Assembly: GCA_963699165.1 (NCBI GenBank)
Contig: OY969413.1
Span: 468,562-532,561 of the forward strand
Direction: 5' to 3'
Source of the DNA: Candidatus Kaiserbacteria bacterium
Lineage (GTDB): Bacteria; Patescibacteriota; Minisyncoccia; Phycocordibacterales; Phycocordibacteraceae
DNA: 64,000 nucleotides
In this document: one piece after another, positions 1 to 64,000 of the stretch
How positions within the stretch are numbered: the first letter of the stretch is position 1
Layout of the letters: every line of letters begins with the position of its first letter
Notes under the pieces: generated by a model
What the model was told of the DNA's origin: nothing
What the model saw: the letters and a program-made list of their open reading frames with translations, nothing else
The model's database searches: none
Made by a program: the position numbers and the translations under genes

Positions 1-380
1 GAGCGTAGTGATGTTTGGAAGCGAAGTAGTAGCAGAAAGGAGGGAGAGGACGCGCGCGTCTGCGCGCGCGTTGGTGAAGTACAAGTTAGTGCCTTCCGCA
101 ACATTGGTAGTCAGAAGTCCAAGCGAAGAGGTGGCAATGCCGGAGAGTACGTTTCCGTTTACTGCGTAGTATGCGACTTGATTTGCAGTGCCCGTAGTGA
201 CACTTGCGGTGCTCGTGGCAATGCCGCAAGTTGGGTCGGTAGGGAGACAGCCGGGGTCTAGGGTGGCGCCGGGGGCGAAAAGCGCCGCTTGCGCAGCAAG
301 CGGCGAGAGAATGAAGAGGCTAATGAGTGCGAGCGGAACTAAACGAGAGAGAGAGAGAGGAGTATCGCATGACGCTTCAT
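1..380 (-). CDS. secreted protein, N-terminal part (gene continues past window start); signal-peptide-like N-terminus MKRHAILLSLSRLVPLALISLFILSPLAAQA
   Basis: Own translation of the minus strand from ATG at 378-380 runs open to position 1; hydrophobic N-terminus followed by low-complexity T/S/A/G-rich sequence. Confidence 0.4.
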
Positions 381-393
381 AAACATTCCCATA

Positions 394-629
394 ATACCTC
401 GCGCATCGAAGCGGTTGCCGCTTCGATGCGCGAGGTATGTGGATAACATTTTTAGACTCTTTGGGAACTTGGGAAGGTCTGACCTTCCCAAGTGAACAAA
501 TTCCAAGGGTTACCCTTGGTAAGTCCGTCAAACTTTCCAAAAACCTTATTTTCCACGACCGTGGAAAATAAGGTTTTAAATTTTTGGGAGTGAGCCCAAG
601 TCCCGCGGCGCGAAGCGCCGCGGGACTTC
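394..629. repeat. tandem array of five perfect hairpin palindromes (394-438, 468-492, 503-519, 540-577, 599-629)
   Basis: Each arm pair verified by reverse-complement comparison; stems 8-21 bp, GC-rich; lies between the trmD 3' end and the start of the secreted-protein gene. Confidence 0.7.
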
Positions 630-637
630 CCTATTAG

Positions 638-1300
638 CTATTTTCGATGCTTTGCCCGCCACTCGTCCATCTTGGCGTGATGACCTGTCCGTAAAATCGC
701 AGGGACTTTGTATCGCTTGTCTTTGTATTCGATTGTCTCCGGCCGCGTGTAGACGGCGCTTGAGGCGATGCGGCGTTCCTCGACCGAAGCGTCTTTGCCG
801 AGCACGCCGGGAAGACGGCGCGTCACGGCATCGACGATGGCGAGCGCGGGCACTTCTCCGCCCGTGTACACTGCTTCGCCAACCGCAAATTCTTTGAGCG
901 TGCCGAGTGTCTTCAAAATCTTTTTCGCGCGTTCGTCGATGCCTTCATAGCGGCCGCAGACAAGCACCACGTCGTCAAACTTTGCGAGCGCATCGGCGTC
1001 TTTGTTTGTAAATTGTTTGCCGCTTGGAGAGAACCAGATGATGGCGCGGCGACGCTCCGCGCCGCCGCGTTTCTTCAACGCCTTCTCGACAGCCCGTACG
1101 ACAGGCAATGCCGTCACTACCATACCCGGACCGCCGCCGTACGGACGTTCGTCCACCTTGCCCCATTTATTGTCGACAAAATCGCGCGGCGTCTGGTAGC
1201 TTACGAAAATCTTTTTCTCCTTTCGGGCGCGCCCGATGATGGACGCCGAAAGATACGCGTCGCAGGCTTCCTCAAAAAGAGTTATGAGATGGAATTTCAT
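638..1300 (-). CDS. trmD: tRNA (guanine37-N1)-methyltransferase TrmD
   Basis: ORF 638..1369; motifs FSPSGKQF, VLVCGRYEGIDER, PYGGGPGMV typical of TrmD SPOUT fold; likely start MKFHL at 1300. Confidence 0.9.
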   Translation of the reverse strand: MKFHLITLFEEACDAYLSASIIGRARKEKKIFVSYQTPRDFVDNKWGKVDERPYGGGPGMVVTALPVVRAVEKALKKRGGAERRRAIIWFSPSGKQFTNKDADALAKFDDVVLVCGRYEGIDERAKKILKTLGTLKEFAVGEAVYTGGEVPALAIVDAVTRRLPGVLGKDASVEERRIASSAVYTRPETIEYKDKRYKVPAILRTGHHAKMDEWRAKHRK

Positions 1301-1453
1301 ACAAGATGGCCGGCAGAAGTGAGGTAAATGTTGCGAGAAATGAGTTGCGCAGGCGATGCGGCATTGCACCCGACGGGGTGCTGACGATTCGAGCAGGGCG
1401 AATTTTTCAGCAGAAAAATATCGCGCTCATTTCGAGCAACATTCCCGAGCGAT

Positions 1454-1771
1454 TTAGAGTTCATCGACCACCTGATCAACCGTCTTTATCTCCTGCTCGC
1501 GCTTTCCACCGACCGGCTCGTTTATCTTCAAGTTCACGCGCGCGTTCCCTTTCATCCCTACGACGCGCAAAAGAATACGGAGCGCTTCCGCGGTCTTTCC
1601 GTTTTTGCCTATGATTTTGCCCATATCGTCCGGATGAACGACAAGCGTCAAAAGGACGCCCATTTGGTCAATGGTGCGCGTTGTCTCAACCGACTCGGGA
1701 TGGTCGACAAGCGCATTAACGGCGTATTCGAGAAATGCTTGGTCAGTTTCCATGGTGGGATATGTTAGCAC
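1454..1771 (-). CDS. KH-domain RNA-binding protein (UPF0109/YlqC-like)
   Basis: IGKNGKTAEALRILL GxxG KH motif; position between rpsP and trmD as in the conserved rpsP operon. Confidence 0.8.
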   Translation of the reverse strand: MLTYPTMETDQAFLEYAVNALVDHPESVETTRTIDQMGVLLTLVVHPDDMGKIIGKNGKTAEALRILLRVVGMKGNARVNLKINEPVGGKREQEIKTVDQVVDEL

Positions 1772-1790
1772 CGCCCCCGTGGGCGATGGG

Positions 1791-2243
1791 TTAAGCTGCG
1801 GGCGTCTCTGCTGTCGGAACCTCTTCTGCCGCCTCTGCTACGGGCGTTTCTGCGGGAATCGCCTCGGCCTCAACTTCTGCCTCGGTCGGAGCCGCCACTT
1901 CTTCTGCGGCTGCCGGAGTTGCTGCTACAGGCGCTGCTGCCAGTGCCTCAACTACTTCCGGTTTCTTCTCAAGCAAGGACTTCGGAAGCACATTCACTTT
2001 CTTTCCCGAAATAACGCCTTTCGTAATGAGAAGGTTTTTAATGGAATCCGTCGGCTGGGCTCCCTTTGCGAGCCAGCTCTTTACGCTTTCCTCGTTCAAC
2101 GTGAGCGCCTTGCTGCGTGGGTTATACGTGCCGAGGAGCTCAACAATATTTCCCGCCTGCGCGGCGCGCTCTTTTTCGAGAACGGCAATGCGAAAAGCCG
2201 AATCATTGGTTCGGCCGATGCGCTGAAATCGAATCATCAACAT
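1791..2243 (-). CDS. rpsP: 30S ribosomal protein S16 with Ala/Glu/Pro-rich C-terminal extension
   Basis: N-terminus MLMIRFQRIGRTNDSAFRIAVLEKERAAQAGNIVELLGTYNP matches the S16 family. Confidence 0.9.
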   Translation of the reverse strand: MLMIRFQRIGRTNDSAFRIAVLEKERAAQAGNIVELLGTYNPRSKALTLNEESVKSWLAKGAQPTDSIKNLLITKGVISGKKVNVLPKSLLEKKPEVVEALAAAPVAATPAAAEEVAAPTEAEVEAEAIPAETPVAEAAEEVPTAETPAA

Positions 2244-2396
2244 GTTGGCGACTATAGCAGAACCTCGCTAATATTGCTAGTACCGTTACAAATTAACGGT
2301 TTTGTCTACTTTCCATATTCCGATATTTGAGAAAAATTACCGCGAAATGTTTAGAGCGCTATTGCTTTAATTTGTAACGGCACTAGAGTACAAGAA

Positions 2397-4343
2397 ATGT
2401 CGATCGAGACGTTCTACGAAGGACCCATCACGATGACCCGAAAAGGTTTCGGCTTTTTCCCTATCTCTGAAGACAAGGAAGACCTGATTATTCCACCCGA
2501 ATGGACCAATCATGCCCTCTCCGGCGACACGGTAAAAGTCGCGGCGGCAGGCTTGTATCGTGACCCGACGGGCCGCATGCCGCCCCGCGAGTCCGGCAAA
2601 GTCGTCGAAATCCTCTCCCGCGCCCGCGACACCTTCGTCGGCACGCTTATTGAGGAAGATGGACTCACAATGCTCGCGCCCGACTACAAAAAGATGTACG
2701 TTCCGATTGTCATCTTGCATCGGGGCGATGCGCCGCTTGGCTACAAAGTTCTCGTGCGCCTCGGTGAGTGGGCTGTCGACAAAGATTACCCGCTCGGCAC
2801 CATCGAAGAAGTCATCGGCAAAGCCGGCGTTCACGAAACCGAGATGCGCGCTCTCGCGCTCGGTCAGGGATTCTCAAGCGACTTCCCGCCCGGCGTCGTT
2901 GCCGATGCAAAATATCTCGAAGAGCACGGACGCAAATTGCTTGAAGACGAAACAAAGAATCCGAAGCGCCGCGATTTTCGAGACGCAAAAACTTGCACCA
3001 TAGACCCCGCCGATGCAAAGGACTTCGATGATGCACTTTCCGTGCGAAAACTCGATAACGGCCTCACCGAGGTCGGCGTCCATATTGCCGATGTTTCTTT
3101 TTTCGTGCGCCCCGGAAGCAACCTAGACAAAGAAGCCGTTGAACGTGCAACGAGCGTCTACCTCGTCGACCGCACGATTCCAATGCTTCCGGAAGTCCTT
3201 TCCACCGACCTTTGCTCGCTGAATCCAAATCAAGACCGACTCGCAGTTTCGGCCGTCTTTACGCTCGACGCGGATGCAAATATCACTTCCGAATGGTTCG
3301 GCGAAACTGTCATCCATTCCGACAAGCGCTTCACCTACGAAGACGCGCAGGCGGTGCTCGACGCGGGCGAAGGGACTTTGCACGAAGAACTTTCCACGCT
3401 TCTCGAACTCTCGAAAAAAATTCGCACGCGCCGTCAGGCAAAAGGCGCCGTCGAGTTTGATACCGCAGAAGTTAAAGTCGAGTTGAACGCCGAAGGCGCG
3501 CCAATCGCCATTCACCTCAAAGAACGCAAAGCGACCAATCTTCTCATCGAGGACTTCATGTTGCTCGCAAACGAAGCGGTGGCAAAACATCTTTCCGAAC
3601 TCACAAAGAAAGCGGGACCGCTTTCGCAATCGCTCTACCGCACGCACGGCGCGCCGGATGCCGACCGCATCGAAAATCTTGCAAATCTTTTGCGCGTCAT
3701 GGGCTACCACCTGAAAACGACCGGCGCGGGCAACGTCACGGGCGCAGAGCTTAATCGCCTGCTCGAATCGGTAAAAGGAAAACCGGAAGAATATCTCGTA
3801 AAGACCGCGACACTCCGCTCGATGAGCAAAGCCGCCTACACGACAAACAACATCGGCCACTTCGGGCTTGCCTTCGATTTTTATACGCATTTTACTTCCC
3901 CGATTCGCCGCTATCCGGACCTCGTCATTCACCGTCTCGTGAAATCGCATGCGGGCGGCGATCCGATTACAGAAAAAGAAATGCAGGCCTTCGACAAGCT
4001 TGCGCTCCACGCCTCTGAACGCGAAGTCGCCGCCGCAGACGCCGAGCGCGATTCGGTGAAGATGAAACAGGTGGAGTTTCTCGCGGGAAGAGTTGGAGAG
4101 GAATTCGATGCCGTCATTTCCGGCGTTACCGAGCGCGGACTCTATGTGGAAGAACAATCAACGCATTCCGACGGCATGATTCGCGTCAAAGATATCGGCG
4201 ACGATTATTTTGAATACGATGAAAAGCATTATCGCCTCGTCGGCCGCCGCACCAAAAAGGAATACCAGCTCGGCAACCCCATCCGCGTCAAACTCATCGC
4301 CGCCCGCATTGCGGAAAAGGAATTGGATTTTGTGCCTGTTTAA
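2397..4343 (+). CDS. rnr: ribonuclease R / exoribonuclease II family (RNB domain)
   Basis: 648 aa; RNB signature HFGLAFDFYTHFTSPIRRYPDLVIHR; C-terminal S1-like region. Confidence 0.9.
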   Translation: MSIETFYEGPITMTRKGFGFFPISEDKEDLIIPPEWTNHALSGDTVKVAAAGLYRDPTGRMPPRESGKVVEILSRARDTFVGTLIEEDGLTMLAPDYKKMYVPIVILHRGDAPLGYKVLVRLGEWAVDKDYPLGTIEEVIGKAGVHETEMRALALGQGFSSDFPPGVVADAKYLEEHGRKLLEDETKNPKRRDFRDAKTCTIDPADAKDFDDALSVRKLDNGLTEVGVHIADVSFFVRPGSNLDKEAVERATSVYLVDRTIPMLPEVLSTDLCSLNPNQDRLAVSAVFTLDADANITSEWFGETVIHSDKRFTYEDAQAVLDAGEGTLHEELSTLLELSKKIRTRRQAKGAVEFDTAEVKVELNAEGAPIAIHLKERKATNLLIEDFMLLANEAVAKHLSELTKKAGPLSQSLYRTHGAPDADRIENLANLLRVMGYHLKTTGAGNVTGAELNRLLESVKGKPEEYLVKTATLRSMSKAAYTTNNIGHFGLAFDFYTHFTSPIRRYPDLVIHRLVKSHAGGDPITEKEMQAFDKLALHASEREVAAADAERDSVKMKQVEFLAGRVGEEFDAVISGVTERGLYVEEQSTHSDGMIRVKDIGDDYFEYDEKHYRLVGRRTKKEYQLGNPIRVKLIAARIAEKELDFVPV

Positions 4344-4344
4344 A

Positions 4345-4382
4345 CAAAACAACGAGCAGTGCAGCCTGCTCGTTGTTTTGCC
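4345..4382 (+). terminator. stem-loop terminator after rnr
   Basis: AAAACAACGAGCAG-TGCAGC-CTGCTCGTTGTTTT perfect 14-bp stem immediately after the TAA stop. Confidence 0.6.
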
Positions 4383-4735
4383 GAATGTTCTACTCGGAAG
4401 TCTTACACTGCGCATTTTTTACGTCCCAGAAACTTTGAATTCTGGCGGACGACGCCAGAGACACGCAGAATCCTAGCTACAGAGGTCGTTTCGGACTCAT
4501 TGTTGTTTACCTCACTCGGTAGGTTAAACCCTCGGTACAACGATGGCGGTAGATGGCTTTTTAACGTCCTTGCATTCTCTTGCTAGACGACAGCAAGACC
4601 ATCTGACTACTCCAAGCGCCGAGGGCAATCAAAACTGCTTTCATGATAAAGAAAGTTAGTTATAAAATACCCTCTTATTGAGGGGCACGCTCACAATACC
4701 CCTCAGATGTAAGGATTCCTGTGGATGTTGCTCGA

Positions 4736-5458
4736 TTAACCCTTGCGTGGATTCCCTAATGCCGCAACAATCTCATTCTGTCTTTTATATTTCTCCTTTG
4801 CGCGATTCACCGCAATTCTCAAACTTTTTTCAATATTTGAGTTGAATGCCTCAACTTCCGCATTGATTTTATCGGTCTCTTTTTGAAGATTGACCAAAAA
4901 ATCGTCGCGTTCCTTTACGATGGACTCAGTATCATTTCCGAAATCGATAATATCAAAAGCTATCTCCCAAATAATTTTTGATTCGGCTTCTTTATAACTA
5001 ACCTTCCCATCGCCAATTGCCTCCGCAAGTTCAGATGAATTATTGCTGAGATGGACAATATGATTCCAGCCACTACTTGTTGGTACTCGCCATCTAATTT
5101 TCACAAGATCAATGTCCCCACTAAATGGGAGATGAAAAGAAACGACATTTCTCATGTGGGACTGGAGACGGTCAATCCGACATTCTGCGGGAAATTTTTT
5201 ACCATCAATCATTGCTTGTTTTTGGGATACGGTTATACCATCAACGTGCCAAACCAGAGGATTGATTGTGTAATCCTTCACATAGCCCTCAAAAAATTTC
5301 TCCTCGTTCTGTTCATAAGCATGGCGGGAATCCTCGCCAAAATCGAGTGACTCCAGTTCGGCAAGTCGATTCTCGAGAAATGGAATTAATTCCTTCTCTT
5401 CTCCGAAATTTCTTTCGCCCTCAGAATCGGATGAATAACCGTAATCGATGAGTAACAT
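4736..5458 (-). CDS. hypothetical protein in a locally AT-richer segment
   Basis: 240-aa ORF with no motif I recognise; base composition shifts relative to flanks. Confidence 0.45.
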   Translation of the reverse strand: MLLIDYGYSSDSEGERNFGEEKELIPFLENRLAELESLDFGEDSRHAYEQNEEKFFEGYVKDYTINPLVWHVDGITVSQKQAMIDGKKFPAECRIDRLQSHMRNVVSFHLPFSGDIDLVKIRWRVPTSSGWNHIVHLSNNSSELAEAIGDGKVSYKEAESKIIWEIAFDIIDFGNDTESIVKERDDFLVNLQKETDKINAEVEAFNSNIEKSLRIAVNRAKEKYKRQNEIVAALGNPRKG

Positions 5459-5483
5459 AGACCGAATATTACAAAATCTCTCT

Positions 5484-7703
5484 TTATTTCGCCACGGCGA
5501 CCGCCTCGTCGAATTTCACCGAAAGGAGTTTTGAAACACCGTCGCTTCCCATCGTCACGCCGTAGAGAATGCTCGTGCGGCTCATCGTCTCGCGGTTGTG
5601 CGTGATGACGATAAGCTGGGACTTCTTCGCGAGATTTTCAATCATGTCGCCGTAGCGGCGGCTATTGGCTTCGTCGAGCGCCGCATCGGTCTCGTCAAGA
5701 ATGAGGAACGGCGGGGGATTCACTTGGCTCATTGCAAAGATAAGCGCAATGGATGTGAGCGCGCGTTCGCCGCCCGAAAGCTGCATGAGGGAGCGCACTT
5801 TTTTCTTCGGGAGATTGACCGCGATTTCGATGCCCGGCCGTTCGCTTTCTTTCGGCGCTGATTCTTCGCCTTCGCTCTCGCCTTCTTCGTCGTCGGATTG
5901 TTCCGGTTCTTCAAGGGCAAGGCGCGCGCCGCCGCCGCCGAACATGAGCGCGAAGTATTCGCCAAATGAAGCGTTCACTTTTGCGAGCCCTTCGGAGAAA
6001 TGCTTGGCGAGTTCGGTATCCAAATCTTTTATGAGCGCATCAAGGCTGGCGGCGGATTTCGCCAAGTCCTCGAGCTCGGTCGCAAGAAATGCTTCGCGCT
6101 CGGAGACCTCTTTGTGCTCTTGTCTGATTTCCTCACCCATGCCGCCCGCTTCTTCGAGGCGGATTTTATTTCGCTCGAGCACGCGCTTCCGGTCCTCCTG
6201 TTCTTTGCGGTCCTCGGCGGGCAATTCGGAGAGCGGTTCGTATGAAAGCGCCGCCGCTCCCGCAAGCGCAAGCACTTCGCCTTTTTCGCGTTCAAGCGTT
6301 TCGGCAAGAAGCGTCAGCTCGTATTCCCGAGCTTCGGCTTTTGCGACAAGCCCTTCTTCGTGCGCTTTGTTTTGCGCGAGGTCGAGAATGCGGCGGCGGA
6401 TTTCGCGGCCCGTTTCTTCAAGCGCGACCATCGCCTCACGCGCGCGGGCGCGGGCCGCTTCGGCTTTCTCGAGGTCTGCTGAAACGGCAGTGAATTTTTC
6501 GGTCAGTTCGGCGCGCTCATTTTCAAGTTTGAGCGCAGCGGCTTCTTCATCGGAGAAATAATCATCGCGCGGCGCACTGTGGCGCGAGAAAAAGAGCTGC
6601 ACTGCGTTGCCGATGGCATCAAGCGCGGAACGCATTGATTCGACCGTCGTTCCGGCATCTTTGACTTGACGCTCGACTTCCGTGCGGAGCGCCTCAAGCT
6701 CTTCGCGCGGGACCTTTGCAATTGATTCGTGCGCAATCGCGGTTGCGCGGCGCTTCACTTCAGCGAGTGCTCCTTCGATGCGGCCCATATCGCGCGAAAG
6801 CGTCGCGCGGGAGCTCGAAAGTTCGCTGACTTCCCGCTCGGCTTTTCGAAGCGCTTCGGTGCGCTCGATAGTTTCCTGATCGGCGAGTCGCGGGTCAGCG
6901 ACGACATCGAGTTCGCCGCTCGCCACGGCGAGCCGCTCGGCCGCATTTCGCTTCTCCTCCGCCGCTTTCACTTTCTCCGCCGCAACATACGCGTCTTCAA
7001 TCGAAAAATATTTCTGCGCAAGGGCAATCAGGTCGCTTCGAAGCGCATCGGCGCGCTCAAGCTTCTTTACTTGGCTCTCAAGAAAACGCAGGTGCGGCGC
7101 AAGCTCTCGGCGGAGCGAATTGATTTGTGCGATATTATCCTCGGTCTTTACGAGTTTCCTTTGCGCCTCCTGTTTTTTAAATTCGTACAATTTGAGACCG
7201 AGCGCATCTTCAAGCATCGCGCGGCGGTCGCGCGGCGACGAAAGCAAAATGCGGTCCGCTTCGCCCTGCGAAATGATGTGATGGCCCGTCTCGCCGATAT
7301 TTGCGCTTGCAAGCAGTTCTTCGATGTCGCGCAGGCGCACACGCGAGCCGTTGATTGAGTATTCGCTCGCGCCGTCTCGAAAGACGACACGCTCGATAGC
7401 GACTTCGTCAAAATCGATGTTAAACGTGCGCTTTCCGCCGATGGTCGGATTGTCGAACACAATCACAACCGATGCGCGGTTTGCGCGCGGCGCCGAATGC
7501 GAACCATTGAAAATCAAATCCTCCGCGCGCTTGCCGCGCATGCTTTTCATCGACTGTTCGCCGAGCGCAAAACGAAACGCCTCGGCAACGTTGCTTTTGC
7601 CGGAACCGTTCGGACCGACAATCGCCGTGGTCGCGTTCGAAAAATCCAAGACGGTTTTCTTGGCGAACGATTTAAAACCGACTATTTCCAGCCGCTTCAA
7701 CAT
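5484..7703 (-). CDS. smc: SMC-family chromosome segregation ATPase (short form, 739 aa)
   Basis: SMC N-terminus LEIVGFKSFAKKTVLDFSNATTAIVGPNGSGKSN (Walker A), long coiled-coil, C-terminal LSGGERALT signature and ILDETDAALD Walker B. Confidence 0.8.
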   Translation of the reverse strand: MLKRLEIVGFKSFAKKTVLDFSNATTAIVGPNGSGKSNVAEAFRFALGEQSMKSMRGKRAEDLIFNGSHSAPRANRASVVIVFDNPTIGGKRTFNIDFDEVAIERVVFRDGASEYSINGSRVRLRDIEELLASANIGETGHHIISQGEADRILLSSPRDRRAMLEDALGLKLYEFKKQEAQRKLVKTEDNIAQINSLRRELAPHLRFLESQVKKLERADALRSDLIALAQKYFSIEDAYVAAEKVKAAEEKRNAAERLAVASGELDVVADPRLADQETIERTEALRKAEREVSELSSSRATLSRDMGRIEGALAEVKRRATAIAHESIAKVPREELEALRTEVERQVKDAGTTVESMRSALDAIGNAVQLFFSRHSAPRDDYFSDEEAAALKLENERAELTEKFTAVSADLEKAEAARARAREAMVALEETGREIRRRILDLAQNKAHEEGLVAKAEAREYELTLLAETLEREKGEVLALAGAAALSYEPLSELPAEDRKEQEDRKRVLERNKIRLEEAGGMGEEIRQEHKEVSEREAFLATELEDLAKSAASLDALIKDLDTELAKHFSEGLAKVNASFGEYFALMFGGGGARLALEEPEQSDDEEGESEGEESAPKESERPGIEIAVNLPKKKVRSLMQLSGGERALTSIALIFAMSQVNPPPFLILDETDAALDEANSRRYGDMIENLAKKSQLIVITHNRETMSRTSILYGVTMGSDGVSKLLSVKFDEAVAVAK

Positions 7704-7757
7704 TATCTGAAAGTATAACGCATAAAAAACGGGTATTCATGGGAAATGCATAAGTTC

Positions 7758-8815
7758 AGATACATTTGGCAGTCCTCATAACCGAGGATATATGCGCATC
7801 AGAAGCAATTTCAGGGGTACGAAGGGCTGGTTGAGCATGTGGGAAAGGACGATACGATTGCGGCATATGCGGAAACCAAAGGAAGTCGACAGACGGGTGA
7901 AGATATTGGGATTCTGGGACATGCACGGGACGGAGGCCGCATACGACGCCTTTGGCACCTCGGAGCGCACCTTGTATCGCTGGAAGGAGGAACTCAAAGC
8001 CCACGAGGGCCGCATTGATGCACTTGACCCGAAGAGCACTGCGCCGAAGGCGCGTCGAAGGAGGACTGTTCTGCCCGAGGTCGAGGATTTCATCATCCGC
8101 GAACGACAGGCGCATCCCCGGCTTGGGAAAGCAAAGCTTGCCGTTCTCCTGCGCGAAGAAGGGTACTCCGTGTCGGAGTCATACGTTGGGCGGGTCATTC
8201 TGGATTTGAAGAACCGCGGTCTGCTCCCGCAGCAGAGCCGGCTCTCGTTCCACGCACGTACGGGCAATCACACGGAAACACCGCAGAAACGCCGTACCAA
8301 GCTTCGCCGCACCGGCAAGCGCGGCATGGAGCTCGATACCGTCGTCCGCTTCATCGACGGCGTGAAGCGGTACGTCCTCACGGCAGTGGACGTGGAGCGG
8401 AAGTTCGCCTTTGCGGGCGCGTATACGAACCACTCGTCGAGAAGCGCGGACGACTTCCTTCGCCGAGTCATCGAGGTTTGCCCCTTCGATATCGACGAGT
8501 TGCAGACCGACAACGGGAGCGAGTTCGCCAAACACTTCGAGGATGCCTGTGCCGAACTCGGGCTCACGCACTTTCACACCCGCCCCCGCACTCCCAAGAT
8601 GAATGCCCACGTCGAACGATTCAATCGCACCGTCTCCGAGGACTTCATCATGCTGAATCGGGGCCTGCTGCGGGACGATATTCATTCCTTCAATCTGAAG
8701 CTTGTCGACTGGCTGATCTGGTACAACACCAAACGCCCGCACCAGTCGCTCGGCATGGTGTCCCCCTTGCGGTATATTGTGTGTACATTAACCGTCGGGG
8801 ACTGCCAAAAGTACT
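7758..8815 (+). mobile_element. IS481-family insertion sequence (approximate ends)
   Basis: Transposase ORF with rve/DDE core; terminal inverted repeats TTTGGCAGTCC (7765-7775) and GGACTGCCAAA (8799-8809). Confidence 0.45.
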
Positions 8816-8835
8816 GGACGCGTACAGGAAAGTGA
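7792..8835 (+). CDS. IS481-family DDE transposase (HTH plus integrase core)
   Basis: rve-core motifs TDNGSEF and WYNTKRPHQSLG; N-terminal HTH region. Confidence 0.85.
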   Translation: MRIRSNFRGTKGWLSMWERTIRLRHMRKPKEVDRRVKILGFWDMHGTEAAYDAFGTSERTLYRWKEELKAHEGRIDALDPKSTAPKARRRRTVLPEVEDFIIRERQAHPRLGKAKLAVLLREEGYSVSESYVGRVILDLKNRGLLPQQSRLSFHARTGNHTETPQKRRTKLRRTGKRGMELDTVVRFIDGVKRYVLTAVDVERKFAFAGAYTNHSSRSADDFLRRVIEVCPFDIDELQTDNGSEFAKHFEDACAELGLTHFHTRPRTPKMNAHVERFNRTVSEDFIMLNRGLLRDDIHSFNLKLVDWLIWYNTKRPHQSLGMVSPLRYIVCTLTVGDCQKYWTRTGK

Positions 8836-8876
8836 CGGTACCAAGGTGTTGGTTTATACTTACCGGACTCACTCGC

Positions 8877-9890
8877 ATGTCGTTCATCTCCTACTCCTTC
8901 CTCGTCTTTTTCCCAGTCGTAACCATTTTATATTTTTGGACGCCCCAGCGCCTGCGCTGGGCTTTGCTTCTTTTTGCGAGCTGTATTTTTTACGTGGCCT
9001 TCATACCCGCCTATATTTTCGTGCTTTTCGGCCTCATTGCGGTCGATTACACCGCAGGCCGCCTGCTTGGAAAAGCAACAGGTGCGTATCGGAAATGCAT
9101 CCTTCTCGCGAGCGTCATATCGACCTGCGCGGTGCTACTCGTATTCAAATATTTCAATTTCGCAAACGAAAACATTGCCGCGCTATCCTCGTTCCTTCAT
9201 TGGAACTATTCGATTGCCGCATTGTCGCTTGCATTGCCGCTCGGACTTTCCTTTCACACGTTCCAGAGCTTGAGTTACGTCATCGAGGTGTATCGGGGCA
9301 AATTCAAGCCCGAACGACACTTCGGCATCTACGCGCTCTATGTCATGTTTTATCCGCAACTCGTCGCGGGACCGATTGAACGTCCGCAACATCTTCTGCC
9401 GCAATTTTATGAAAACCATGTTTTTGACTACGAGCGCGTAAAAACCGGACTCATCCGCATGGCATGGGGATTTTTCAAAAAGATGGCGATAGCCGACAAT
9501 CTCGCGATCATTGTGAATCCGATTTTTGCTAATCCGTCGCAGTACGGCAGCATCTCGCTTATCATCGCGAGCATCTGCTTCACTCTCCAAATATATTTTG
9601 ATTTTTCAGGATATTGCGACATCGCGCTCGGTGCGGCACAGGTGATGGGATTTACGCTGATGGAAAACTTCAATCGGCCGTTCGCGGCAAAATCAATCGC
9701 GGAGTTTTGGCGCCGTTGGCACATTTCGCTCTCATCGTGGTTCCGCGACTATTTTTACTACCCGCTCGTGCTTTCGCAAAAGAAAGTCACTCCTGCGAAA
9801 ATTTACGCGACTACCCTTTTTACGTTTTTAGTAACGGGTTTTTGGCATGGCGCGAACTGGACCTTCGGCATTTTCGGACTTCTGCACGGT
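8877..9890 (+). pseudogene. MBOAT-family membrane O-acyltransferase (AlgI/DltB-like), 3' end replaced by IS3 insertion
   Basis: Multi-TM protein with MBOAT His motif region WRRWHISLSSWFRDYFYYPL and FWHGANW; reading frame runs into the IS left inverted repeat at 9891 and stops after LLHGARYPKRR... Confidence 0.7.
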
Positions 9891-10064
9891 GCAAGGTACC
9901 CCAAACGTCGGACACTCATTCTAAATACCAGCAGCTAATTTAGAATGTACCTATGGCAAAGAAAGCATACCGTATTGCTCCTGAGATTAAGGAGCAGATT
10001 ATCAACCGTATCAAAAACGATGGCATCAGTGTCGCTGAGGCAGCGAAAGAACACGGAGTCAGTA
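9891..10064 (+). mobile_element. solo duplicated left end of the IS3-family element (IRL plus first ~37 codons of orfA)
   Basis: 174 bp identical to 10065-10238, by direct comparison. Confidence 0.8.
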
Positions 10065-10127
10065 TGCAAGGTACCCCAAACGTCGGACACTCATTCTAAA
10101 TACCAGCAGCTAATTTAGAATGTACCT

Positions 10128-10388
10128 ATGGCAAAGAAAGCATACCGTATTGCTCCTGAGATTAAGGAGCAGATTATCAACCGTATCAAAAACGATGGCA
10201 TCAGTGTCGCTGAGGCAGCGAAAGAACACGGAGTCAGTACCGTCACTATCTATGCTTGGCTTGGCACCTCTGCAAAAGGAGTGAGTATCATTGAGCACAA
10301 CAGAGTGAAGAAGGAGAACGGTCTCCTTAAAGCACTCATCGGAGAATTGACGTTTAAACTCTCAAACGGAGAAAAAAGGGGCTCTTGA
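10128..10388 (+). CDS. IS3-family transposase OrfA (HTH)
   Basis: MAKKAYRIAPEIKEQIINRIKNDGISVAEAAKEHGVS helix-turn-helix, leucine-zipper-like C-terminus. Confidence 0.85.
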   Translation: MAKKAYRIAPEIKEQIINRIKNDGISVAEAAKEHGVSTVTIYAWLGTSAKGVSIIEHNRVKKENGLLKALIGELTFKLSNGEKRGS

Positions 10389-11167
10389 TGAGAGAAAACA
10401 AGAGTGCTCTTGCACGCGAGAGCGGTATTGCTCGCAGTACGCTGTACTACGAGCCGAAGCAGGCTCGGAGGGATTGGCACACAAAGCAACTCATCGAAGA
10501 AGCTCTGCGTAGCCATCCCGCCTATGGGCACAAACGGTTGGCACTCTACCTCAAAGTCAACAAAAAGCGCATTCTGCGTGTGATGAAATTGTTCGGTATC
10601 AAACCATATCGGAGGACCGCAAAGAAGCGATTTGTGCTAAAGACAAAAGACAGTATATTCCCGAACTTCTTGCTCCATCAAACTCCCGAGCAGGACGGTG
10701 ACATCTGGGCGAGTGACTTCACCTACCTCAAGTACCACGGGTACTGGGTATACGTCGCTACCATCCTTGACGTCTATTCCCGAGAGATTGTCGGTGTGTC
10801 AGTCCTCACCACCCACAGCACGCAACTCATCATGAATGCACTTCTCTCTGCGCTACATCACAAATCGCCACCTCGTGTCATCCATTCGGATCAAGGCAGC
10901 GAGTATGCCTCAAAGGATTATGCGATGCTCGTGGCAACGATCGGCATACAGCAATCTATGTCTCGTCCTGGATGTCCCTGGGAGAATGGCTACCAAGAGT
11001 CCTTCTACAAAGGGTTCAAGATTGACCTGGGTGATCCGAACCGATTCGACACGTTAGGTGAATTAGTGGCTGAGATCTACCTCACCATCCACTATCACAA
11101 TACCGCTCGCATTCACTCAGCACTGCGTATGGCGCCAAGAGAGTTTGTTGCTCTGAGCAGAGCATAG
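10385..11167 (+). CDS. IS3-family transposase OrfB (DDE integrase core)
   Basis: rve motifs WASDFTY, HSDQGSEY, and the family-typical C-terminus. Confidence 0.85.
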   Translation: MMRENKSALARESGIARSTLYYEPKQARRDWHTKQLIEEALRSHPAYGHKRLALYLKVNKKRILRVMKLFGIKPYRRTAKKRFVLKTKDSIFPNFLLHQTPEQDGDIWASDFTYLKYHGYWVYVATILDVYSREIVGVSVLTTHSTQLIMNALLSALHHKSPPRVIHSDQGSEYASKDYAMLVATIGIQQSMSRPGCPWENGYQESFYKGFKIDLGDPNRFDTLGELVAEIYLTIHYHNTARIHSALRMAPREFVALSRA

Positions 11168-11225
11168 TATCCTATACTTATAGAATGAGTGTACGAAGAA
11201 AGGGGTACCTTCCATCGGAGAGGTT

Positions 11226-11993
11226 GTGAAGGAAATTCTTTTACGTAGAATTGAAAATTTTCCAGAGATAGGCGCGGAGATACGAAATGCACCATTCCAT
11301 AGTGCGTTTCTAGAATGTTTTAATGACCGATTAGGTTCATTGAATATTGAGACTCCCTACCTCGTAGCTATCGCGAGCTGGCTTCATGGCCTCAACACTT
11401 CTCTCGGTACTGGATTTGAGAATATTTCACATATTCTATCTGGTGGATATAAACGGAAATTTACTGATGCTTACCACCTTACAGTAAAAAGAGGTCAAGC
11501 TAATCATGTTGAAGAAATTATTCGAGATTTGAAGGCGGGTGTACATACACCTAATCTAGAACGAGAAAACGGGCTTGTTTTAAATTTCGATGCAAACGAT
11601 GGAGAAATAGATTCTTTACCATTTACTGTGGACACTTATATTGAGAGAGGAAATGAAATCATTGCCATTGAACTGAAATCGGTTAGACCTAACTCGGGCG
11701 AAGGTCGTGGAGAGAAGCAGAAGATACTTTATGGCAAGGCGGCTTTGAAGTTACAGAATCCAGATAAAGATATTCGCTTCTTAGTAGGATTTCCTTTTGA
11801 CCCCACATCTCCAACCCCTATTGGTTATGACAAAGCAAGATTCTTTGATTACTTGATTGAATTCAAAAAATTCTTCGCTGAGGACGAAGTGCTTATTGCC
11901 TCAGAATTTTGGGATTTCTTGAGTGGTAGCGAAAATACTATGGAGGAGATTCTTGATGTTATTGCAGAAACTGTCGCTCAGGTTAGAGGTTAG
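11226..11993 (+). CDS. hypothetical protein, possible PD-(D/E)xK nuclease (restriction-endonuclease-like), AT-rich
   Basis: Candidate catalytic core FTVDTYIERGNEIIAIELKS; GTG start; low GC suggests foreign origin; no methyltransferase adjacent. Confidence 0.4.
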   Translation: MKEILLRRIENFPEIGAEIRNAPFHSAFLECFNDRLGSLNIETPYLVAIASWLHGLNTSLGTGFENISHILSGGYKRKFTDAYHLTVKRGQANHVEEIIRDLKAGVHTPNLERENGLVLNFDANDGEIDSLPFTVDTYIERGNEIIAIELKSVRPNSGEGRGEKQKILYGKAALKLQNPDKDIRFLVGFPFDPTSPTPIGYDKARFFDYLIEFKKFFAEDEVLIASEFWDFLSGSENTMEEILDVIAETVAQVRG

Positions 11994-12124
11994 TGTCGTC
12001 ATTGACAGATTCAGAAAACAATCCCGAACGCAAAAAATGTAACCTTTTCAGGATTGATTGTTGTCATAATTTTATCTTTTATTTATTGCAAATGTACCAT
12101 GTCTAATAATTTTGGGCCAACCCG

Positions 12125-12733
12125 CTAAAAAGATCCGGTTTGAATATCTCCCGCGCGCTCATAGTTAGCGATGATGACCCCTTTGGGTGAGACCTTGCTG
12201 TCTCTAAGTTTAAGGGCAGCCGGAATTGTACCTTCAGCGAAGAGGCGCTTGCCGGTGCCAAGCATGATTGGGAATATCTTAAGCCACAATTCATCAATCA
12301 AGTCATGTTTCAGAAGTGTTTGGATGAAATTACCGCTCCCGTGAACTTGGAGTTCCGGCCCGTCCTCTTCTTTGAGTTTTTTGATCGCTTTTGGGATGTC
12401 GCCGTTCAGTACCACCGTCTTTTCCCATGAGGGACTGAACGGCGCATCAGAAGCAACATACTTTGTCGCTTTATTAATTCCATTTCCAATAACGTTGCCT
12501 GCTTCATTATGGTCCGGCCAGTAGCTAGCGAAGATGTCGTAAGTCTTTTTTCCAAGGAGAAGGTCGAACGGGTGACCCATTTGTTCAAACATGACCTTGC
12601 CCCCAAACTCATCCATATACGGGACGGTCCAGCCGCCGTATTTGAAACCGCCTGACGTGTCTTCTTCCGGGCCCCCGGGCGCCTGCATCACGCCATCGAG
12701 TGTGATAAAAGATAGAACAATGAGTTTTCTCAT
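12125..12733 (-). CDS. dihydrofolate reductase family protein (RibD C-terminal-like)
   Basis: N-terminus MRKLIVLSFITLDGVMQAPGGPEED and overall ~200-aa pattern of the bacterial DHFR-like family. Confidence 0.6.
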   Translation of the reverse strand: MRKLIVLSFITLDGVMQAPGGPEEDTSGGFKYGGWTVPYMDEFGGKVMFEQMGHPFDLLLGKKTYDIFASYWPDHNEAGNVIGNGINKATKYVASDAPFSPSWEKTVVLNGDIPKAIKKLKEEDGPELQVHGSGNFIQTLLKHDLIDELWLKIFPIMLGTGKRLFAEGTIPAALKLRDSKVSPKGVIIANYERAGDIQTGSF

Positions 12734-12756
12734 AGGGTTATTTTACACCACCGAGT

Positions 12757-12930
12757 AAAAATACCCGAAAGTTCGGTGTCCCTTCGCCCTATCTAGCTTT
12801 TCTAAAATCGTGCTGCGTAATAATGGCTACAAACAAGGCTCTCGGGTCTGTCCGATACAAAAGTCTTCGGGCGGTGGCATGGGGATCCGAACTGTCAGCA
12901 TAGTACCGATAAAAAGTACTGAGACATGGC
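12757..12930. repeat. direct-repeat copy 1 (about 90% identical to 23128-23300), ending with att-like core CATAGTACCGATAAAAAGTACT
   Basis: Direct alignment of the two regions; contains AGTAC-N9-GTACT inverted half-sites at 12902-12920. Confidence 0.7.
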
Positions 12931-13082
12931 TTAAAATATAAGTTTCCCTATAATCGAATATTCTAGAACTTTGGTTCGAATCCCCGACAGTTTTTTCCAA
13001 TGGGTAGTTTCATTCTCACAACAGAGTGATATGACAAACTCTCCCATCGTGGGAGAGTTTGTCCGTAGAGCTCAAAGAGAGA

Positions 13083-13856
13083 CTAGTTCGTCGTCGTGCT
13101 TTTCGGGGTGCCGAGGGACTTCAGTCCTTGGAGGATTGTTGTTATGTCAGCGCGAGCAGCCTTGAGATCGGAACTTGCGGTCTGGATATCGGCCTTCGCT
13201 GCAACGAGTGCTGCCTTGTTCGAGGCTGCAGTCGTCGTATTACCCTGGTCAGGAACGAGGCCGGATACGCCGCTCTGAGCTGATGCAGATTGCGTGTTTG
13301 CATCGGCGATCTTCGAATTCATATCGGTAAGGGCCGCAGTAAGCGCAGTCACATTGTCTCCTGCGGTTTGATCCGTAGTTATGCGTGCCTGTATCTTCGT
13401 ACCAAGTGTAGTCATGAGACCGGTAATGGTCGTAACACGATCAGCCGAAGCCAAGATCCATCCCTGCGGGATGACAAGTGCATAGATTCGGAATGTCGTG
13501 AATATTGTCGCCGCGTCGGTGCGAGCCGTGGCTGGTGTCGTGTCTGCATCGATCTTGGACTGCAATGCGGTCAATCCAGTTATATTAGTTTGGACTTGAG
13601 TCGAGATACTCGCCTTTTCCGTCGCCGATTCATTCGTCATTGCCTGGACACGAGTATTCAGCGCATTGAGCGACGTGATCCGCTGCGCGATATCGGAATT
13701 CGCCTTGGTAATGATCGCAGCGAGCCTTGTGGCGGAATTTGCGCCAGAGCCGGACGATGACGTCGCTGTTTGGGCATACGCCGGTGCTACGCTCAATAGC
13801 ATAGCTACGACAGCTGCTGCGCTGACAATCGAAACACCTATCTTTCTACTGTTCAT
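13083..13856 (-). CDS. secreted low-complexity T/S/A-rich protein with signal peptide
   Basis: MNSRKIGVSIVSAAAVVAMLLSVAPAYAQ signal peptide, then low-complexity sequence. Confidence 0.55.
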   Translation of the reverse strand: MNSRKIGVSIVSAAAVVAMLLSVAPAYAQTATSSSGSGANSATRLAAIITKANSDIAQRITSLNALNTRVQAMTNESATEKASISTQVQTNITGLTALQSKIDADTTPATARTDAATIFTTFRIYALVIPQGWILASADRVTTITGLMTTLGTKIQARITTDQTAGDNVTALTAALTDMNSKIADANTQSASAQSGVSGLVPDQGNTTTAASNKAALVAAKADIQTASSDLKAARADITTILQGLKSLGTPKSTTTN

Positions 13857-13952
13857 ATGTATGGTAATGCTAATATGATTCGTGATAATAATTGACCCTC
13901 TACATTCTTTAACGAATGAACTCCGAAAGTGTGACACGAACTACTTTGTTCC

Positions 13953-14339
13953 CTACTGACTGTTTAGACCCGCATTCGTGCTCGCGGAGTCCGAATTAAG
14001 CCCCCCCAATTGCGCATCGATACTTTGTGCATCTTGTTGCAAGGAAGCATCAGATGCTGAAGCAGCTGTCACCGGAGCCGATCCGGAGTTTCCAGTTGGA
14101 CCTGCCGGATTGCTCGGCGCAGCACCTTGCGATGTGGCCGCCGGAGATCCAGTAGTGTCACTCGGACTCAGTGTTCCAGACGGAGTCACACCGGGACTTT
14201 GCTCTGCCGAAGGACCTGAACCGGTCGGTGTGGCATTCGATACAGTCGAAGAACTATTCATGCCCATATACCACCAAATGCCGGCGCCTATAATCACGAT
14301 TAATACCAAAGCGATGATCCACTTTACTGTGCTTGTCAT
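13953..14339 (-). CDS. membrane-anchored low-complexity S/T/P/G-rich protein
   Basis: Single N-terminal TM WIIALVLIVIIGAGIWWYM, then low-complexity sequence. Confidence 0.5.
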   Translation of the reverse strand: MTSTVKWIIALVLIVIIGAGIWWYMGMNSSSTVSNATPTGSGPSAEQSPGVTPSGTLSPSDTTGSPAATSQGAAPSNPAGPTGNSGSAPVTAASASDASLQQDAQSIDAQLGGLNSDSASTNAGLNSQ

Positions 14340-14430
14340 ATGTATTTCACGATACGTTAAGTTTTTAAAAGATTCCCGATTTGCAACCCCATCCTAGAAT
14401 TATACATTGAAACTTTCAGCGAATGGGCGT

Positions 14431-14937
14431 TCATTGCGTTTCTGACGTCGCCTGCTGTACCGCTTGGTCAGCCTGGGTTTCGTCCGAATCAAGGTCTCCG
14501 ATCTGGGTATCGATCATCTGTGCATCCAGGTTCAATGAAGAATCCGATTCATCATTCGCGAGGGCGACGTGCGCATTCGAAACAGCGCCATGCGGTATAA
14601 TCAGGATACCGCCTCCCAAAACCGAGCCGCTTCCGAGAAGTACGAGTGCCAAGATGGCAAGTGACACGCTTATCTTCGAGCGCAAGAAGGATGATCGTCC
14701 CATAGTGCTCGGAATCGGAGTCGATATCGTCGCGAGGGTGGATCGCAGAAGCTCTGGAGAAGGCTGCACCGCCTGAGCGGACTCGAACGATTTGATTGAT
14801 TCGAAAAATTCTCGCAACTCAGTAACATGCGTCGGGTGCAAGTCGATGATTTCCTGTTCAGGGACGCCTGCATCGAGCATGCGTAATGCGACTTCGAAAA
14901 TATCTTCTTTTGTGTTTATGTAGTGTTCTTTTTTCAT
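14431..14937 (-). CDS. putative anti-sigma factor (single TM, cytoplasmic N-domain)
   Basis: Overlaps the ECF sigma stop (ATGA); one central TM segment; acidic extracytoplasmic tail. Confidence 0.55.
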   Translation of the reverse strand: MKKEHYINTKEDIFEVALRMLDAGVPEQEIIDLHPTHVTELREFFESIKSFESAQAVQPSPELLRSTLATISTPIPSTMGRSSFLRSKISVSLAILALVLLGSGSVLGGGILIIPHGAVSNAHVALANDESDSSLNLDAQMIDTQIGDLDSDETQADQAVQQATSETQ

Positions 14938-15503
14938 ATGGTACTTGATACAGACTCCTCTTTCATCATACTCCTGAGTATGCGCAGACCCCGAGATTGC
15001 AACTGCCGAACGGCGACCTCACTCTTCCCCAGTATGGTTGCAATTTCAGAGGACGAAAGCCCATCAATGAACCGCAGCACGAGTGCATCCTGCTGATCCT
15101 GTGGGAGCTTGGCAATCTTCTGCCTGAGCGACCTACCATCATCCTTCATTGCAGCCATGGCCTCGGCGTTCTCAGAATCATCCGGTATACCCTCGAAGAA
15201 TTCATCGTCTGCGCGCACCGTCTTTTTCTTACGATAATGATCGATGATGCAGTTGCGAGCGACCGTATAAAAGAACGCGAGCGGAGATTTCCCTGATGAG
15301 ACATACCTTGGAAATGACTCATACGCCTTGAGGAACGATTCCTGTGTCAGATCCGCAGCATCGGACTCATCGGAGACACGGAAGTATATATAGCGATACG
15401 GCGGCGTGAAATATGCCTCATACAGCACTGTAAAAGCCTCGGATTCACCGAGTCGCGCGCGACGAATCAGGTCCTCGACATTTTCCGGGTCGATTTTCTT
15501 CAT
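14934..15503 (-). CDS. RNA polymerase ECF-type sigma-70 family factor
   Basis: Region 2 (YRYIYFRVSDESDAADLTQESFLKAY) and region 4 (LSSSEIATILGKSEVAVRQLQSRGLRILR) signatures. Confidence 0.85.
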   Translation of the reverse strand: MKKIDPENVEDLIRRARLGESEAFTVLYEAYFTPPYRYIYFRVSDESDAADLTQESFLKAYESFPRYVSSGKSPLAFFYTVARNCIIDHYRKKKTVRADDEFFEGIPDDSENAEAMAAMKDDGRSLRQKIAKLPQDQQDALVLRFIDGLSSSEIATILGKSEVAVRQLQSRGLRILRSMMKEESVSSTI

Positions 15504-15685
15504 GGTCTATGAGTATAACGGAATACCGGGAATTTTGTGACAATCGCGATTAATAGCACATTTGAGAGCACCCTTACGATGTCTGATGTCCATAAAAGCG
15601 CTACAAACTCAAATGGCTCAAATCCCTGAGCGGTCTCTAGATTTTCCCGAGAAGCGTGATATAACCGGTGCTTAAAATATGGCTC

Positions 15686-15709
15686 GGCATAGCACCGATA
15701 AAAACTACT
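15686..15709. other. att-like core site copy 2 (CATAGCACCGATAAAAACTACT), immediately outside inverted repeat IR-A
   Basis: Alignment with 12895-12920 and 23334-23357; flanking TAAAATAT box is shared with the copy at 23312. Confidence 0.5.
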
Positions 15710-15711
15710 AC

Positions 15712-15912
15712 GGGCGGTGTGTATTGAACGAAGTTCGAATGTATTTTGAATTGAATCCTGATGACCAATGATGCGCGCCTCGGACACGCTCGCGGACTCG
15801 CGTGTGCAAAAACCAAAAAATTTCCTTACATTTTTCCCGCGCCTCCTCCCCCCACCCCTCCGCCGCGAAGCGGAAAAAGAAATGGAAAGGAAATTTTTGG
15901 TTTTGCTTCGCC
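15712..15912. repeat. IR-A: 201-bp perfect inverted repeat (partner 17592-17792)
   Basis: Reverse complement of 17592-17792 is identical base for base; contains a polypyrimidine tract CCTCCTCCCCCCACCCCTCC. Confidence 0.9.
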
Positions 15913-16122
15913 GTTTCAGTCTCCGAAAAGAGCAATCTTATTTTAACATTTTTGTTTGCTCTTTTCTCCACCCTCACGGCGACCGAGGCGCTTCCTCTCC
16001 GCGTTTAGTGGTAGCTCTAGGGTTCGTGGCTTCGTTCGCTGGTCGTGGTAACTCATAAAGCGGATTGTGCATGGCACAAACAAATCTGTTTGTGCTTGCC
16101 CCGCCCGCCCTGTGCGCGCACA

Positions 16123-16163
16123 AATCCCCGCCGTTTTTAGGAGATATTATAAAACGGCGGGGA
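16123..16163. terminator. bidirectional stem-loop downstream of the Fic gene
   Basis: ATCCCCGCCGTTTT-N13-AAAACGGCGGGGAT perfect 14-bp stem. Confidence 0.5.
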
Positions 16164-16171
16164 TTGCTCCC

Positions 16172-17275
16172 TTACTTGCGAAAAACACTTTTGATAGCAA
16201 CATCTTCTCCTTCCTTAGTTTTCATTTTGTGATTTTCTGGATTCGCAAAAATATCAATCATGCTTTCAATAAACTTCGTTTTTACTTCTTTGTGAATTTC
16301 AATCAATCGGCGGGCGTCGTCTTCGGTAAGATTAGGCATAAGTTCTTCGGCATCAATCCCAGCAATTTTTTTGCCAACATCTTCGGGCACGACGCCCCGC
16401 CTTTCATCAAGTGGTTGTTTTACCTGATATTGATATTTTTGCAAATCAGTTTTTTCACTAAGAAATTTTGAAAGCACAATACCTCTAAAAGAAAAATTAT
16501 TTACATCGCCTTCGCCGAGGACTTTCTCGGCTAAAGTTGCTTCTTCGGGCGATAATTTTCCTTTTACGGCTTCCGACAAAAAACCAACACCAGAAGCGGA
16601 GGCAACATATATACTTCCATTTTCTTGAAGAAAATTATCGCCTAAAATTTCTTTGGCGACTTCACGATTTATGTAATAGTACGCACTATTAGCGTCCAAG
16701 ACTTTCTCCGCGAAAACATCTCGTCCTTTTCCAGTTCCACCATGACCCTCTTTGTCGTGATCTAAAAGTTCAGAAAGTTTTTCCTCTGTAAGTTCCTTGC
16801 CGTCCTCGGAAATTATTTCGTGAAGTAATCTTCCTGTTCTTCCGTTTCCGTCAGAATATGGATGTATGGCTTGAAGTGCGTAGTAAGTTAAAAGCGCGCG
16901 GTCTTCGTTATCTGGTATTTGTTTGAGTGCATCAAAACTTTCTCTCATCAAGCCGTCTTTCTGCTCGGCCGCTGGTGGGAGATATGAAATATCTCCCATA
17001 ATGCCAAAAGAAACTTCAACACCACTTCCGTCTACCGCACGCTTCTTTATCGGTACTTCGCGCAAGATTCCATTTAAACGAGTGAGATAATTTGTATAGT
17101 CTTCGTAAGAAAGTTTTTGAAGCCACTCATCAAACTGCTCGTCAGATTTTCTAACATCCAAAAATTTTGTGCGGTCCAAAAACTCAAAAACTTTCTTACC
17201 AGTTTCAAGTTTTTCCTCCACGGGTTCTTGTTTTTCTTGACGAGGAGTAGGTTGTGGGAATGATTCCATGCTCAT
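16172..17275 (-). CDS. Fic-family protein (AMPylation-type FIDO domain)
   Basis: Fic motif HPYSDGNGRTGRLL. Confidence 0.85.
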   Translation of the reverse strand: MSMESFPQPTPRQEKQEPVEEKLETGKKVFEFLDRTKFLDVRKSDEQFDEWLQKLSYEDYTNYLTRLNGILREVPIKKRAVDGSGVEVSFGIMGDISYLPPAAEQKDGLMRESFDALKQIPDNEDRALLTYYALQAIHPYSDGNGRTGRLLHEIISEDGKELTEEKLSELLDHDKEGHGGTGKGRDVFAEKVLDANSAYYYINREVAKEILGDNFLQENGSIYVASASGVGFLSEAVKGKLSPEEATLAEKVLGEGDVNNFSFRGIVLSKFLSEKTDLQKYQYQVKQPLDERRGVVPEDVGKKIAGIDAEELMPNLTEDDARRLIEIHKEVKTKFIESMIDIFANPENHKMKTKEGEDVAIKSVFRK

Positions 17276-17300
17276 AAATGTATTTTATCAGTTTTAATAA

Positions 17301-17513
17301 TTATTTCAAAAGTTCATCGCTCGCAACTCCTAACGCTTGAGCGATTTTTTCAATAGTAGAAAGTGTCGGGTTGCCCTTGCCAGCCTCGATATTACTCATT
17401 TGAGCGCGATCAAATCCGAGAGCACGACAAATGTCGCCTTGCGACATTTTCTTCCGCTCCCGTATGCGTTTGATGTTTTTTCCAAGCTTTATTGACGAAG
17501 TTTTCATATTCAC
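17301..17513 (-). CDS. XRE-family HTH transcriptional regulator (Cro/C1 type)
   Basis: 70 aa; LGKNIKRIRERKKMSQGDICRALGFDRAQMSNIEAGKGNPTLSTIEKIAQAL. Confidence 0.8.
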   Translation of the reverse strand: MNMKTSSIKLGKNIKRIRERKKMSQGDICRALGFDRAQMSNIEAGKGNPTLSTIEKIAQALGVASDELLK

Positions 17514-17591
17514 AGCTTGTATTCTAGCAGTTTGTTGTGTCCTATATCAATAATGTGATATATTACAATAGATGATGAATGATTTTATAAC

Positions 17592-17792
17592 GGCGAAGCA
17601 AAACCAAAAATTTCCTTTCCATTTCTTTTTCCGCTTCGCGGCGGAGGGGTGGGGGGAGGAGGCGCGGGAAAAATGTAAGGAAATTTTTTGGTTTTTGCAC
17701 ACGCGAGTCCGCGAGCGTGTCCGAGGCGCGCATCATTGGTCATCAGGATTCAATTCAAAATACATTCGAACTTCGTTCAATACACACCGCCA
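17592..17792. repeat. IR-A': inverted partner of 15712-15912
   Basis: Perfect reverse-complement identity. Confidence 0.9.
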
Positions 17793-17910
17793 AAATTCGG
17801 AATCAGAAGAAACGGACAAAGCGGGGTCGCGCCGAAGGCGCGACACTAATGCATTCCCCCCGCCGAATCCAGAATCCAAAAGGGTTTTCCACGCTCCGCG
17901 TGGCTCGTCG
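17793..17910. repeat. IR-B: 118-bp perfect inverted repeat (partner 19341-19458), directly abutting IR-A'
   Basis: Reverse complement identical to 19341-19458. Confidence 0.9.
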
Positions 17911-17927
17911 TTTGCCAATACAATTCT

Positions 17928-19583
17928 ATGAATAATCAAACCAAAAAGTTTTTCATATATACTCGCAAGTCTACGGACGACAAAGACAGACAAGTCCGCA
18001 GTATTTCTGACCAACTTTCAGAGTTAAAGGAGTTAGCGTTGAAAGAACAACTGGAAGTGGTAGATGTCTTTGTCGAAAAGCAGACCGCCAAAATACCAGG
18101 TCGCCCTGTGTTTAATGAAATGATAGAGCGTATGGAAAAAGGCGAAGCGTCTGGTATTTTGGCGTGGCATCCCGATAGACTTGCGAGAAACTCGGTAGAT
18201 GGAGGAAAAATCATCTACCTCGTTGATACTGGCGTAATCGTAGAGATGAAATTTCCAACTTTTTGGTTTGATCCGACACCGCAAGGGAAATTCATGCTCT
18301 CAATCGCTTTTTCGCAATCCAAGTATTATGTGGATAATTTAAGCGAGAACATTAAGCGCGGACATAGAAACAAAGTGAAGGAAGGAATATGGCCTCAAAT
18401 GTCTCCGATTGGATATGTGAACGAGAAAGGAAAAGGTATCGTGCCACATCCCGAGCTTGCTCCACTTGTCCGTAAGACATTTGAGGCATATTCAACTGGA
18501 AACTTCACTTTGCGGGAAGTCCGCGACAAATTTAATGGTCTTGGATTGAAGCGAAAAAGCGGTAGAGAGCTTGCGGTGTCGAATTATCAAAAACTTCTCA
18601 AAAATCCTATTTACACTGGTCTAATGAGGTATAACGGAGAGATTTTTGAGGGCAAGCACGAACCGATTATTTCAAAGAAACTTTTTGATACAGTACAAGA
18701 AGTGATGAGCCGAAAATCTAAACCGCATAGCAAAGGCTTGAAGCCATATATCTATCGCGGATTTTTCCGTTGTGGAGAGTGTGGTTGTTTCATTACCACC
18801 GAGCAACAAAAAGGTCATAACTATCTCCGCTGTACCAAACGGAAAAATCCTTGCTCACAGAAATATGTTCGCGAGGAGCTCATCACTTCTCAAATTCAAG
18901 AAGAAATCAAAAAAGTTTCTTTGCCTCTCGATTGGACGGAATGGATGATTGCCGAAAATGCAAAAGATCGGCAATCGGAAGTCCAGTCGAGTGAGATTTT
19001 TTCTCAAAAAATTCAAAATGAAATTTCTCTTTTGGATTCAAAAATAGAGAAGCTGATGAGTGCCTACCTCGAAAGTGCGTTGTCACTTGAAGAATATCGC
19101 GAAGCTAAAAACAAGTTGGTTAACCAAAATCAGCTTCTCAAAGAGAAATTAATAGCTTTTGAGAAAAAATCTCATAATCGGTTCGAACTTACCGAAAAGT
19201 TTTTGAAATACAATATGGAATTGGCAAACGACCGAACAAATGAGGAAAATACTCATTTGTTCAAAAAAGTCGGTTCGAACTTTCAAATTAAGGATCGAAC
19301 CGTACTTTTTGAGCCACGCGGAGCGTGGAAAACCCTTTTGGATTCTGGATTCGGCGGGGGGAATGCATTAGTGTCGCGCCTTCGGCGCGACCCCGCTTTG
19401 TCCGTTTCTTCTGATTCCGAATTTTGGCGGAGGCGAAGAGATACGAACCCGACGGGTCGCACCTTCGCCCTATGGCTTACATCCTCAGTATTTTATTTCT
19501 GCTGCTCGGTTCGAATCTCGGCGGGGGTTCCATGTCATGCCTCATGGTTAGGTGATAAGAGCTACTCGGGACGGTGGACGTAA
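17928..19583 (+). CDS. large serine recombinase (resolvase domain, recombinase domain, zinc ribbon)
   Basis: N-terminus YTRKSTDDKDRQVRSISDQ (catalytic Ser region), CGECGCF zinc ribbon, C-terminal coiled-coil; the frame continues into IR-B', so the true stop may be earlier. Confidence 0.85.
   Translation: MNNQTKKFFIYTRKSTDDKDRQVRSISDQLSELKELALKEQLEVVDVFVEKQTAKIPGRPVFNEMIERMEKGEASGILAWHPDRLARNSVDGGKIIYLVDTGVIVEMKFPTFWFDPTPQGKFMLSIAFSQSKYYVDNLSENIKRGHRNKVKEGIWPQMSPIGYVNEKGKGIVPHPELAPLVRKTFEAYSTGNFTLREVRDKFNGLGLKRKSGRELAVSNYQKLLKNPIYTGLMRYNGEIFEGKHEPIISKKLFDTVQEVMSRKSKPHSKGLKPYIYRGFFRCGECGCFITTEQQKGHNYLRCTKRKNPCSQKYVREELITSQIQEEIKKVSLPLDWTEWMIAENAKDRQSEVQSSEIFSQKIQNEISLLDSKIEKLMSAYLESALSLEEYREAKNKLVNQNQLLKEKLIAFEKKSHNRFELTEKFLKYNMELANDRTNEENTHLFKKVGSNFQIKDRTVLFEPRGAWKTLLDSGFGGGNALVSRLRRDPALSVSSDSEFWRRRRDTNPTGRTFALWLTSSVFYFCCSVRISAGVPCHASWLGDKSYSGRWT
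19341..19458. repeat. IR-B': inverted partner of 17793-17910, overlapping the 3' end of the recombinase ORF
   Basis: Perfect reverse-complement identity. Confidence 0.9.
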
Positions 19584-21914
19584 ATCAAATTTTGATTCGA
19601 TAATCTTCATCCCTTCGCCCACCTGCATCCAGAAGAACGCCCAGAGCCAAATAAATGCAGCGAGCGAGAGCGGGATAGCTGTGACGAAGAGGCCAAAGAC
19701 AGCAAACGCGGTTGCTAAGATTTGCGTGAGCGAAGTCGCCCATATGATGCTCTTGGCTGGCAGGAACTTCCACCACCGTTCTTTGGTATGAGCGACATAG
19801 ACGAGCATGTGGCCGGAGACGGTCAGCTTAAGGAAGAATGCGGTCTGAATAATCGCGAGCGGCAGATGGAAAACCTCAGCAAGCAAGAAATACATGAGGA
19901 GACTGTTGGCGACGCCCACGAGGCCGAAGAGTGTTCCGAGCGTGAAGCGTTCGCGGGGCGCGAGATCGGCGGGTCGGTCGGCGCGCTTCACGCGGTCGAA
20001 GGCGAGCGTGATGATAGGAATGTCGTTAAGAAATGCGAGCAGAATAATCTGCACCGGAGTCAGCGGGAATCCTTTGATGATGAGGCCGAGTACAAGCGCA
20101 GTGACGATGAGACGGAAGCTCTCGCTGATGCGATAGACGGAATAGTTATAGAGGCGGAAAAAGATTTTGCGCGCCTCGGTGAGCGCGATCTGCATCACCG
20201 AGATGCCGGAGTCCAAGAGGACGATATCGGCAGTGCCTTTCAAGGCATCGACCGCATTGGCAACCGCAATGCCGACATCAGCCTTGCGTACGGCGGGCAG
20301 GTCGTTCACGCCGTCGCCGGTTGCGGCGACGATGTAGTGCTTTTGCGCGGCCGTCACGAGCGCGAGTTTGTCTTCAGGCGAGACCTCGGCGAAGGCGGCG
20401 GTCGTCGCGAAGATGTTGGCAGGTAGATGTGCGAGATCGAGATCCTTTGTTCGGATGACATTGCCCATGAGCCCAAGCGTTGCGGCGACATGCGTGGCGG
20501 TCTCCTTCGTGTCGCCAGTGACCATAATCGCATCAACGCCTTCGTCTTTAAGGAAACGAAGGGTCTCTTTCGCATCGGCGCGAAGCGGGTCGGCGAGAAC
20601 GAGCATACCGATGAGGCTCATGCCGTGCTCGTCCTCGATGCCCGACGGGTCTTTCTTGATCGCCACCGCTATCGCACGGGAGCCATCCTTGCTGGCGGCG
20701 TCCGTGTCACGATGCACGGTCTCTACGAGGCCGTCGAGCGGTGCACATAAGCCCTCGATGACTGGCGGCGTCCCGATAGATACGACGTAGCGAGTGCCGT
20801 CGTGCTCCAAAAGGGCTGTAGTGCGCTTCCTGGTCGAGTCGGCAGGGATTGAGGCAAGCACGCGATAGTCGGCGACACCGGCCTCGGGCGCGGCGCGGAT
20901 GATTGCTGCATCGATGGCACTCGCCGCCTCGGGGCCCGCTGCTGCGGCTGCATACGCACGCAGCAGCGCTTCAGAGAACTGCGCGTAGGCATGGACGCGC
21001 TCGACGGATATTTTGTTCTCCGTGAGCGTGCCCGTCTTATCGGTGAGCAGGAGCGAGACATTCGCGAAGTCTTCAAGGGAGGAGAGGCGGCGCACCAATG
21101 CTTTCTTGGCCGCCACCGCCAGCGCTCCAATCGAGATAATGAGCGTCATCACGGTCGGCAGAGAGACCGGTATGCCCGCAATGAGGAGCGAGAGATCGAG
21201 GATAAGTATGCTTGCAATCGGCTGACCGTCGAGAATGAAGATGATTGTAAGGATTACGACGGCAATCAAGCTCGCGATGATGAGATAGCGCGAAATGGAG
21301 AGAATGTCGCGCTCCATGCTCGACTTCCGCTTTCCTTCCTTTCCTGCGGAAGCAATCTTACCGAAGAATGCTTGATTGCCGATTGCAGAGACAGTGCCAG
21401 TGAAGTTGCCCGTCACGACGACCGACCCCGAGTATGCGGTATCGCCGACTTTTTTCTCCTTCGGGAGCGACTCGCCGGTGAGCACCGCTTCATTTATTTC
21501 AAGATTGATCGCTTCGTCGATGCACGTGTCGGCCGTCACCAGTGCGCCGACGCCGCATTCGATGACATCCCCCACTACAAGATTGTGCGACGGAACGTTC
21601 TCCCATGCGCCATCGCGCAGCACCTTCGCCTCCACCGAGAGCTGAGAGCGCAGTGCTTCGAGCGCGTTGTCGGCCTTGCGCGTGTGCCAGAGCGTCATGC
21701 CGACGTTCAGCGCCAAGAGCGCGAGGATGAACCACCCGTCAAACTGTTGGCCAATATAGAAGGAGAGCGCTGATGCAACGATAAGCATTAGCGACGCCGG
21801 CGAGGCGAGTGCCTTGAGGAGTTTGACGAATGCGCTTGGCCGCTTCTCAACTATTTCGTTGGGCCCATACTTCGCTAACAAACGGCCCGCTTCTGCGGAT
21901 GAGAGTCCTACCAT
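19548..21914 (-). CDS. cation-transporting P-type ATPase
   Basis: TGES, DKTGTLTEN phosphorylation motif, GDGVNDLPA hinge; 10 TM-like segments. Confidence 0.85.
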   Translation of the reverse strand: MVGLSSAEAGRLLAKYGPNEIVEKRPSAFVKLLKALASPASLMLIVASALSFYIGQQFDGWFILALLALNVGMTLWHTRKADNALEALRSQLSVEAKVLRDGAWENVPSHNLVVGDVIECGVGALVTADTCIDEAINLEINEAVLTGESLPKEKKVGDTAYSGSVVVTGNFTGTVSAIGNQAFFGKIASAGKEGKRKSSMERDILSISRYLIIASLIAVVILTIIFILDGQPIASILILDLSLLIAGIPVSLPTVMTLIISIGALAVAAKKALVRRLSSLEDFANVSLLLTDKTGTLTENKISVERVHAYAQFSEALLRAYAAAAAGPEAASAIDAAIIRAAPEAGVADYRVLASIPADSTRKRTTALLEHDGTRYVVSIGTPPVIEGLCAPLDGLVETVHRDTDAASKDGSRAIAVAIKKDPSGIEDEHGMSLIGMLVLADPLRADAKETLRFLKDEGVDAIMVTGDTKETATHVAATLGLMGNVIRTKDLDLAHLPANIFATTAAFAEVSPEDKLALVTAAQKHYIVAATGDGVNDLPAVRKADVGIAVANAVDALKGTADIVLLDSGISVMQIALTEARKIFFRLYNYSVYRISESFRLIVTALVLGLIIKGFPLTPVQIILLAFLNDIPIITLAFDRVKRADRPADLAPRERFTLGTLFGLVGVANSLLMYFLLAEVFHLPLAIIQTAFFLKLTVSGHMLVYVAHTKERWWKFLPAKSIIWATSLTQILATAFAVFGLFVTAIPLSLAAFIWLWAFFWMQVGEGMKIIESKFDLRPPSRVALIT

Positions 21915-21929
21915 TCTCCCAATTCTAAC

Positions 21930-22346
21930 TTATTTCTTGAATGCGAAATGGAAACTGGAATACGAAAGGTATCCGGGTATGATGACGCCGAGCCACGAGA
22001 GCCAGAGCGGGATGGATACCTCGCCGAGGATAAGATTCCAGCCGAAGGCGATGCGAACTAGGTGAAGCAGGGCGACGATGAGGAAGGCGAGCCCGACCAC
22101 CTTCAACAGGCCGCGCTCAGTCGGCGATTTGATCGGCAGCTTCATGTTCCAGCTGTAGTGGGCAAGGAGCAAGATGAGCACGAGATCGAAAACGATGCCG
22201 GGCCATATCGCGCTCGCGTTCCAGGCGATGCCGAGAATCGTGACCGGCAAGAGCCCCGAGCCCGAGAGCCACAGGGCACAAATAATGTCGGCGATGACGA
22301 GGCCAACGGCGACTTTCGCCAGTTCACGTAAGAAGTGGTGGTGCAT
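21930..22346 (-). CDS. hypothetical integral membrane protein
   Basis: Four hydrophobic segments, no motif recognised. Confidence 0.45.
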   Translation of the reverse strand: MHHHFLRELAKVAVGLVIADIICALWLSGSGLLPVTILGIAWNASAIWPGIVFDLVLILLLAHYSWNMKLPIKSPTERGLLKVVGLAFLIVALLHLVRIAFGWNLILGEVSIPLWLSWLGVIIPGYLSYSSFHFAFKK

Positions 22347-22373
22347 ACCTCTTAAGTATGCCTTGCCCTCCGA

Positions 22374-22556
22374 TTATTTCCACCTATACAAGTGCACAGC
22401 GATGTACATCGCGAGCATCCCAAGGAGGAAGCCCGCGCACACCGTGACAACGTCGTGGAAGGGCACCCAAATGATTCCAAACCATGAGCAGGCGAGAATA
22501 ATCGCCCATACAACGGCGACTCCGATTACGTACACATAGAGCGGGCGCTTGTTCAT
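22374..22556 (-). CDS. small hypothetical membrane protein
   Basis: 60 aa, two TM segments; ATGA overlap with the upstream ORF. Confidence 0.35.
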   Translation of the reverse strand: MNKRPLYVYVIGVAVVWAIILACSWFGIIWVPFHDVVTVCAGFLLGMLAMYIAVHLYRWK

Positions 22557-22804
22557 GAGTGTGTGCTATCACTTTTTTGCGCTCTCCACTTCACAATAAA
22601 AAGAGCTAGAGCACCTGTGACCCAGGCGATTAACAACCCGACTCCTACGCCACGAAAATAGGCATTCCCGGCACTATACCCAATCACAAAGAACACCGCG
22701 CACAGGACAAGCTCAAGTAATACGAGTTTTACGAGGGTCGAGCGCCATGTGTCCATAGTGTCGTAATTGTAGCATAGTTCGATACCGCTTAATTCCAAGC
22801 CCAC
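22553..22804 (-). CDS. small hypothetical membrane protein
   Basis: Two TM segments; start ambiguous (internal Met at 22756). Confidence 0.4.
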   Translation of the reverse strand: MGLELSGIELCYNYDTMDTWRSTLVKLVLLELVLCAVFFVIGYSAGNAYFRGVGVGLLIAWVTGALALFIVKWRAQKSDSTHS

Positions 22805-22820
22805 TTGTTATACTAAATAA

Positions 22821-23123
22821 ATGAAGGTCTCTTCCGGAACGGTACATACTCTGCCCGCAGATCTGAAGAAGGCACTTGCCGCTTCTCCGGGAGCGCTCGC
22901 AGCATGGGAGGACATCTCACCACTTGCGCGCAATGAGTGGATTTGTTGGACCATTTCGGTCAAGCAAGAGGCAACCCGAAAGGACCACGTAAAGAGGGTG
23001 GTCTCGGAACTCCTCGAGGGGATGCGCCGACCGTGTTGTTGGATAGGATGCATTCATAGAACTGACAAATCAATCAGCCCGTCGATACGAGGAATTCTCG
23101 ATAAACGAGCGAAGCGAAAGTAG
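22821..23123 (+). CDS. YdeI/OmpD-associated-like small protein
   Basis: Pattern WEDISPLARNEWICWTISVKQEATRKDHVKRVVSELLEG resembles the YdeI family; not verified. Confidence 0.4.
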   Translation: MKVSSGTVHTLPADLKKALAASPGALAAWEDISPLARNEWICWTISVKQEATRKDHVKRVVSELLEGMRRPCCWIGCIHRTDKSISPSIRGILDKRAKRK

Positions 23124-23127
23124 ACGA

Positions 23128-23362
23128 GCGGAAAAGTTCGGTGTCCCTTCGCCCTATCTAGATTTTCTAAAAACGTACTGTGTAATAACGGCCAAGAATA
23201 AAGCTCTCGGGTCTATCCGATACTAAAGTCTTCGGGCGGGGGCGCAGTCATTCGAACCGTCAACATAGTACTAAGCCCTCACACAGAAGGCGCAGAGATT
23301 CGAACTAAAAATACGTTGTAAAATATAGGTTTCAACATACTACCGATAAAAAGTACTACCTG
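23128..23362. repeat. direct-repeat copy 2 plus tRNA-3'-fragment debris, ending with att-like core copy 3 at 23334-23357, abutting the tRNA-Ser 3' end
   Basis: Alignment with 12757-12930; internal T-arm-like fragments GCGCAGAGATTCGAACT and CAGTCATTCGAACCGTC. Confidence 0.65.
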
Positions 23363-23449
23363 CGGAGGCGGAGAGATTCGAACTCTCGAGAGCCTTTCGA
23401 CCCTGCCGCCTTTCCAAGGCGGTGCACTAGACCACTATGCGACGCCTCC
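23363..23449 (-). tRNA. tRNA-Ser (anticodon GGA)
   Basis: Manual fold: acceptor GGAGGCG/CGCCTCC, anticodon loop TTGGAAA, long variable arm, T-loop TTCGAAT; CCA not encoded. Confidence 0.85.
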
Positions 23450-23479
23450 AAGCGTCTATGTGTTATAGCAGAAAAAAAA

Positions 23480-24394
23480 TTATTTTGCCTGCGTACCAAG
23501 CAAAGCTTGGATTCTGTCAGGTATCGGCGGATGCGTCGAGAAGAACCGTTCAATCCAGCCGCTCGTACCGCCGCCGCCCTCTTCTTTAGAACCGAACGGA
23601 TCGCCGATAAAGAGGTGCGCCGTTGCGAGGTTCGCGCTTTGCATTGGCGCGGCATAATTGCCGATTTTCTGAAGCGCAGACGCAAGACCCTCCGGATAGC
23701 GAGTGAGCAAAACGCCCGACTCGTCGGCTAGGTATTCGCGGCGGCGGGAAATCGCGAGCTCAATGAGCTGCGCCGCAAGCGGCGCAAGAATGATGCCGAC
23801 AATCGCAAGAATCATCAGTATCGCATTTCCGTTTCCGTTATCATCGCGCCGGCCGCCGCCCCAAAATGACATTCGCAGAAAAATGTTTGCGACAAGCGCG
23901 ACGAACCCGGCAAGAACAACGGCAATAGTCATCAAAAGAATGTCCTGATTTTTAATGTGTGAAAGTTCGTGGCCGATAACACCTTCCAGCTCGACTCGCG
24001 TCATCATCGAAAGCAAACCGGTCGTTGCGCAAACAACGGCATGTTTTTCATCGCGGCCGGTTGAAAATGCATTTGGAGACGGGTCGTCAATCACATAGAG
24101 TTTCGGCATGGGCAAGCCCGCCGTGATTGCAAGATTTTCGGTAACGGTGTAGAAATCGAAAAATTCTTCGCGCGTTGCAGGCCGCGCATGATTGAGCGAT
24201 AACACGAGCTTGTCGGACTGCCAGTATGCATAAAAGTTTGTCGCAAAAGCAACGACGATGGCGATGTACAAAATCACCGGATCGCCGTAGTACCAGGAAA
24301 TCGCGTAACCGAGCGCGATGACCACAATCAAAAAGACAAGGACAAGCATCCATGTTCGTCGAATATTTGCGGAACGTTGTTGGTAGAGGTTCAT
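23480..24394 (-). CDS. htpX: protease HtpX (M48 zinc metalloprotease)
   Basis: HELSHIKNQD HExxH motif, N-terminal TM helices, C-terminal FSTHPPIPDRI. Confidence 0.9.
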   Translation of the reverse strand: MNLYQQRSANIRRTWMLVLVFLIVVIALGYAISWYYGDPVILYIAIVVAFATNFYAYWQSDKLVLSLNHARPATREEFFDFYTVTENLAITAGLPMPKLYVIDDPSPNAFSTGRDEKHAVVCATTGLLSMMTRVELEGVIGHELSHIKNQDILLMTIAVVLAGFVALVANIFLRMSFWGGGRRDDNGNGNAILMILAIVGIILAPLAAQLIELAISRRREYLADESGVLLTRYPEGLASALQKIGNYAAPMQSANLATAHLFIGDPFGSKEEGGGGTSGWIERFFSTHPPIPDRIQALLGTQAK

Positions 24395-24894
24395 TTTGAA
24401 TTAAGCCGTTCTTCGACCAGTGCAATTTCGTGGTCAATGCCCGAAATGAGCTCGTACTTCGCGGTCTCGGCGGTGGTTACCCACGCGTACTCCGTGGCAT
24501 CCGCATCAAGCTTTACTTCTCCGCCGGCATAGCGGCAATACATGCTTAGCACAAGGCAGGCTATGCCGTCCGGACGAATGAACGTCAAATCGAGCAAATA
24601 GGATATCTGATCAACATCGACGCCGACTTCCTCATTGATTTCTCTGCGAAGCGTTTTTTCAATGGCGTTGTACCATTGCGGACTTTCGTCGTTTTGATAC
24701 GTCGCTTCGGTCGCCGTATAGTCGGTGGCTTCGAGCCCGCCGCCCGGCACTGTCCACTTCCCCGGCCACGCTTTCTTGTGCGGCGCGCGCTTGGTGATGA
24801 GGTAGCGAAACTGCCCATCACCGTCTTTTTTCCAAATGATTCCCGTAACCGCGATGCGATGAAGCTCGTTGTCTTTCGGAATCGGCACCGGCAT
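24391..24894 (-). CDS. NUDIX hydrolase
   Basis: Nudix box GGGLEATDY...REINEEVGV. Confidence 0.8.
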   Translation of the reverse strand: MPVPIPKDNELHRIAVTGIIWKKDGDGQFRYLITKRAPHKKAWPGKWTVPGGGLEATDYTATEATYQNDESPQWYNAIEKTLRREINEEVGVDVDQISYLLDLTFIRPDGIACLVLSMYCRYAGGEVKLDADATEYAWVTTAETAKYELISGIDHEIALVEERLNSK

Positions 24895-24896
24895 GG

Positions 24897-25466
24897 TTAG
24901 AACTGAACTTTCACCGGTTCGGCCGCGGCGGCATCGGCGCCAGACAACTCGAAGAGATCCATCGGCTTAAAACCGAACGTAGAGGCGATGACGTTGCCCG
25001 GAAATGACTGAAGCGAGGTATTGAGCGACATCACGGTCGTATTGTAGAAGCGGCGCGCCGCCTGAATCTTGTCCTCGGTATCGCCGAGCTCCTGCTGAAG
25101 CTGAAGGAAATTCTGATTGGCTTTCAGTTCCGGATACGCTTCGGAAACGGCGAAAAGCGTTTTGAGCGTTCCGGAGAGCTGATTCTCCGCGGCGGCCTGC
25201 GCGGCCGGTGTCGCATTGCCCGCGCCCATGGCCGCCGCTCGCGCCTTCGTTACATTTTCAAATGCGCTCGACTCGTGCGCGGCATATCCTTTCACCGTCT
25301 CGACGAGATTCGGAATAAGGTCATAGCGGCGCTTGAGCTGAACCGCAATGTCGGCCCACGCTTCTTTGGCCTGATTCGTCAGCGAAACAAAACCGTTAAA
25401 GGCGAAAATGAGCCAGAGCACAATAACCGCAACAATGACAAGCAATACGATAATGGTTGTAGACAT
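24897..25466 (-). CDS. lemA: LemA family protein
   Basis: N-terminal TM plus the LemA pattern NQAKEAWADIAVQLKRRYDLIPNLVETVKGYAAHE. Confidence 0.85.
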   Translation of the reverse strand: MSTTIIVLLVIVAVIVLWLIFAFNGFVSLTNQAKEAWADIAVQLKRRYDLIPNLVETVKGYAAHESSAFENVTKARAAAMGAGNATPAAQAAAENQLSGTLKTLFAVSEAYPELKANQNFLQLQQELGDTEDKIQAARRFYNTTVMSLNTSLQSFPGNVIASTFGFKPMDLFELSGADAAAAEPVKVQF

Positions 25467-25511
25467 ATGCGCGCATTATACCACTTTTGGTAATGGCTAT
25501 ATACTAGCAAA

Positions 25512-27704
25512 ATGAATCCGGGCGATCCTATCGAGAAGCATTTCCCGCGACTGAAGCCCGACCAGCAGCAGGCGCTTCGCAAGCTCGGCATACGGACGAT
25601 TCGCGACCTGCTCTATCATTTTCCTGCGCGCTATGAAAATGCGGGACCGACCGGAACCATCGCGGGCGCGACTAAGGGCGGAACGGTCACATTGTATGGA
25701 ACCGTGCGCAAACCGGACATCCGCAAAACATGGAAAACAAGGCGACCGATTGCGGAAGCGTGGCTCGAGGACGCGTCCGGCAAAATCAAAATGATGTGGT
25801 TTAGCCAGCCGTACATCGCGAAAAGTTTGCACGACGGCATGGTGGTGAAAGTGAGCGGACGCGTCGCGGGCGAAGGCGCGAAGGCGTATCTCGCGAATCC
25901 CGAAATCGATAAAACGCCGATTAACCCGGAAGAAATTCACGATTCGCTTTTTGCGGCCGCAACGGCGCCGGACGATAAACAGCTGTATCCGATTTATCCC
26001 GAAAGCCACGGCGTTTCGTCGCTCTGGTTTTTGCACGCGCTTAAAAAAGTGTTCGAGGCGCATGCGCACGAAAAGCTCGATGACCCGATTCCTGCGGATA
26101 TTTTGGAACGATACAAATTGCCGGCGCTTTCTTCCGCGCTTGTATTCATCCATGCACCTCGGCGGCTCACGGATGCGGAAGCGGCGCGCAAACGATTTGC
26201 ATTTGAGGAAGTGTTTGCTCTTCAAATCGTGATGCAACAGCGCCGCCGCGCGCTTTTGAAAGAAGAGGCATTGCCGGTTGCGGTAAACAGAAAAGCACTC
26301 GCCGACTTTGTGGCGTCGTTCCCCTTCCCCGCGACGGACGCGCAAACACGCGCCATCGAAACAATCGTCGGCGATTTTGAAAAAACGCATCCGATGTTGC
26401 GGCTTCTTGAGGGCGATGTCGGAAGCGGAAAGACCGCGGTCGCGGCGGCAACCGCGTATTTGGTCGCAACCTCGCTCCCGAAAGGCCGCATCGCGGGAAC
26501 GCTTCAAGTCGCATACCTATGCCCGACCGAAATTCTCGCGAAACAGCATTTCTCCACGTTCGTTTCATATTTTAAAGACCACCCGATACCGATTGGGCTC
26601 ATTACCGGAAGCGAATGCCGAAAATTTCCCTCGCGCGTCCGCTACGAAGAATCCGCGAAACTCTCGAAGGCCGTGTTCAAGAAAATGGTCGCGAACGGCG
26701 AGATACCGATTGTCATCGGCACGCATGCGCTCATCGAAAAATCGCTTTCGTTTAAATATTTCGCGTACGCCATCATCGATGAACAGCACCGCTTCGGCAT
26801 CGTGCATCGTTCCGCACTGCTCCGGAAAAGTGCTACTGGTATGATATATCATACCAGTAGCACTCAGCCGCATTTGCTTTCGATGACGGCGACGCCGATT
26901 CCCCGCACACTTGCACTCACCATTTACGGCGACCTCGACCTTTCAGTGCTCGACGAGATGCCGGTTGGCCGCAAACCGGTTATCACGGAAGTTCTCGGAC
27001 CCGAGAAACGCGAGAAAGCGTATGAGCGCGTTCGCGCCGAACTTGCGCTCGGCCATCAGGCATATGTGATTTGCCCGCGCATCGACGAACCCGACCCCGC
27101 AAAAGAAATGGCGCTTCAGGCAAAATCGGTCAAAGCTGAAGCGGCTCGGCTAGCGAAGTTCGTTTTCCCGGATGCAACCATCGGCATTCTGCACAGCAAG
27201 ATGAAGACATCGGAAAAAGAAGAAACGATGACATCATTCGAAAAAGGCGAAATCGACATCCTCGTAGCAACCTCTGTCGTGGAAGTCGGCGTGAATGTGC
27301 CGAATGCAACGGCGATTCTCATTGAAGGCGCCGAACGATTCGGCCTCGCGCAATTGCACCAGCTTCGCGGCCGCGTGATTCGCTCGACGCACCAGTCATA
27401 CTGCTTCGCACTGCCAGAATCGTTCGGCGAAGCAACGCGCGACCGCATGAAAGCTTTTTCAACTGCAAAAAACGGTTTCGAACTCGCCGAATACGACCTC
27501 GCACTTCGTGGCGCCGGCGAACTCACCGGCGGGCGGCAGTGGGGCGTTTCTGACATCGCGATGGAAGCGTTAAAAAACATAAAGCTGGTCGAAGCGGCGC
27601 GCACCGAAGCCGCCCGTCTCGTCGCGCGAGACCCCGAGCTTCGCACCGAACCCGAACTCGCCCACCGCGCGCACGCGGCCGAAAAAGAAATGCATTTGGA
27701 ATAA
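25512..27704 (+). CDS. recG: ATP-dependent DNA helicase RecG
   Basis: 730 aa; Walker A GDVGSGKT; DEQHRFGI box; helicase C motifs; N-terminal wedge region. Confidence 0.85.
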   Translation: MNPGDPIEKHFPRLKPDQQQALRKLGIRTIRDLLYHFPARYENAGPTGTIAGATKGGTVTLYGTVRKPDIRKTWKTRRPIAEAWLEDASGKIKMMWFSQPYIAKSLHDGMVVKVSGRVAGEGAKAYLANPEIDKTPINPEEIHDSLFAAATAPDDKQLYPIYPESHGVSSLWFLHALKKVFEAHAHEKLDDPIPADILERYKLPALSSALVFIHAPRRLTDAEAARKRFAFEEVFALQIVMQQRRRALLKEEALPVAVNRKALADFVASFPFPATDAQTRAIETIVGDFEKTHPMLRLLEGDVGSGKTAVAAATAYLVATSLPKGRIAGTLQVAYLCPTEILAKQHFSTFVSYFKDHPIPIGLITGSECRKFPSRVRYEESAKLSKAVFKKMVANGEIPIVIGTHALIEKSLSFKYFAYAIIDEQHRFGIVHRSALLRKSATGMIYHTSSTQPHLLSMTATPIPRTLALTIYGDLDLSVLDEMPVGRKPVITEVLGPEKREKAYERVRAELALGHQAYVICPRIDEPDPAKEMALQAKSVKAEAARLAKFVFPDATIGILHSKMKTSEKEETMTSFEKGEIDILVATSVVEVGVNVPNATAILIEGAERFGLAQLHQLRGRVIRSTHQSYCFALPESFGEATRDRMKAFSTAKNGFELAEYDLALRGAGELTGGRQWGVSDIAMEALKNIKLVEAARTEAARLVARDPELRTEPELAHRAHAAEKEMHLE
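26829..26864. repeat. 36-bp perfect palindrome embedded in frame in recG
   Basis: AGTGCTACTGGTATGATA|TATCATACCAGTAGCACT; encodes SATGMIYHTSST inserted between the DEQHRFG box and the MTATPIPRTLA motif. Confidence 0.8.
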
Positions 27705-27729
27705 CGATAATGACGGTATACTGCAAAAT

Positions 27730-28914
27730 ATGAATTTTGAGGAATTAGGCGGGAAACCAAAAGAACCAAGGGAAAATAATGTCGGGGAAGAAACCTTTTC
27801 TTATACCCCTTTTGACGCTTATAAAGAGCTCCGAGAACTTAGCCTTTTCTCTTCGGATGAGGATCGGCTCTCATCGCAAGAAAAGCGGGAGCTTAAGCAA
27901 CAGCGACTTAAGGAGTTGAAAGAAAATCTGGCCCAGCAACAGGTCGGGATTGCCGCTATCATTCAATCATTGAGAAATACGATTGAGTCAAATCCTGACA
28001 CGCCTACAGAACTCCTTATGCGCACAGTGAGACAAAGCGCTCCCAAGTTACGACTTAATCAATTTCAGCTTGATAATATTGCTCACGTTCTTCATCAATA
28101 CGAAGCAAGACATCGACAGGTTGAAACATGGCGGGCCCAATATCCCGATGATGCTGATTTGTTTGAGGCATACTTCGGCAAGAAACCGGTTGGACGAATA
28201 CGGATAGTAAAACTGCCCATGACCCTGCATTTTGAGTGCTATTCTCTTGAGGACTATGCCTTTGCGTATCATCGAAAAGGCAACGTGTCTGAACCGTTAA
28301 CGGATGAGGAGATTCAATCTGCCGGACTCTCCGGCGGAGCGGCATTATTTGGTTCAATTGCAACAATCGAGAATGTGTGTGAAGATCTAGAAGAAGAGAT
28401 ACCGGTGGTGTTCAAAACAAAAATTTCAAAAGGAGCGACTCGCTCTCTTCGTTTGCATGAGGAGCTTGAGGACGTCCGAGTATCAGTGGAGGGTCTGGGT
28501 TCTTGGACCCTTGAGATTTTGGAGAGGGATGGTAACTATTTCCCGAAACATATGCGTTTAAAAAACCCTGAAGGCGGCACAGTGTTCGATGTTCGGTCAG
28601 TCAATGCCCCTCAGGGGCCAGGAAAAATATACGTATACCCTCCCAAGATATTTGAGGATGCTAACGAACCGCATGGCAAGCACACAGAGCTGTCCGGCGA
28701 TTTGGTAACCAACGGCAAAGTGTGGGGCAGCTATCACATTGAAAATGATTCTTTGCAGCTGAATGGGTTCTCTGAAGGGTTGGTGTTGGAACATACCATG
28801 TTACAAGAACGTTCACTTGCCAAATTTCCGGAAACGGGATCAATACGCGTTCTGAAACATGAAGAGCAACATGCAATAAACCAATTGCTTGAACCAATCG
28901 AGGGGTTTTTTTAG
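27730..28914 (+). CDS. hypothetical protein (lower GC)
   Basis: 394-aa ORF, no recognised motif. Confidence 0.45.
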   Translation: MNFEELGGKPKEPRENNVGEETFSYTPFDAYKELRELSLFSSDEDRLSSQEKRELKQQRLKELKENLAQQQVGIAAIIQSLRNTIESNPDTPTELLMRTVRQSAPKLRLNQFQLDNIAHVLHQYEARHRQVETWRAQYPDDADLFEAYFGKKPVGRIRIVKLPMTLHFECYSLEDYAFAYHRKGNVSEPLTDEEIQSAGLSGGAALFGSIATIENVCEDLEEEIPVVFKTKISKGATRSLRLHEELEDVRVSVEGLGSWTLEILERDGNYFPKHMRLKNPEGGTVFDVRSVNAPQGPGKIYVYPPKIFEDANEPHGKHTELSGDLVTNGKVWGSYHIENDSLQLNGFSEGLVLEHTMLQERSLAKFPETGSIRVLKHEEQHAINQLLEPIEGFF

Positions 28915-29437
28915 AAAAGAGACGGAAATGATACTCGCGGCCGCAAAAGCAAAGACACCGCAAGAGGCCCGGTCTATCTTGGTTCGAGGAATATTGCGCG
29001 AAGAACGACGAAAGAGTTTCGACACACGGGCACGCGATGAAATTATCGCATATTACAGAGACGGCACCTCTTTAGGCGCAATCGAAGAAACCTTGAAGGA
29101 GAGCCCGTTGTACGACTATTACGGGAATAAATCGCCATTCTTGGAAGGAGCAATCAGGAGAACCGTTGCTTACCTTGAGCATAAAAAGATTGACGTAGGT
29201 GCAAACGAGAAAACGATCCGAGAGTTCATTCGACCCATATTCAAGGAAGAGTTCACAAGAGAGCTTGAACGCTGGATTCGCGCAGTAAAGCGTCTTGAGG
29301 AAGCAGGATGCGAAAGAGATGAAATTGTCGCTTTGCTTTCTCAAGAGCCGGTAAGCAATTGGGATGCGCTTTCCCGCCGCCACCTTGGTCACAGAAAAGT
29401 GGGTGAACATCCCGAACACGGCGGCAGTTCTCATTGA
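28889..29437 (+). CDS. hypothetical protein
   Basis: ORF only; probable start MILAAAK at 28928. Confidence 0.35.
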   Translation: MNQSRGFFRKETEMILAAAKAKTPQEARSILVRGILREERRKSFDTRARDEIIAYYRDGTSLGAIEETLKESPLYDYYGNKSPFLEGAIRRTVAYLEHKKIDVGANEKTIREFIRPIFKEEFTRELERWIRAVKRLEEAGCERDEIVALLSQEPVSNWDALSRRHLGHRKVGEHPEHGGSSH

Positions 29438-29470
29438 AGGCCCCGCAATAGATGCATTTGGAATAATTTG

Positions 29471-29543
29471 TGCGCCCACCACGACTCGAACGTGGAACCG
29501 CAGAGGTATAAGCTCTGTGCTCTAACCATTGAGCTATGGGCGC
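29471..29543 (-). tRNA. tRNA-Ile (anticodon UAU)
   Basis: Manual fold: acceptor GCGCCCA/TGGGCGC, D-arm GCTC-AATGGTTA-GAGC, anticodon stem CAGAG/CTCTG with loop CTTATAC, T-arm CCACG-TTCGAGT-CGTGG, discriminator A. Confidence 0.7.
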
Positions 29544-29670
29544 ATGTCTGTATGGAATCATACAGCGAGGGCTTCGGCAAATTGATACACGCGCGGAAAT
29601 ACAAATACGAGCATGGCCGGACGCGAGGTGGCGAAAATACCGGTTTTATGCGGAATCGACAGTATCCCCG

Positions 29671-30012
29671 TCAAGAAGCGGTTTGCTCGATTTTTGTTCT
29701 GATTGCGGCAATACCGCTCAAAAGCGTTTTTCTCGTAAGTTCCTCCGAACATTGATGGGCGGCTTTGCCGGCACAATTGAGAAGTTCATTGATTTTCTCT
29801 TTGTATGAACGCGAGTGGGCCAATTCCGCAAGTTTAAGAAACGCGGTGACGGCAAGTTCCGGATCCGTGATTTTCCGAGCGAAAGCTTCCGCCTGTGTAA
29901 ACATTTCCAATTGCGTGCCTCCATTTTTTTCTGACGCTATCTTTGTTACGAGATTAACGACTTTCTCGAATTCAGACGGCTCATGCGGTAAACGCTCTAT
30001 CATAAGTGCCAT
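29671..30012 (-). CDS. hypothetical protein
   Basis: 113-aa ORF. Confidence 0.35.
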   Translation of the reverse strand: MALMIERLPHEPSEFEKVVNLVTKIASEKNGGTQLEMFTQAEAFARKITDPELAVTAFLKLAELAHSRSYKEKINELLNCAGKAAHQCSEELTRKTLLSGIAAIRTKIEQTAS

Positions 30013-30073
30013 AGGTTACAAAATAGTATCATCTGTCGACGGGAACAGAAGGATTTTGCTCCATCGCTTCAGA

Positions 30074-32014
30074 TTATTGCACGGCGGGAACGGCGCGCGG
30101 CGAGACCATCGCGTCCTCTTCCCGTTTCTTCGGCGTAATGCCGTTTGCAATGAGAATTTTTTCAAAATCCTCGCGTTCGATGGTCTCCTTTTCGGTCAAT
30201 TCTTTTGCGATGGCATCGAGCGCCTTCCTATGTTCCGAGATGACGGCAATCGCGCGTGCTTTCGCTCCTTCGATAATTCGCGTGACTTCGGCATCGATTT
30301 CGGCCGCCACATGTTCGGAATACGGTTCGTTCCCGAGCTGGCGGTCGCCGAATGCAATCGGTCCGAGTTTTTCGCTCATGCCGTACCGCACGACCATGTC
30401 GCGCGCAATCGCGGTGATGACCATCAAATCGTTGCTCGGCCCCGTCGTAACGTCGTCAAAAAGCATTTCTTCGGCAACATAGCCGCCCAAGGTAGCGGCG
30501 ATGTCATCCAAAAATTGTTTTCGCGATTGCATCTTTTTGTCTTCAAACGGAAGTTTGAGCGTATAGCCCGCCGCGCGGCCGCGGCTGATAATGGAAATTT
30601 TGTGAACCGGATCGGCATTCGGCAAAATAGACGATACGAGCGCATGGCCGGCCTCGTGATATGCCGTCAATTCCTTTTCTTTTTTCGAAAGCAAATGGCT
30701 CTTGCGCTCCGGACCGAGCATCACCTTTTCAATCGAGCGGATGAGGTCGTATTGCGTTACCTCTTTCCGGTTTTCGCGCGCCGCAAGAATCGCGCCTTCG
30801 TTCATGAGCGAATACAGCTCCGCGCCCGAGAAGCCCGGCGTGCGCTCGGCGACGACGGAAAGCACGACGTCCGGACCGAGCGGTTTCTTGCGCGCGTGAA
30901 TCTTCAATATCTCCTCGCGGTCGCGGCGGTCGGGCAAATCGATGGTCACGCGGCGGTCAAAGCGTCCCGGGCGAAGCAGCGCCGGGTCGAGCACATCCGG
31001 ACGATTCGTCGCCGCCATCACCACGACTTTCTCGGTCGGCTCGAAACCGTCCATCTCGACGAGGATTTGATTGAGCGTCTGCTCGCGTTCGTCGTTGCCG
31101 CCGCCCACGCCGGTGCCGCGCACGCGTCCGACCGCATCGATTTCATCCACGAAAATAATCGACGGCGATGCTTTCTTCGCAAGCAGGAACAAATCGCGCA
31201 CGCGCGACGCGCCGACCCCGACAAACATTTCGACAAACTCGGAACCGGAAATCGAGAAGAAAGGCACGCCTGCTTCGCCCGCAACCGCGCGCGCGAGAAG
31301 CGTCTTCCCCGTTCCCGGCGCGCCCATCAAAATGATTCCTTTCGGAATGCGTGCGCCGATGTCGAGGAATTTTTTCGGGCTTTTCAAAAAGTCGACGATT
31401 TCTAGCAGTTCCTCTTTTGCTTCGCGCGCGCCCGCCACGTCGGCAAACGTAACGCGCTGCGTCAGGTCGGCCGGGTCGATGACACGCGCTTTCGATTGCC
31501 CGAAACTAAATGCCTGCATGCCCGCACCACGCACCTGGCGCGACAGAAACCAAAAGAGGAATGCGATGAATAAAAGCGGAATCAGTATCGGCGCAAGATT
31601 CAAAAACCAAAATTGAAATCCCGATTGCCCCTGAACGGTTATGGCGACTTTTGTCAGTTCGGCCGGCGTTACGCCGTAGGTCGCGAGCGTTTCCGGTAAT
31701 CCGGATGCCGGATCTTTGCGCGAGGTTTTCGTCGAGTTATCGGCATACGTGACATCAAGCGAGTCGCCGTTAACGGTGATTGAAGTAATCTTCCCCGCGG
31801 CAACGTCGGCCGCGACGGTCGAAAGCGGCACATCGGTCGACGGCTTCATGAGACCAACCACGAGCGAATACGCGCTCATAAGGAGCAGGAAGATGAGCAC
31901 CGTTGTGATGAGATTGCTCAAAAACGACGGGCCGTTCATGTTCGAAAACCAACCGCGTTTCGGCGGCGGAAGCGGTGTTTTTTTGTTCGGTTTCTTCGGA
32001 GAGACGTTCGGCAT
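30074..32014 (-). CDS. ftsH: ATP-dependent zinc metalloprotease FtsH
   Basis: Two N-terminal TMs, AAA Walker A GPPGTGKT, SRH, HEAGHAL zinc motif. Confidence 0.9.
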
Positions 32015-32040
32015 AACAAAATGTTATTATACTACTTCAT

Positions 32041-32484
32041 ATGACATTAGTCGAATATAAGAAAGCCCTGCTCCGATTTGCGCCGCTTGAGACGTTTGCG
32101 GCGGGTCTTGAGCTGTACGGCACCGAAGTGAAAGCGCTGCGCGGCAAGCTCGGTTCCCTCGACGGTTCCCGCGTCGTGGTGCGCGGCGGCGAGGCCTTTA
32201 TTGTCGGCATGACCATCCCTCCATATCAGCCGGCGAACACCGCAAAGGACTACGACCCGGAGCGTTCGCGGCGCCTTTTGCTCGCGAAAAAGGAGATTGC
32301 AGAGCTCGCGGATGCCGAATCGAAAAAGGGCTTGACAATTGTGCCTCTTGAGGTATATACTAGCAGCAAGCTCATAAAAGCCCGCATCGCCATCGTCCGC
32401 GGCAAGGGCAAAACCGACCGGCGAGAAGATTTGAAAAAACGAGATGCGGAGCGTGAGACAGGTCGAGTTTTGAGAAATCGGTAG
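32041..32484 (+). CDS. smpB: SsrA-binding protein SmpB
   Basis: LYGTEVKALR, the RRLLLAKKE pattern, ~150 aa. Confidence 0.9.
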   Translation: MTLVEYKKALLRFAPLETFAAGLELYGTEVKALRGKLGSLDGSRVVVRGGEAFIVGMTIPPYQPANTAKDYDPERSRRLLLAKKEIAELADAESKKGLTIVPLEVYTSSKLIKARIAIVRGKGKTDRREDLKKRDAERETGRVLRNR

Positions 32485-32502
32485 TTCCCCTAAAGCATGG
32501 CT

Positions 32503-32757
32503 TATACGGTTTACATCCTTTACAATCGCGGGGATAGAGGGATGTACGTCGGTTGCACAAGCAATATCGAAAAGCGTTTGTAGCGGCACGGAAATGGGTA
32601 TGTTCCGGCAACAGCAGACAGAAGACCGCTCGACATTGTTCATTCCGAACAATTTGAATCGAAAGCGGATGCCTTCAATCGCGAGAGGTTCCTCAAGAGT
32701 CTTTGGGGAGCGCGCGAAAAAAGGAAGATATTGCTAAGATGGATTCAGGACGAGGCA
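32503..32757 (+). pseudogene. GIY-YIG nuclease (UPF0213/YhbQ-like) with an in-frame TAG
   Basis: Own translation MAYTVYILYNRGDRGMYVGCTSNIEKRL*RHGNGYVPATADRRPLDIVHSEQFESKADAFNRERFLKSLWGAREKRKILL; the stop falls at the usual (E/Q)H position. Confidence 0.6.
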
Positions 32758-32862
32758 GAAAAAGTAAAAGATGCCTAGTCCGGTTCACGGTGTGTTTCTG
32801 GCTAAAACATTTTTGCAGCAAAAATGTTCGCCCGAACACATCTTGCAGCAAGATGTGTTTTA

Positions 32863-33267
32863 GGGGGGTGACCGGCTTTGACGGTCTGTACTTTGAAAGA
32901 CGTGCGACGCAGTGCACTCCAATCAACACTAAAAACTGTTGGAAAACAAACTTGCCAAGAACACTCTTGCAAGCGTGAAGTCGCCGTACTTCGGTATGCG
33001 TGATTTCGCGTTCGCGTACGCGGCAGCCTAACGGCTCCTCGCCTGCGCGACGTCTGCCCTCCCGGGTTTCTACAGCCGGAGGAGCGGGCGGAATTATCTG
33101 AAGAATCGATGTCCGGTCTCCCGTCCGGCGCATTTAAATAAGGGATCGGGCAGGAATGGTTTCGTCTGCGTTCCTCGCATCCTGCCTAAGACACTAACGC
33201 TGACTATGCGTCGTAGAAGCGCTTTCATAGCCGGATTCGGACGGGGGTTCGATTCTCCCCACCTCCA
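32863..33267 (+). ncRNA. ssrA: tmRNA (ssrA)
   Basis: 5' GGGGGUGACCGGCUUUGACGG; 3' tRNA-like GGACGGGGGTTCGATTCTCCCCACCTCCA; acceptor pairing GGGGGUG/CACCUCC with a G3:U70 Ala identity pair; internal tag ORF ending FAYAAA*. Confidence 0.8.
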
Positions 33268-33277
33268 CTCGATAAAC

Positions 33278-33307
33278 AAACGCCACCTTCAGAAGGTGGC
33301 GTTTGCG
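33278..33307 (+). terminator. rho-independent-type hairpin after ssrA
   Basis: AAACGCCACCTTCAGAAGGTGGCGTTTG. Confidence 0.7.
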
Positions 33308-33319
33308 TTTAACAGAGTG

Positions 33320-33790
33320 GAGATGGAACGAGACGCCTGCGCGTCTCGTGTGGAGAATCGAAAGGCGCAGCGATGTTTTGTCAGCAGACAAAACCGCGAG
33401 CCGGGGTCGAGCAAATTCGCGAGTGACGACGAGCGAATTATGCGTGACCGACTCTCCCCGCTTAGCGATTCGTGACTTCGACTCCCGTTTTTCATATAAA
33501 CCGCGAGCCGGGGTCGCGAAAATTTCGAGCGGCGGCGAGAAATTATTCGTGACCAATTCTCCCCGCCCCAATTTGTCCGGAGCATTTTACTTAGCGATTC
33601 GTGACTTCGACTCCCTGTCTGCACGCCTCACGTGGAGAATCGAATGGCGGAGCGATGTTTTGTCAGCAGACAAAACCGCGAGCCGGGGTCGAGCAAATTC
33701 GCGAGTGGCGACGAGCGAATTATGCGTGACCTGTTATAAGAAAAGTAGCAGGTTCCAACGAATGTTTAGGCATAAATCCGGCCGCTAACT
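33320..33790. repeat. hairpin-rich repeat family A (two ~105-nt units at 33349-33452 and 33641-33744, plus GTGAC...CTCCCC subrepeats)
   Basis: Units are ~98% identical; internal hairpins GTTTTGTC-AGCA-GACAAAAC and AATTCGC/GCGAATT; begins with the reverse complement of a tmRNA-3'-like TTCGATTCTCCAC. Confidence 0.6.
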
Positions 33791-33897
33791 CACATCTCAA
33801 ATATTGGATCAGGGCAACAGAGGGTGGATGTTATTGAACTCAAACGGTTTGCGAGGATATATAATAAAGAGGTTTCTTACTTCATCAAATAATTACT

Positions 33898-34533
33898 ATG
33901 AAAAAAATCACAACAATTCTTGCCGCTCTATTTTTTGTGGTTCCATCTGTATCATTTGCGGCGGCTCTCACTCCACAGCAATCAAACAGTCTCATCGCGG
34001 TCGTACAAGCATCCCCAGGTACACCTGCAAACGCTTTCGTTTCCCTCATAACCGCTTTCTCAAATATATCAGTCACCCAAGCTACCAGTCTCATCACAGT
34101 TATTCAAGCAGCCCCTGGCGTACCTGCAAGTGCCTTTGTTAGCCTTTTAACTTCTTTTACCGCAGACACGACCGCAACACAAACAGTTACGCCAGTAACA
34201 AACCCCATCTCGACTACTCAACCGGTGACATCAACAGCGACTTGGCATCAGGCCTTCACATTTTCTGGTAGCGGCACATCGCTTACAAATTCTCCCCAAT
34301 TCACGTTGCATGGGAAAGAACAACGTATTGACTGGAGTTGTTCCGTAGTCGATGCATCACTCGACATTAGTAATTTTGGTGCCAATATTCAGGCGACACA
34401 AGATTATTCTGGTGACAGTATCGCGAGTGATGAAACCTGTCCGACCTCTAAAACAACGTACGAGTACGACTTGTCTCCTGGACAGTACTATCTTCAGCTT
34501 GGTCCAACCAATGCTAGTTCTAATAGACATTAA
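33898..34533 (+). CDS. secreted protein with internal tandem repeats
   Basis: Signal peptide MKKITTILAALFFVVPSVSFA; duplicated segment QASPGTPANAFVSLITAFS / QAAPGVPASAFVSLLTSFT. Confidence 0.55.
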   Translation: MKKITTILAALFFVVPSVSFAAALTPQQSNSLIAVVQASPGTPANAFVSLITAFSNISVTQATSLITVIQAAPGVPASAFVSLLTSFTADTTATQTVTPVTNPISTTQPVTSTATWHQAFTFSGSGTSLTNSPQFTLHGKEQRIDWSCSVVDASLDISNFGANIQATQDYSGDSIASDETCPTSKTTYEYDLSPGQYYLQLGPTNASSNRH

Positions 34534-34589
34534 CGATTTCCAAAAAATAATGCGGGCCGCCCTTTGGGGCGGCTTTCGCATTATTTTGT

Positions 34590-34960
34590 GGAGGTGAGCA
34601 AGACACCTGCGTGTCTTGCGTGGGAGAATCGAATGCCGGAGCCATGTGCGAAGCACAGCGAGGCGGGGTCGAGAGCACTTAGCACTTTTGCGAATACTTG
34701 GAGCAAAATGCTTAGTGACTCGTGACCAACTCCCCACCTATATACAAACCGCAGTCCTTTAGGAGTCGCGCAAATTCGCGAGCGAACCCAGTAGGTCATT
34801 CTGCTGAATGAGACGAGCGAATTATGCGTGACCGACTCTCACCGCTTAGCGATTCGTGACTTCGACTCCCCTACTGAAATGTATTGGAGCAAAATGCTTA
34901 GTGACTCGTGACCAATTCTCCCCGCTTCAGCTCTTGGAGCAATCCGATTAGCGATTCTCT
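34590..34960. repeat. hairpin-rich repeat family A, second cluster
   Basis: Shares GAGAATCGAATGCCGGAGC, GACGAGCGAATTATGCGTGACCGACTCTC[A/C]CCGCTTAGCGATTCGTGACTTCGACTCCC and GCTTAGTGACTCGTGACCAA(T/C)TC motifs with 33320-33790. Confidence 0.55.
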
Positions 34961-34962
34961 GC

Positions 34963-35367
34963 TTGGACCCCCATTTCCAACGTCGCATTGCCATCTTCCC
35001 CAAAAAATGGTTCCATTCATTCGGTAGCAACTTTCACAAAGGAGTATCCGTGGCAACCCTGCAATCCGGACCCATTCCATGCACAGAAATCATCGAGCGC
35101 GGCGAAGACGAGATTGTTCTAGAACCGGGTCATATTCGTATCAAAATCCTCAGTTGGACACTGGCGGCCGTTCAGGTCGAAATTCATTGTTCGAGTGGGA
35201 GGATAGGGCGCACAATCCTCGCCGGAAAACGTCTTGTCGTAGCCCCAAACAGGCCGTGCCTCGTGGTAAATTGCCTCGGCACGTTATCCGGACCGCGCCT
35301 TGTGCTGACACCTGAGCGGTCAGAATCTCAAGTGGGTCGATTGGTCGTTGAACGGTATAGCGAATAA
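34963..35367 (+). CDS. hypothetical protein
   Basis: ORF only. Confidence 0.3.
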   Translation: MDPHFQRRIAIFPKKWFHSFGSNFHKGVSVATLQSGPIPCTEIIERGEDEIVLEPGHIRIKILSWTLAAVQVEIHCSSGRIGRTILAGKRLVVAPNRPCLVVNCLGTLSGPRLVLTPERSESQVGRLVVERYSE

Positions 35368-35384
35368 ACGACCAGCCCCGGACA

Positions 35385-35425
35385 TCAAACCCACCGAGCA
35401 CCGCGCTCCGTGGGTTTGATTTTTT
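35385..35425 (+). terminator. rho-independent terminator
   Basis: CAAACCCACCGAGCACCGCGCTCCGTGGGTTTGATTTTTTG. Confidence 0.65.
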
Positions 35426-35557
35426 GCGCCCGGGAAAGTTTGCATCCCTCTTCGCTTTTTAGAGATTTTGACTTCCTCCTCTTTTTCTCATACGCTAATC
35501 ACGCAACCAGCCGAAAAGGATGTGGTTGTAAGTTCGTTATGAAATGAAGGGGAAATT

Positions 35558-36295
35558 ATGGGAGTCGTCATACCCCGCCATGGGGAATCTCCTCTCGAAG
35601 TGCTCGCGCGGTGCGGCGCATACTATTCCTGTCCGAAGGACGCGCAAGGCAAACGACGGGGTCCTCTCGTGGGAGTCGTCGGGCGAGACCGACACAATCG
35701 CCAGTATGTTGCAGAGAAGTACGTATACTTCCCGGCAGTGGAAACGAGCCCGCCGGCTGTGCGGCACTTCTCCGAACTGCTCGATAGAGAAATACACGCT
35801 CGGGGCTTCCAAGACGATATTACTTTTTGCGCCGTTCCTGCCGGTGGCATCGTTCTGGCCGCGACGTTGGCCGATATCCATGGATGTGCGTATTTATCGG
35901 CCGAGAAGCGAGCAGTCGCGGTTGCGACTGCATCCTCGCGAGAAATTACGACGATTGTCTTTGGACGGCATCGACCTCGGCTCGGCGAAAAAATCATACT
36001 CATCGATGATGTCTGCAACAACTTCAGCACCACCGGTGCCATGATAGAACTCGTCGAACGCTATGGCGCAACCGTTGTCGGCATTGCGTGTGCGTTCAAC
36101 CGCTCCGTTGATGTTGAGTCGCATTTTGTGACGGTTTACGGGCTCGACTTGCCCATCATGACGGTCATCCGGCAACCGATTCGACAATACTCGCAAGATG
36201 ACCCGTTTGTGGCCGGCGATGTCCAAAAGGGAAACGTCGTATGGAATCCGAAAGCGGAATGGCCTTTACTGGCTGCGGCAATGGCCGCGGCATAA
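35558..36295 (+). CDS. phosphoribosyltransferase (type I PRTase fold) family protein
   Basis: PRPP-binding motif ILIDDVCNNFSTTGAMIE. Confidence 0.6.
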   Translation: MGVVIPRHGESPLEVLARCGAYYSCPKDAQGKRRGPLVGVVGRDRHNRQYVAEKYVYFPAVETSPPAVRHFSELLDREIHARGFQDDITFCAVPAGGIVLAATLADIHGCAYLSAEKRAVAVATASSREITTIVFGRHRPRLGEKIILIDDVCNNFSTTGAMIELVERYGATVVGIACAFNRSVDVESHFVTVYGLDLPIMTVIRQPIRQYSQDDPFVAGDVQKGNVVWNPKAEWPLLAAAMAAA

Positions 36296-36435
36296 CGACA
36301 ACCTCCCGAATAGGAAGGGCCGCGACCGAAAGGGAGCGGCTTTTCGTTTGAATATCCGGCCATTATATGCATAATGGTTTGCGGAGCGACTTCGCGTCGC
36401 AAACTACTGTTCGTCATTGGGACCAAGGTGTGAAC

Positions 36436-36999
36436 ATGGAACTACCGCATAAATCATGGGTCGTGGGAGAACGGCTCCTTCAGCTCGGAATCGTCAGTAC
36501 GAGTACTAACGATATCCTCAAGCCGCCGACTGGCAAAGAGTTGTATCAGCTGGCATTGGCCATGTTGGACCGCTTTGGACTGCTCTACAAAGTCGAGCGG
36601 TTGCCTTCCCCTCGCCCGCGGGCAATTGTAAGCGTCTCCGAGTCGGATGATGAACTGGCCGGACAGCTTGCGCGAATACTCAAAATGAGAATTGTTCGAG
36701 CGAACGACGCAATTTATCACGACGCGGAACGGATTTTGCTCGTGAACTTCTTTCTGACCTCCGGCGCTTCGGTTTTGCATAGAATCGAGAAAAAACCGCC
36801 GGAAGTCGAAATCACTGCGATGTGGGTGGCAGTCGACCACGAAAAGGGCGACACCGAATTCCCATTTCCGGTTCAAGCGGCGCTGACCTTCTCTATGTTG
36901 CGCGAAATCGATGCGTGGCGAAAAGAGGAGGAGGAAAGACGGAAAAGAGAGATAGAGGAGATTCGGAAACGGGAAGCAGCGCAAATTCAAACCCGGTAG
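36436..36999 (+). CDS. hypothetical protein, degenerate PRTase-like, Glu/Arg/Lys-rich C-terminal tail
   Basis: ILLVNFFLTSGASV resembles a PRPP motif; start ambiguous (ORF from 36367). Confidence 0.4.
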   Translation: MELPHKSWVVGERLLQLGIVSTSTNDILKPPTGKELYQLALAMLDRFGLLYKVERLPSPRPRAIVSVSESDDELAGQLARILKMRIVRANDAIYHDAERILLVNFFLTSGASVLHRIEKKPPEVEITAMWVAVDHEKGDTEFPFPVQAALTFSMLREIDAWRKEEEERRKREIEEIRKREAAQIQTR

Positions 37000-37011
37000 C
37001 GGGAGAGAACG

Positions 37012-37050
37012 AAAACCCGCCGCGTGCTGCACGCGGCGGGTATTTCTTTT
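37012..37050. terminator. bidirectional hairpin between convergent genes
   Basis: CCCGCCGCGTGCTGCACGCGGCGGG with T-runs on both sides. Confidence 0.55.
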
Positions 37051-37056
37051 TTCGTT

Positions 37057-38841
37057 TTAGCGCCGCGATTTTGAACGGTCGTTTTCGGTGAGGTATTGCT
37101 TGCGCAGGCGCACGCTCTTCGGCGTGATTTCCAGATATTCGTCGTCGGCCATGATTTCAAGACCGCGCTCGATGGTGAGGTCGAAAATCGGAACGAGCAC
37201 AATGGCTTCGTCGGTGCCGGAGGAGCGGACGTTCGACTGGTTCTTCCCTTTTGTCGGATTCGCCACCATCTCTTCGCCCTTCGCGGTGTTGCCGATAACC
37301 ATGCCTTCATACACTTCCATCGCGGGCTTGATGTAGAGTTGTCCGCGGTCCTGCAAATTCCAAAGCGAGTAGCCGAGCGCTTTGCCGGTCGCCATCGAAA
37401 TCATGGAGCCCACAACGCGCTTCTTGATTTCGCCCGCATACGGCTGGAAGCCGATAAAGTGCGAGGAGAGAATGCCCTCGCCGCGCGTGTCGATGATGAA
37501 CATATTTTTGTAACCGAGCAGGCCGCGCGTCGGTCCGACAAAGGTGAGGCGCACGATGTCGCCGTGCTGAACGAGGTTTTGCATGACAAAGCCGCGGGGA
37601 CCGAGCTTCTCGATAATCGCGCCCTGAAATTCCGACGGCGTATCAATGACGACTTCTTCAAACGGTTCTTTTTTTACGCCGTCTTCTTCGCGAATGATGA
37701 CGTGCGGCTGGGAGACCTGAAGTTCGTATCCTTCGCGGCGCATATTTTCAAGAAGCACGGCAATGTGGAGCTCGCCGCGGCCGCTCACATGGAATGAATC
37801 GGCGCTATCGAAATCGATTTTGAGACCGACGTTCACTTCAAGTTCTTTCAAAAGACGGTCGCGAATCTGGCGGCTCGTCACAAACTTCCCTTCCCGTCCG
37901 GCAAACGGAGAATTGTTGACGAGAAAATTGAGCGCGATGGTCGGCTCGTCGACCGCAATAGCCGGAAGCGTCTGCGCCGACTCATCGGTCGTCACCGTCT
38001 CGCCAATGTAAATATCGGGAAGACCGGCAATGAGCGCGATGTCGCCTGCCGACGCCTCCTCCGTCTCGACGCGCTCGAGTCCTTTAAAGGTAAACACTTT
38101 GGTCGTGCGTCCGGTGCGCGTCTCGCCGTCCGGCTTTTTTATGAAAACGTTTTGGTTTGGGCGAACGGTGCCTTGGTAGATGCGACCGACCGCGAGACGG
38201 CCCATGAAGTTGTCGTATGCCAAGTTGAATGGCTGGAGCATGAGAGGCGCATTCGCATCGGCGTTTGCATTTGCGGCCGGTACTTTTTCAAGAATGAGGT
38301 CGAGAAGCGGCGCGAGGTCTTTGCGCTCGTCATCGAGATTTTTGATGGCGATGCCTTCGCGGCCGATTGAGTAGATAACCGGAAAATCGGATTGCTCGTC
38401 GGATGCGCCGAGTTCCAGGAAAAGCTCAAGGACTTGCTCTTCCGAGCGCGCCGGATTTGCGGCCGGCTTGTCTATCTTATTGAGCACGACAATCGGCTTC
38501 AACCCGAGTTCAAGCGACTTCTTCAAAACGAACCGCGTCTGCGGCATCGGTCCTTCCTGCGCATCGACGACGAGAAGCACCGAGTCGATGGAGCGCAGTA
38601 CGCGCTCGACTTCGCTGCCGAAGTCCGCATGTCCCGGCGTATCGACGATGTTGATTTTCGTGCCTTTGTATTCGACGGCGGCATTTTTTGCGTAAATGGT
38701 AATGCCCCGCTCGTGTTCAAGCGGATTGGTGTCCATCGTCGTGCCTTCGGGAGAGGCATGCGTTTGTTTTAGGATAGCGTCAGTGAGCGCGGTTTTCCCG
38801 TGGTCCACGTGCGCAATGATTGCGATATTCCGGATTTCCAT
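37057..38841 (-). CDS. typA: translational GTPase TypA/BipA
   Basis: MEIRNIAIIAHVDHGKT G1; DTPGHADF; 594 aa; EF-G-like domain order. Confidence 0.9.
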   Translation of the reverse strand: MEIRNIAIIAHVDHGKTALTDAILKQTHASPEGTTMDTNPLEHERGITIYAKNAAVEYKGTKINIVDTPGHADFGSEVERVLRSIDSVLLVVDAQEGPMPQTRFVLKKSLELGLKPIVVLNKIDKPAANPARSEEQVLELFLELGASDEQSDFPVIYSIGREGIAIKNLDDERKDLAPLLDLILEKVPAANANADANAPLMLQPFNLAYDNFMGRLAVGRIYQGTVRPNQNVFIKKPDGETRTGRTTKVFTFKGLERVETEEASAGDIALIAGLPDIYIGETVTTDESAQTLPAIAVDEPTIALNFLVNNSPFAGREGKFVTSRQIRDRLLKELEVNVGLKIDFDSADSFHVSGRGELHIAVLLENMRREGYELQVSQPHVIIREEDGVKKEPFEEVVIDTPSEFQGAIIEKLGPRGFVMQNLVQHGDIVRLTFVGPTRGLLGYKNMFIIDTRGEGILSSHFIGFQPYAGEIKKRVVGSMISMATGKALGYSLWNLQDRGQLYIKPAMEVYEGMVIGNTAKGEEMVANPTKGKNQSNVRSSGTDEAIVLVPIFDLTIERGLEIMADDEYLEITPKSVRLRKQYLTENDRSKSRR

Positions 38842-38964
38842 ACAAATAAAAATGGCCGTACTGGCCGATGTAGAAAATATACAACATTAATGTATTTAAA
38901 ACAAGGTATCTGCTTCGTTGTAAAACAGAAACGCCCGCAAGAGCAGGCGCTCTGCGGGCGGTAT

Positions 38965-39246
38965 TTATCCGCCGATACCGTCAACTACCTCCGCGGCCTT
39001 CTCACGCCAAAAATCCACATCAGCGACGTCAGGACCGTACGCGGCTTCATACGAAAGTCCGACTTCTTCTCTATCGATGACCCTGTCGTTGTCCTTGTGG
39101 TCGAATACCACGAAAAGGCCCTGGTAATCGCTAAGTCTGCGGACCTCAACGAGATATCGACCATCCAACCTCGACCACCAGACGACTCCGGCCGGAACAT
39201 CTTCAGATTCAAAACGAACAATTGGAACAAGAGCTTCAACGGACAT
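38965..39246 (-). CDS. hypothetical protein
   Basis: 93-aa ORF followed by a hairpin. Confidence 0.35.
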   Translation of the reverse strand: MSVEALVPIVRFESEDVPAGVVWWSRLDGRYLVEVRRLSDYQGLFVVFDHKDNDRVIDREEVGLSYEAAYGPDVADVDFWREKAAEVVDGIGG

Positions 39247-39324
39247 TAGCAGCCTCCTTTCTCTTAGGAAAGTATCTTAGGTAATTAGGATTTGCAAGTT
39301 TTTCCCGCGGTCGAATGCAATTGA

Positions 39325-40599
39325 TTAAAACAAGGTCGAAATGGCGGCTACGCCCGAAACGGCCATAAATACAATCGTTATCCAACCCAGCCAGGAAATA
39401 GTACGATTGTTCGCATACTGCCCCATGATTTTTTTATTGCCCGAAATTCGCACAACGAAAAAGAGGACGAACGGCGCAATGACGCCGTTCGCAACTGCCG
39501 CATAAATGAGCGTCTTAATCGGGTCGAGGTGCGCGAAGTTCGCAAGGATGCCGAGCAGCATCGAAAGAATGATGACGCCGTAAAAAGCCCACGCTTGTTT
39601 CAGCTTGCGATACAAACCGTATTTCCATCCGAAAATTTCTGCGAGCGCATACGCGGTCGAGCCCGCGAGCACCGGTATGGCAAGCAGTCCGGTCCCGATG
39701 ATGCCGAGCGCAAAGATGAAATACGCAAATTCTCCAAACGGTTTGAGGGCGAGCGCGGCTTGGTCTGCCGTCGCAATGTTGGTGAGGCCGTGCGCGTACA
39801 GCGTTCCGGCGCACGCGGCGAAGATAAAAAAAGTTGTTAGGTTTGAAAACAGCATGCCGCTCCAGATATCGGTACGCATATTTTTAATGGAGTGCGGAGT
39901 AACGTCGGCTCGGCGTTTTTTTACACTCGTCTCACCGTGCAAAATATCTTCCTCGATTTCCTGCGACGTCTGCCAAAAGAACAGGTACGGCGAGATGGTC
40001 GTGCCGAGCACGGCGCAAATCAGAAACAGCTGGTCTTTCGAAAATGTAATCGATGGAACGACGGTGTGATACAGAATATTCGCCCAGTCGAGATGCACCG
40101 AAAACGCAACGACCGCGTACGAGAGCAATGCGAACGTGAGGTATTTTAGATATTTCGAGTACTGCGCGTAGCTTACGAAAATTTGCAGCACCAAACTGAC
40201 GCATGCGAAGAAAATCACAAACAGTTCGATGGCAATGCCGGGGAAAATTAGCCGGGACGCCGCGGCCATTGCGGCAAGATCCGCCGCGATATTGAGCGTA
40301 TTCGCAAAAAACAGGAGCGCGGTCACCGTATAGAGCGCGCCCGGCGAGTAGTGCCGGCGGATATTTGCCGCAAGGCCGCGGCCCGAGACGAGCCCGATGC
40401 GCGCGCACATCTCCTGCACGACGGCCATGAACGGATACGTAAACAGCGCCATCCAAATGAGTTGCGGACCGTATTGCGCGCCCGCCTGCGAATACGTCGC
40501 AATGCCGGACGGGTCGTCGTCCGCGGCGCCGGTGGTGAGGCCCGGACCGAGTATTTCCCAATATTCCTCGAGTTCTTCGGGGAGCGTTTGTTTTTCCAT
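39325..40599 (-). CDS. mntH: NRAMP-family divalent metal (Mn2+/Fe2+) transporter
   Basis: GPGLTTGAADDDPSGIATYSQAGAQYG NRAMP signature; ~11 TMs. Confidence 0.85.
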   Translation of the reverse strand: MEKQTLPEELEEYWEILGPGLTTGAADDDPSGIATYSQAGAQYGPQLIWMALFTYPFMAVVQEMCARIGLVSGRGLAANIRRHYSPGALYTVTALLFFANTLNIAADLAAMAAASRLIFPGIAIELFVIFFACVSLVLQIFVSYAQYSKYLKYLTFALLSYAVVAFSVHLDWANILYHTVVPSITFSKDQLFLICAVLGTTISPYLFFWQTSQEIEEDILHGETSVKKRRADVTPHSIKNMRTDIWSGMLFSNLTTFFIFAACAGTLYAHGLTNIATADQAALALKPFGEFAYFIFALGIIGTGLLAIPVLAGSTAYALAEIFGWKYGLYRKLKQAWAFYGVIILSMLLGILANFAHLDPIKTLIYAAVANGVIAPFVLFFVVRISGNKKIMGQYANNRTISWLGWITIVFMAVSGVAAISTLF

Positions 40600-40963
40600 A
40601 CCGATGGAATCAGTATATCAAAGTCAGACCCGCGCCTTTCGGCGCGGGTGAATGGAATAGAATCTACTTCGAGGGCTTCGGGAAGCGATTCAGGGATTCG
40701 AGAGACCCGCGTGCGGCATGAATCATTGCGAACAAGGCCGCGACGCCTATCATTCCCATTGCGACTATGTGCTGAACCGGATTTCCGCGCGCGCGTGGCT
40801 TGTTCGGATTTCCGGCAATTCCCCCAGCGTGGGAATACGGGGATTTTTTATTGAACTCGTAACACATGATATTGAGTGACCTCTCTTTCTTCCTAGTAGG
40901 ACAATACCACCTTCTCCAAAAAAGTACACCGCTCACGAAAGAGACCCGTCCTCACGACGGGCC

Positions 40964-41245
40964 TCAAGAACGAATCCTGAATCGTAATCGTAGAACAAGC
41001 GGTTCTATCGTTATGCTGAAGAGCAGGCGCCCAACGAATACGAACAGCGCCACAACAAGCCAACGCAAAGTACTCGGATCGACGGGAACGAACGCTCGAA
41101 ACAGAGCGTTTACAAACCGGAAGATTGCGAACAGCAGGCAGGTCCCGGCAAACCACACCAGCACATCAATGTTGTCGAGGATCTGCCACAACTCCATCGA
41201 AAGCTCCTTTCCGGCCATCCGGAATGACCATAGTAATAGTACCAA
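40964..41245 (-). CDS. hypothetical membrane protein
   Basis: Two TM segments. Confidence 0.35.
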   Translation of the reverse strand: MVLLLWSFRMAGKELSMELWQILDNIDVLVWFAGTCLLFAIFRFVNALFRAFVPVDPSTLRWLVVALFVFVGRLLFSITIEPLVLRLRFRIRS

Positions 41246-41248
41246 ATC

Positions 41249-42715
41249 CTAGAGTTTATTTTCCAGGTCCAGAATATCGTCGATGCGTATCTGCGCCACA
41301 AATTCGGGCACGTGCGAGACGAGTATCATCGCACCGGCATACGCATCGAGCGCTTTGGCGATAATCGGCAGGTGGCGAAAGTTGATGTGGTTCGTCGGCT
41401 CATCGAGAATAAGGAGTCCGGGACGCTCAAGCACGAGCGACGCGAACGCAACAAGTCCTTTCTGGCCTTCGGAAAGGTTGCCGATTTTCGTATGAATCAC
41501 ATCGCCCATGAGTAAAAAACCGGCCGCGACCGTGCGCAGATGCTGTTCGCCCGCCTTCCCCATCGCATGCGCAAGCGCTTCGTACACGGTCTGATTGAAA
41601 TCAAGCGTTGAAAAATCCTGCCGATAGTAGCCGACTTTTACGCCCGCAGAAATTGTCGCGCCTGCCGCATCGCCGCGCGCGATGGCTTCAAGCAGGGTGC
41701 TTTTGCCGATACCGTTCGGACCTTTGAGAAGAAGATGATTATTTTTCCGCAAAGCGATGTTTGCCGTTTTCTTCACCGGCTTTTTTCCTTTTTGCACGCT
41801 GTACGACGCGAGCGAAAGCACCACGCCGCTTAATTCCTGCTGCGCCGGAATCGTAAACGGCCGAATCGTTTTGTCTTCTTTGCGCACATCCACTTTGGCT
41901 TCCTCCATTTCTTCAACCTCCATGCGCATCTTCTTTGCGACGAGGCGCATCTTGCCACCTTTCTGCGCGAAGAAGTTCGCCTTGTCTTTATTGTCCTGAA
42001 TCTTTTTCTCGAGCTGGGCATTCTTCCGATTTTCTTTTTCGATGCGAAGCAAGATGTCGCGCTGGACGTCGCGATAGTTTCCGGGATACTGCTCGATTTT
42101 GCGCGTAAAAACGTCGAGGTAGAGCACGCCGGTGGTAAACGCATTTAAAAAGTCCGCATCGTGAGAGATGACGATGCAGGTTTTCGGATAGTCGACGAGA
42201 AAATCGGTGAGGTGTTTGATGCCCGCCGTATCAAGATTGTTTGTCGGCTCGTCAAGCAAGAGCAATTCCGGATTCTGAATGAGCGCTGAAGCGAGCAGTA
42301 ATCGCGCCTGCTGTCCGCCGGAAAATGTTTTAAGTACGCGGTCGTGAAGTTTCTCGTGGTGCTTGAGATTTACGACTTCAAGCACATCGTCGATTCTTGG
42401 GTCGATGTCGTACATCGGCTTGCTAAAACATTTTTGGAAAAATTCACGGACAGTCAGATTGAGCGCGTCTCGCGGAATCACCTGCGGCGCGGTTGCAATC
42501 GTCACGCCGTGCGCCGTATGAATTTCGCCCGACTCCGGCTTGAGCGTTCCGGCGATAAGCCCGAAGAGTGTCGACTTCCCCGCGCCGTTCTGTCCCATCA
42601 CCGCCATCTTCATCCCGCGTCGAATCGGAAAATCAACCTCGTCGAGGATTGGTTTGTTGTGTCCGTATTCAAATGAGACCTTTTCGAAGCGAATGACGCT
42701 TTCTTCGCGAGCCAT
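41249..42715 (-). CDS. ABC-F family ATPase (two tandem ABC domains, no TMD)
   Basis: Two Walker A motifs (GQNGAGKST, GPNGIGKST) and two LSGG/LSEG signatures. Confidence 0.8.
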   Translation of the reverse strand: MAREESVIRFEKVSFEYGHNKPILDEVDFPIRRGMKMAVMGQNGAGKSTLFGLIAGTLKPESGEIHTAHGVTIATAPQVIPRDALNLTVREFFQKCFSKPMYDIDPRIDDVLEVVNLKHHEKLHDRVLKTFSGGQQARLLLASALIQNPELLLLDEPTNNLDTAGIKHLTDFLVDYPKTCIVISHDADFLNAFTTGVLYLDVFTRKIEQYPGNYRDVQRDILLRIEKENRKNAQLEKKIQDNKDKANFFAQKGGKMRLVAKKMRMEVEEMEEAKVDVRKEDKTIRPFTIPAQQELSGVVLSLASYSVQKGKKPVKKTANIALRKNNHLLLKGPNGIGKSTLLEAIARGDAAGATISAGVKVGYYRQDFSTLDFNQTVYEALAHAMGKAGEQHLRTVAAGFLLMGDVIHTKIGNLSEGQKGLVAFASLVLERPGLLILDEPTNHINFRHLPIIAKALDAYAGAMILVSHVPEFVAQIRIDDILDLENKL

Positions 42716-42797
42716 CTCTCCACCCTAGCGCAATTCGGGGAAAAATGGAAAAAGGCGCCGCACGTGCGACGCCTTTGCTGCGGCGCTCTTTAGGCCG

Positions 42798-43292
42798 CTA
42801 CATCGGCCACTCTGCCAAATCTTCGATGGCGGCAGTGAGCGTTTTGTACCACTCCGTCGGACTGCATCCGAAAAGCAGCAAATCGGCAGCCGACCTATAG
42901 TGGCGCACCACTCCGTCGCCGGCGAGAACTTGAAAACCGATTCCATTATGGTAGTCGGCCCAAATTCTTTTGCCCAGAAGACGCAGCGTGTCGAGCGGAA
43001 AAGCGGGCGGCTTTGTCCTGATTGGGGGTTGTCCTACGACGACGGCGACGCACCTTTGCATCGGCAAGGAGAACGTTCCATTCCCCTCATCCATAACAAC
43101 CTTGCCGCCCGTGAGGAGACCCATGTGGTACATGACACTGAGGTGACGGCCCCGGTCTTCCTTTTTGCCGTCGGCGGACCGAGCAAGGAGCGAGTTCTGC
43201 ATTTCCCGCCGGATTATGAGCACCAATTCTCTCGTATGTCCTCCTAACATATTTTCGAGATGTACCAAGGACTCTTGCAATACAGTCGGCAT
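42798..43292 (-). CDS. hypothetical protein
   Basis: ORF only. Confidence 0.35.
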   Translation of the reverse strand: MPTVLQESLVHLENMLGGHTRELVLIIRREMQNSLLARSADGKKEDRGRHLSVMYHMGLLTGGKVVMDEGNGTFSLPMQRCVAVVVGQPPIRTKPPAFPLDTLRLLGKRIWADYHNGIGFQVLAGDGVVRHYRSAADLLLFGCSPTEWYKTLTAAIEDLAEWPM

Positions 43293-43375
43293 GTCGTTCC
43301 TTTCCGATTTGCCGCAAATGCGCATGCATCATGCGCTCAAAGCATCTGCGGTGATACTGCGCGTTTCCGCAACCA

Positions 43376-44143
43376 TTGTCAAGAAAAATAAGGTATAGTG
43401 CGCTTATGGCAAAACCTACCAAACCGGCCGCGGAGGAATACCCTATGCGCATCAACAAATACCTCGCAAAGCAGGGCGTTTCAACGCGCCGCGGCGCAGA
43501 CGAGCTTATCGCCCGCGGCAAAGTGCTTTTGAACGACCGCGTGGCCGTGCTTGGCGACAAAGTGCAAGAAGGCGACCGCGTCGAGCTTCGCGGCAAAGAT
43601 AAACCTAAAAAGTATGTATATTTCGCATACAATAAACCGGTCGGCATCATTACTCACTCGCCGCAAAACGGTGAAAAAGACATCAAGCAGGCGGTAGAAA
43701 AAGCGAAGGAGCTTCGCAATGTCTTTCCGGTCGGCCGCCTCGATAAGGACTCGAGCGGATTGCTGATTCTGACCGACGACGGCCGCGTCACCGACCGGCT
43801 CTTGAGTCCCGAGTACGAACACGAAAAAGAATACCGCGTGCGCACGCAAGAACCGCTCCGCGAAAGCTTCAAACAGAAAATGGAGTCGGGTGTGATGATT
43901 GACGACTATCTCACGAAGCCGTGCAAGATTAAAAAGACCGGCGCAAATACGTTTACGATTACGCTTACCGAGGGCAAAAAGCATCAGATACGCCGCATGG
44001 TCTCGGCGCTGTACAACACCGTCGTCGAACTGGAACGCACGCGCGTGCTCAACATTCGTCTCGAAAACTTGCCAAAAGGCGCGTGGCGGCCGATAGAAGG
44101 AAAAGAACTTGAAACGTTCCTAACGCACATCGGACTGAAATAA
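43376..44143 (+). CDS. pseudouridine synthase, RsuA/RluB family (S4 domain plus catalytic domain)
   Basis: S4: INKYLAKQGVSTRRGADELI; catalytic GRLDKDSSGLLILTDDG. Confidence 0.8.
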   Translation: MSRKIRYSALMAKPTKPAAEEYPMRINKYLAKQGVSTRRGADELIARGKVLLNDRVAVLGDKVQEGDRVELRGKDKPKKYVYFAYNKPVGIITHSPQNGEKDIKQAVEKAKELRNVFPVGRLDKDSSGLLILTDDGRVTDRLLSPEYEHEKEYRVRTQEPLRESFKQKMESGVMIDDYLTKPCKIKKTGANTFTITLTEGKKHQIRRMVSALYNTVVELERTRVLNIRLENLPKGAWRPIEGKELETFLTHIGLK

Positions 44144-44161
44144 ATCGGGTATACTGATTGA

Positions 44162-44635
44162 ATGAAAAACGGAAAGAAAACCGTTGTTGTCTCCGGAGGT
44201 TTCGACCCGATTCATATCGGACACATCCGCATGATGCAGGAAGCGCGTGCGCTCGGCGACCGGCTCGTCGTGATTTTGAATAACGACAACTGGCTGACAA
44301 CTAAGAAAGGGTTTGTTTTTATGCCGGAAGCAGAACGCGCGGAAATCATCGGCGCGTTTGATTTCGTCGATGAGGTTGTGCTGTCGACGCATGGAGAAGA
44401 TGACATCGATCGTTCGGTTTGCCGCGAACTCGATGCAATTCGACCGGATATTTTTGCAAACGGCGGCGACCGGCGGAATGAGGATGAAATCCCCGAATCC
44501 GCCGTATGCAAGAAGCACGGTATCGAGATGCTATTCAATATCGGCTTCGGGGGCAAAGTGCAGTCGAGCTCGTGGCTCACGGGAAAACTGAAAACGCATA
44601 GCGAAAAACTCGCTGAAAAATCAGCCGCCGCGTGA
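44162..44635 (+). CDS. cytidylyltransferase-like nucleotidyltransferase
   Basis: VVVSGGFDPIHIGHIRMM H-x-G-H motif. Confidence 0.6.
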   Translation: MKNGKKTVVVSGGFDPIHIGHIRMMQEARALGDRLVVILNNDNWLTTKKGFVFMPEAERAEIIGAFDFVDEVVLSTHGEDDIDRSVCRELDAIRPDIFANGGDRRNEDEIPESAVCKKHGIEMLFNIGFGGKVQSSSWLTGKLKTHSEKLAEKSAAA

Positions 44636-44651
44636 GCGAAATCCGCGCCGT

Positions 44652-45053
44652 TTAGGTATTTAGATACGTCACCGTCAGTTGCAAAACGGTAGCGAAAGAT
44701 ACCCAGAGTAAATACGGAATGTTCGCATACGCGACCCACGGAACGAGCGGAAAGACGGCGACAATCGCCCAGATGAGCGTCGCGAGAACGAGCAGAACAT
44801 CGACCGCCGCGAGCCGCATATTTTTAATGCCGAATTCAAGCCATGTGAAGGAAAAATTGAATACGAGATTGAGCGCAAACGGCAGCGCGACGAGCCACGA
44901 CAGATTTCCCGCAAACGTTTGGTAGAAAACCGCGCCGAAGGAAATCGCAATGAGAATGTAGAGCACCGTCCACACGGGACCGAACAGCCATGCGGGCGGC
45001 GCCCACGATGGCTTGCGAAATTCCCGATACGACCGATACGTACCCGATGCCAT
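44652..45053 (-). CDS. tspO: TspO/MBR family tryptophan-rich membrane protein
   Basis: PSWAPPAWLFGPVWTVLYILIAISFG and W-rich TMs. Confidence 0.7.
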   Translation of the reverse strand: MASGTYRSYREFRKPSWAPPAWLFGPVWTVLYILIAISFGAVFYQTFAGNLSWLVALPFALNLVFNFSFTWLEFGIKNMRLAAVDVLLVLATLIWAIVAVFPLVPWVAYANIPYLLWVSFATVLQLTVTYLNT

Positions 45054-45054
45054 A

Positions 45055-46038
45055 CTACTGCGCGACCGTGAGCGTATGGCGAATCCCGTCAAACTCCGTA
45101 AGCAGCGCTTGTTTGTCGAATTCTTTCACCGCGCCGGCGGGATAATTTTCGATGACGCCGTAGTGAATGAAGTAACGCACGGCGATGCAAGGACTCGTGC
45201 CCGGATACGCATACACCGTCTCCTCGTAGCGGTTGCCTGCGCCTGCGCCGGTTGACGTTGCGAGCGAATACTGCATGTCTCCCTCGTTCACGATTGTTGC
45301 CGTGATTCCCTTTTCAAGAAAAAGCGCGGCGGTGCAAATCGGCGCTTTCGGAATCTGTTCGACGCCCACATAGCTGTCGGACCCGAGATTGGTGCCTGCG
45401 TGTGTGCTAGACGCTATAGTGAACTTTATTCCGGAAATGCTTTTCCCCGGACCGAGTTCCTGGTACTTATACGGCGTACCGGTCGCATAGCCGTAGGGCA
45501 AACGAATCGAGAAACCGAATATGGAATTCGAATATATTTCCGGAAGCGCGATTCCCGTCGGCTCCGGCGCAACTACGATGCAACCGGTAAAGGATGACGG
45601 TTTATTATTTTCGAGAACGAGCGCAGTGTTGCCCTTATCCCAAAATACGAACGATTCGTCGGCATTCGCGTAGCGGCCGCCGTCGGCTGAAATGGTTTGG
45701 TTAAGCGTCATCGCGCGGCCGTCGGAAAGAGTGAGCGCGACGATGCCGTTCGGCACGGGCGGCTGATCTGGGCTTGTGGATGTTGCCGCCGTGGATGAAG
45801 CGTTTTCCGAAAACGCGGCCGTAATACTCTTGCCGCCGTCGCACGAGTACAACGCGGTCGTAACTTGCGGCTGCACTACCGGCGTCGAAGTGGCAACCGT
45901 AACCGGCAACACAGGCACAGGCGCGGGCGGAAACAAATGCGACACTTCAAAATAGATGGCGACGCCGGCGACCGCGACAATCACAATAGCAAGAATTATT
46001 TTCGTGGTTGTATTCATACCGCAAGTATACTCCTTCAA
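45055..46038 (-). CDS. membrane-anchored protein with an MliC-like domain
   Basis: N-terminal TM; CDGGKSITAAF...LTLSDGRAMTLNQTISADGGRYANADESFVFWDKG resembles the MliC fold. Confidence 0.45.
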   Translation of the reverse strand: MKEYTCGMNTTTKIILAIVIVAVAGVAIYFEVSHLFPPAPVPVLPVTVATSTPVVQPQVTTALYSCDGGKSITAAFSENASSTAATSTSPDQPPVPNGIVALTLSDGRAMTLNQTISADGGRYANADESFVFWDKGNTALVLENNKPSSFTGCIVVAPEPTGIALPEIYSNSIFGFSIRLPYGYATGTPYKYQELGPGKSISGIKFTIASSTHAGTNLGSDSYVGVEQIPKAPICTAALFLEKGITATIVNEGDMQYSLATSTGAGAGNRYEETVYAYPGTSPCIAVRYFIHYGVIENYPAGAVKEFDKQALLTEFDGIRHTLTVAQ

Positions 46039-46283
46039 AAGCCCGCAACGCCCTTCCCTTTTAGATATTCCGCAACCTGCTCTTTGTCCGAATCGGCGAG
46101 AATGTAACCATCGATGTCGAGCGTCGGCGTCTTTGTCTGAAAGGATTTCACGAGAAGCTCGTCGAAATACGCCGTGTTGCCGAGCACTTCGCGCTCCTCA
46201 AACGCAACTCGTTTTTCACGCAGCAAATCCAAAACGCCTTTGCACCAAGGACAGCCGTTTTTTGTGTACAAAATTATATTCAT
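46035..46283 (-). CDS. glutaredoxin-like protein
   Basis: CPWC active site; 82 aa. Confidence 0.7.
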   Translation of the reverse strand: MNIILYTKNGCPWCKGVLDLLREKRVAFEEREVLGNTAYFDELLVKSFQTKTPTLDIDGYILADSDKEQVAEYLKGKGVAGF

Positions 46284-46318
46284 AGTTCAATACTACACGA
46301 AATTCGCGCCGGACAGAA

Positions 46319-47212
46319 TTATGGATGCACGACTTTCCATTGGTTTGCGACGCCCTGACCTTTCATATCGCCGGACTTCGTATCCGATTTGTAATAGTAT
46401 AGCGGCGCGCCGTTGTACGTCATCTGTTTCGTGCCGTCGCCGCGCGTCAACGTGCCGACCGTTCCCGAGACGCCCGATTGCACGTTCGCAAGGACGCTCG
46501 TCGTGCCGACAAGATACGGCGGCCACGCCGCCGCGCACGCGCCGGTGCAATTTGACGTGCTTGAAGCGTCTTTGTCGTACGCATAGAGCGTCATGCCGTT
46601 CGAGCCGATGAGATATGTTCCGAGCTTTGCGCTTGCGTCCGTGCCGAGAAGAAGATTCCCGGCGGCGTATTCGTTTGCGGGAATTTCAGCGAGCATACCG
46701 TTTGCGATCTGCAGATATTTCGATACGCCGATTGACGGCTCCGCGGACATCGGCTCGCTTGGACTGCGGTCGGCGTAATTCACGACAACCTGTCCGTCTT
46801 CGATTTGCGTCGTTTGCGGAGCAATGCGGTCGCCAAGCAGAATGCCGTTCGTGCCTTGATAGCCGTCCGGCGTTTTAATCGCCGCGACAATGTAATAAAA
46901 GGTGCCGCTGCCGCCGCTGTTTTGCGTAAGAATAAACGCAACGTCCGGAACGCCGTCGCCGTTCAAATCGCCGGTCGCCTCATTCCCGAAATACTGCGTC
47001 ACGATGTTCGAAGCCGAACCGGGCGCGGCCGGAACCGTCGAACTTCCGTTTACGAGCGTTACCGATTGCCCTTCGATAGTGTATGCCGCGTTTTTGTAAT
47101 CTGCGGTTTGCGTTTGCGGGGCCTGCGTTTGCGCCACGTGAGACTTGCTTGCCCAATACCAAATACCGAGTATTGCGACGATAATGACGGCAGATATGAT
47201 GAAGCGCATATT
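46319..47212 (-). CDS. secreted protein with a C-terminal Yx(FWY)xxD-motif lipoprotein-like domain (COG4315-like)
   Basis: N-terminal TM/signal; repeats TLYAYDKDAS...CTGACAAAWPPY and PLYYYKSDTKSGD...WKVV. Confidence 0.55.
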   Translation of the reverse strand, partial: NMRFIISAVIIVAILGIWYWASKSHVAQTQAPQTQTADYKNAAYTIEGQSVTLVNGSSTVPAAPGSASNIVTQYFGNEATGDLNGDGVPDVAFILTQNSGGSGTFYYIVAAIKTPDGYQGTNGILLGDRIAPQTTQIEDGQVVVNYADRSPSEPMSAEPSIGVSKYLQIANGMLAEIPANEYAAGNLLLGTDASAKLGTYLIGSNGMTLYAYDKDASSTSNCTGACAAAWPPYLVGTTSVLANVQSGVSGTVGTLTRGDGTKQMTYNGAPLYYYKSDTKSGDMKGQGVANQWKVVHP

Positions 47213-47292
47213 CATAGAGGCATAGTTTTTAGACGGCATAAGAACTATAGTATGACAGACATTCGAATATAAACACCGCCCCGCCCGCGCCC

Positions 47293-48345
47293 GTGAGAAA
47301 ATGCGCGGGAATAGCGTATACTACCCTCGTCCCCATGACGTTTCCGAGAGAAACCAGAATGCATTGGCTGCCGGTTCTCGCGCTTTGCGCCGGAGTGCTC
47401 GCCGGCCTACTCATCGGCCGTCAAATGGGAGCGCAATCCGCACCGGCTCCTGCGGCGACCGACCAGGAAGTCGATATCCGCGCAAACGCGGACGAACATG
47501 ATTTCATCAGCCCGCTCATCGAATGCGCCAATACCGACCCTGCCGCTCTGCAAAATAGCGACGCGAACAAGCTGAAGAGCGGCCTGCAATCGCTTATTTC
47601 CGCCTGGACCGCGCAAGGCAAGGTCACGGAGGTCTCCGTATATTTCAGGCAAATGAACGACGGCGCGTGGTTCGGCATCGACGGATCCGCTGTCTTTACT
47701 CCGGGAAGCCTTCTCAAGGTCCCGGTCGTCATGAGCGTATTGCACCACGCCGAAAGCGACCCCGGGTTCATCGATAAAAAAATCACGTTCGACACTCCGC
47801 CCATCGACGACGAACAGCACTACCCTCCAGCGCAGAAGATTGCGCCCGGAAAATCGTACACGGTTAAAGAGCTCATCGAATCGACGCTGAAATACTCCGA
47901 CAACAACGCCGCCTATTTGCTTGCGAACTCCATCGACTGGAAAGAACTCACCGACTCGTTTTCCGATCTCGGCATTCAAAATCCGCCGCAGGATGTGGAC
48001 GCCACGACCACCGTGCAGAATTACGCGTCTTTCTTCCGCACCCTGTACAACGCAACGTATCTCAACCGGGACGATTCGGAATTTGTGCTCGACGCTCTGT
48101 CTCAATCGACATTCACGCAAGGACTCGTCGCGGGCGTGCCGAACGGCGTTCCCGTATCGCACAAGTTCGGAGAACGCGAGCTGGATACCGTCAACCAACT
48201 CCACGACTGCGGCATCGTGTATGCCCCGACCAGCCCGTATCTGCTCTGTGTGATGACGCGCGGAGACAATTACGACGATTTGGCATCGGCCATCGCGAGC
48301 ATTTCGCGGACCGTGTACAACTCCGTCAACGCGCCGAAGCAGTAG
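47293..48345 (+). CDS. class A beta-lactamase-like serine hydrolase
   Basis: SxxK (SLLK), SDN (YSDNNAA), KxG-like HKFGE; signal peptide. Confidence 0.6.
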   Translation: MRKCAGIAYTTLVPMTFPRETRMHWLPVLALCAGVLAGLLIGRQMGAQSAPAPAATDQEVDIRANADEHDFISPLIECANTDPAALQNSDANKLKSGLQSLISAWTAQGKVTEVSVYFRQMNDGAWFGIDGSAVFTPGSLLKVPVVMSVLHHAESDPGFIDKKITFDTPPIDDEQHYPPAQKIAPGKSYTVKELIESTLKYSDNNAAYLLANSIDWKELTDSFSDLGIQNPPQDVDATTTVQNYASFFRTLYNATYLNRDDSEFVLDALSQSTFTQGLVAGVPNGVPVSHKFGERELDTVNQLHDCGIVYAPTSPYLLCVMTRGDNYDDLASAIASISRTVYNSVNAPKQ

Positions 48346-48358
48346 CAGGCGGCCGCAG

Positions 48359-49765
48359 TCAAATCTTCAGGACGAACAGCATGTTCGTCGAGCCGCGCAC
48401 GCCGAAGTCGAGTCCGGCCGCAATCACAACCGAGTCGCCCTCCTGCGCAAGCTTCTCGTTTTGGATGAATTCTTTTACCAATGCGACATTTGCGTCGAAA
48501 TTGCCTGCGCTTTTGAATTCGTACGAGTACACGCCGCGCGAGAGCGCCAAGCTATGGAGCGTTTTCTGGTTCGGCGTGAGCGCAATAATCGGACACGCCG
48601 GGCGAAAGCGCGAGACGAGCCGAGCGGTCGTGCCGGATTCGGTCAAGGTCACGATGATTCTCGCGTGTATCATGCGCGCCGTGTGCCACACCGATTTGCT
48701 TATTGAATCCTGAATGCTGATTTCTTTGACCTCTTTCACCGCCGCCTGATGTTTCTCGATGGTCTCGGCGATGCGCGACATCATCGAGACCGCTTCGACG
48801 GGATACTCGCCGAGCGCGCTTTCTTCGGAAAGCATCACGGCGTCCGTGCCGTCGTTGATAGCGTTTGCGATGTCGGAGACCTCCGCGCGCGTCGGCACGG
48901 GAGAATGAATCATCGATTCGAGCATTTGCGTTGCGGTGATGACCGGCTTGCCGAGCAAATTGCATTTGCCGATGATTTCTTTTTGATAGAGCGGCACCAT
49001 TTCGGTCGGAACTTCGACGGCGAGGTCGCCGCGCGCAACCATTGCGCCGTCCGCCTCGGCAAGAATCGCGTCCAGATTATCAATCGCTTCCTGCGTCTCG
49101 ATTTTTACGATAATAGGAACGATGTTGCCCGCCTTTTCCATGAGTGCGCGAAGTTCGCGCACGTCCTCGGCGCGGCGTACAAACGAGAGTGTGACGATAT
49201 CAACGCCGAGTTGCAAACCGAACGCGAGGTCCTCGCGGTCTTTTTCGGTAATCGTCGCGATGGAAAGATGAGCGCCCGGAACATTCACGCCGCGGCGCGA
49301 TTTAAGTTCGCCGCCCATTACGATGCGGCAGCGGATTTCGGTACCATCCACGGACATAACCTCGAGAATTTTCTTTCCGTCGTCAACAAGGATGTTCGTA
49401 CCTGTTTCCACTTCCTGCGGAAGTTTCGGGTAGTTGACGGAGATGCGCGAAGCGTCGCCGACGATTTCTTCGGTTGTGATAATGATTTCCCTCCCCGTCT
49501 CAATGGTGATGCGTTCGGTCACGTAGTCGCCGGTGCGGATTTTCGGACCCGAGAGGTCAAGAAGAACCGGCAGCGGCACGTCGAGTTTTTCCGCGACGGT
49601 GCGAATGTTTTTTATCTGCGCGGCATGGCTCTCATGATTGCCGTGGCTCATGTTGCAGCGCGCAACGTTTAACCCCGCGTTCACGAGCTTTTCAAGCATC
49701 TCGACCGATTCGCTTGCGGGACCGATAGTGGCGACGATTTGCGTCTTTTTCTTTTGATAGTGCAT
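48359..49765 (-). CDS. pyk: pyruvate kinase
   Basis: 468 aa; TKIVATIGP-like N-terminus (TQIVATIGPASE), MVARGDLAVE motif. Confidence 0.9.
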   Translation of the reverse strand: MHYQKKKTQIVATIGPASESVEMLEKLVNAGLNVARCNMSHGNHESHAAQIKNIRTVAEKLDVPLPVLLDLSGPKIRTGDYVTERITIETGREIIITTEEIVGDASRISVNYPKLPQEVETGTNILVDDGKKILEVMSVDGTEIRCRIVMGGELKSRRGVNVPGAHLSIATITEKDREDLAFGLQLGVDIVTLSFVRRAEDVRELRALMEKAGNIVPIIVKIETQEAIDNLDAILAEADGAMVARGDLAVEVPTEMVPLYQKEIIGKCNLLGKPVITATQMLESMIHSPVPTRAEVSDIANAINDGTDAVMLSEESALGEYPVEAVSMMSRIAETIEKHQAAVKEVKEISIQDSISKSVWHTARMIHARIIVTLTESGTTARLVSRFRPACPIIALTPNQKTLHSLALSRGVYSYEFKSAGNFDANVALVKEFIQNEKLAQEGDSVVIAAGLDFGVRGSTNMLFVLKI

Positions 49766-49859
49766 ATTCCCACTATGTCAGATGGCGCTATTTCGCACCA
49801 CTGGGGACAACGATGCGCGGCGCCAAGGGCGCCGCGCATCGTGTGCTACGCTATTCCCT

Positions 49860-50567
49860 ATGAAAATCCACACACTGCCGGGCGACAAGGTAATCGAAGG
49901 GGCCGCACAAGCGCTGAACGAAGCTTTTGCGAAGCAAGCGGGCAAAGAATTCCTCTTTCTCTCCTGCGGCGGTTCGTCGCTTGCGATTCTCGACCACCTC
50001 GACTCGAATAATTTCGGCCCGCGAAGCACGGTGAGCGTGCTCGACGAGCGATACACCACCGATCCGGCAAACAATACGTTTGCGCTCATTACGCAAACCG
50101 ATTTTTATAAAAAGATTTCGGCAAATGGCGCGCATTTTATCGATACGCGTGTAGAGGATGGCGAAAGCATCGAAGGACTCGCAAAGCGTTTTGAAGACGG
50201 ACTCCGCGACTGGCGCGGACGCACGCATGGCGCCGTTATTGCAATGGTCGGCATCGGGCCGGACGGCCACACGGGCGGCATGATGCCCCACCCCGACGAG
50301 GTCGAGTTTTTCAACACGACGTTTAACGACGACGCACATTGGGTCGCGTCCTACGATGCAAAAGACAGAAATCCATTTCGCCTGCGCGTGACGACGACGC
50401 TCCCTTTCATGCGAACCATCGACACGGCGATTATTTATATGGTCGGCGAAAACAAACGCCGGTCACTCGAAAGACTGCTCGCAGACGAGGGCGGACTTGC
50501 GGAGACGCCGTGCCGCGTATGGAAAGATGTCGCGGGCGCGGAGCTTTTTACCGACCTTACGCCTTAA
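49860..50567 (+). CDS. pgl: 6-phosphogluconolactonase
   Basis: LSCGGSS and GIGPDGHTGG motifs of the 6PGL/NagB family; ORF reported from 49782. Confidence 0.7.
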   Translation: MKIHTLPGDKVIEGAAQALNEAFAKQAGKEFLFLSCGGSSLAILDHLDSNNFGPRSTVSVLDERYTTDPANNTFALITQTDFYKKISANGAHFIDTRVEDGESIEGLAKRFEDGLRDWRGRTHGAVIAMVGIGPDGHTGGMMPHPDEVEFFNTTFNDDAHWVASYDAKDRNPFRLRVTTTLPFMRTIDTAIIYMVGENKRRSLERLLADEGGLAETPCRVWKDVAGAELFTDLTP

Positions 50568-52036
50568 ACGCTGTAGGTGCTGCTGCTCGTCGAACCGCCG
50601 CGGCCCGTCCAGTTCGTGTGGAAGAATTCGCCGCGCGGTTTGTCGACGCGTTCGTAGGTGTGCGCGCCAAAGTAGTCGCGCTGGGCTTGGAGCAGGTTCG
50701 CGGGAAGTGATGCGCTTCGATACTGGTCGAAGAAAGAGAGCGCCGTGCTGAAGGCCGGCACGGGAATTCCCCGCTTCGCGGCTGTCGCGACGATGTTTCG
50801 CCATCCTTTTTGCGCGGCGCGTATTTCGCCGCGAAAATAATCGTCGAGAAGCAGATTCGCGAGCTTCGGATTCTTTTCGTACGCCTCTTTTATCTTTCCG
50901 AGAAAACGCGAGCGAATGATACAGCCGCCGCGCCACATGAGCGCGATGTTGCCGTAGTTGAGGTCAAAGCCGTACTCTTTCGCGGCGGCGCGCATGAGCA
51001 TGTAGCCCTGCGCATAGCTCACGATTTTTGATGCATACAGCGCATCGTGCAAATCGGCGATAAACTTTTTTTTCTTTTCCGCATCACCCGCAATGCTTCC
51101 GAGCAATGCTTTCGGCCCCTTCAGTTTCTTCGACGCCTTCACGCGTTCGTCTTTCAGCGCGGAAACACAGCGCGAGTAGACCGCCTCGGCGATGAGCGTA
51201 ATCGGGATGCCGACGTGAAGCGAGTTAATCACCGTCCATTTGCCCGTTCCCTTTTGACCGGCGGCATCCAAAATCTTGTCGACGAGCGGCGAGCCGTCTT
51301 CGTCTTTTTTCGCGAGAATGTCGGCGGTGATTTCTATCAAATACGAATCGAGCGTGCCCTTGTTCCACTCGGCAAAGACGCTCTGCATTTCATCCGCGCT
51401 CATGCCGAGGCCGTTTTTCATAATGCTGTACGCCTCGCCGATGAGCTGCATGTCGCCGTACTCGATGCCGTTGTGCACCATTTTGACGTAGTGCCCCGCG
51501 CCGCGCTCGCCCACCCAGTCACAGCAGGGCGTGCCATCTTCGACTTTTGCCGAAATGCTCTGAAAAATTTCCTTCACAAAAGGCCACCCGGCGGCGGAGC
51601 CGCCGGGCATGATGCTCGGCCCGCGCCGCGCACCCTCCTCGCCGCCCGAAACGCCCGTGCCGATGTAGAGCAGGCCTTTGCTCTCCACATATGCCGTGCG
51701 CCGATTCGTATCTTCAAAAAGCGAATTTCCGCCGTCGATGATGATGTCGCCTTTCTCCAGGTGCGAAAGCAACTGCTCGATAAACTCATCCACCGGCGCG
51801 CCTGCTTTGACGAGCATCATCACGCGCCGCGGGCGCTTTAACTTCGACACCATCTCCTCGATTGAATGTGCGCCGATAATCTTCGTCCCTTTCGCTTCAT
51901 TCGCCAAAAACTCGTCCACTTTCGACGTCGTCCGGTTATACACGACGACGGTATACCCGTGGTCGTCCATGTTCAGCACCAAGTTCTGCCCCATCACCGC
52001 GAGCCCTATAAGCGCAATGTCTGCTTTCGGTTCCAT
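50564..52036 (-). CDS. gnd: 6-phosphogluconate dehydrogenase (decarboxylating)
   Basis: IGLAVMGQNLVLN NAD-binding site, full-length 490 aa. Confidence 0.9.
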   Translation of the reverse strand: MEPKADIALIGLAVMGQNLVLNMDDHGYTVVVYNRTTSKVDEFLANEAKGTKIIGAHSIEEMVSKLKRPRRVMMLVKAGAPVDEFIEQLLSHLEKGDIIIDGGNSLFEDTNRRTAYVESKGLLYIGTGVSGGEEGARRGPSIMPGGSAAGWPFVKEIFQSISAKVEDGTPCCDWVGERGAGHYVKMVHNGIEYGDMQLIGEAYSIMKNGLGMSADEMQSVFAEWNKGTLDSYLIEITADILAKKDEDGSPLVDKILDAAGQKGTGKWTVINSLHVGIPITLIAEAVYSRCVSALKDERVKASKKLKGPKALLGSIAGDAEKKKKFIADLHDALYASKIVSYAQGYMLMRAAAKEYGFDLNYGNIALMWRGGCIIRSRFLGKIKEAYEKNPKLANLLLDDYFRGEIRAAQKGWRNIVATAAKRGIPVPAFSTALSFFDQYRSASLPANLLQAQRDYFGAHTYERVDKPRGEFFHTNWTGRGGSTSSSTYSV

Positions 52037-52113
52037 AATGGCCTCATACTAGCATTTCCGATTGTGAAGGTCGGGCGAACATCCTCCCGCATTTCAAGAA
52101 AAGCCCAGACGGC

Positions 52114-52575
52114 TCAATAACCTTCAGGGGGCCGCATCTTCTCGCCCAAAAGGTTAAATGTTTGCGCCCGTATCTGTGCGTCAATCTTTTTGACCTCATC
52201 GTCTATTTTTTCCCGCTCGTGCGGTGATTTGTCGGCCAGTATGTGTTCGAGTGTTTTCTCAAAATCATTTTTAAACTTCTGGTTTATGTCCTTCCAGCGA
52301 ATGCCTTTCATCTCTTCAGCGATTGCGGCTGTGTACGATAGTTTTCCAATCGCCATCAAGAATGCTATCGCAGGATATCCGAGATAGCCCTTATAAAAAG
52401 ACCCGTTATCGTTAGTCATGATGGAGTTTGAAGCGGGGTCGTACATAACGTCATAGAACTTATTGCCACTGGATGAGTAGACCTTGGCAGTATCCTTAGA
52501 AACCATTATGCGTTTGTCGGTTAAAGCCCCCAACGCTTCATAGATTTTGATTATAGGGGGATGTTTCCACTGCAT
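52114..52575 (-). CDS. hypothetical protein (AT-rich)
   Basis: ORF only. Confidence 0.35.
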   Translation of the reverse strand: MQWKHPPIIKIYEALGALTDKRIMVSKDTAKVYSSSGNKFYDVMYDPASNSIMTNDNGSFYKGYLGYPAIAFLMAIGKLSYTAAIAEEMKGIRWKDINQKFKNDFEKTLEHILADKSPHEREKIDDEVKKIDAQIRAQTFNLLGEKMRPPEGY

Positions 52576-52639
52576 GGCTTTATCTTATAGGTTTCGCGCT
52601 CAAATTAAAAACCTCGGTACAACGTACCGAGGTTTTTGG

Positions 52640-53425
52640 CTATTTGTAGTACTTGGACAGAAAATCTGCCAAGTCGGCAGAGAGTTTCTGCCCTTGTTGC
52701 TGTGATTCACGCTTCCGAAATGCCGAGTAAATCTCGATTTGAATAGCGTTGATGCCGTAGTGTTTTGCATACCAGCGCGTGGTATGACCGGCACTAAACG
52801 GATCGCCTTCGGGAACAGCAGGCGTCTCGGCGGGCAGGAAGACTTTGTATCCGCGCGCTTCCAAAAAGCGTGCAAGCAGCCGGTCGACTTCTCCGAAATG
52901 GATAGTCGTCCGATTTCCCGTTCCAAGGATGAGGTCATAACCCTCTGTCGGAGCTATTTTGGGTTGTTTGCCGAACCCGTGCATGTCCAAGAAGATGATG
53001 TTTTCTTTTCCAAACATGCGCATCGACTGCTCTACCAAGCGGCACAACTCCGAGTGGTAGTGCTCATAGACGCCTTTTAATCGGGTATCATCAAGTGCCG
53101 TTTGCCCTTGCGTGTCCGGGTCAAGATTGGCGCCTGATGGCAATTCTCGATTGGCATCGACATACGCCCGCGCCATCAAGAAGCGCACAACATCTATCTT
53201 TGCGCCACGCATCAAAGCGCCGTACACGATGTCGTTTACAATCGGATACACATGGGCATCGCGCCCTTTGACGCCCGATCTTCGCACTTGAAACATTCCC
53301 GCAAAATCGTTTGCTATGAACCCGTCATGCGGTACTGCGAGGATGACTCTTGAAGCGGTTGGATGCGAAAGAACAATCGAGAAGTTGGAGTTAACGAGTG
53401 TTACACCAGGTGCAAGTTGAATCAC
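52640..53425 (-). CDS. N-formylglutamate amidohydrolase family protein
   Basis: AVPHDG, VDANRE, LDMHGFG motifs. Confidence 0.65.
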   Translation of the reverse strand: MIQLAPGVTLVNSNFSIVLSHPTASRVILAVPHDGFIANDFAGMFQVRRSGVKGRDAHVYPIVNDIVYGALMRGAKIDVVRFLMARAYVDANRELPSGANLDPDTQGQTALDDTRLKGVYEHYHSELCRLVEQSMRMFGKENIIFLDMHGFGKQPKIAPTEGYDLILGTGNRTTIHFGEVDRLLARFLEARGYKVFLPAETPAVPEGDPFSAGHTTRWYAKHYGINAIQIEIYSAFRKRESQQQGQKLSADLADFLSKYYK

Positions 53426-53561
53426 GATTTACTCCTTTGATTTCTGAGTTTGCAGTTCTGCCATATCCGGCTCATTTCTGAAAAACAAAAACTGCCCCGA
53501 GAGGGCAGGTTCAGTTGTGAACAGAATTTGGCAGCCGTCTCAGTCAATATGAATAGCCACC

Positions 53562-53696
53562 GTGGGGCGGATAGCTCGACCAAGTAGAGACGTGCTGGTT
53601 GATAAGCATGTGCCCGACTATAACGCTGTAGAAGCCCGTAGTAAAGATTGCCCCCGAATACTGAAAGAGCCGAAATCGAGCTATCCCCAACCTCAT
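53562..53696. other. candidate structured ncRNA or cis-element closed by a 13-15 bp helix
   Basis: GGGGCGGATAGCTCGA ... TCGAGCTATCCCC enclosing ~100 nt; intergenic. Confidence 0.3.
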
Positions 53697-53784
53697 TGAA
53701 ATTAAATCTTGAGGATGTATAATACGCTCAATCACCACGGAAAAGACCCTTGCAGAGTTCGTCTCTGCCGGGGGTTTTTCCTTT

Positions 53785-54303
53785 TTATATTCGCCTTTTT
53801 GTCCGTGCCTCAAGAAGATGCTTTTGGTCGTCAATATACGCAATCGGGGCGTCCGTCCTCTTCAACAAGATTGAGCATTTGCTTGCAGGAGCGGGAGATA
53901 AGATTGTCTCCAGTTTTCCTTTGTCACTCAATATTTTTATCAGCGGAGCATAATCACCATCGCTCGCGACGATTACCGCTTTCTGTAAGTCGCCCTCGTA
54001 CATATCTGTCATGGCTTGCGTCACAAGATCTGTATCGCAATTCCCTTTCACCTTACCCATGTCATAGAGAACATCTTTGAAAACCAGTTCAAAACCGCAA
54101 CCTTGCAGATAATTATAAAGATTCTTGTACCGCGGAATCAGACCGATGAAAATATATGCACGCTCGACTTTGTATTTATCGCTAAGCCATTTGCGGAATC
54201 TTCCGTAATCGAGCTCCCAGAGAAGCGTCAACCGAAGCGCCTTATCGAGATTGGCGGCATCGATATACGCTATGTTGACTAACTTCCGTCCGTCGGCATC
54301 CAT
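53785..54303 (-). CDS. NYN-domain (LabA-like) protein
   Basis: IAYIDAANL and the overall NYN pattern. Confidence 0.65.
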   Translation of the reverse strand: MDADGRKLVNIAYIDAANLDKALRLTLLWELDYGRFRKWLSDKYKVERAYIFIGLIPRYKNLYNYLQGCGFELVFKDVLYDMGKVKGNCDTDLVTQAMTDMYEGDLQKAVIVASDGDYAPLIKILSDKGKLETILSPAPASKCSILLKRTDAPIAYIDDQKHLLEARTKRRI

Positions 54304-54330
54304 TTTCGAATTTTACCACCTCCACTCGCC

Positions 54331-54909
54331 TCAAGAAAAACCCAGGCGGCTTTTCTTGAGTTCTTTTCGCAAAGCACGGTAGTCCGGCACGGTTTTGGCG
54401 ACCAAATCCCAAAATTTCTTCGAATGATTGAATTCGCCTAAGTGGCAGAGCTCATGCACGACGATGTAGTCCGCAAGATGCGGCGGCAAAAGCGCGATTT
54501 TGTAGTTAAAATTCAAATTGCCCTTGCGCGAGCAACTGCCCCACCGCGTCTTTTGATTTCTGATTTGTATCTTGTTCACGCGAAAATGATACGAGGAATT
54601 GAAATGTTCAATGCGTTTTTCAGCAAGCGCTAGCGCGCTTGCTTTGTGCTCGGCAAAATGCTTTTTACTGCTTTTTACAAAAACCTGTCCGGTAAACTTT
54701 TTAAAATAGTCGAGCTTGTCCGAAATCCAAACCGATTTTTTTGCGACAAATTCCTCGGCCAGCCGCTTATTCATTTGCCGCGGCACCGTCACTACGCACG
54801 CGCCGTCACAGCGTACGGTTAGCCGCATCCTCCGCGCGCGCTTACTCACCTTGAGCGTGTATGAGATGTTTCTCTTTGGCAATTGACTTCGCATTTGCAA
54901 TTTTGACAT
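54331..54909 (-). CDS. YgjP-like (DUF45/WLM) metallopeptidase
   Basis: HELCHL HExxH near the C-terminus; basic N-terminal region. Confidence 0.7.
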   Translation of the reverse strand: MSKLQMRSQLPKRNISYTLKVSKRARRMRLTVRCDGACVVTVPRQMNKRLAEEFVAKKSVWISDKLDYFKKFTGQVFVKSSKKHFAEHKASALALAEKRIEHFNSSYHFRVNKIQIRNQKTRWGSCSRKGNLNFNYKIALLPPHLADYIVVHELCHLGEFNHSKKFWDLVAKTVPDYRALRKELKKSRLGFS

Positions 54910-54952
54910 CAGTTTTGATTAAAACTCGGTCATGTCTATCTGCGACTACCAA

Positions 54953-55771
54953 CTAATTTCCAACTAGTGGTGCTGCTTTCTTTTCAACGCCAATTTGATG
55001 CTCGCCGAATTTAACTTTATACGCTGTGAAAAGTTCTTGCGCCAGATCTAAGATGGTTTTTGTATATCCCTCCATAGTGGATTCAGTTCTAGTTTTTCGA
55101 GTACGATATCTAACTGTCCTCGAAGCTGCGCCAAGCAGATTAATATCCATATTATGGCTAATTTCATTTCTCACCGTAAAGGCGTCTCTTAATAAATTAA
55201 GTTTTGCAGTAGTAAAAATCTGCTTGGTATTTAATCCAGATGCGTCGGAAGCTTTGCAAAGTTGGCCTGTCGACTGGAGACTTTCTTTTGTCATGCTTTC
55301 AATATAGTCCCTCAGAAAAACGTCTCGCGGTTGTCTATCAATCAATGCAAGGGCAACTGTATTTAGCGTATCTTTCTCGTTTCGGTTAATTCCACTCCTG
55401 ACGTATTCTTTAAATTTGTTCTGTGCAGTCTCATCGACATCAACCAACATCGAGAGTTTGGAACTCAAAAGTTGTTTGACAAGCATATCCAGTCCGGCAC
55501 ACGCAAAAATTAACATGGCTCGATATAAATCTTGTTGTGCGTGCGTAGACGGTCCACCTCTCGCCCCACTACGCCCCGTTCTGTATAATGTATTGAAATT
55601 ATTGACCGCCTCGACCGTTTTTAAAATGACACTGTGTTCAAATTCGAATAGGCTCCCGGGACTTTCTGCTTCGAGGGTAGTTCTGTAAAAAATGTGAGAT
55701 TGGTTTGGTATTGCTCTTCCAGGGTGCGGTCTCCGAACTGTAATTTTTTTTGATACTTTTTTTGCTGCCAT
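54953..55771 (-). CDS. hypothetical protein (AT-rich accessory)
   Basis: ORF only. Confidence 0.4.
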   Translation of the reverse strand: MAAKKVSKKITVRRPHPGRAIPNQSHIFYRTTLEAESPGSLFEFEHSVILKTVEAVNNFNTLYRTGRSGARGGPSTHAQQDLYRAMLIFACAGLDMLVKQLLSSKLSMLVDVDETAQNKFKEYVRSGINRNEKDTLNTVALALIDRQPRDVFLRDYIESMTKESLQSTGQLCKASDASGLNTKQIFTTAKLNLLRDAFTVRNEISHNMDINLLGAASRTVRYRTRKTRTESTMEGYTKTILDLAQELFTAYKVKFGEHQIGVEKKAAPLVGN

Positions 55772-55777
55772 AAAATT

Positions 55778-56176
55778 TTATGAAATGCGATCTTCTGTTG
55801 TTGGAAGTGCAGTTGCAACACCTTCCGAAAATAAAGTATCACAATGCTGCAACATACTTTCTATAAAACGCCCATGATAAACGGCATATACCAGCGAGCT
55901 GATGTTGACGGGTTCTGGTTTAATAATTGTTAGAACAAGTTCACCAGTCCTGACGTGTGGGCGAAGCCAAGCCTTATTCCTCCACTGATCTGGCGTATGC
56001 GTAAAATCACCATCCGTATCACATGACCAAGTTACAATTAGCTTTTCGTCAATCGCTTTTTTGAAAGCATTTAGTAAAGCCTGTGGGGTGTTTGTTTTGA
56101 AATGTATTGCCATATTTGTACAAGTGTCACGCCTTAAATTATGGCAGTGGCCTTTTCGTATAACATCGGTAGACAA
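55778..56176 (-). CDS. hypothetical protein
   Basis: ORF only; overlaps the REase 3' end by ~40 nt. Confidence 0.35.
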   Translation of the reverse strand: MSTDVIRKGHCHNLRRDTCTNMAIHFKTNTPQALLNAFKKAIDEKLIVTWSCDTDGDFTHTPDQWRNKAWLRPHVRTGELVLTIIKPEPVNISSLVYAVYHGRFIESMLQHCDTLFSEGVATALPTTEDRIS

Positions 56177-56928
56177 TCCTGCCTCATCCTAAATTTCGTA
56201 CCATGATTGTGTCCCGTGCGCGCGTCGAAATCGACAAGAACTTTCCCTTCTTCCAAAGCTTTTAGAAAGCCTTCAAAGCTGAATTTCTGCAACATAGTCA
56301 CTTTCGTATAGTGGTAAAACTCTTTCTTCTTTTCTTTCTTGACTTCGGCCTGTACATAAAACGCATTAAGCAATTTTGTCCCTGCCTTGTGCTCCAAATC
56401 GTCGAATCCCCAATAGGGTTGCGGATTGAGATCCTTAAGGCCCACCTTCTTGCCCACACCAGCGAGCCACTTCTTGTGCCGAACATCAACACTTTGTGCA
56501 TCAAACGAAATCAAGACTTTGCGTTCCTTTCGGTCTATGACAACTTTAAAGCCTCTATCGCTCGGCGACTGTCCATGTATTGTTTGTCGAAAACTCATTT
56601 CGCATTTCGGGTACGTCGTGCCACTTTCCTGGTGAGCCCACCCGTATTTCGGCAGGAGAATTTGCGGAACGAATCGAATGGCTCGCGGCGAAGGCTCAAT
56701 ATGGAAAAGTGTCGTGAGAGAAGTTGTGTCGATTCTTTGCGTCTTCAATTCCCATTCCGCAGCATTTGGTATCGGCAAATTATTTTCTTTTATACCGAGC
56801 AAATCTTCCAGCGTGTTTCCAATTCCACCCGCATTACCGTGTCGAGCATTTGGAATCCATCCAGCAGCTGAAATCTTTTGCAGTTTTGCAATGAGTGCTG
56901 GCTTCGTATAAATGACAGGTTTGGGCAT
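56134..56928 (-). CDS. candidate type II restriction endonuclease
   Basis: Starts 4 nt after the stop of the SPPY methyltransferase; family not recognised (MvaI/BcnI-like is a guess). Confidence 0.45.
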   Translation of the reverse strand: MPKPVIYTKPALIAKLQKISAAGWIPNARHGNAGGIGNTLEDLLGIKENNLPIPNAAEWELKTQRIDTTSLTTLFHIEPSPRAIRFVPQILLPKYGWAHQESGTTYPKCEMSFRQTIHGQSPSDRGFKVVIDRKERKVLISFDAQSVDVRHKKWLAGVGKKVGLKDLNPQPYWGFDDLEHKAGTKLLNAFYVQAEVKKEKKKEFYHYTKVTMLQKFSFEGFLKALEEGKVLVDFDARTGHNHGTKFRMRQDCLPMLYEKATAII

Positions 56929-56932
56929 GGAA

Positions 56933-57814
56933 TTATAAAAGTCTTATTTGTGCTAAATGGTCTTTGATTCTTTTCTCTGCCATTTCGCAGTACTCCGGCG
57001 AAATCTCGATACCGACATATTGTCGCCCATGATTAAGAGCTGAAATAGCAGTAGTACCTGAACCCATGAAAGGATCTAGGATTGTTTTAGCAGTAGTTGA
57101 AGATATGATTCTGTCTATCAAATCTACTGGAAAAGCCGCCGGGTGTTCGTTATTCATTTCTTGCGTAAATTCCCACACGTCTCCATGCCCATTTGCTTTC
57201 GGAGCAAGTCTAAAATCTTTTTTCGCGATGAGATAAATAACTTCGTATGTCGGCACAAAATAACCCGGATTAAAATTGAAACCACCTTTCCGGCGCCAGA
57301 TAATTATTTGGCGAACGGGAAAACTGTTCACAATGTCCTGTCGGTCCTGTAATAGTCCGTTTTGCACGCGCCATTTGTGATTATAAAAAATTGCGCCGTC
57401 GTCAGGGATAATCCGCATCATTTCAATAAGGCATCGTCTCTGCCAGTCCACATACTCCTCATGCGGCATGCAGTCATTGTGATGAGAATATCCTTTTTGG
57501 AGTGCAGCGTTCGCCCATTTGCCTCCACGTCCGTCTTTCATTCCGTTGCCAGTAGAATTCTTCAGATTGTACGGAGGCGAAGTTACGACGATGTCGATTG
57601 AACCGTCAGGAATTCTTTTCATTACGTCAACGACATCTCCGCATATGATTTTATTCAAAAAAGTATCGGCAAAAGATGGCTCCTGCCTTTTTTGTGAGAC
57701 AGCGCGTTTTGGTTCCTTTTTAAGAGTAAGCGTAGGCATATTGCTTTGGAAATAATACGCGAAAATCCTCGCAAATCCTAGTGGTGTTTGAAAAGCAATA
57801 TGCATTTTTTGCAT
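56933..57814 (-). CDS. DNA methyltransferase, beta-class amino-MTase (SPPY motif IV; N4-cytosine or N6-adenine)
   Basis: DIVVTSPPY and FDPFMGSGTT (motif I after motif IV = beta permutation); alternative start MPTLT at 57739; ORF reported from a TTG at 57880. Confidence 0.8.
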   Translation of the reverse strand: MQKMHIAFQTPLGFARIFAYYFQSNMPTLTLKKEPKRAVSQKRQEPSFADTFLNKIICGDVVDVMKRIPDGSIDIVVTSPPYNLKNSTGNGMKDGRGGKWANAALQKGYSHHNDCMPHEEYVDWQRRCLIEMMRIIPDDGAIFYNHKWRVQNGLLQDRQDIVNSFPVRQIIIWRRKGGFNFNPGYFVPTYEVIYLIAKKDFRLAPKANGHGDVWEFTQEMNNEHPAAFPVDLIDRIISSTTAKTILDPFMGSGTTAISALNHGRQYVGIEISPEYCEMAEKRIKDHLAQIRLL

Positions 57815-57823
57815 ATTGCTTTT
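57791..57823. promoter_or_regulatory. 14-bp perfect inverted repeat with 5-T spacer overlapping the methyltransferase start region (candidate operator)
   Basis: AAAAGCAATATGCA-TTTTT-TGCATATTGCTTTT. Confidence 0.5.
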
Positions 57824-57877
57824 CAATAGATGGCTTACTTTATAGATATTCGAACTGTTGCAAGTTTTGCAACAGCT

Positions 57878-57927
57878 CAACTCTCCCGCTTGCCGTGGAG
57901 GAGGAGGTCGAGGGCGTATTGCATCGA
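57878..57927. repeat. ABC-3'-end repeat copy 1 (minus strand encodes FSMQYALDLLLHGKRES*)
   Basis: Alignment with 61433-61496. Confidence 0.85.
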
Positions 57928-57932
57928 AAACA

Positions 57933-58622
57933 TTATTTCTTCTGAAGAACTTCCCATTCCAACTTCAATGCTGACATTCGGTCAAGCAAAATGGGATGAG
58001 AAATATATGGAAGCGCATAAGTATAAAATTCTTCAAACAACGGAATATGTTGTTCCTTTTCATACTCCAATGCCTTTTCAACCGCTTGATATTTATCGAG
58101 CTGTCTTCCGAAAGATGCGGCGGCATCGCCTGAAGATTCAAAGCGAAGCCAAAGTTTCATAATCTCCTCTCCGGCATCCCCCATTCCACTGCAAATTTGC
58201 GTCAATGCTTTCTTTTCATTTTCGAACTTGATTGCTTTCAGCATTTTTCTTTCAGCCTCGTCGATTGTTGTGATGACTTCATCTCCGTGAATTGCCTCCG
58301 GCCAATCGTGCACTTCAAGCATGTCGAACAATCCATCTTTCTCCTCATCGGTGAGATTCCCGAACGAATTCGCCAAAACCCTTAACGCAACTATGTGATC
58401 TTGAACGGTTTCTGGATTTTCAACACCTCTACGTACCCATACGGTCCTAGGCAATTCTCCCAAGGCCTTCCAGACTTCAGGTGCGAGTTGTGCAAATTTA
58501 AGATTAGGCGCTTTCTCACTTTCGCCCGCCGTCTTGGGGTTAGGAAATGATTCATTCATTTTACTATTGTAGCTTAGCGGAGAATGAGATTCGACCGGGT
58601 GCTCAACTCTCCCTCTTGCCAT
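57933..58622 (-). CDS. HD-domain phosphohydrolase (YfbR-like)
   Basis: H...HD pattern: VQDHIVAL ... EVHDWPEAIHGD; alternative start MNESF at 58560. Confidence 0.65.
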   Translation of the reverse strand: MARGRVEHPVESHSPLSYNSKMNESFPNPKTAGESEKAPNLKFAQLAPEVWKALGELPRTVWVRRGVENPETVQDHIVALRVLANSFGNLTDEEKDGLFDMLEVHDWPEAIHGDEVITTIDEAERKMLKAIKFENEKKALTQICSGMGDAGEEIMKLWLRFESSGDAAASFGRQLDKYQAVEKALEYEKEQHIPLFEEFYTYALPYISHPILLDRMSALKLEWEVLQKK

Positions 58623-58660
58623 GAAGGAGGAGGTCGAGGGCGTGCTGCATCGAGCCCGCG
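58605..58660. repeat. ABC-3'-end repeat copy 2 (FAGSMQHALDLLLHGKRES*)
   Basis: Alignment. Confidence 0.85.
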
Positions 58661-58673
58661 AAACACGGCAGAG

Positions 58674-59132
58674 TTATTTCTCTACGATTCCCAATCGTGA
58701 TATGCCATACTCTTCAAATTCGTCCTCCCACTTAATAATGCAATCTTGCAGTTTCATAAACCGCTCTTCCTGCGTCATTTTTTTCCATTCTTCTTCGCTA
58801 TATCTATTGAAGAAATCCCTATCGCCAAGACGATCTTCAAGTTCATCCCAAAAAGCTTCATCGTCATATTCCTTAATAAGCCGGCTGATTTCAGTATCTT
58901 GTCCTGAAGGGTCGTATTCCAATTGGTGTTCAAATTGCTTGGGAAGGCCAAACAGCGGCGCAAGCGAAAAAACGTAATCCGCAATTTCATTGTATTTATC
59001 CAGATGCGGGTCGTCTTCCCTTCCTGTCCTATGACAATTTGCCATCCAATTCCCGAGGTAAACCAGTTGCGCGAGCGCAATATATTGATCTTTCGTAAAT
59101 TCCAGCGGCACTTTGGGCGTATTTGTCTCCAT
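58674..59132 (-). CDS. hypothetical acidic protein immediately downstream of the Doc/RhuM gene
   Basis: 152 aa, D/E-rich; 4-nt gap to the upstream gene. Confidence 0.4.
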   Translation of the reverse strand: METNTPKVPLEFTKDQYIALAQLVYLGNWMANCHRTGREDDPHLDKYNEIADYVFSLAPLFGLPKQFEHQLEYDPSGQDTEISRLIKEYDDEAFWDELEDRLGDRDFFNRYSEEEWKKMTQEERFMKLQDCIIKWEDEFEEYGISRLGIVEK

Positions 59133-59135
59133 AAT

Positions 59136-60083
59136 TTATTTCAGGAGTTGGGTAATGAGCGCGACCATTTGCTCTTTGTTTTTCGGGTCGCTCTCGGCCG
59201 TCAAAAGAGTAAGCGCAGTGAGCGCGCTCGGATTGATATTTCGGGCCGTTTTTACTTTCGCCTTTCGCAAGAACCAGATAAACGCAAAAGCACCCGAGCG
59301 CTTGTTGCCGTCGGTAAACGGATGGTTCTTGACCATGAAATACAGAAGATGTGCGGCCTTTTCTTCGATGCTCGCGTACACCGGCTTCCCGCCAAACGTC
59401 TGCATGACGTTACCGACAATTCCTTCCACATTCCCGGCGGCTCGTTCTTGCGCAAAAATTTCCGTCGCTTCTCCTTTCTTTAAAAGTTCCGAGCGAAGAT
59501 TGGCGATTGCCTCGGTAAGTTCGACGCCGGTGAGCTTAATTGCTTTCTTGGTAATTCCGACCGGCGTGAGCGTACCGCGGTCGTAGGCATCGAGCGAAAT
59601 CCATGTTCCCGAAAACTCTTTTACCAATTCGAGTATCGCTTTCGGATCGAGAACGACGTGTTCGGGCAAAAGCGCCTGAATGTCGCCGACCGACTTCATA
59701 AAGGCATCGTAGTTTTTGCCGATTTGCTTGCGATTGATGGTGTACCCCTTCGTGATGTGCTCGCGAAGCGTCTTGGTCGCCCATTGGCGGAATTCGATGG
59801 CAACTTTCGAATTTGTCCTGTATCCGACGCTTAAAACAACATCCAATGAATACATGGCCGTCGGCTTGAAGGAAGTAATGTGCATTTTTTGCACATTACT
59901 CTTTTCATCAATTTCCTTGTCTGTGAAGATCTTTCTGATGTGTTTTGTGACCACCGAACGTTCAATTCCAAAAACGTCTGCAATCTGGGCTTGTGTCGCC
60001 CAAATGCTCTCGTGTTCGAAATCGCCACGCAGTTCGATTGCGCCATTCTTCGCCTGATATATCACCACCTTATTTTTCGCCAT
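59136..60083 (-). CDS. Fic/Doc-family protein with an RhuM-like N-terminal domain
   Basis: N-terminus AKNKVVIYQAKNGAIELRGDFEHESIWATQAQIADVFGIERSVVTKHI (RhuM-like); Doc motif HPFTDGNKRSGAFA. Confidence 0.75.
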   Translation of the reverse strand: MAKNKVVIYQAKNGAIELRGDFEHESIWATQAQIADVFGIERSVVTKHIRKIFTDKEIDEKSNVQKMHITSFKPTAMYSLDVVLSVGYRTNSKVAIEFRQWATKTLREHITKGYTINRKQIGKNYDAFMKSVGDIQALLPEHVVLDPKAILELVKEFSGTWISLDAYDRGTLTPVGITKKAIKLTGVELTEAIANLRSELLKKGEATEIFAQERAAGNVEGIVGNVMQTFGGKPVYASIEEKAAHLLYFMVKNHPFTDGNKRSGAFAFIWFLRKAKVKTARNINPSALTALTLLTAESDPKNKEQMVALITQLLK

Positions 60084-60109
60084 ATACCGGCTATTGTATC
60101 ACTGCGGTT

Positions 60110-60162
60110 CTAACTCTCCCTTTTGCCGTGGAGGAGGAGGTCGAGGGCGTGCTGCACGAGCA
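60110..60162. repeat. ABC-3'-end repeat copy 3 (...ECSVQHALDLLLHGKRES*)
   Basis: Alignment. Confidence 0.85.
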
Positions 60163-60209
60163 CTCGGATGTGACATTGTCTTTTTTATCGTAATTAGTCC
60201 CACTTAGCT

Positions 60210-60746
60210 CTACTTTAAATTCCAAGCATCTTTTCCCGTTTCTAGAATCTTCCGTTCTTTTTCTAACAGCGGGTCATGAACTCGCTCTCTGTCACTTTTC
60301 TCGATAACAGTCCACATCTTGCCCGGCTTTTTTTCTCCACCATCAAGTTTTGGCTTCCTGTAACCTCTATTTAGGTTAATCTGTGCAGCTTTCTCAGCTG
60401 TTTTAATTGGAAGAATATAGCACTGATATTTTGATGGCGATTGAACTGCGACAAAAGCGACATACTGTGCTGTGTAAAATGAATCCTTTCTGTTGAAAAC
60501 GGGCTCTCGTCCACTGATAGTTTCCGAATCGGAATGCCCATACTGAATCCACCATCTGGCACCTATTTTATTGGTCGCGCCTTTCACTTGTATTTGCCAA
60601 GTTTTTCCATTCTTTGCGGCGAGTATATCTGAATTCGCACTCATACCGTCTTTGTTAAGATCCGTTGTGCGGTACCCGCGCGACTCGAGTTCGTTCATGA
60701 CTATTCTCTCGGCAATCTTCCCTATGCTTATTTTATTGAGAGACAT
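60210..60746 (-). CDS. PD-(D/E)xK nuclease, Hjc/Mrr-cat-like fold (restriction-endonuclease-like)
   Basis: IAERIVMNELESRGYRTTD...DILAAKNGKTWQIQVKG pattern. Confidence 0.5.
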   Translation of the reverse strand: MSLNKISIGKIAERIVMNELESRGYRTTDLNKDGMSANSDILAAKNGKTWQIQVKGATNKIGARWWIQYGHSDSETISGREPVFNRKDSFYTAQYVAFVAVQSPSKYQCYILPIKTAEKAAQINLNRGYRKPKLDGGEKKPGKMWTVIEKSDRERVHDPLLEKERKILETGKDAWNLK

Positions 60747-60802
60747 AGCGACTAGATTAACACTGATTGGAATTTAGGTGGAGAGGGTTTTACCACACTT
60801 TG

Positions 60803-60868
60803 TTAACTCTCCCTCTTGCCGTGGAGGAGGAGGTCGAGGGCGTGCTGCATCGAGCCCGCGGAGGTGAT
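60803..60868. repeat. ABC-3'-end repeat copy 4 (in frame after the kinase stop: ENISRLNHGITSAGSMQHALDLLLHGKRES*)
   Basis: Alignment; frame check. Confidence 0.85.
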
Positions 60869-60895
60869 TCCGTGATTCAAGCGAGAAATGTTCTC

Positions 60896-61405
60896 TTAGG
60901 ACAAACGTTCAAGATAGGCATCAATTTCTTTATGTGAGCGCAAAATGAGTACTTTATTTTTGTGTTCATTAATAAATCGACGGAGTTTCGACGCCTTGGT
61001 AAAGGTTCGCTTAATAATTTCCCCGAAGAATAGTACGTCGTCCCAAAAACTCGTTTCTTTATGGCGTTCTCGCGGATGCAACATTCTTTTCCCGTGGCTT
61101 ACTAGCCGTCTCCAAAGTGGGATATCGAGAAAAATAATCTGATCTGCCTGTGCGGCTATAAGATCTTGTATATGCAGATATGTCCCGTCTGAAACCCAAG
61201 ACTCTGCTTTAAGCGCCTCTGTCGCTTTATCTCTCACTCTCGCCCGCACTTGTTGGATAGTCGGCGCCGAACCACCGCTGATGTGTCCGCCACTCTCAAA
61301 CCAAAAACGGTCGAGATGGATGTGCGGTATAGAAAGTTTTTTTGATATCGCTTCAGCAAGCGTCGACTTCCCCGCCGCCGGTAGTCCGACTATATCTATG
61401 CGCAT
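60896..61405 (-). CDS. P-loop NTPase (adenylate-kinase-like / AAA_18 topology-modulation-like kinase)
   Basis: Walker A GLPAAGKST near the N-terminus; 169 aa. Confidence 0.55.
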   Translation of the reverse strand: MRIDIVGLPAAGKSTLAEAISKKLSIPHIHLDRFWFESGGHISGGSAPTIQQVRARVRDKATEALKAESWVSDGTYLHIQDLIAAQADQIIFLDIPLWRRLVSHGKRMLHPRERHKETSFWDDVLFFGEIIKRTFTKASKLRRFINEHKNKVLILRSHKEIDAYLERLS

Positions 61406-61429
61406 GGAAATAAGTATACCGCTTCTACC

Positions 61430-63187
61430 CTAACTCTCCCGCTTGCCATGAAGGAGGAGGTCGAGGGCGTGTTGCATCGAGCCCGCGGAGGTGATTTCGC
61501 CCGAGTTTACGAAGTAGATTTCGTCCGCGTCGCTGATGGTGTTTAGGCGGTGCGCGATAACTACTTTCGTCGTGGTGGCCGGAAGCTTATTTAAAATGTC
61601 TTCAAGCAATTTCTCCGTGACGGTATCGATGTTGGCGGTGGCTTCGTCCAAAATGAGAAGCTCGGGACTTCGAAGCACGGCGCGGATAAATGCGATGAGC
61701 TGTTTTTGCCCCAAGCTTATGGTCTCGCCACCCGACGTGATTTCGGTGTCGAGCCCGCCTTCAAAGCGCTCCAAAAGATTTGCGAGGCCTTCGTCTTTCA
61801 AAATCGCGGCCAACTCTTCGCTTGTGCGATTGAGGTATGCGGCATTGCCGTACACAATGTTGTCGCGCACGGTTCCGGTAAAGAGGAACGGCTCTTGGAG
61901 GAGATAGCCGATTTTTTGCGCGCGCTCGGCCGACTCGTATGCGCGGATGTCTTTACCTTGAAAGAAGACACTGCCTTTGGTCGGGTCGTAAAGCCGCGCC
62001 ATGAGCGAAGCAGTTGTAGTCTTGCCGCCGCCGGTCGGACCAACAAGCGCATAGGTCTTCCCTTTTTCAAGTTTCAAATTGATGTTTTTCAAGATGTCGG
62101 TGCCGTCCGGATAATGGAAAGAAACATCTTTGAATTCGAGCACGAGCGGTGAGTCGGTTTGCTTTGAAGGCACGATGGGCATGTCGGACTCGAGATTCAG
62201 GATATCGGTGATGCGCTGAAGCCCGGCGAGTGCGAGCTGAACGCTCGACCATACGGAAGCAAATTGGCGGAGCGGGTTGTAGAAATTGCTCGTGTAGATA
62301 AGGAAGCTAATGAGAAGTCCGACCGTAAAAATGCCGCTCGAAATGAGATAGATACCGTAAGCAAGCACGATGAGCTGTCCTAAATCGTAGGAGAGATCAA
62401 ACATCGGGCCGAACAGATTGTTCGCGACGCCCGCGCCGATGGAAGCGCGATAGTTTGCCGTATTGCTCTCGTTGAATTTTTCGCGGAAGTAGTCGAGGCG
62501 ATTGAAAGCAATCATCGCTTTGAAGTTTTTGAGGGATTCTTGGATTTCCGCGCTCATGCCGCCCAAGGACTGGAGGCTTTTGAGGTTGCGCGCCTGCACC
62601 CACGGGGAGATGACGCGCACGATGAGGGTGACCATGAGCGCGGGAAGAAGTGCGGCAATCCCGAGCCGCCAGTTGAGCACGATGAGGAAGATGCCGGTGC
62701 CGGTCAGTGTAAAGAGACCGCCGATAAAGCGCGTGAGGGATTCCGCAAACAGCTGGTTGAGCTTCTGCGTGTCGTTGTTGATGCGCGAAATCAGGTCGCC
62801 CGATTTATTTTGATTGAAGAAAACAATCGGCAGCTCCTGCAGTTTATTGAAAATCGAATTGCGCAGTTTGAAAAGAATGCGGATACCGATGCCGCCCATC
62901 GTAAGCGTCTGCACATAGCTTCCGATTCCGCCCACGATGTACACGGCAAGAAGCACACATGATGCAACAAGCACGCCGTGGAAATCTTTTGTTGCTATGA
63001 AATGGTCGATGGTGTAGCCGATGATGAACGGCGCCGCAAGCGAGCTCGCGGACGAAACCAAAATCGCGGCGAGCGACACGAATAGATTGCGTCCTTCGCC
63101 CGCGGTGAGCGCCCAAAGCTTTCGAAGCCCTTGCCCCAAGGACCCCTTCTCACTCTCCGTTTCGGACATATTAAGCTTGTAGTTCAT
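61430..63187 (-). CDS. ABC exporter, fused permease-ATPase (half-transporter)
   Basis: 6 TM, then NBD with GPTGGGKTT, LSGGQKQ, ILDEATA; the C-terminal ~20 codons form repeat copy 5; ORF reported from an upstream in-frame start. Confidence 0.85.
   Translation of the reverse strand: MNYKLNMSETESEKGSLGQGLRKLWALTAGEGRNLFVSLAAILVSSASSLAAPFIIGYTIDHFIATKDFHGVLVASCVLLAVYIVGGIGSYVQTLTMGGIGIRILFKLRNSIFNKLQELPIVFFNQNKSGDLISRINNDTQKLNQLFAESLTRFIGGLFTLTGTGIFLIVLNWRLGIAALLPALMVTLIVRVISPWVQARNLKSLQSLGGMSAEIQESLKNFKAMIAFNRLDYFREKFNESNTANYRASIGAGVANNLFGPMFDLSYDLGQLIVLAYGIYLISSGIFTVGLLISFLIYTSNFYNPLRQFASVWSSVQLALAGLQRITDILNLESDMPIVPSKQTDSPLVLEFKDVSFHYPDGTDILKNINLKLEKGKTYALVGPTGGGKTTTASLMARLYDPTKGSVFFQGKDIRAYESAERAQKIGYLLQEPFLFTGTVRDNIVYGNAAYLNRTSEELAAILKDEGLANLLERFEGGLDTEITSGGETISLGQKQLIAFIRAVLRSPELLILDEATANIDTVTEKLLEDILNKLPATTTKVVIAHRLNTISDADEIYFVNSGEITSAGSMQHALDLLLHGKRES
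61433..61496. repeat. ABC-3'-end repeat copy 5 (master copy; native 3' end of the ABC gene: ...SGEITSAGSMQHALDLLLHGKRES*)
   Basis: Alignment. Confidence 0.85.
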
Positions 63188-64000
63188 AGGCATTGGTGCT
63201 TTTTTGCGATTCGAAAATCTGCGCGTATTCGGGCGACGTTTCGAGCAAATGCTCGTGCGTCCCGCTTGCGAGCACTTCCCCTTCCATAAGCAGAACGATT
63301 TGGTCGTACTTTTCAATCGGCGCAATTTTCTGCGTGACGGAAATGAGCGTGAGCTCCGGATAATTTTTCCGGAGATTTTCCACAATCGTGCGCTCGGTGC
63401 GCACGTCGACGCGCGCAGTGAAGTCGTCGAGAAGCAATACGCGCGGATTGAGCGCGAGCGCGCGGGCAAGCATGAGACGCTGTTTTTGCCCGCCCGAAAT
63501 CGAGGTTCCTCGCTCCGACAAAACGGTATCAAGCCCGTCCGGCAGATTTTGAATAAAGTCCGAGAGCTCCGCCGTCTCAATCGCTTTTTGAATGTCCTCG
63601 TCTTTGACCGTGTTGCTGAAAGCGATATTTTCGCGAAGCGTCAGATTGAAAATGACGCTGTCCTGAAAGACAAAGCCGATTTGATTGTGCAGGGATTTTT
63701 TATCGTATTCGTCTATCGGTTTGCCGTCGTATTTGATGACGCCCTCCTTTGGCTTCAAAAGGCCGATGAGCAGATTCAAAAGCTGTGTCTTCCCTGCGGC
63801 AGTGGGGCCGATAATCGCCGTGCGCGTGCCGGCGGGAACCGAAAGCGAGACATCGCGCAAAATGTCTTTATCGCCGAGAACGAGCGAGACCTGCTCGACA
63901 TCGACATCGCCCTTCAAATCGGCGACAAGCGTGCCGCCCTGCGGTTTGTCGGGGGCAAACAGAACCTGCGCGATGCGCTTATACGAAGCGTCCGCCTGCG
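63171..64000 (-). CDS. ABC exporter, fused permease-ATPase, partner subunit (NBD visible; gene continues beyond window end)
   Basis: GPTAAGKTQLLNL Walker A, LSGGQKQRL, LLLDDFTARVD; the frame stays open to position 64000 (the reported start at 63917 is a TTG, not the true start). Confidence 0.8.
   Translation of the reverse strand, partial: QADASYKRIAQVLFAPDKPQGGTLVADLKGDVDVEQVSLVLGDKDILRDVSLSVPAGTRTAIIGPTAAGKTQLLNLLIGLLKPKEGVIKYDGKPIDEYDKKSLHNQIGFVFQDSVIFNLTLRENIAFSNTVKDEDIQKAIETAELSDFIQNLPDGLDTVLSERGTSISGGQKQRLMLARALALNPRVLLLDDFTARVDVRTERTIVENLRKNYPELTLISVTQKIAPIEKYDQIVLLMEGEVLASGTHEHLLETSPEYAQIFESQKSTNAYELQA

Follow-up and report, generated by a model that had tools for sequence, protein, structure and literature searches.

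A probable recent rearrangement scar at an IS3-family element between two truncated genes in a Minisyncoccia genome

Introduction

Several members of the IS3 family of insertion sequences (IS2, IS3, IS150 and IS911) form tandem dimers (PMC9333248). Junctions between inverted repeats (IR-IR junctions) can also arise between distant copies, and their intramolecular reactions lead to deletions beginning at one IR edge (PMC9333248). IS30, although of another family, provides a precedent both for a junction between distant directly oriented copies and for deletions anchored at one IR edge (PMC9333248). Nested ISs and adjacent deletions are also known from reduced genomes, where one end of an IS abuts the interior of a copy, the genes on both sides are truncated, and non-essential genes of surface-polysaccharide and restriction-modification functions are lost.

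Here we describe a locus that bears on all of these. It lies in a window of 64,000 nucleotides (the whole stretch of DNA that was analysed, henceforth the 64-kb window), which is part of a 993,452-bp contig. The order at the locus is codons 1-338 of an MBOAT gene, IS positions 1-175, a complete 1150-bp IS, and codons 11-269 of a restriction endonuclease gene. The element shares with IS911, IS2, IS3 and IS150 the orfA and orfB genes in 0/-1 frames, an A-run in their overlap and IRs of about 34 bp with TG...CA termini, and like them it is multicopy and near-identical within its genome. The scar, with its deletion-like boundary at an IR tip, looks as it would if an IRR-IRL junction had attacked intramolecularly. 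The element differs in being at the short end of the family (1150 bp), in the non-canonical phase of its A6G run and in belonging to a clade where target-site duplications are rarely visible; its dimer and circle forms are putative. The comparison with IS30 is looser: that element has a spacing of 2 bp and a hot-spot and IR targeting of its own, whereas the target here is an apparently unremarkable site inside an IS. Compared with nested copies, what is left here is a 175-bp stump of the recipient in direct tandem, and the nested state, if it was ever there, has already been resolved. A search of the literature returned no description of a tandem left-end duplication in IS3 elements, and nothing was found under the run and assembly accessions.

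The IS3-family element

The complete element and its parts are as follows.

10065-11214, forward strand: complete IS3-family insertion sequence of 1150 bp, with one mismatch (99.9% identity) to the full copies in contigs L001 and L002
10065-10098, forward strand: inner (second) copy of IRL, with its TG tip abutting IS position 175 of a partial copy at the junction 10064/10065
11181-11214, forward strand: IRR, terminating in ...GGTACCTTCCA, the same base at which L001 stops
10128-10388, forward strand: orfA, 86 aa, with a helix-turn-helix (HTH; Pfam HTH_Tnp_1, 30.2 bits, cut-off 24.1)
10388-11167 (start 10385/10388), forward strand: orfB, 259 aa, DDE/rve, in the -1 frame relative to orfA
10372-10378, forward strand: A6G run in the orfA/orfB overlap, a likely -1 recoding site

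The tips of the element were set by independent contigs: the Logan contig L002 begins TGCAAGG, and L001 (GCA_049279115.1) finishes CCTTCCA. The termini are TG...CA, with IRL reading TGCAAGGTACCCC... and IRR reading ...GGGGTACCTTCCA. The inverted repeats are imperfect, the complementarity of IRR to either copy of IRL being 81-83% over 35-37 nt. A first reading, made from the sequence alone, had assigned the element to the IS3 family, and this assignment holds: orfA and orfB overlap in the -1 frame, OrfA has the HTH, OrfB has the DDE/rve domain (Pfam rve, 90.8 bits), and the NCBIfam model NF033516 (transpos_IS3) scores 207 bits against a cut-off of 160. Translation finds the -1 frame open from 10355 into orfB. 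The A6G run is in the phase GAA-AAA-AGG, as opposed to the canonical A-AAA-AAG heptamer, and the motif is kept in L007, a relative with 75% DNA identity.

A target-site duplication of 3-4 bp was not seen, the flanks being CGG and TCG and coming from two different genes. This absence is uninformative on family membership, because the locus is rearranged and because identical 3-nt flanks are found in just 2 of 35 related IS copies. With its two ORFs intact and the IRs and the likely recoding site kept, the element should still move, and it looks active. A 99.9%-identical copy is found in another genomic context.

The clade to which the element belongs is found almost only in Patescibacteria MAGs. 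A protein identical to the orfA product carries the NCBI name 'transposase [Minisyncoccia bacterium]', and no exact protein matches were returned for OrfB or for five other products discussed below (the MBOAT stump, the 48-aa ORF, the restriction endonuclease, the IS481 transposase and P0363). A degenerate pattern fitting both IRs had no match in genome contigs; in metagenome contigs it found one related element only, 75% identical.

The duplicated left end

To the left of the complete element stands a second copy of its first 175 bp.

9890-10064, forward strand: extra partial IS left end (IS positions 1-175) with IRL and the first 37 codons of orfA
9890-9923, forward strand: outer (first) copy of IRL, an exact pattern match, with an inverted-repeat partner at 11181-11217
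9953-10099, forward strand: chimeric 48-aa ORF, with OrfA residues 1-37 first and then 11 residues encoded by the second IRL

The segment 9890-10064 is 100% identical to 10065-10239 as well as to the left ends of both L001 and L002. A repeat search, Tandem Repeats Finder and self-BLAST gave the same bounds, and Tandem Repeats Finder reported a period of 175, 2.0 copies, 100% match and a score of 700. The perfect tandem repeat is thus as first read, except that the unit is 175 bp rather than 174 and begins 1 bp earlier, at 9890; its composition, IRL plus 37 codons of orfA, is borne out by the repeat match and the ORF list. The 34-nt IRL occurs exactly twice in the window against an expectation of zero (100 shuffles). 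The junction between positions 175 and 1 (10064/10065) reads GGAGTCAGTA followed by TGCAAGGTACC.

A duplicated end as part of the normal architecture of the element is ruled out: in L001, L002, L007 and about 38 related copies the left end is present once only. The duplication is therefore an event specific to this locus, since the other copies and the relative L007 have one left end each. Targeting of an IR-like sequence was likewise considered and rejected; around the internal target (positions 165-185) the only IR-like sequence is a 5-nt GTACC match, which is at chance level.

The chimeric ORF (P0361) is annotated on the 993-kb source contig only. Its Pfam HTH_Tnp_1 match is restricted to profile positions 8-36 of 75, and the ORF ends just before the predicted recognition helix of the HTH, as placed by sequence pattern. 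A function as a truncated OrfA repressor finds no support. A promoter and terminator scan of 8700-11400 gave nothing over shuffle expectation that bears on the duplication or the scar.

The truncated genes on either side

The flanks of the scar are two gene stumps.

8877-9889, forward strand: 5′ fragment of an MBOAT (AlgI/DltB/PatA-like) O-acyltransferase gene, a pseudogene, codons 1-338 of about 487
11215-11993, forward strand: 3′ fragment of a TdeIII-family type II restriction endonuclease gene, codons 11-269, with a match to PF09520

The MBOAT reading frame enters the IS for 16 codons and stops at 9938. The stump scores 92.1 bits with Pfam PF03062 (cut-off 27; profile positions 84-288 of 337), carries the WHISLS... 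and FWHGANW motifs, and aligns with 487-aa homologues at 79-86% identity over residues 1-338 only, the match running up to 9889/9890. The earlier view that the gene starts at 8877 and is cut after FWHGANW is upheld, and the C-terminus (the last 149 residues) was not found anywhere in the 64-kb window. The score with the DltB equivalog model TIGR04091 is 151 bits, far under the cut-off of 375, so the protein is not DltB proper. In close relatives, a gene encoding a partner protein of about 328 aa and an ACP/ACPS/dehydratase cluster come after the MBOAT gene; these neighbours were not found in the 64-kb window either. When compared with AlgI/DltB/PatA-type MBOATs that have an adjacent SGNH/AlgJ-like partner, the stump shares the N-terminal 338 residues with the MBOAT domain and has neither the final 149 residues nor any of the partner cluster.

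The gene beyond the IS had been described as an unrelated AT-rich gene. It is indeed unrelated to MBOAT (its DNA has 41% GC), and it can now be named as the stump of a TdeIII restriction endonuclease, itself without 10 codons and with its methyltransferase lost. Pfam RE_TdeIII (PF09520) matches with 164 bits (cut-off 27.2), the match opening at profile position 12. In alignment A1 the stump is 80-92% identical to 269-aa homologues (the best BLASTP match is 95%) and lacks their first 10 codons, including the start codon. The IRR-endonuclease junction is 100% identical in Logan contigs L003 and L004, which come from two separate read sets. In relatives (L008) a gene for a 524-aa N4/N6 methyltransferase lies upstream of the endonuclease gene; the cognate methyltransferase was not found in the 64-kb window.

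By their sequence, then, both flanking genes are dead: the MBOAT gene is without 149 residues and its partner gene, and the endonuclease gene is without its start and its methylase.

Upstream of the MBOAT stump lies another element.

7744-8835, forward strand: IS481-like element with a single transposase ORF at 7792-8835 (347 aa); the right tip is imprecise

The ORF has the Pfam domains rve, rve_3 and HTH_32, and its best NCBIfam match, transpos_IS481, scores 182.9 bits, under the cut-off of 224. Its imperfect IRs, about 21 nt each, fall near 7754-7775 and 8799-8819. Two contigs break off within the element, L091 (k=31) after 30 nt and L090 after 126 nt; from these breaks it follows that the element is multicopy and that its left boundary is at about 7744/7745. 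An IS481-family element had been placed here before, and an IS481-like element is indeed present, with its left end at these contig break points and not at 7758. To call the region an insertion hotspot, as was done at the same time, was to over-read it, because two ISs and two stumps do not demonstrate a target preference. Two ISs and two gene stumps in 3.5 kb make it a decayed region.

Origin of the scar

We think it probable that an active IS3-family IS in a Minisyncoccia (Patescibacteria) genome made this scar, and that the rearrangement is genuine and recent. The argument is carried by the position of the duplication boundary. It coincides with the IS tip, which makes a transposase-made join most likely, and an edge at the TG tip of IRL would most likely be the signature of strand transfer by the transposase into another IS copy, at 175/176.

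The events may have proceeded in two steps. In the first, two directly oriented IS copies would come to abut as a tandem dimer, which we infer from the known copy-out-paste-in behaviour. The partners could have been one copy in the MBOAT gene and one in the endonuclease gene, or sister copies of a single IS. The DNA between (the MBOAT 3′ end, the methyltransferase gene and the endonuclease 5′ end) would have been lost at the dimer step, or separately by an IS-mediated adjacent deletion or homologous recombination. In the second, the highly reactive IRR-IRL junction would attack the left copy intramolecularly at position 175/176. Positions 176-1150 of the left copy would then be deleted as a lost circle, and its first 175 bp would be joined to the intact right copy. 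By an equivalent route with the same product, position 175/176 of a resident copy would receive a circle copy, and the rest would next be removed by recombination of the RecA type acting on the direct repeats.

The dimer route and nested insertion followed by homologous recombination would give an identical product, and the sequence appears to fit both alike. No IRR-IRL junction survives at the locus, the boundary starting exactly at the IRL tip (10065), and the product would be compatible with more than one order and number of events. The tandem-dimer route seems to us the most economical. It was also proposed in the sequence-only reading, as what is left of a tandem IS dimer after an internal deletion, and it stands as one of the two best routes, fitting the deletions of copy-out-paste-in elements (PMC9333248). 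The other proposal made there, an aborted transposition intermediate, is a poor description, the product being stable double-stranded DNA.

Alternative explanations

An assembly artefact would have to be one of two kinds: two contigs with a 175-bp overlap were concatenated, or a nested IS was collapsed by the assembler. The uncollapsed nested form would be IS positions 1-175, a full IS and IS positions 173-1150, with a right junction recognizable as GGTACCTTCCA followed by CCGTCACTATC within 0-5 nt. The repeat is 100% identical and its edge coincides with a repeat boundary, the kind of place at which assemblers go wrong; the junction 10064/10065 is attested by the source assembly alone, as is the ORF that spans it; and the Logan contig L002 (SRR27973122) passes IS position 175/176 without a branch. 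In that read set, therefore, the junction was absent, had low coverage or was lost to graph cleaning. However, the source contig contains both OrfB variants and a second broken OrfA (P0363), so that it spans at least 2-3 copies of the 1150-bp IS (at least 99.9% identical), as well as the multicopy IS481-like element. In short-read assemblies of the same strain, contigs end at the boundaries of both the IS3 and the IS481-like repeats. Because the source contig crosses copies at which such assemblies break, a long-read-grade assembly is implied, with reads longer than the IS, and such reads would resolve the 175-bp duplication and a nested IS alike. Further, 175 is not k-1 for any odd k, and a comparable joint is present in an unrelated assembly: in a related IS of a Falkowbacteria MAG (L033), an 88-nt right-end fragment abuts the IRL tip, so joints of an IS end with an IS interior recur in this clade. 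On balance we regard an artefact as unlikely.

It would be rather less likely still that an inversion or translocation between two IS copies brought the flanks together, with the MBOAT 3′ end, the methyltransferase gene and the endonuclease 5′ end surviving elsewhere. The genome does hold further IS copies, one more of them broken (P0363), and flank swapping between IS copies appears to occur in the related complete genome CP060229.1 (L020, L021). But the MBOAT C-terminus and the methyltransferase are both missing from the 64-kb window, and with the methyltransferase of the closest endonuclease relative as query, none of the 120 best matches (79-94% identity) was on the 993,452-bp source contig, from which the MBOAT stump was recovered by the same kind of search. 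A missing Logan MBOAT fragment is uninformative, as contig-end partial proteins are not in the protein collection searched. A tandem duplication independent of the transposase, by replication slippage or unequal crossing-over that happened to hit the left end of the IS, we consider highly improbable. Short tandem duplications do arise spontaneously and their product is a simple head-to-tail repeat, but the boundary falls on the first base of the IS, a coincidence of about 1 in 1000 over the element, and there is no microhomology between the end at 10064 (...CAGTA) and that at 9889 (...CACGG), nor between the sequences from 9890 and from 10240.

A broader idea, to which we give only a slight chance, is that this Patescibacteria-specific IS3 clade may integrate into its own copies unusually often, leaving tip-anchored end fragments. 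The tip-anchored or broken examples cited for such self-integration are this window, the 88-nt fragment of L033 and P0363. If true, this habit and the almost complete lack of target duplications would suggest a variant integration chemistry or a self-limiting 'suicide' behaviour that contributes to gene loss in these minimal genomes.

Implications

Returning to the probable transposase-made scar, it is of a known kind, real but ordinary. The structure is as known copy-out-paste-in chemistry predicts, and no new mechanistic question is therefore opened. For annotation, the two pseudogenes and the chimeric 48-aa ORF should not be called genes. The spare IRL, like the 175-bp perfect direct repeat, offers a substrate for more rearrangement or for collapse to a single end. 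In sum, the locus documents an IS3-family element that is apparently active in a Minisyncoccia (CPR/Patescibacteria) genome of about 1 Mb. It illustrates with a concrete example the IS-mediated loss of both a surface-polysaccharide acylation gene and a restriction-modification system, and is of modest interest for how reduced genomes keep decaying.

The duplicated left end of the IS3-family element

The element to the right of the truncated MBOAT gene is 1150 bp long and has the following features.

Features of the IS3-family element (window positions)
10065-11214: unit IS, 1150 bp, TG...CA, with tips taken from the contig ends of L001 and L002
10128-10388: orfA, 86 aa; transposase HTH, with a Pfam HTH_Tnp_1 score that exceeds the gathering threshold
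10372-10378: A6G run, conserved in a relative with 75% DNA identity
10388-11167: orfB, 259 aa, with a complete rve/DDE domain, in the -1 frame
11181-11214: right inverted repeat (IRR), 81-83% complementary to both left copies

No alignment was needed to set the tips, which are contig ends: the Logan contig L002 (run SRR27973122) starts at TGCAAGG, and a contig of GCA_049279115.1 (L001) stops at CCTTCCA. The copies they carry are each 99.9% identical to 10065-11214. The assignment to the IS3 family made by the sequence-only reading is borne out by the orfA HTH, the score of orfB on the NCBIfam model 'IS3 family transposase' (207 bits vs. a cut-off of 160), the -1 frame and the TG...CA inverted repeats. 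All testable features of the family are present except a visible target duplication, which a rearranged locus would not be expected to show. The -1 frame is open throughout the orfA/orfB overlap; from the sequence we infer a recoding mechanism, the phase of the A6G run (GAA-AAA-AGG) being different from that of the textbook heptamer. The full-length IS is intact and can probably still transpose. Its relatives (276 loci) reside almost exclusively in Patescibacteria MAGs, the best, in a Paceibacterota MAG, having 79% protein identity.

The left end is present twice, as a perfect head-to-tail repeat of 175 bp (9890-10064 and 10065-10239) that was detected by a repeat scan, by BLAST of the window against itself and by Tandem Repeats Finder (period 175, 2.0 copies, 100% matches). 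The opening 34 nt of the repeat unit are found exactly twice in the window vs. never in 100 shuffles. The tandem duplication thus stands as first read, although the 174 bp then assigned to it (9891-10064 and 10065-10238) omit the outermost base on each side. The second copy begins on the very first base of the 1150-bp IS, so that IS position 175 is joined to position 1. Since the left end is single in L001, L002, a 75%-identical related IS (L007) and about 38 more distant copies, the duplication is peculiar to this locus. A perfect direct repeat of this length is unstable in recombination, and the event is therefore probably recent.

A chimeric 48-aa ORF stops just before the predicted recognition helix (...EHGVS/TVTIYAWL), which makes DNA binding by its product unlikely. 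The absence of other junction-ORF records is uninformative because partial end-of-contig proteins are not indexed, as a control showed.

An IS-end fragment against the tip of the left inverted repeat (IRL) is not unique to this locus. In one of the roughly 38 related copies with recognisable ends (L033), an 88-nt perfect inverted copy of the element's own right end abuts the IRL tip, providing a second example. That copy (2591-3816 of MNUT01000003.1, Candidatus Falkowbacteria CG1_02_37_21 MAG) thereby gains 88-90-nt perfect terminal inverted repeats. Identical 3-nt flanks were found in only 2 of 35 related copies with recognisable tips (loci L010-L069): either this clade makes no regular target duplication, or the copies have been heavily reshuffled. 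The inverted-repeat homology extends 2-8 nt past the TG/CA tips in several loci (L026, L044, L057). In the complete 995-kb genome of Candidatus Nomurabacteria HK-STAS-PATE-25 (CP060229.1), the flanks of two IS copies (L020, L021) look swapped, the left flank of one resembling the reverse complement of the other's right flank, which suggests inversion between them.

Both flanking genes are stumps

The ORF from 8877 encodes an MBOAT family protein (Pfam, 92 bits). When two full-length relatives were compared with the window by tBLASTn, only residues 1-338 matched, ending at 9889/9890; the remaining 149 residues were found nowhere in the 64-kb window. The closest full-length relatives (487 aa, 79-86% identical) keep the C-terminus and are followed by genes for a ~328-aa partner (with a faint GDSL signal), a short-chain dehydrogenase, a MaoC dehydratase, ACP and ACP synthase, all of them absent from the window. 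The earlier claim of truncation at the IS with loss of the C-terminal part is thus upheld, also by comparison with relatives. Reading on through 16 codons of the IS, the frame is annotated as a 353-aa protein (P0001) on the 993,452-bp source contig. The stump retains the catalytic-His motif but lacks the C-terminal membrane helices and the partner, from which we infer a pseudogene.

The unrelated AT-rich gene noticed beyond the IS (11215-11993) proved to be a TdeIII-family type II restriction endonuclease (RE; Pfam, 164 bits, the match beginning at profile position 12). Homologues are uniformly 269 aa, and in the alignment the window copy starts at residue 11 (IGEVVKE...), directly after the CA tip. 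Logan assemblies of two different runs (SRR27973122 and ERR10755936) show the IS/RE junction with not one base changed, both contigs starting 30 nt (k-1) inside the IS. In the closest relative a DNA methyltransferase gene (524 aa in full-length homologues) lies 4 nt upstream of the RE gene; the window holds no trace of it. Lacking its native start (in frame, the earliest alternative is GTG at 11226) and with no methylase nearby, the RE stump is most likely inactive. It is what remains of an orphaned, presumably dead restriction-modification system; systems of this type are very common among Patescibacteria, with 80-95% conservation.

How the joint arose

The true IS/MBOAT junction is to the left of the 175-bp stump and the true IS/RE junction to the right of the complete copy. 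We think it likely that the joint between them is real, transposase-made and self-targeted, and that the interval was lost through IS action. Replication slippage is very improbable, as the joint has no microhomology and one of its sides is exactly the IS tip, which argues for transposase chemistry. Somewhat less remote, though still unlikely, is that the flanks were brought together by inversion rather than deletion. In a methyltransferase database query, none of the 120 matches listed (79-94% identity) is on the source contig, whereas the same kind of query recovered that contig's MBOAT stump; we read this as pointing to genuine loss of the methylase and the RE 5′-end and not to relocation.

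The most serious rival, to which we give a small but real chance, is an assembly artefact, by either a mis-join over 175 bp or the collapse of a nested IS. The contig L002 crosses IS position 175/176 without a branch, a weak point in its favor because graph cleaning drops low-coverage connections. The source contig, however, passes through several 1150-bp repeats at least 99.9% identical, which almost certainly required reads that exceed the IS in length, making either error unlikely. It has both OrfB variants at residue 41, the Arg of the window and the His of L001. The strain recurs in GCA_049279115.1, where L090 matches at 99.97% identity across 7.5 kb and proteins carry the label 'Minisyncoccia bacterium'. 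Both types of IS are break points in that assembly as well as in the Logan ones. Two further observations concern variant copies. Outside the window, the source contig encodes a second broken OrfA (P0363), identical through codon 78 and then reading VPTPILQTTS*. L002 ends without apparent cause at IS position 908, which hints at another variant or truncated copy.

IS3-family transposition is copy-out-paste-in, via an abutted IRR-IRL junction carried by a circle or a tandem dimer. Tandem dimers are documented for IS2, IS3, IS150 and IS911 (PMC9333248). Were a dimer to lie between the MBOAT and RE stumps, its junction could react with the left copy at 175/176; positions 176-1150 would then be lost in a circle, and the remaining structure would be precisely the observed one. 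The MBOAT-RE interval might have been lost during dimer formation from two separate insertions, by adjacent deletion from a single insertion, or by homologous recombination between two IS copies. Alternatively, a circle copy could insert in a resident copy at 175/176, with direct-repeat recombination removing the remainder. The two routes give the same final sequence, and the product cannot tell them apart.

The surrounding region

Upstream lies another element:
~7744-8835: IS481-like element, with a single 347-aa DDE transposase and imperfect 21-nt inverted repeats

The IS481 family suggested earlier is indeed the best match of the transposase and inverted repeats are present, but the match is below the curated cut-off and the left end is at 7744/7745, not 7758. 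That end, and the multicopy state, come from contig breaks in two other assemblies. The transposase ORF passes the recognisable right inverted repeat (8799-8819) to stop at 8835, and the true right tip is uncertain. We do not retain the term insertion hotspot: a 3.5-kb stretch with a pair of ISs and a pair of gene stumps is a decayed patch, and nothing here points to a target preference.

The window has other repeats. A perfect 203-nt inverted repeat (15713-15915 and 17589-17791) flanks a Fic-domain gene (16172-17275, minus strand), and an adjoining perfect 120-nt inverted repeat (17787-17906 and 19311-19430) encloses the greater part of a gene for a large serine recombinase (17928-19583). Together (15713-19583) they form a low-GC stretch (42%), a possible mobile element or invertible module driven by the recombinase. 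A direct repeat of 139 nt (85% identity) is found at 12768-12906 and 23133-23271, the second copy just upstream of tRNA-Ser(GGA) (23362-23449). The tmRNA gene (32864-33268) is followed, up to 34923, by 59-113-nt direct repeats (including 33337-33449 and 33619-33731, and 33428-33486 and 34812-34870), which could be att-like remnants of elements integrated there. Finally, in low-GC 57875-61499 a 50-69-nt repeat occurs five times (90-96% identity, ~0.6-1.5 kb apart), perhaps as repeated starts of genes or as intergenic elements.

In closing, the element is a new member of a known family, IS3, and its scar is of a known type. The finding will not surprise specialists; it serves annotation and exemplifies IS-driven gene loss in a genome of ~1 Mb.

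Follow-up and report, generated by a model that had tools for sequence, protein, structure and literature searches.

The DNA downstream of tRNA-Ser(GGA) in this Patescibacteria genome (Paceibacteria/Minisyncoccia-type) is a hypervariable insertion hotspot, which raises the question of which of the sequences found there move as a unit and where such a unit begins and ends. The window analysed here comprises 64,000 nucleotides and, between 12.77 and 23.36 kb, is split into modules by several old copies of a tRNA-Ser 3' fragment followed by its trailer (Table 1). The earlier note had explained this region by two tandem elements (12.9-15.7 and 15.7-23.3 kb) with a 22-nt core as the att site, the 7.6-kb right-hand element being integrated by the large serine recombinase (LSR).

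The repeated core and the tRNA-Ser trailers

The 22-nt core, CATAGTACCGATAAAAAGTACT, is indeed present at three sites, namely 12899-12920 (copy A, 0 mismatches), 15688-15709 (copy B, 2 mismatches) and 23336-23357 (copy C, 1 mismatch), with no further match at 3 or fewer mismatches in the 64 kb and 0 matches expected from 100 shuffles. As reported previously, copies C and B adjoin tRNA-Ser(GGA) and the inverted repeat IR-A (start 15713), at distances of 4 and 3 nt, respectively. The extended similarity between copies B and C, put at ~45 bp, was confirmed but is limited (44 nt at 75% identity). Likewise, the direct repeat described as ~90% identical between 12757-12930 and 23128-23300 exists, but as 139 ungapped nucleotides at 85% identity (12768-12906 and 23133-23271), not as ~174 nt, and in copy C a 13-nt deletion must be bridged to extend it into the core. 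The AGTAC-N9-GTACT half-sites are perfect in copy A only and are not retained in copies B and C or in relatives. The T-arm-like fragments near 23230-23360 proved genuine, with 23288-23306 and ~23240-23262 matching tRNA-Ser 3' positions 66-84 and 67-88, respectively. Additional features, absent from the earlier note, are the tRNA-Ser remnant at 19431-19475, a tRNA fragment within trailer unit A (12870-12895) and two diverged cores within the 139-nt repeats, at 12852-12866 in unit A and 23217-23231 in unit C. Altogether, the window contains at least five copies of the tRNA-Ser trailer, four of them joined to partial tRNA-Ser 3' ends.

Sequence comparison shows that the conserved 3' trailer of tRNA-Ser(GGA) itself begins with the repeated core, which forms the 5' half of a terminator-like hairpin; trailer unit B contains such a hairpin at 15698-15684. 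In particular, the motif is located directly 3' of tRNA-Ser in six relatives (L007, L016, L018, L019, L032 and L041), and unit C has homologues in the L007 and L008 trailers and at positions 333-429 of L157. The synteny of an M48 peptidase gene with tRNA-Ser is preserved in about 60 relatives. The core was therefore rejected as a crossover or binding site of the recombinase, given that it is the native trailer in relatives without an insertion.

Table 1. Features of the tRNA-Ser(GGA) hotspot; positions refer to the window.
Feature	Position	Strand	Remarks
Trailer unit A with core copy A	12768..12920	-	adjoins RibD_C gene
ECF block	12921..15620	-	Pfam; GC 0.501
ECF sigma factor	14934-15503
Trailer unit B with core copy B	15621..15712	-	B' half of attB
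LSR integrative element, complete	15713..19430	.	3718 bp
IR-A (outer a arm)	15713..15915	+	P side of attR; outer end mimics tRNA 3' end
Fic-domain cargo gene, SoFic-like	16172..17275	-	Pfam Fic 4.9e-09; PADLOC SoFic 3.2e-12
XRE/C-protein-like HTH regulator, divergent from LSR	17301..17513	-	Pfam; PADLOC control protein
IR-A' (inner a arm)	17589..17791	+
Spare tail-coding segment	17733..17786	-	CVLNEVRMYFELNPDDQ plus stop
IR-B (inner b arm)	17787..17906	+	100% reverse complement of 19311-19430
LSR ORF as in the window, 551 aa	17928..19583	+	Pfam Resolvase, Recombinase, Zn_ribbon_recom
IR-B' (outer b arm)	19311..19430	+	P' side of attL; ends at crossover
tRNA-Ser 3' remnant, degenerate	19431..19475	-	tRNA positions 46-88; abuts IR-B'
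ATPase block, island without integrase	19476..23132	-	Pfam; GC 0.562
P-type H+-ATPase	19548-21914
138-aa ORF	21930-22346
OmdA-like ORF	22821-23123	+
Trailer unit C	23133..23271	-	tRNA 3' fragment, diverged core, inverted T-arm-like end; repeat partner of unit A
Partial tRNA-Ser 3' copy	23288..23306	-	tRNA positions 66-84
Trailer copy C1 (core copy C), native-type	23334..23361	-	directly after tRNA 3' end
tRNA-Ser(GGA), intact	23362..23449	-	ARAGORN; Rfam tRNA 56 bits

A 3.7-kb recombinase element and its neighbors

The only demonstrable mobile element in the window is the LSR element at 15713-19430, the length of which counts one copy of the GGCGG duplication (15713-15717 and 19426-19430). It encodes the LSR, the divergent XRE/C-protein-like regulator and the Fic cargo protein. 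The alignments indicate that it entered exactly at CCGCC, the final bases of the acceptor strand of the tRNA, immediately upstream of the core that had been taken for the att site, and that its target was an older copy consisting of the remnant at 19431-19475 and trailer B. The remnant (a 43-nt match) flanks the element on one side and represents the B half of the attB used; trailer copy B flanks it on the other side, so that copy B does mark a true element junction, as the target-side half of attR. With 15718-19430 removed, the joined flanks line up collinearly with tRNA-Ser and its trailer in L041 (92/115 identical positions) and L032 (106/145), where the two are uninterrupted. Moreover, L157-L159 contain the same ATPase block and remnant with the trailer directly following and no element, and L012 shows a clean insertion in comparison with L027, L035, L036 and L056. 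No circular junction or excision product of the LSR element was observed. The L098 locus, considered as a possible circle, proved to be a complex array.

The two-element interpretation finds support in three directly oriented cores, of which one adjoins the tRNA end and another IR-A, in the tRNA fragments close by, and in the known tandem accretion by serine recombinases at a tRNA-like gene in the Dehalococcoides ssrA islands (PMC3146451). We consider it very improbable: the limits of family members are set by the outer ends of their a and b arms, and the shared core is 4-9 bp (GCGG) rather than 22 nt; the right end of the element is at 19430, where it abuts the remnant, and not at 23.3 kb; the empty site in L157-L159, which retain the ATPase block with both flanking repeats, contradicts it, as does the native status of the core; and copy A has neither CCGCC nor a tRNA-like half-site beside it. 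What stands of the serial integration by tRNA-Ser is the tandem arrangement of modules parted by tRNA-3'/trailer repeats, but with other boundaries. The serine recombinase does target the tRNA-Ser end, but not as the integrase of a 15.7-23.3 kb element, and the empty site that the earlier note suggested seeking was found, but at the remnant/trailer and with the ATPase block still in place. The GC content, also proposed for comparison, is 0.426 in the LSR element versus 0.53 in the backbone (see Table 1 for the two blocks).

The ATPase block, which also holds small ORFs, is bounded by tRNA-3'/trailer repeats, one of them being unit C. It is collinear with L157-L159 at 84% nucleotide identity, flanking repeats included, and, being kept where the recombinase element is absent, is a separate unit. 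The ECF block encodes, in addition to the sigma factor, proteins of 168, 128 and 257/284 aa, the closest homologues of which are found in unrelated contexts; comparison of these contexts gave no evidence of mobility for this block, which had been proposed as the left-hand element. The LSR element does not account for where the ECF and ATPase modules, or the multiple trailer copies, came from.

The attP site within the recombinase gene

Together, the inner arms IR-A' and IR-B make up a second copy of attP, intact and in reverse complement, in which the crossover falls at 17787-17791. This internal copy (318 nt of a plus b arms) is located between the LSR and XRE genes; 21 nt separate the end of IR-B from the start codon of the LSR, and a promoter scan detected a promoter-like site at 17550-17521 by the XRE gene. 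In the outer arms, nucleotides 15718-15771 of IR-A encode the native LSR tail and are followed by a large palindromic hairpin (15809-15904), and IR-B' encodes a variable linker of the LSR (aa 462-501).

The 3'-terminal part of the LSR reading frame thus contains attP, with the crossover GGCGG falling in the codons Trp-Arg. The protein is conserved in alignments up to aa 461 (19310), and beyond attP there is a conserved tail, C-[VLF]-L-D-[KE]-V-R-x-[YF]-F-x-x-N-P, of 15-19 aa in the family and 17 aa here. Because the frame spans attP, integration swaps this tail for residues read from the antisense tRNA, in the present case residues 502-551, which are read from the remnant. Inversion of the segment 17907-19310 would join the spare tail to the LSR in frame.

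Several observations support a reading frame that continues across attP into the tail. The frame is open through the b arm (98-147 nt) in 33 of 36 elements, and in 30 of these 36 the junction is in frame 0 and is followed by the conserved tail. Diversity at the three codon positions of the tail (0.22/0.15/0.38) resembles that in the rest of the LSR, and pN/pS is 0.38 without stops in the LSR frame compared to 0.60-1.55 in the five other frames, a signal that comes from only 15 codons in 18 distinct sequences and from a segment that overlaps the P half-site of attP, so that it is conserved in part as DNA. In the flipped loci L092 and L153, the frame runs into the internal copy and includes the complete tail. 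The tail is covered by about 21 of the 120 best database homologues. The AlphaFold model (mean pLDDT 47.7) is too poor for placing it.

Architecture and orientation across the family

The LSR elements constitute an uncharacterized, very large family (>7000 protein clusters) that is common in Patescibacteria, and the 80 metagenomic loci analysed share one architecture. The target is the 3' end of tRNA-Ser with any of the four anticodons or, in distant members, tRNA-Leu, Gly or Asp; a convergent tRNA is present at the LSR 3' end in 54 of the 64 informative loci (tRNA-Ser in 47 of the 54), and a co-directional tRNA is found upstream of the LSR in six loci. The cargo consists mostly of restriction-modification and other defence genes. 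Each element keeps a full reverse-complement copy of its attP region between the LSR and XRE genes, so that the LSR segment and the cargo segment are each enclosed by near-perfect inverted repeats. In 15 complete elements, the b repeat directly adjoins the a repeat, and their outer limits coincide with the ends of the element. The two b arms show a median identity of 100% within an element (perfect in 20 of 36) versus 53% between elements. The XRE gene is adjacent to the LSR in 33 loci and is flipped in two of these.

The LSR and cargo segments each occur in both orientations in nature, with the truncated LSR in about 90% of the assembled copies. For example, the NCBI contig JBAPNL010000114.1 matches 15 kb of the window at 100% identity, yet has 17907-19310 inverted; this contig, from the same strain, is weak evidence of live inversion because a short-read assembler may arbitrarily orient a segment between perfect 120-nt repeats. 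The firm cases come from other genomes, such as L153, the arms of which are only 77% alike. The inability of short k-mers to orient perfect repeats, along with the many contigs that break at repeats and the overlap of the tail with a P half-site that mimics the tRNA end, could be taken to mean that repeats and orientations are assembly artefacts, that the tail is conserved as attP DNA only, and that this is an ordinary LSR element with attP just downstream of the gene. Such an explanation seems highly unlikely to us. More than 35 contigs, produced by unrelated projects and assemblers, contain both abutting repeat pairs, among them contigs of 390-490 kb and three NCBI MAGs; where elements differ in sequence, the two arms carry the same differences; the diverged arms of L153 make its flipped orientation unambiguous; and the open frame through the b arms, the three-base periodicity and the low pN/pS specific to the LSR frame point to coding.

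The occurrence of both orientations, together with perfect inverted repeats around both segments, is also compatible with a domesticated phase-variation switch, in which a resident, non-mobile invertase flips the Fic/XRE and recombinase segments. Hin, which resides inside its own invertible segment, is a precedent for such an arrangement. This is the least credible of the alternatives, being refuted by presence/absence polymorphism at the exact junctions and by the empty sites, and disfavored by the occurrence of members at many tRNA genes, including tandem arrays, by the variable cargo, by the GC content of 0.43 against 0.53 in the backbone, and by the three-domain LSR, in place of a small Hin-type invertase.

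A possible role for the inverted spare tail

As a whole, the locus is probably best explained by an LSR element that resides in a trailer copy, truncates its own recombinase upon integration and carries an inverted spare tail. This design, a self-truncating integrase with an inverted spare gene end, appears to be undescribed. More tentatively, the loss of the tail might disable or alter the recombinase and so make integration self-limiting, and the recombinase might be re-armed when its segment is inverted, either through homologous recombination between the 100-150-nt arms or through its own action; we view this mechanism as possible, but short of an even chance. Re-arming by inversion would set the direction with no need for a dedicated directionality factor. 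Once excised, the circle would bear two inverted attP copies, either of which would be usable for integration. The ~90% share of the truncated orientation fits such a lock but also fits simple neutrality of the tail.

The structure could be true and the internal inverted attP still serve another purpose: a single-stranded copy acquired by natural transformation could fold on the repeat pairs and rebuild a double-stranded attP; the internal copy could be an operator for repression, by the LSR, of its own gene and the divergent XRE gene; or the excised circle could be flipped in the manner of the 2-micron plasmid. Geometrically, the repeat pairs abut at the crossover, so that a folded strand would align the element ends on a continuous template; the elements have no transfer, replication or directionality-factor genes; and the internal copy does lie between divergent genes. 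Nevertheless, all three leave the conserved in-frame tail, and the fact that flipped copies regain it, without an explanation; neither circles nor single-stranded forms were seen; and 318 nt of perfect identity is more than an operator would need. We therefore hold these purposes to be unlikely, albeit less so than the other alternatives, and favor the spare-tail explanation.

Comparison with known systems

The element resembles known LSR elements and phages (phiC31, Bxb1, A118, SPbeta SprA, TnpX, CcrAB) in the domain organization of the recombinase (Resolvase, Recombinase and Zn-ribbon with coiled coil), in precise insertion with few bases common to attP and attB, and in the location of attP beside the integrase gene. 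Unlike in these systems, the family targets the extreme 3' end of tRNA genes, attP is inside the frame and duplicated internally in inverted orientation, and no directionality-factor gene is evident. The LSR of the window is at most 30% identical to any phage or plasmid LSR, its best PDB match being SPbeta SprA (1.5e-07).

As in Hin, the recombinase gene is inside a segment bracketed by inverted repeats, and as in the yeast 2-micron plasmid, two long inverted repeats would split the predicted circle into two invertible arcs. However, Hin, a small serine invertase, uses 26-bp sites together with an enhancer, the tyrosine recombinase FLP belongs to a replicating plasmid, and neither Hin/Gin nor the 2-micron FLP system integrates at tRNA.

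The hotspot shares with the Dehalococcoides ssrA islands the tandem arrangement downstream of a tRNA-like gene with 3'-end repeats in between, a serine recombinase beside the gene and islands without an integrase (PMC3146451). Those islands involve a CcrB-like integrase, a second small recombinase and exact 20-bp repeats, whereas the repeats in the window are 61-85% alike, include ~100 nt of trailer and are not made by the LSR element.

A change of the C-terminus through an attP within the gene, at a tRNA and with no directionality factor encoded, is also seen in the integration-dependent immunity of mycobacteriophages of clusters G, N and P (PMC9262239). There, the change affects the repressor and removes a degradation tag from it, integration is by a tyrosine recombinase, and inverted duplicates are absent. 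Finally, in the 'suicidal' SSV-type integrases, tyrosine recombinases of viruses and plasmids of hyperthermophilic archaea, the site is likewise within the integrase frame, and integration at tRNA disrupts the gene, splitting it into two inactive pseudogenes (PMC7253208); in contrast, the bacterial serine recombinase described here loses only a tail of 15-19 aa, which an inverted spare copy can restore.

The repeated core beside the tRNA-Ser gene

The earlier note described an att-like core at three places, next to tRNA-Ser(GGA) and at the outer edge of the inverted repeat IR-A, and this observation is correct: a 22-nt motif, CATAGTACCGATAAAAAGTACT, is present at three sites (copies A, B and C in the table below), and no further match with up to 3 mismatches was found elsewhere in the window, where none would be expected by chance. 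Copy C is 4 nt past the tRNA gene's 3' end, because the latter occupies 23362-23449 on the minus strand, and copy B stops 3 nt short of IR-A. The sequence ACTTTTTATCGG is found directly 3' of tRNA-Ser with at most one mismatch in 6 of the 57 relatives and in weaker forms in 6 more, and the trailer of the relative L032 is nearly identical to window copy B across ~90 nt. Because relatives carry the same motif directly 3' of tRNA-Ser, the core is the native trailer of this tRNA; it supplies the 5' half of a hairpin of terminator type, behind which comes a run of T. An att-like core repeated beside a tRNA gene can simply be the trailer of that tRNA, duplicated with old target sites.

At least five trailer copies are present in the window, four of them joined to partial tRNA-Ser 3' ends. 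The T-arm-like fragments noticed previously in 23230-23360 were recovered, and the two tRNA-Ser fragments at lower coordinates had been overlooked. The direct repeat of about 90% identity reported for 12757-12930 and 23128-23300 exists in a corrected, shorter and less similar form of 139 nt; its start is another variant of the tRNA 3' fragment plus trailer, resembling those of the relatives L007 and L008, and a diverged core lies inside it. Within 9-27 kb the tRNA was the sole match to Rfam, and the 139-nt repeat corresponds to no known RNA. The inverted half-sites AGTAC-N9-GTACT, likened previously to a recombinase binding site, were rejected as such because the symmetry is absent from copies B and C and from relatives.

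The pairing of an M48 peptidase gene with tRNA-Ser(GGA) is kept in ~60 related genomes. No gene of window 1-17000 is located within 10 kb of tRNA-Ser in any of 68 relatives, and the anticipated empty tRNA-Ser site with the left flank of the window was not encountered among them. In 12 of 57 relatives (in the set L004-L071), the tRNA-Ser 3' end recurs in inverted orientation at a distance of 60-160 nt downstream from the gene, frequently behind a terminator hairpin, and many contigs of this set stop less than 150 nt from tRNA-Ser.

Coordinates of repeats, genes and blocks in the window
Feature	Position	Remarks
Core copy A	12899-12920	0 mismatches
Core copy B	15688-15709	2 mismatches
Core copy C	23336-23357	1 mismatch
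tRNA-Ser(GGA)	23362-23449	minus strand
tRNA-Ser 3'-like fragments	23288-23306; ~23240-23262; 19431-19475 (remnant); 12870-12895	
Long direct repeat	12768-12906 / 23133-23271	139 nt, 85% identity
IR-A arms	15713-15915 / 17589-17791	203-nt perfect inverted repeat
IR-B arms	17787-17906 / 19311-19430	perfect inverted repeat; outer arm, IR-B'
GGCGG at element ends	15713-15717 / 19426-19430	
ECF block	12921-15620	between trailer units B and A
ATPase block	19476-23132	between remnant and trailer unit C
IS3-family element	9890-11215	orfA 10128-10388, orfB 10385-11167; terminal repeats 10064-10098 / 11181-11215
Tandem repeat at IS3 left end	9890-10064 / 10065-10239	175 nt, perfect
TdeIII-type restriction endonuclease gene	11226-11993	GC 0.45
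tmRNA gene	32864-33268	
Repeats 3' of tmRNA	33337-33449 / 33619-33731	94%
Repeats 3' of tmRNA	33428-33486 / 34812-34870	98%
Repeats 3' of tmRNA	34698-34735 / 34884-34921	
69-nt repeat	57878-61499	five copies, 630-1500 nt apart

Boundaries and target of the recombinase element

The element that encodes the large serine recombinase (LSR), an XRE regulator and a SoFic-like Fic protein as cargo has inserted as a discrete unit, the junctions of which are exact when compared with an unoccupied site, and the same holds for the element of the related locus L012. Homologues of the window LSR are encoded directly beside tRNA-Ser, in convergent orientation, in the loci L023 (80% identical), L012 (44%) and L044 (40%), and the tRNA-proximal region of L023 has its homologous counterpart in window 19311-19449. 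The end of IR-B' coincides exactly with the start of a 43-nt tRNA-Ser remnant (tRNA positions 46-88), the element terminates on the opposite side at the outer edge of IR-A, which adjoins trailer copy B, and GGCGG is present at both ends. In silico removal of 15718-19430 makes the flanks collinear with an uninterrupted tRNA-Ser plus trailer (92 of 115 positions identical in the relative L041 and 106 of 145 in L032), with ...CTCTTCGCCTCCGCC joined to CGTAGTAGTTTTTATCGG as the predicted empty site. The contigs L157-L159, which were located via an ATPase 87% identical to that of the window, provide a direct empty site: they match window 23222-19426 collinearly (84% nucleotide identity), through trailer unit C, OmdA, small ORFs, the ATPase gene and the remnant, and then pass from ...CGCCTCCGCC straight into the trailer CGAAGACTTTAGTATCGG, with no recombinase element in between. 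The GC content of the element is 0.426 compared to 0.53 in the backbone. The sequence common to attP and attB is only 5 bp long (GGCGG) here and 4-9 bp over 15 elements, without long direct repeats.

The LSR contains the Pfam domains PF00239 (6e-20), PF07508 (4.6e-16) and PF13408 (1.5e-07), and matches SPbeta SprA and the A118 integrase in the PDB. None of the three genes of the element is a candidate for a directionality factor. A promoter scan identified a good site for the XRE gene and, within the arms, no site for the LSR gene.

Flanking blocks and other repeats

The serial integration of two elements next to tRNA-Ser, as proposed in the earlier note, is partly right: the real element is that of the LSR, which ends at the tRNA remnant, and L157-L159 possess the ATPase block without it. 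This block recurs with both boundaries in these contigs and is framed by direct tRNA 3'-end repeats, namely the remnant and the fragment in unit C, both of which are kept in L157. Direct repeats of this kind, in units B and A, likewise frame the ECF block. No recombinase domain was detected in the ATPase block or in the ECF block, and neither was found downstream of tRNA-Ser in any of the 68 relatives. No empty site was found for the ATPase block, which recurs as a unit in L157-L159; by analogy, it resembles the islands lacking an integrase that were termed cis-mobilizable in the ssrA arrays of Dehalococcoides (PMC3146451). No copy of the ECF block turned up elsewhere, and nothing pointed to its being mobile; its largest unknown protein (257/284 aa) has its closest homologues encoded in ordinary chromosomal contexts, and therefore no case for mobility of this block could be made.

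Left of unit A, in low-GC DNA, are RibD_C, a TdeIII-type restriction enzyme and an IS3 element, and the variable region probably reaches further left than the earlier note placed it. The TdeIII-type gene has no obvious methyltransferase gene adjoining it, and the same family is also cargo of LSR elements in other genomes. The left end of the IS3 element and its flank lie in the perfect tandem repeat, which overlaps the 3' end of an MBOAT ORF and may represent a true duplication or else an artefact of assembly.

The region downstream of the tmRNA gene (33268-34925) contains a terminator hairpin, inverted pieces resembling the tmRNA 3' end and a family of repeats, the motif of which (...GGGGTCGnGCAAATT...AATTATGCGTGACCGAnTCTC) is also found 3' of tRNA-Ser in the relatives L006, L015, L053 and L069. 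These repeats are a second, distinct repeat or element family linked to tRNA-like 3' ends. The tag peptide predicted by ARAGORN, VGKQTCQEHSCKREVAVLRYA, is unlike those of relatives (…SPYFG…FAYA…), a difference that may stem from a mis-called resume codon. Finally, the copies of the 69-nt repeat (TAACTCTCCCnCTTGCCrTGrAGGAGGAGGTCGAGGGCGT...) fall in a stretch of low GC content (~0.45) at 52-61 kb.

The recombinase family in metagenomes

A metagenome scan yielded 80 loci with recombinases 45-92% identical, and a protein search at E <= 1e-30 returned at least 7311 clusters. A convergent tRNA gene is present at the LSR 3' end in 54 of the 64 informative loci; it is tRNA-Ser in 47 of these, with all four anticodons represented, and tRNA-Leu, tRNA-Gly or tRNA-Asp in the remainder. 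The recombinase gene is flanked by the repeat pair b (~100-150 nt, mostly 98-100% identical) and the adjacent cargo by the repeat pair a (90-420 nt). The median identity of b arms is 100% within elements (20 of 36 pairs are perfect) compared to 53% between elements, and therefore the two arm copies undergo concerted evolution. The inner arms of b and a adjoin and overlap by 4-9 nt, and the element ends coincide with the outer ends of the arms. Joined, the element ends therefore have their reverse complement at the internal junction, which is thus an attP copy, intact and inverted. The attP consensus consists of ...CAATTTTGGCGG followed by TGTGTATTGGACGAAGTTCGAATG, the right half of which mimics the tRNA acceptor and T-arm. 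An XRE or C-protein-like gene is divergent from the LSR gene in 31 of 33 loci, and the cargo consists mainly of methyltransferases, restriction enzymes, Mrr, GmrSD and similar proteins.

Tandem pairs of elements were identified in the loci L076 (103-7191), L087 (1-11400) and L155 (1403-6562), where the distal b' arm is joined directly to the proximal a arm in a hybrid, attP-like junction. The locus L098 was considered as a circular excised form and rejected because a tRNA remnant lies between its two elements: a ~57-nt tRNA 3' remnant, resembling window 19431-19475, is located within 1600-2060, with the b' arm of one element on one side and the b-end and a arm of the next on the other. In L109 (33-1940), the LSR segment lies between two different tRNA-Ser genes in inverted orientation (gct, 33-123, plus strand; tga, 1851-1940, minus strand), as expected if the internal attP copy had recombined with a second tRNA, inverting a stretch of the chromosome. 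The locus L154 (7787-9575), at the end of a 257-kb contig and with no tRNA nearby, encodes a full-length LSR (518 aa) flanked by a 195-nt inverted repeat spanning the b arm and part of the a arm, an arrangement that fits neither the standard nor the flipped nor the tandem form. The family is absent from IMG/VR, where viral contigs contain no close relative (best match 37% identical), and no recombinase more than 30% identical was found in phage and plasmid collections.

The attachment site within the recombinase reading frame

The conserved part of the LSR protein stops at residue 461, exactly at the inner edge of the b arm. Even so, in 33 of 36 elements the frame is open across the entire b arm, and in 30 of 36 the crossover is reached in frame 0. 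When attP is read across, as in a circle or once the recombinase segment is inverted, 15-19 further codons follow in frame; they encode a conserved tail and are followed by a stop (...FWR:C(V/L/F)LD(K/E)VR(M/T)(Y/F)FxQNP..., where the colon marks the junction and the crossover core falls in the Trp-Arg codons). Diversity at codon positions 1, 2 and 3 is 0.22, 0.15 and 0.38 in the tail and 0.18, 0.10 and 0.40 in the catalytic domain (aa 1-160), compared to nearly flat values in the b-arm linker (0.38, 0.37 and 0.44). The pN/pS of the tail is 0.38 in the recombinase frame, with no stops in 18 distinct tails, versus 0.60-1.55 in the five other frames. An AlphaFold2 model of the full-length LSR (18-sequence alignment) had a mean pLDDT of 47.7 and was unusable; for the tail, modelling suggests a helix, predicted with low confidence.

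The recombination site lies within the integrase reading frame, and integration disrupts the gene. In the usual integrated orientation, antisense-tRNA residues replace the tail (...WR:RGWDSNPR...), and in the window the replacement is RRRDTNPTGR..., giving a 551-aa product. The full tail is encoded where the tRNA is upstream and co-directional (L092 and L153; the orientation of L153 is unambiguous because its arms are just 77% alike), and in tandem arrays the complete tail of the distal element is supplied by the a arm of its neighbour. About 21 of the best 120 database homologues include the tail.

Inversion and a possible mechanism

Both orientations of the recombinase segment exist across loci. 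The NCBI contig JBAPNL010000114.1 (GCA_049279115.1) is 100% identical to window 34394-19311 and then runs through IR-B' into 17787-18337 in forward orientation, where it ends, and therefore its recombinase segment has the opposite orientation to that of the window. This would be suggestive of a population of mixed orientation in this strain, and it could equally be an arbitrary path of the assembler across a perfect 120-nt repeat; the within-strain evidence is weak, as the orientation may have been picked by the assembler.

The internal attP copy might alternatively serve for fold-back of single-stranded DNA, as an operator, or for flipping as in the 2-micron plasmid, but each of these roles leaves the tail unaccounted for. 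We tentatively propose instead, as a possibility, that the tail is required for activity or stability: integration via the gene-embedded attP would remove the tail and lock the element, whereas inversion onto the spare attP copy, or integration via the other attP of the circle, would yield an active enzyme. The further-reaching claim, that this family of defence elements in Patescibacteria sets the direction of its own integrase without an accessory factor, with an essential tail cut at attP and the enzyme restored by inversion onto the spare site, is somewhat more doubtful. If it is true, the archaeal 'suicidal' integrases would have their first bacterial counterpart among serine recombinases, and a built-in repair switch would be seen in such integrases for the first time; this may be a new principle for the control of recombination direction.

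Significance and comparison with known systems

Elements of this new serine-integrase variant are abundant in Patescibacteria; their integrase gene truncates itself, and a spare end is built in. Few mobile elements have been characterised in the Candidate Phyla Radiation, and att sites are now resolved to the base pair for dozens of members of this family, which comprises more than 7000 protein clusters and moves restriction-modification and other defence genes between genomes. LSR elements also account for assembly breaks beside tRNA-Ser genes. For genome engineering, the targeting of tRNA 3' ends, the attP within the enzyme's own gene and the apparent lack of a directionality factor point to new orthogonal enzymes.

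The general mode of action is shared with serine-integrase elements, for which, as far as we could find, the self-truncating design with a spare attP has not been reported; in particular, the combination of attP in the frame of the integrase itself with an internal inverted attP was not described for any serine-integrase element in the literature that we searched. Self-disrupting integrases are otherwise known from archaea, and the spare inverted copy is a possible solution to the paradox that they pose. In the SSV-type 'suicidal' integrases (PMC7253208), the recombination site is within the integrase gene, as here, but those are tyrosine recombinases of archaea, in contrast to a serine recombinase of a Patescibacteria host. 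In mycobacteriophage integration-dependent immunity (PMC9262239), integration likewise alters the C-terminus of a gene product, but it is the repressor that is affected and the enzyme is a tyrosine recombinase. Hin is similarly encoded within its own invertible segment; however, Hin and Gin are small invertases with a C-terminal helix-turn-helix and short inverted sites, whereas the LSR is a 518-aa, three-domain protein with arms of 100-420 nt. Finally, the 2-micron plasmid contains two long inverted repeats, similar to the geometry predicted here for the circle, but is a replicating plasmid that relies on a tyrosine recombinase.

Follow-up and report, generated by a model that had tools for sequence, protein, structure and literature searches.

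What kind of genetic unit encloses two adjoining gene modules within perfect inverted repeats, and carries a large serine recombinase (LSR) inside one of them? An earlier note on the window (the whole 64-kb stretch of DNA analysed here) had described such a locus, in which one pair of repeats enclosed a Fic gene and an XRE regulator with their promoter, and the other enclosed the recombinase gene. This gene content is confirmed, with a promoter-like site identified by consensus match, and the suggestion that the arrangement is non-standard is supported; no description of the double-repeat layout was found in the literature searched.

Results

Repeats and boundaries of the element

Both inverted repeats are real and 100% complementary, as had been claimed, but their limits required revision. 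The arms of the first (IR-A), a at 15713-15915 and a' at 17589-17791, are 203 nt long with a spacer of 1673 nt, where 201 bp at 15712-15912 and 17592-17792 had been proposed. Those of the second (IR-B), b at 17787-17906 and b' at 19311-19430, are 120 nt long with a spacer of 1404 nt, where 118 bp at 17793-17910 and 19341-19458 had been given, the right arm being about 30 nt out of place. As short-read assemblers collapse repeats, the assembly alone is no proof of exact identity between the two copies of an arm; the likelihood that perfect matches of 120 and 203 nt arose by chance is nevertheless negligible. The two modules do adjoin, but rather than simply abutting, their middle arms share 5 nt (17787-17791, CCGCC), which belong to both a' and b, and the same 5 nt (as GGCGG) are the outermost nucleotides of both outer arms, a and b'. 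Together, a' and b constitute one continuous block of 318 bp (S), the halves of which recur inverted at the two ends of the element, and it is from this internal copy that both pairs of repeats arise. IR-A and IR-B are the sole long inverted repeats in the 64-kb window, and no further copy of either sequence was found elsewhere in it. The features of the locus are as follows.

15660-15712, minus strand: host flank on the left side (x), once the 3' trailer of a degenerate tRNA-Ser copy, by alignment with the tRNA-Ser(GGA) trailer
15713-19430: integrated element, 3.7 kb
15713-15915, plus strand: arm a (attL side), with the core GGCGG as its first 5 nt, then a P'-type half-site, then two hairpins
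15916-16171, no strand assigned: distal cargo flank, partly conserved among elements, with a palindromic (self-complementary) hairpin at 16123-16165
16172-17275, minus strand: Fic-domain protein, 367 aa, cargo (PF02661, E 4.9e-9)
17301-17513, minus strand: XRE-type HTH protein, 70 aa; its gene opens the cargo operon and is retained by the majority of the family
17521-17550, minus strand: promoter-like site for XRE-Fic, TTGATA-18-TAGAAT, 10/12, TG, by consensus match only
17589-17906: block S, comprising a', the core CCGCC and b; an intact copy, in inverted orientation, of b'-core-a (the joined ends of the element)
17928-19583, plus strand: LSR ORF (Resolvase, Recombinase and Zn_ribbon_recom domains)
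17928-19310, plus strand: 461 LSR codons contributed by the unique segment, with all recognised domains
19311-19430, plus strand: arm b' (attR side), with a P-type half-site and two hairpins, ending in the core GGCGG (19426-19430)
19431-19583, plus strand: read-through LSR tail in host DNA, 51 codons, replacing the native 17-codon end encoded by arm a
19431-19471, minus strand: 3' part of a degenerate tRNA-Ser-like copy, comprising T-arm and acceptor; the occupied target half-site
23362-23449, minus strand: intact tRNA-Ser(GGA), a paralogue of the occupied target, outside the element

Judged from its sequence, the region from 15713 to 19430 appears to be an integrated mobile element: its composition is unlike that of the host (GC 0.426, versus 0.519 in the rest of the window), and its flanks would be contiguous once it was removed. 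Every copy of the element observed is chromosomal; no circle-like contig was recognised among related loci, and no replication gene was found in the element or in 23 cargo sets examined.

A family of elements in Patescibacteria

Relatives of the recombinase were present in 223 stretches of a genome collection holding one genome per species, 80 of which were fetched, and 120 metagenome loci were added from a scan with arm a. The earlier note had proposed that related genomes be searched for both repeats, and the same layout (a, XRE plus variable cargo, a', b, LSR, b') indeed recurs in approximately 100 independent Patescibacteria assemblies. Perfect matches were seen in 12 of 28 a pairs and 41 of 69 b pairs, and arm identity is high within elements as against 77-98% between them. 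The whole 318-bp block is kept in relatives (97% in locus L005, 93% in L004), and both its full extent and the layout are shared by a second family, LSR2, which has a 42%-identical recombinase and targets tRNA-Ala. The element family is widespread in the ultra-small Patescibacteria (CPR), small, and inserted at the extreme 3' end of tRNA-Ser genes, and the distribution of relatives makes its mobility between CPR lineages clear.

The cargo differs among these relatives, spanning 1.5-6.4 kb across the family, and includes restriction-modification and other defence-type genes where the present element carries Fic. The Fic translation contains HPYSDGNGR, and HPYSDGNGRTGR within it fits the Fic/Doc motif HxFx(D/E)GNGRxxR, from which the module is predicted. 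The Fic cassette is 96% identical in L204, where it adjoins a 75%-identical recombinase, and L001, L004, L005, L012, L013 and L029, among others, share pieces from positions 1-259 of the present cargo segment. In about 33 loci an XRE homologue is located, relative to the start of the recombinase, at -560 to -730. No recombination directionality factor was identified for the element; the XRE protein is only a candidate.

Target site and attachment geometry

The element ends at a core of 4-6 nt, of which GCGG corresponds to tRNA positions 71-74. In 57 of the 60 loci scanned, b' is immediately followed by the 3' end of a tRNA-Ser gene, whichever the isoacceptor, with the integrase gene at one junction, as in tRNA-targeting integrative elements. 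On the opposite side, arm a abuts the former tRNA trailer, and this left flank is unconserved across loci except for a TG derived from CCA. The motif TTCGAA occupies positions 21-26 in arm a and 16-21 in the tRNA, such that the T-arm motif is 5 bp further from the core. In serine integrases, the distal motif of an attP half-site likewise lies 5 bp further out than that of attB (PMC3783163), and by this measure arm a imitates the tRNA T-arm, shifted outward by 5 bp, in the known attP/attB geometry. The shift is seen on the P'/B' side only, the other half-sites having no clear motif, and it is repeated in the LSR2 family at tRNA-Ala. When the empty site of the window was rebuilt (15660-15712 joined to 19431-19471), it aligned with tRNA-Ser(GGA) and its trailer with a score of 84, compared with 24.5 +/- 4.5 (maximum 41) for shuffled controls. 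Neither ARAGORN nor Rfam recognises the occupied half-site in the window as a tRNA, and it is not a functional one.

The recombinase and its reading frame

The LSR has the domain set of a serine integrase, namely an N-terminal resolvase catalytic domain (PF00239, E 6e-20), a recombinase domain (PF07508, 4.6e-16) and a zinc ribbon (PF13408, 1.5e-7), which in this class bears a coiled-coil insert. Its nearest solved relatives are the A118/LI and SPbeta integrases, and residues 206-413 align to the C-terminal domain of the former, A118; identity to phage or plasmid homologues is at most 28%, a remote but significant similarity. More than 7500 homologues were found, the best 120 of which are 83-100% identical, and the named ones among these are all Patescibacteria. 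No sigma-70-like promoter was predicted for the LSR.

As had been noted, the ORF reads into the right arm of IR-B: it passes through the whole of b', which encodes 40 further codons, and continues for 153 nt beyond. This frame is open in 75 of 76 distinct b' arms, and the synonymous fraction across b' is 0.29 in the LSR frame versus 0.11 and 0.14 in the other frames, although these counts come from related sequences and hence are not independent. The coding signatures run through b', over the core, and 16-20 codons into a, where they mark the native tail. In homologous ORFs, a C-terminal end antisense to tRNA was found in 62 of 87 (59 of which fit the pattern outright, while three, including the protein of the window, were added by eye from the unclassified), and the native tail in 9 of 87. 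As the frame spans the core, integration via the site in the gene would replace the C-terminus by tRNA-antisense read-through. The predicted crossover point thereby falls within the LSR's own ORF, as in integrases termed 'suicidal', with only the last 16-20 codons displaced. We found no bacterial description, in the literature searched, of an integrase gene lying across its own crossover point.

Orientation and isomers

The orientation of both segments is strongly biased. Among 35 genome loci, XRE and the recombinase are neighbours in about 33, and almost all recombinase genes point to the tRNA; an inverted cargo was seen in some 10 of the 78 copies that were informative (~13%), and an inverted recombinase segment in L208, L082 and L194, with the proviso that short-read repeat collapse can bias such orientation calls, as well as the apparent perfection of arm identity. 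In L208, a rare isomer, the LSR gene is intact and joined to its native tail, and as the two arms of this locus are different alleles, there is no assembly ambiguity there. Further, in L016, L017 and L021 the tRNA-Ser 3' end is joined to b at the same core position, which indicates that S does serve as an attachment site.

Discussion

Nature of the element

The element in the window is probably a member of the tRNA-Ser-inserting CPR family, moved by its large serine recombinase, with repeats that represent one att region in split and in intact form. Its free form would be circular, with the att block present twice in inverted orientation, and integration would normally proceed through the copy inside the LSR gene, giving a stable isomer in which the 3' end of the gene is displaced and the gene is convergent with the tRNA. 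We infer that the role of the internal copy is twofold, in that S would both remain usable as a second attachment site and hold a spare, intact LSR 3' end. The minority isomer, with the LSR gene intact and co-directional with the tRNA, would result either when the LSR segment flips between b and b' or when the element integrates via S, and gene conversion between the arms would maintain repeat identity. If the att copies were equivalent, then approximately equal isomers would be expected; the bias of about 90:10 requires an extra assumption, and needs either selection against the intact-gene isomer or preferred use of the in-gene copy.

The large serine integrases of phages and integrative elements (A118/LI, SPbeta, phiC31, Bxb1 and TP901-1) share with this LSR the same domain set, site-specific insertion at a short core, and the 5-bp attP/attB shift. 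Unlike in those systems, the attachment core sits inside the integrase ORF, the entire att region is present once more, inverted, within the element, and the arms extend over 120 and 203 nt, compared with the usual 40-50 bp of serine-integrase sites; the family also differs in accepting any tRNA-Ser isoacceptor as its target. Tn4451 (TnpX) and Tn5397 (TndX) are likewise small elements moved by a large serine recombinase, with a circular intermediate, and are not known to have a directionality factor; nor are they known to have long inverted repeats, an internal att copy or tRNA targeting, all three of which the present element displays. 'Suicidal' tyrosine integrases of the SSV type, from archaeal viruses and plasmids, have the recombination site in their own gene, which integration breaks, and have been reported only from archaea (PMC8371274). 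The present LSR shares this in-gene site, but whereas the SSV-type enzyme is a tyrosine recombinase split near the middle, it is a bacterial serine recombinase that loses only its C-terminal extremity, and the element, unlike SSV-type ones, retains the 3' end of the gene a second time, inverted, as a spare. The LSR itself is not an archaeal SSV-type tyrosine recombinase, given its serine recombinase domains and its named relatives, which are all Patescibacteria; the likeness is one of principle only.

In layout, the closest likenesses lie further afield. The yeast 2-micron plasmid carries FLP, a tyrosine recombinase, and its FRT targets in 599-bp inverted repeats, replicates autonomously, and uses inversion for copy-number amplification. 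It too has two unique segments and two perfect inverted repeats containing the recombinase target, with the recombinase in one unique segment, and the window element resembles such a circle opened within one repeat. A 2-micron-like plasmid is not what the locus holds, as no replication gene was seen and all copies found are chromosomal. Herpes simplex virus has the layout ab-UL-b'a'c'-US-ca in a linear 150-kb genome that isomerises by homologous recombination during replication and has no site-specific integrase. Here the analogy is of layout only: an internal junction made of the inverted, fused termini, inverted repeats flanking both unique segments, and isomers.

Alternative explanations

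An unlikely alternative is that S, a duplicated block for both recombinase binding and termination, acts solely as an operator or insulator for the divergent XRE and LSR genes on either side of it, comparable to res for the Tn3 resolvase, with no part in recombination or gene repair. The repeats would then be incidental, and gene conversion would maintain their likeness. S does sit exactly between the divergent XRE operon and LSR gene, the standard orientation prevails, and both arms contain conserved hairpins beyond the ~50-nt half-sites, some with compensatory changes. Against this, the three loci in which the tRNA-Ser 3' end meets b at the exact core, together with the LSR of L208 joined to an intact tail, indicate that S, or an equivalent, takes part in site-specific joining; and the retention of layout and all 318 bp alongside a recombinase of 42% identity is more than an operator needs.

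We regard as still less probable that the locus comprises two independent phase-variable segments, of shufflon or Hin/Gin type, with the recombinase often flipping Fic-XRE and its own gene so as to switch their expression. Hin, Gin and Cin are small invertases that act on 26-34 bp sites with the help of Fis and an enhancer; their locus, whether in a chromosome or a phage, is single and fixed, and inversion there switches a gene end or a promoter. The likeness is genuine, in that a serine-family recombinase is combined with inverted repeats around a segment, and hin also lies inside its own invertible segment. Perfect repeats near a recombinase bound both segments here, and relatives carry either one flipped, and the original impression of invertible segments is partly supported: each orientation occurs among the assemblies, and inversion of the LSR segment would exchange the 3' end of the ORF. 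These are probably not independent switches, however: the repeats are the att arms of a mobile element that moves between CPR lineages, inversion is rare, and orientations are biased rather than mixed. The promoter-like site for XRE-Fic lies within the unique cargo segment, so a cargo flip would not switch expression, and alters nothing obvious. Further, the outer repeat ends coincide with the tRNA-Ser integration junction in about 60 genomes, and such pairs of sites are not normally recombined by this class of serine integrase (PMC3783163). That the outer arms are halves of the 318-bp block and end exactly at this junction also contradicts the other origin initially suggested, namely a recent foldback-type element.

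A single-strand splint is highly improbable. According to this idea, CPR bacteria take up DNA in single-stranded form, and the element spreads by transformation without excision from the donor; pairing of a with a' and b with b' in a single strand of the integrated element would let S bring its two ends into register, to be trimmed and ligated as a circle, and each transfer would make the repeats uniform again through mismatch repair where the arms are annealed. The CTX phage provides a precedent for a folded, single-stranded attachment site. It would suit this model that S is a precisely inverted copy of the joined ends, that the arms are long, that their identity is higher within elements than between them, and that an element without transfer genes is common to distant CPR classes. 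Yet second-strand synthesis would be required before any LSR could be made, some elements appear intact although their arms are mismatched, and no sequence feature identifies a single-strand origin.

Finally, short-read assembly may place a segment the wrong way round when the repeats on either side of it exceed k, and may make repeat copies look identical, and many related contigs break at the arms. An assembly artefact (a palindromic misjoin or collapsed repeat), or a pair of unrelated side-by-side elements, can nevertheless be dismissed. The six-part layout recurs with the same arm lengths in ~100 assemblies of diverse origin, in terms of both project and assembler, some of them with contigs of 0.7-0.9 Mb, and this recurrence excludes the collapsed palindromic misassembly once envisaged; moreover, the arms end at tRNA junctions and both modules share one core and one continuous block.

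Significance

Beyond the identity of the element as an LSR-driven member of its family, we tentatively raise a further possibility, which we hold with some doubt: that a bacterial serine integrase interrupts its own gene, and that the element carries an inverted spare 3' end and second att site as an OFF/ON switch for its mobility. If so, then a flip of the LSR segment between the 120-nt arms, or use of the spare site for integration, would restore the gene to full length and set it downstream of the tRNA promoter. 'Suicidal' integration, reported so far only for archaeal tyrosine integrases, would extend to bacteria and to serine recombinases, and would be joined there by a mechanism for its repair.

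Results

Two perfect inverted repeats had been claimed from the sequence in the earlier note, and both were borne out, with 203 and 120 paired nucleotides respectively; no other long inverted repeats were found in the window. The repeats themselves are real, but the right arm of the second pair had been placed about 30 nt off.

Features of the window discussed in the text
15713-15915, arm a (outer left arm of the first inverted repeat, 203 nt paired, perfect)
17589-17791, arm a' (inverted copy of arm a)
17787-17906, arm b (inner arm of the second inverted repeat, 120 nt paired, perfect)
19311-19430, arm b' (inverted copy of arm b)
32864-33268, tmRNA

The enclosed genes were likewise as previously read, encoding Fic, an XRE-type HTH protein and a large serine recombinase (LSR), the last carrying all three Pfam domains. 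Arms a' and b, described as abutting, are indeed contiguous, but a 5-nt overlap between them (CCGCC, 17787-17791) had been missed. The middle of the region is therefore one continuous 318-bp block, hereafter S, of the form a'-core-b. The outermost bases of both outer arms are GGCGG, the complement of CCGCC, such that the region ends in core-a at the left and in b'-core at the right. Between these ends the order is [a][XRE and cargo][a'][b][LSR][b'], and the GC content is 42.6%, vs 51.9% in the remaining window. A hairpin loop within arm a (15846-15866; 17638-17658 in a') carries a C-rich run, CCTCCTCCCCCCACCCCTCC, at a position where other arm variants have its G-rich complement, GGAGGGGTCTGGGGAGGA; between variants, then, the loop itself is inverted. 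It could form a G-quadruplex or an i-motif, or act as an anti-Shine-Dalgarno-like sequence.

More than 7500 homologues of the LSR were found, the best 120 of which are 83-100% identical and 455 to 647 aa long; the named organisms among these 120 are all Patescibacteria MAGs. A scan of one genome per species returned 223 stretches encoding an LSR relative, 80 of which were fetched for comparison, and a metagenome scan queried with the start of arm a contributed 120 further loci. When these loci were each compared with themselves, a common six-part order emerged: [a][cargo of 1.5-6.4 kb][a'][b][LSR segment of about 1.4 kb][b'], in which b is nearly always 120 nt and a is 200-275 nt. Pairs of b arms are perfect in 41 of 69 cases, and pairs of a arms in 12 of 28, with another 10 at ≥99% identity, although repeat collapse in short-read assemblies could exaggerate such exact identity; between elements, arms are 77-98% identical. 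An assembly artefact, which might otherwise account for a double repeat, is excluded, as the same layout recurs across different projects and assemblers. Nor is the element a known phage or plasmid: the viral contigs searched contain a single distant relative (66%), and the phage and plasmid collections only homologues at ≤28% identity. The window's element belongs to a large and as yet undescribed family of CPR serine-integrase elements that target tRNA-Ser.

The layout extends to related recombinases. A second family, represented by locus L028 (8632-11994), encodes an LSR 42% identical to that of the window, lies at tRNA-Ala, and has the same six-part layout with arms of 154 nt and 132 nt; inverted repeats spaced about 1.4 kb apart also surround homologues at 47-50% identity. 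Sister families with the double-repeat layout and LSRs 42-50% identical were seen at L028, L012, L040, L077, L096 and L144, where they frequently form tandem arrays with members of the tRNA-Ser family.

Target site and attachment geometry

Arm b' runs directly into the 3' end of an opposite-strand tRNA-Ser gene in 57 of the 60 loci scanned, and any isoacceptor can serve (GCT, CGA, GGA, TGA and ACT were all hit). The ...CCGCCA end of the tRNA shares the last 4-6 nt of b', and the flank to the left of arm a is unconserved apart from a TG derived from CCA. The overlap varies from 4 to 11 nt, with a minimal shared core, GCGG, corresponding to tRNA positions 71-74. Arm a begins GCGG-TGTGTATTGGACAAAGTTCGAA, and the tRNA side reads GCGG-AGnnnnnnGGATTCGAAC; thus, measured from the core, the T-loop motif TTCGAA is exactly 5 bp more distant in arm a than in the tRNA. 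The T-arm mimic of the tRNA-Ala family (L028) is shifted by +5 likewise. Such a +5 bp relation between attP and attB half-sites is established for the Listeria A118-type integrase (PMC3783163). A search for dyad symmetry relating the half-site of b to that of a, by which the crossover dinucleotide within GCGG might be placed, gave nothing convincing.

Scans of 15400-19700 for tRNA and Rfam families called no RNA gene. When the element was removed in silico, the joined flanks aligned with the 3' half of the intact tRNA-Ser(GGA) gene (23362-23449) and about 55 nt of its trailer, with a score of 84 vs 24.5 ± 4.5 for shuffled sequences (maximum 41). The element therefore sits in a degenerate partial duplicate of that locus, and because the alignment spans the junction, its boundaries are confirmed. 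The window has two copies of the 3' half of tRNA-Ser(GGA) together with about 300 nt beyond it: 12768-12906 and 23133-23271 are 85% identical over 139 nt, and 15660-15712 plus 19431-19471 match 23300-23449. The 19.5-23.1 kb region bracketed by these copies encodes a P-type ATPase and small membrane proteins; on the other side they enclose a 2.7-kb block that encodes an ECF sigma factor. The pattern resembles an older island or segmental duplication, and the LSR element would have taken one of its repeats as target.

With x denoting the left host flank, the left end (attL) reads x-core-a and the right end (attR) b'-core-tRNA; joining the ends would give b'-core-a, an attP-type site. S duplicates this site, intact and in inverse orientation, between the divergent XRE operon and LSR gene. 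What had been read as two abutting modules follows from this single internal copy.

A recombinase gene that crosses its own attachment site

The unique segment of the LSR gene has no stop codon. Across b', its frame stays open in 75 of 76 distinct arms, vs stops in 40 and 32 arms in the other two frames, and differences between b' arms show a third-position excess in the LSR frame and are synonymous there in 29% of cases, vs 11% and 14% in the other frames. Past the core, arm a extends the frame by 16-20 codons to a stop, encoding a conserved peptide, RC(V/L)L(D/N)(E/K)VR(M/N)YF(E/G)(Q/L)NP..., for which the synonymous fraction outside the search-pattern region is 41%, vs 2% and 10% for the other frames. 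An analogous 15-codon tail, DILNVARTHFERNC (translated from the L028 sequence), is present in the tRNA-Ala family. Since the frame continues via b' and the core into a, the LSR gene is full-length only where a follows b'. Integration swaps the last 16-20 residues of the LSR for read-through into the antisense strand of the tRNA gene. Such read-through explains the recurring ...RRGRDSNPR... tails and the variable protein lengths. For the window, the unique segment with b' and the 17 codons from a would encode a full-length LSR of 518 aa, vs 551 aa in the integrated form. The tRNA-antisense pattern was found in 59 of 87 homologous ORFs with the anchor, and in 62 once three more (P0001, P0014 and P0036) were added by eye from the unclassified class; a further 13 of the 87 end at the end of b' or of the contig, and nine carry the native tail. 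No sigma-70-like promoter was predicted for the LSR gene. Self-disrupting ('suicidal', SSV-type) integrases are known only from archaea, and are tyrosine recombinases (reviewed in PMC8371274).

The coding part of b' also contains a hairpin, GTCGCGCC-TTCG-GGCGCGAC (19372-19390; 17827-17845 in b), whose stem is kept through paired changes in other elements (GTCGGCAC...GTGCCGAC and GACGGCGC...GCGCCGAC). The structure, which appears to be under selection in addition to the coding constraint, is possibly a terminator between the convergent LSR and tRNA genes.

Cargo and exchange between elements

An XRE-like gene comes first in the cargo of 18 of 23 complete elements. The remaining cargo is variable, comprising Fic in the window and, among relatives, type III restriction-modification, HpaII and DpnII systems and an AAA_13 ATPase. 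Co-inheritance of cargo, arm a, arm b and LSR is weak (Spearman 0.2-0.4). At locus L204, a Fic-XRE cassette 96% identical to that of the window lies beside an LSR of 75% identity. The same cargo was seen with arms just 83-87% identical, and unrelated cargo with arms 98% identical. These pairs led us to reject cassette exchange by the recombinase at the cores, and place cargo exchange inside the arms instead. Mismatched arms are mosaics of arms from other elements. At L021 each arm is 100% identical to an arm of some other element and the LSR gene is itself mosaic, which rules against non-identical arms as decayed relics. Weak co-inheritance, shuffling of cargo and arms, and mosaic arms together indicate frequent recombination among co-resident elements, tandem arrays of which are common. 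Arm identity is probably maintained by gene conversion.

Isomers and use of the internal site

XRE adjoins S, the standard orientation, in approximately 33 of the 35 loci from genomes. The 212 copies of arm a include 78 of S-type, where the LSR 5' end follows b, and 122 of attL-type; of 78 informative cases, 10 have XRE beside an attL-type arm, which puts flipped cargo at roughly 13%. The 3' end of the LSR gene is joined via b'-core-a in tandem arrays (L040, L046, L081 and L148), and in L082 and L194, where XRE follows arm a. The clearest case is L208, which reads host genes, tRNA-Ser(CGA) (+), b, intact LSR with native tail, b', core, a; its two b arms are different alleles, so this orientation cannot be an assembly ambiguity. 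The LSR-b'-a junction of L081 had been considered as a circle, and was rejected as it belongs to a tandem array of two elements. Two candidate recombinase-free cargo modules were also set aside, L153 as a tandem array and L180 as a doubtful palindromic short contig. In the latter (1-2419), a glutamate-dehydrogenase-like gene lies between inverted host-like repeats of 66-75 nt with arm a outward on both sides; this is either a palindrome created in assembly or host DNA caught between two elements.

In three loci (L016, L017 and L021) b is joined, exactly at the core, to a tRNA-Ser 3' end. Beyond b', L016 and L021 carry the 3' end of a second, different tRNA-Ser gene; the contig of L017 stops just past the start of b', such that its far side is not covered. 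Because tRNA-b junctions arise only if a b-containing site, S or its flipped equivalent, has recombined with tRNA-Ser, the internal copy is recombinationally usable. The three loci look as if the internal site had recombined with a second tRNA-Ser gene, i.e., like chromosomal inversions made by the element.

Other repeats in the window

Direct repeats with 94-98% identity (33337-33449 with 33619-33731, and 33428-33486 with 34812-34870) lie immediately 3' of the tmRNA gene, a classic hotspot for integration; they could point to a further small island, or to what remains of one. Elsewhere, a 175-nt unit forms a perfect tandem duplication (9890-10239), and a 69-nt sequence occurs five times (70-100% identity) where successive minus-strand genes start, in a stretch of low GC (57878-61499, 42-49%), pointing to paralogous genes that share a conserved N-terminus or leader.

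Discussion

The free form of the element would be a circle with two inverted att blocks, in which full-length LSR may recombine b'-core-a with the 3' end of a tRNA-Ser gene. Use of the copy within the LSR gene would yield the common isomer, in which the native end is lost and the gene faces the tRNA gene; this is probably a quiescent state. The rare isomer, with the LSR gene intact and co-directional with the tRNA, would have arisen either by integration through the other att copy, or by a subsequent flip of the LSR segment at its 120-nt arms. The standard isomer predominates by about 9:1. The yeast 2-micron plasmid is also a circle with two inverted repeats, and in layout only, the element resembles such a circle opened within one repeat; its linear form would likewise match, again only in layout, the ab-UL-b'a'c'-US-ca arrangement of the herpes simplex genome.

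Alternatively, S may serve only as an operator or insulator between the divergent genes it separates, but this leaves the tRNA-b junctions unexplained. A role for S as a single-strand 'splint' in transformation is attractive but unsupported, and two independent phase-variation switches have a low probability. The earlier note was right that the arrangement is unusual and occasionally inverts, although what it described is in itself a tRNA-Ser-targeting serine-integrase element. Its view that no standard arrangement of this kind had been described also held, in that we found no description for bacteria, in the literature searched, of such a mirrored-att layout, in which an integrase ORF across its own crossover is combined with an inverted spare copy.

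The present analysis defines, from sequence alone, a very abundant and uncharacterized family of mobile elements in CPR/Patescibacteria, which carries defense and toxin genes between distant lineages; to our knowledge, little is known of gene transfer in CPR. It also provides predicted attP and attB sites for a new LSR clade that accepts any tRNA-Ser 3' end, and for a sister clade at tRNA-Ala. As serine integrases serve as genome-engineering tools, and we know of no genetic tools for CPR bacteria, these sites could be useful. Should the layout govern the activity or directionality of the integrase with no separate directionality factor, this would constitute a new regulatory principle for the enzyme class. 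More broadly, a live internal att site beside four to five tRNA-Ser targets per genome would be a ready source of chromosomal inversions.
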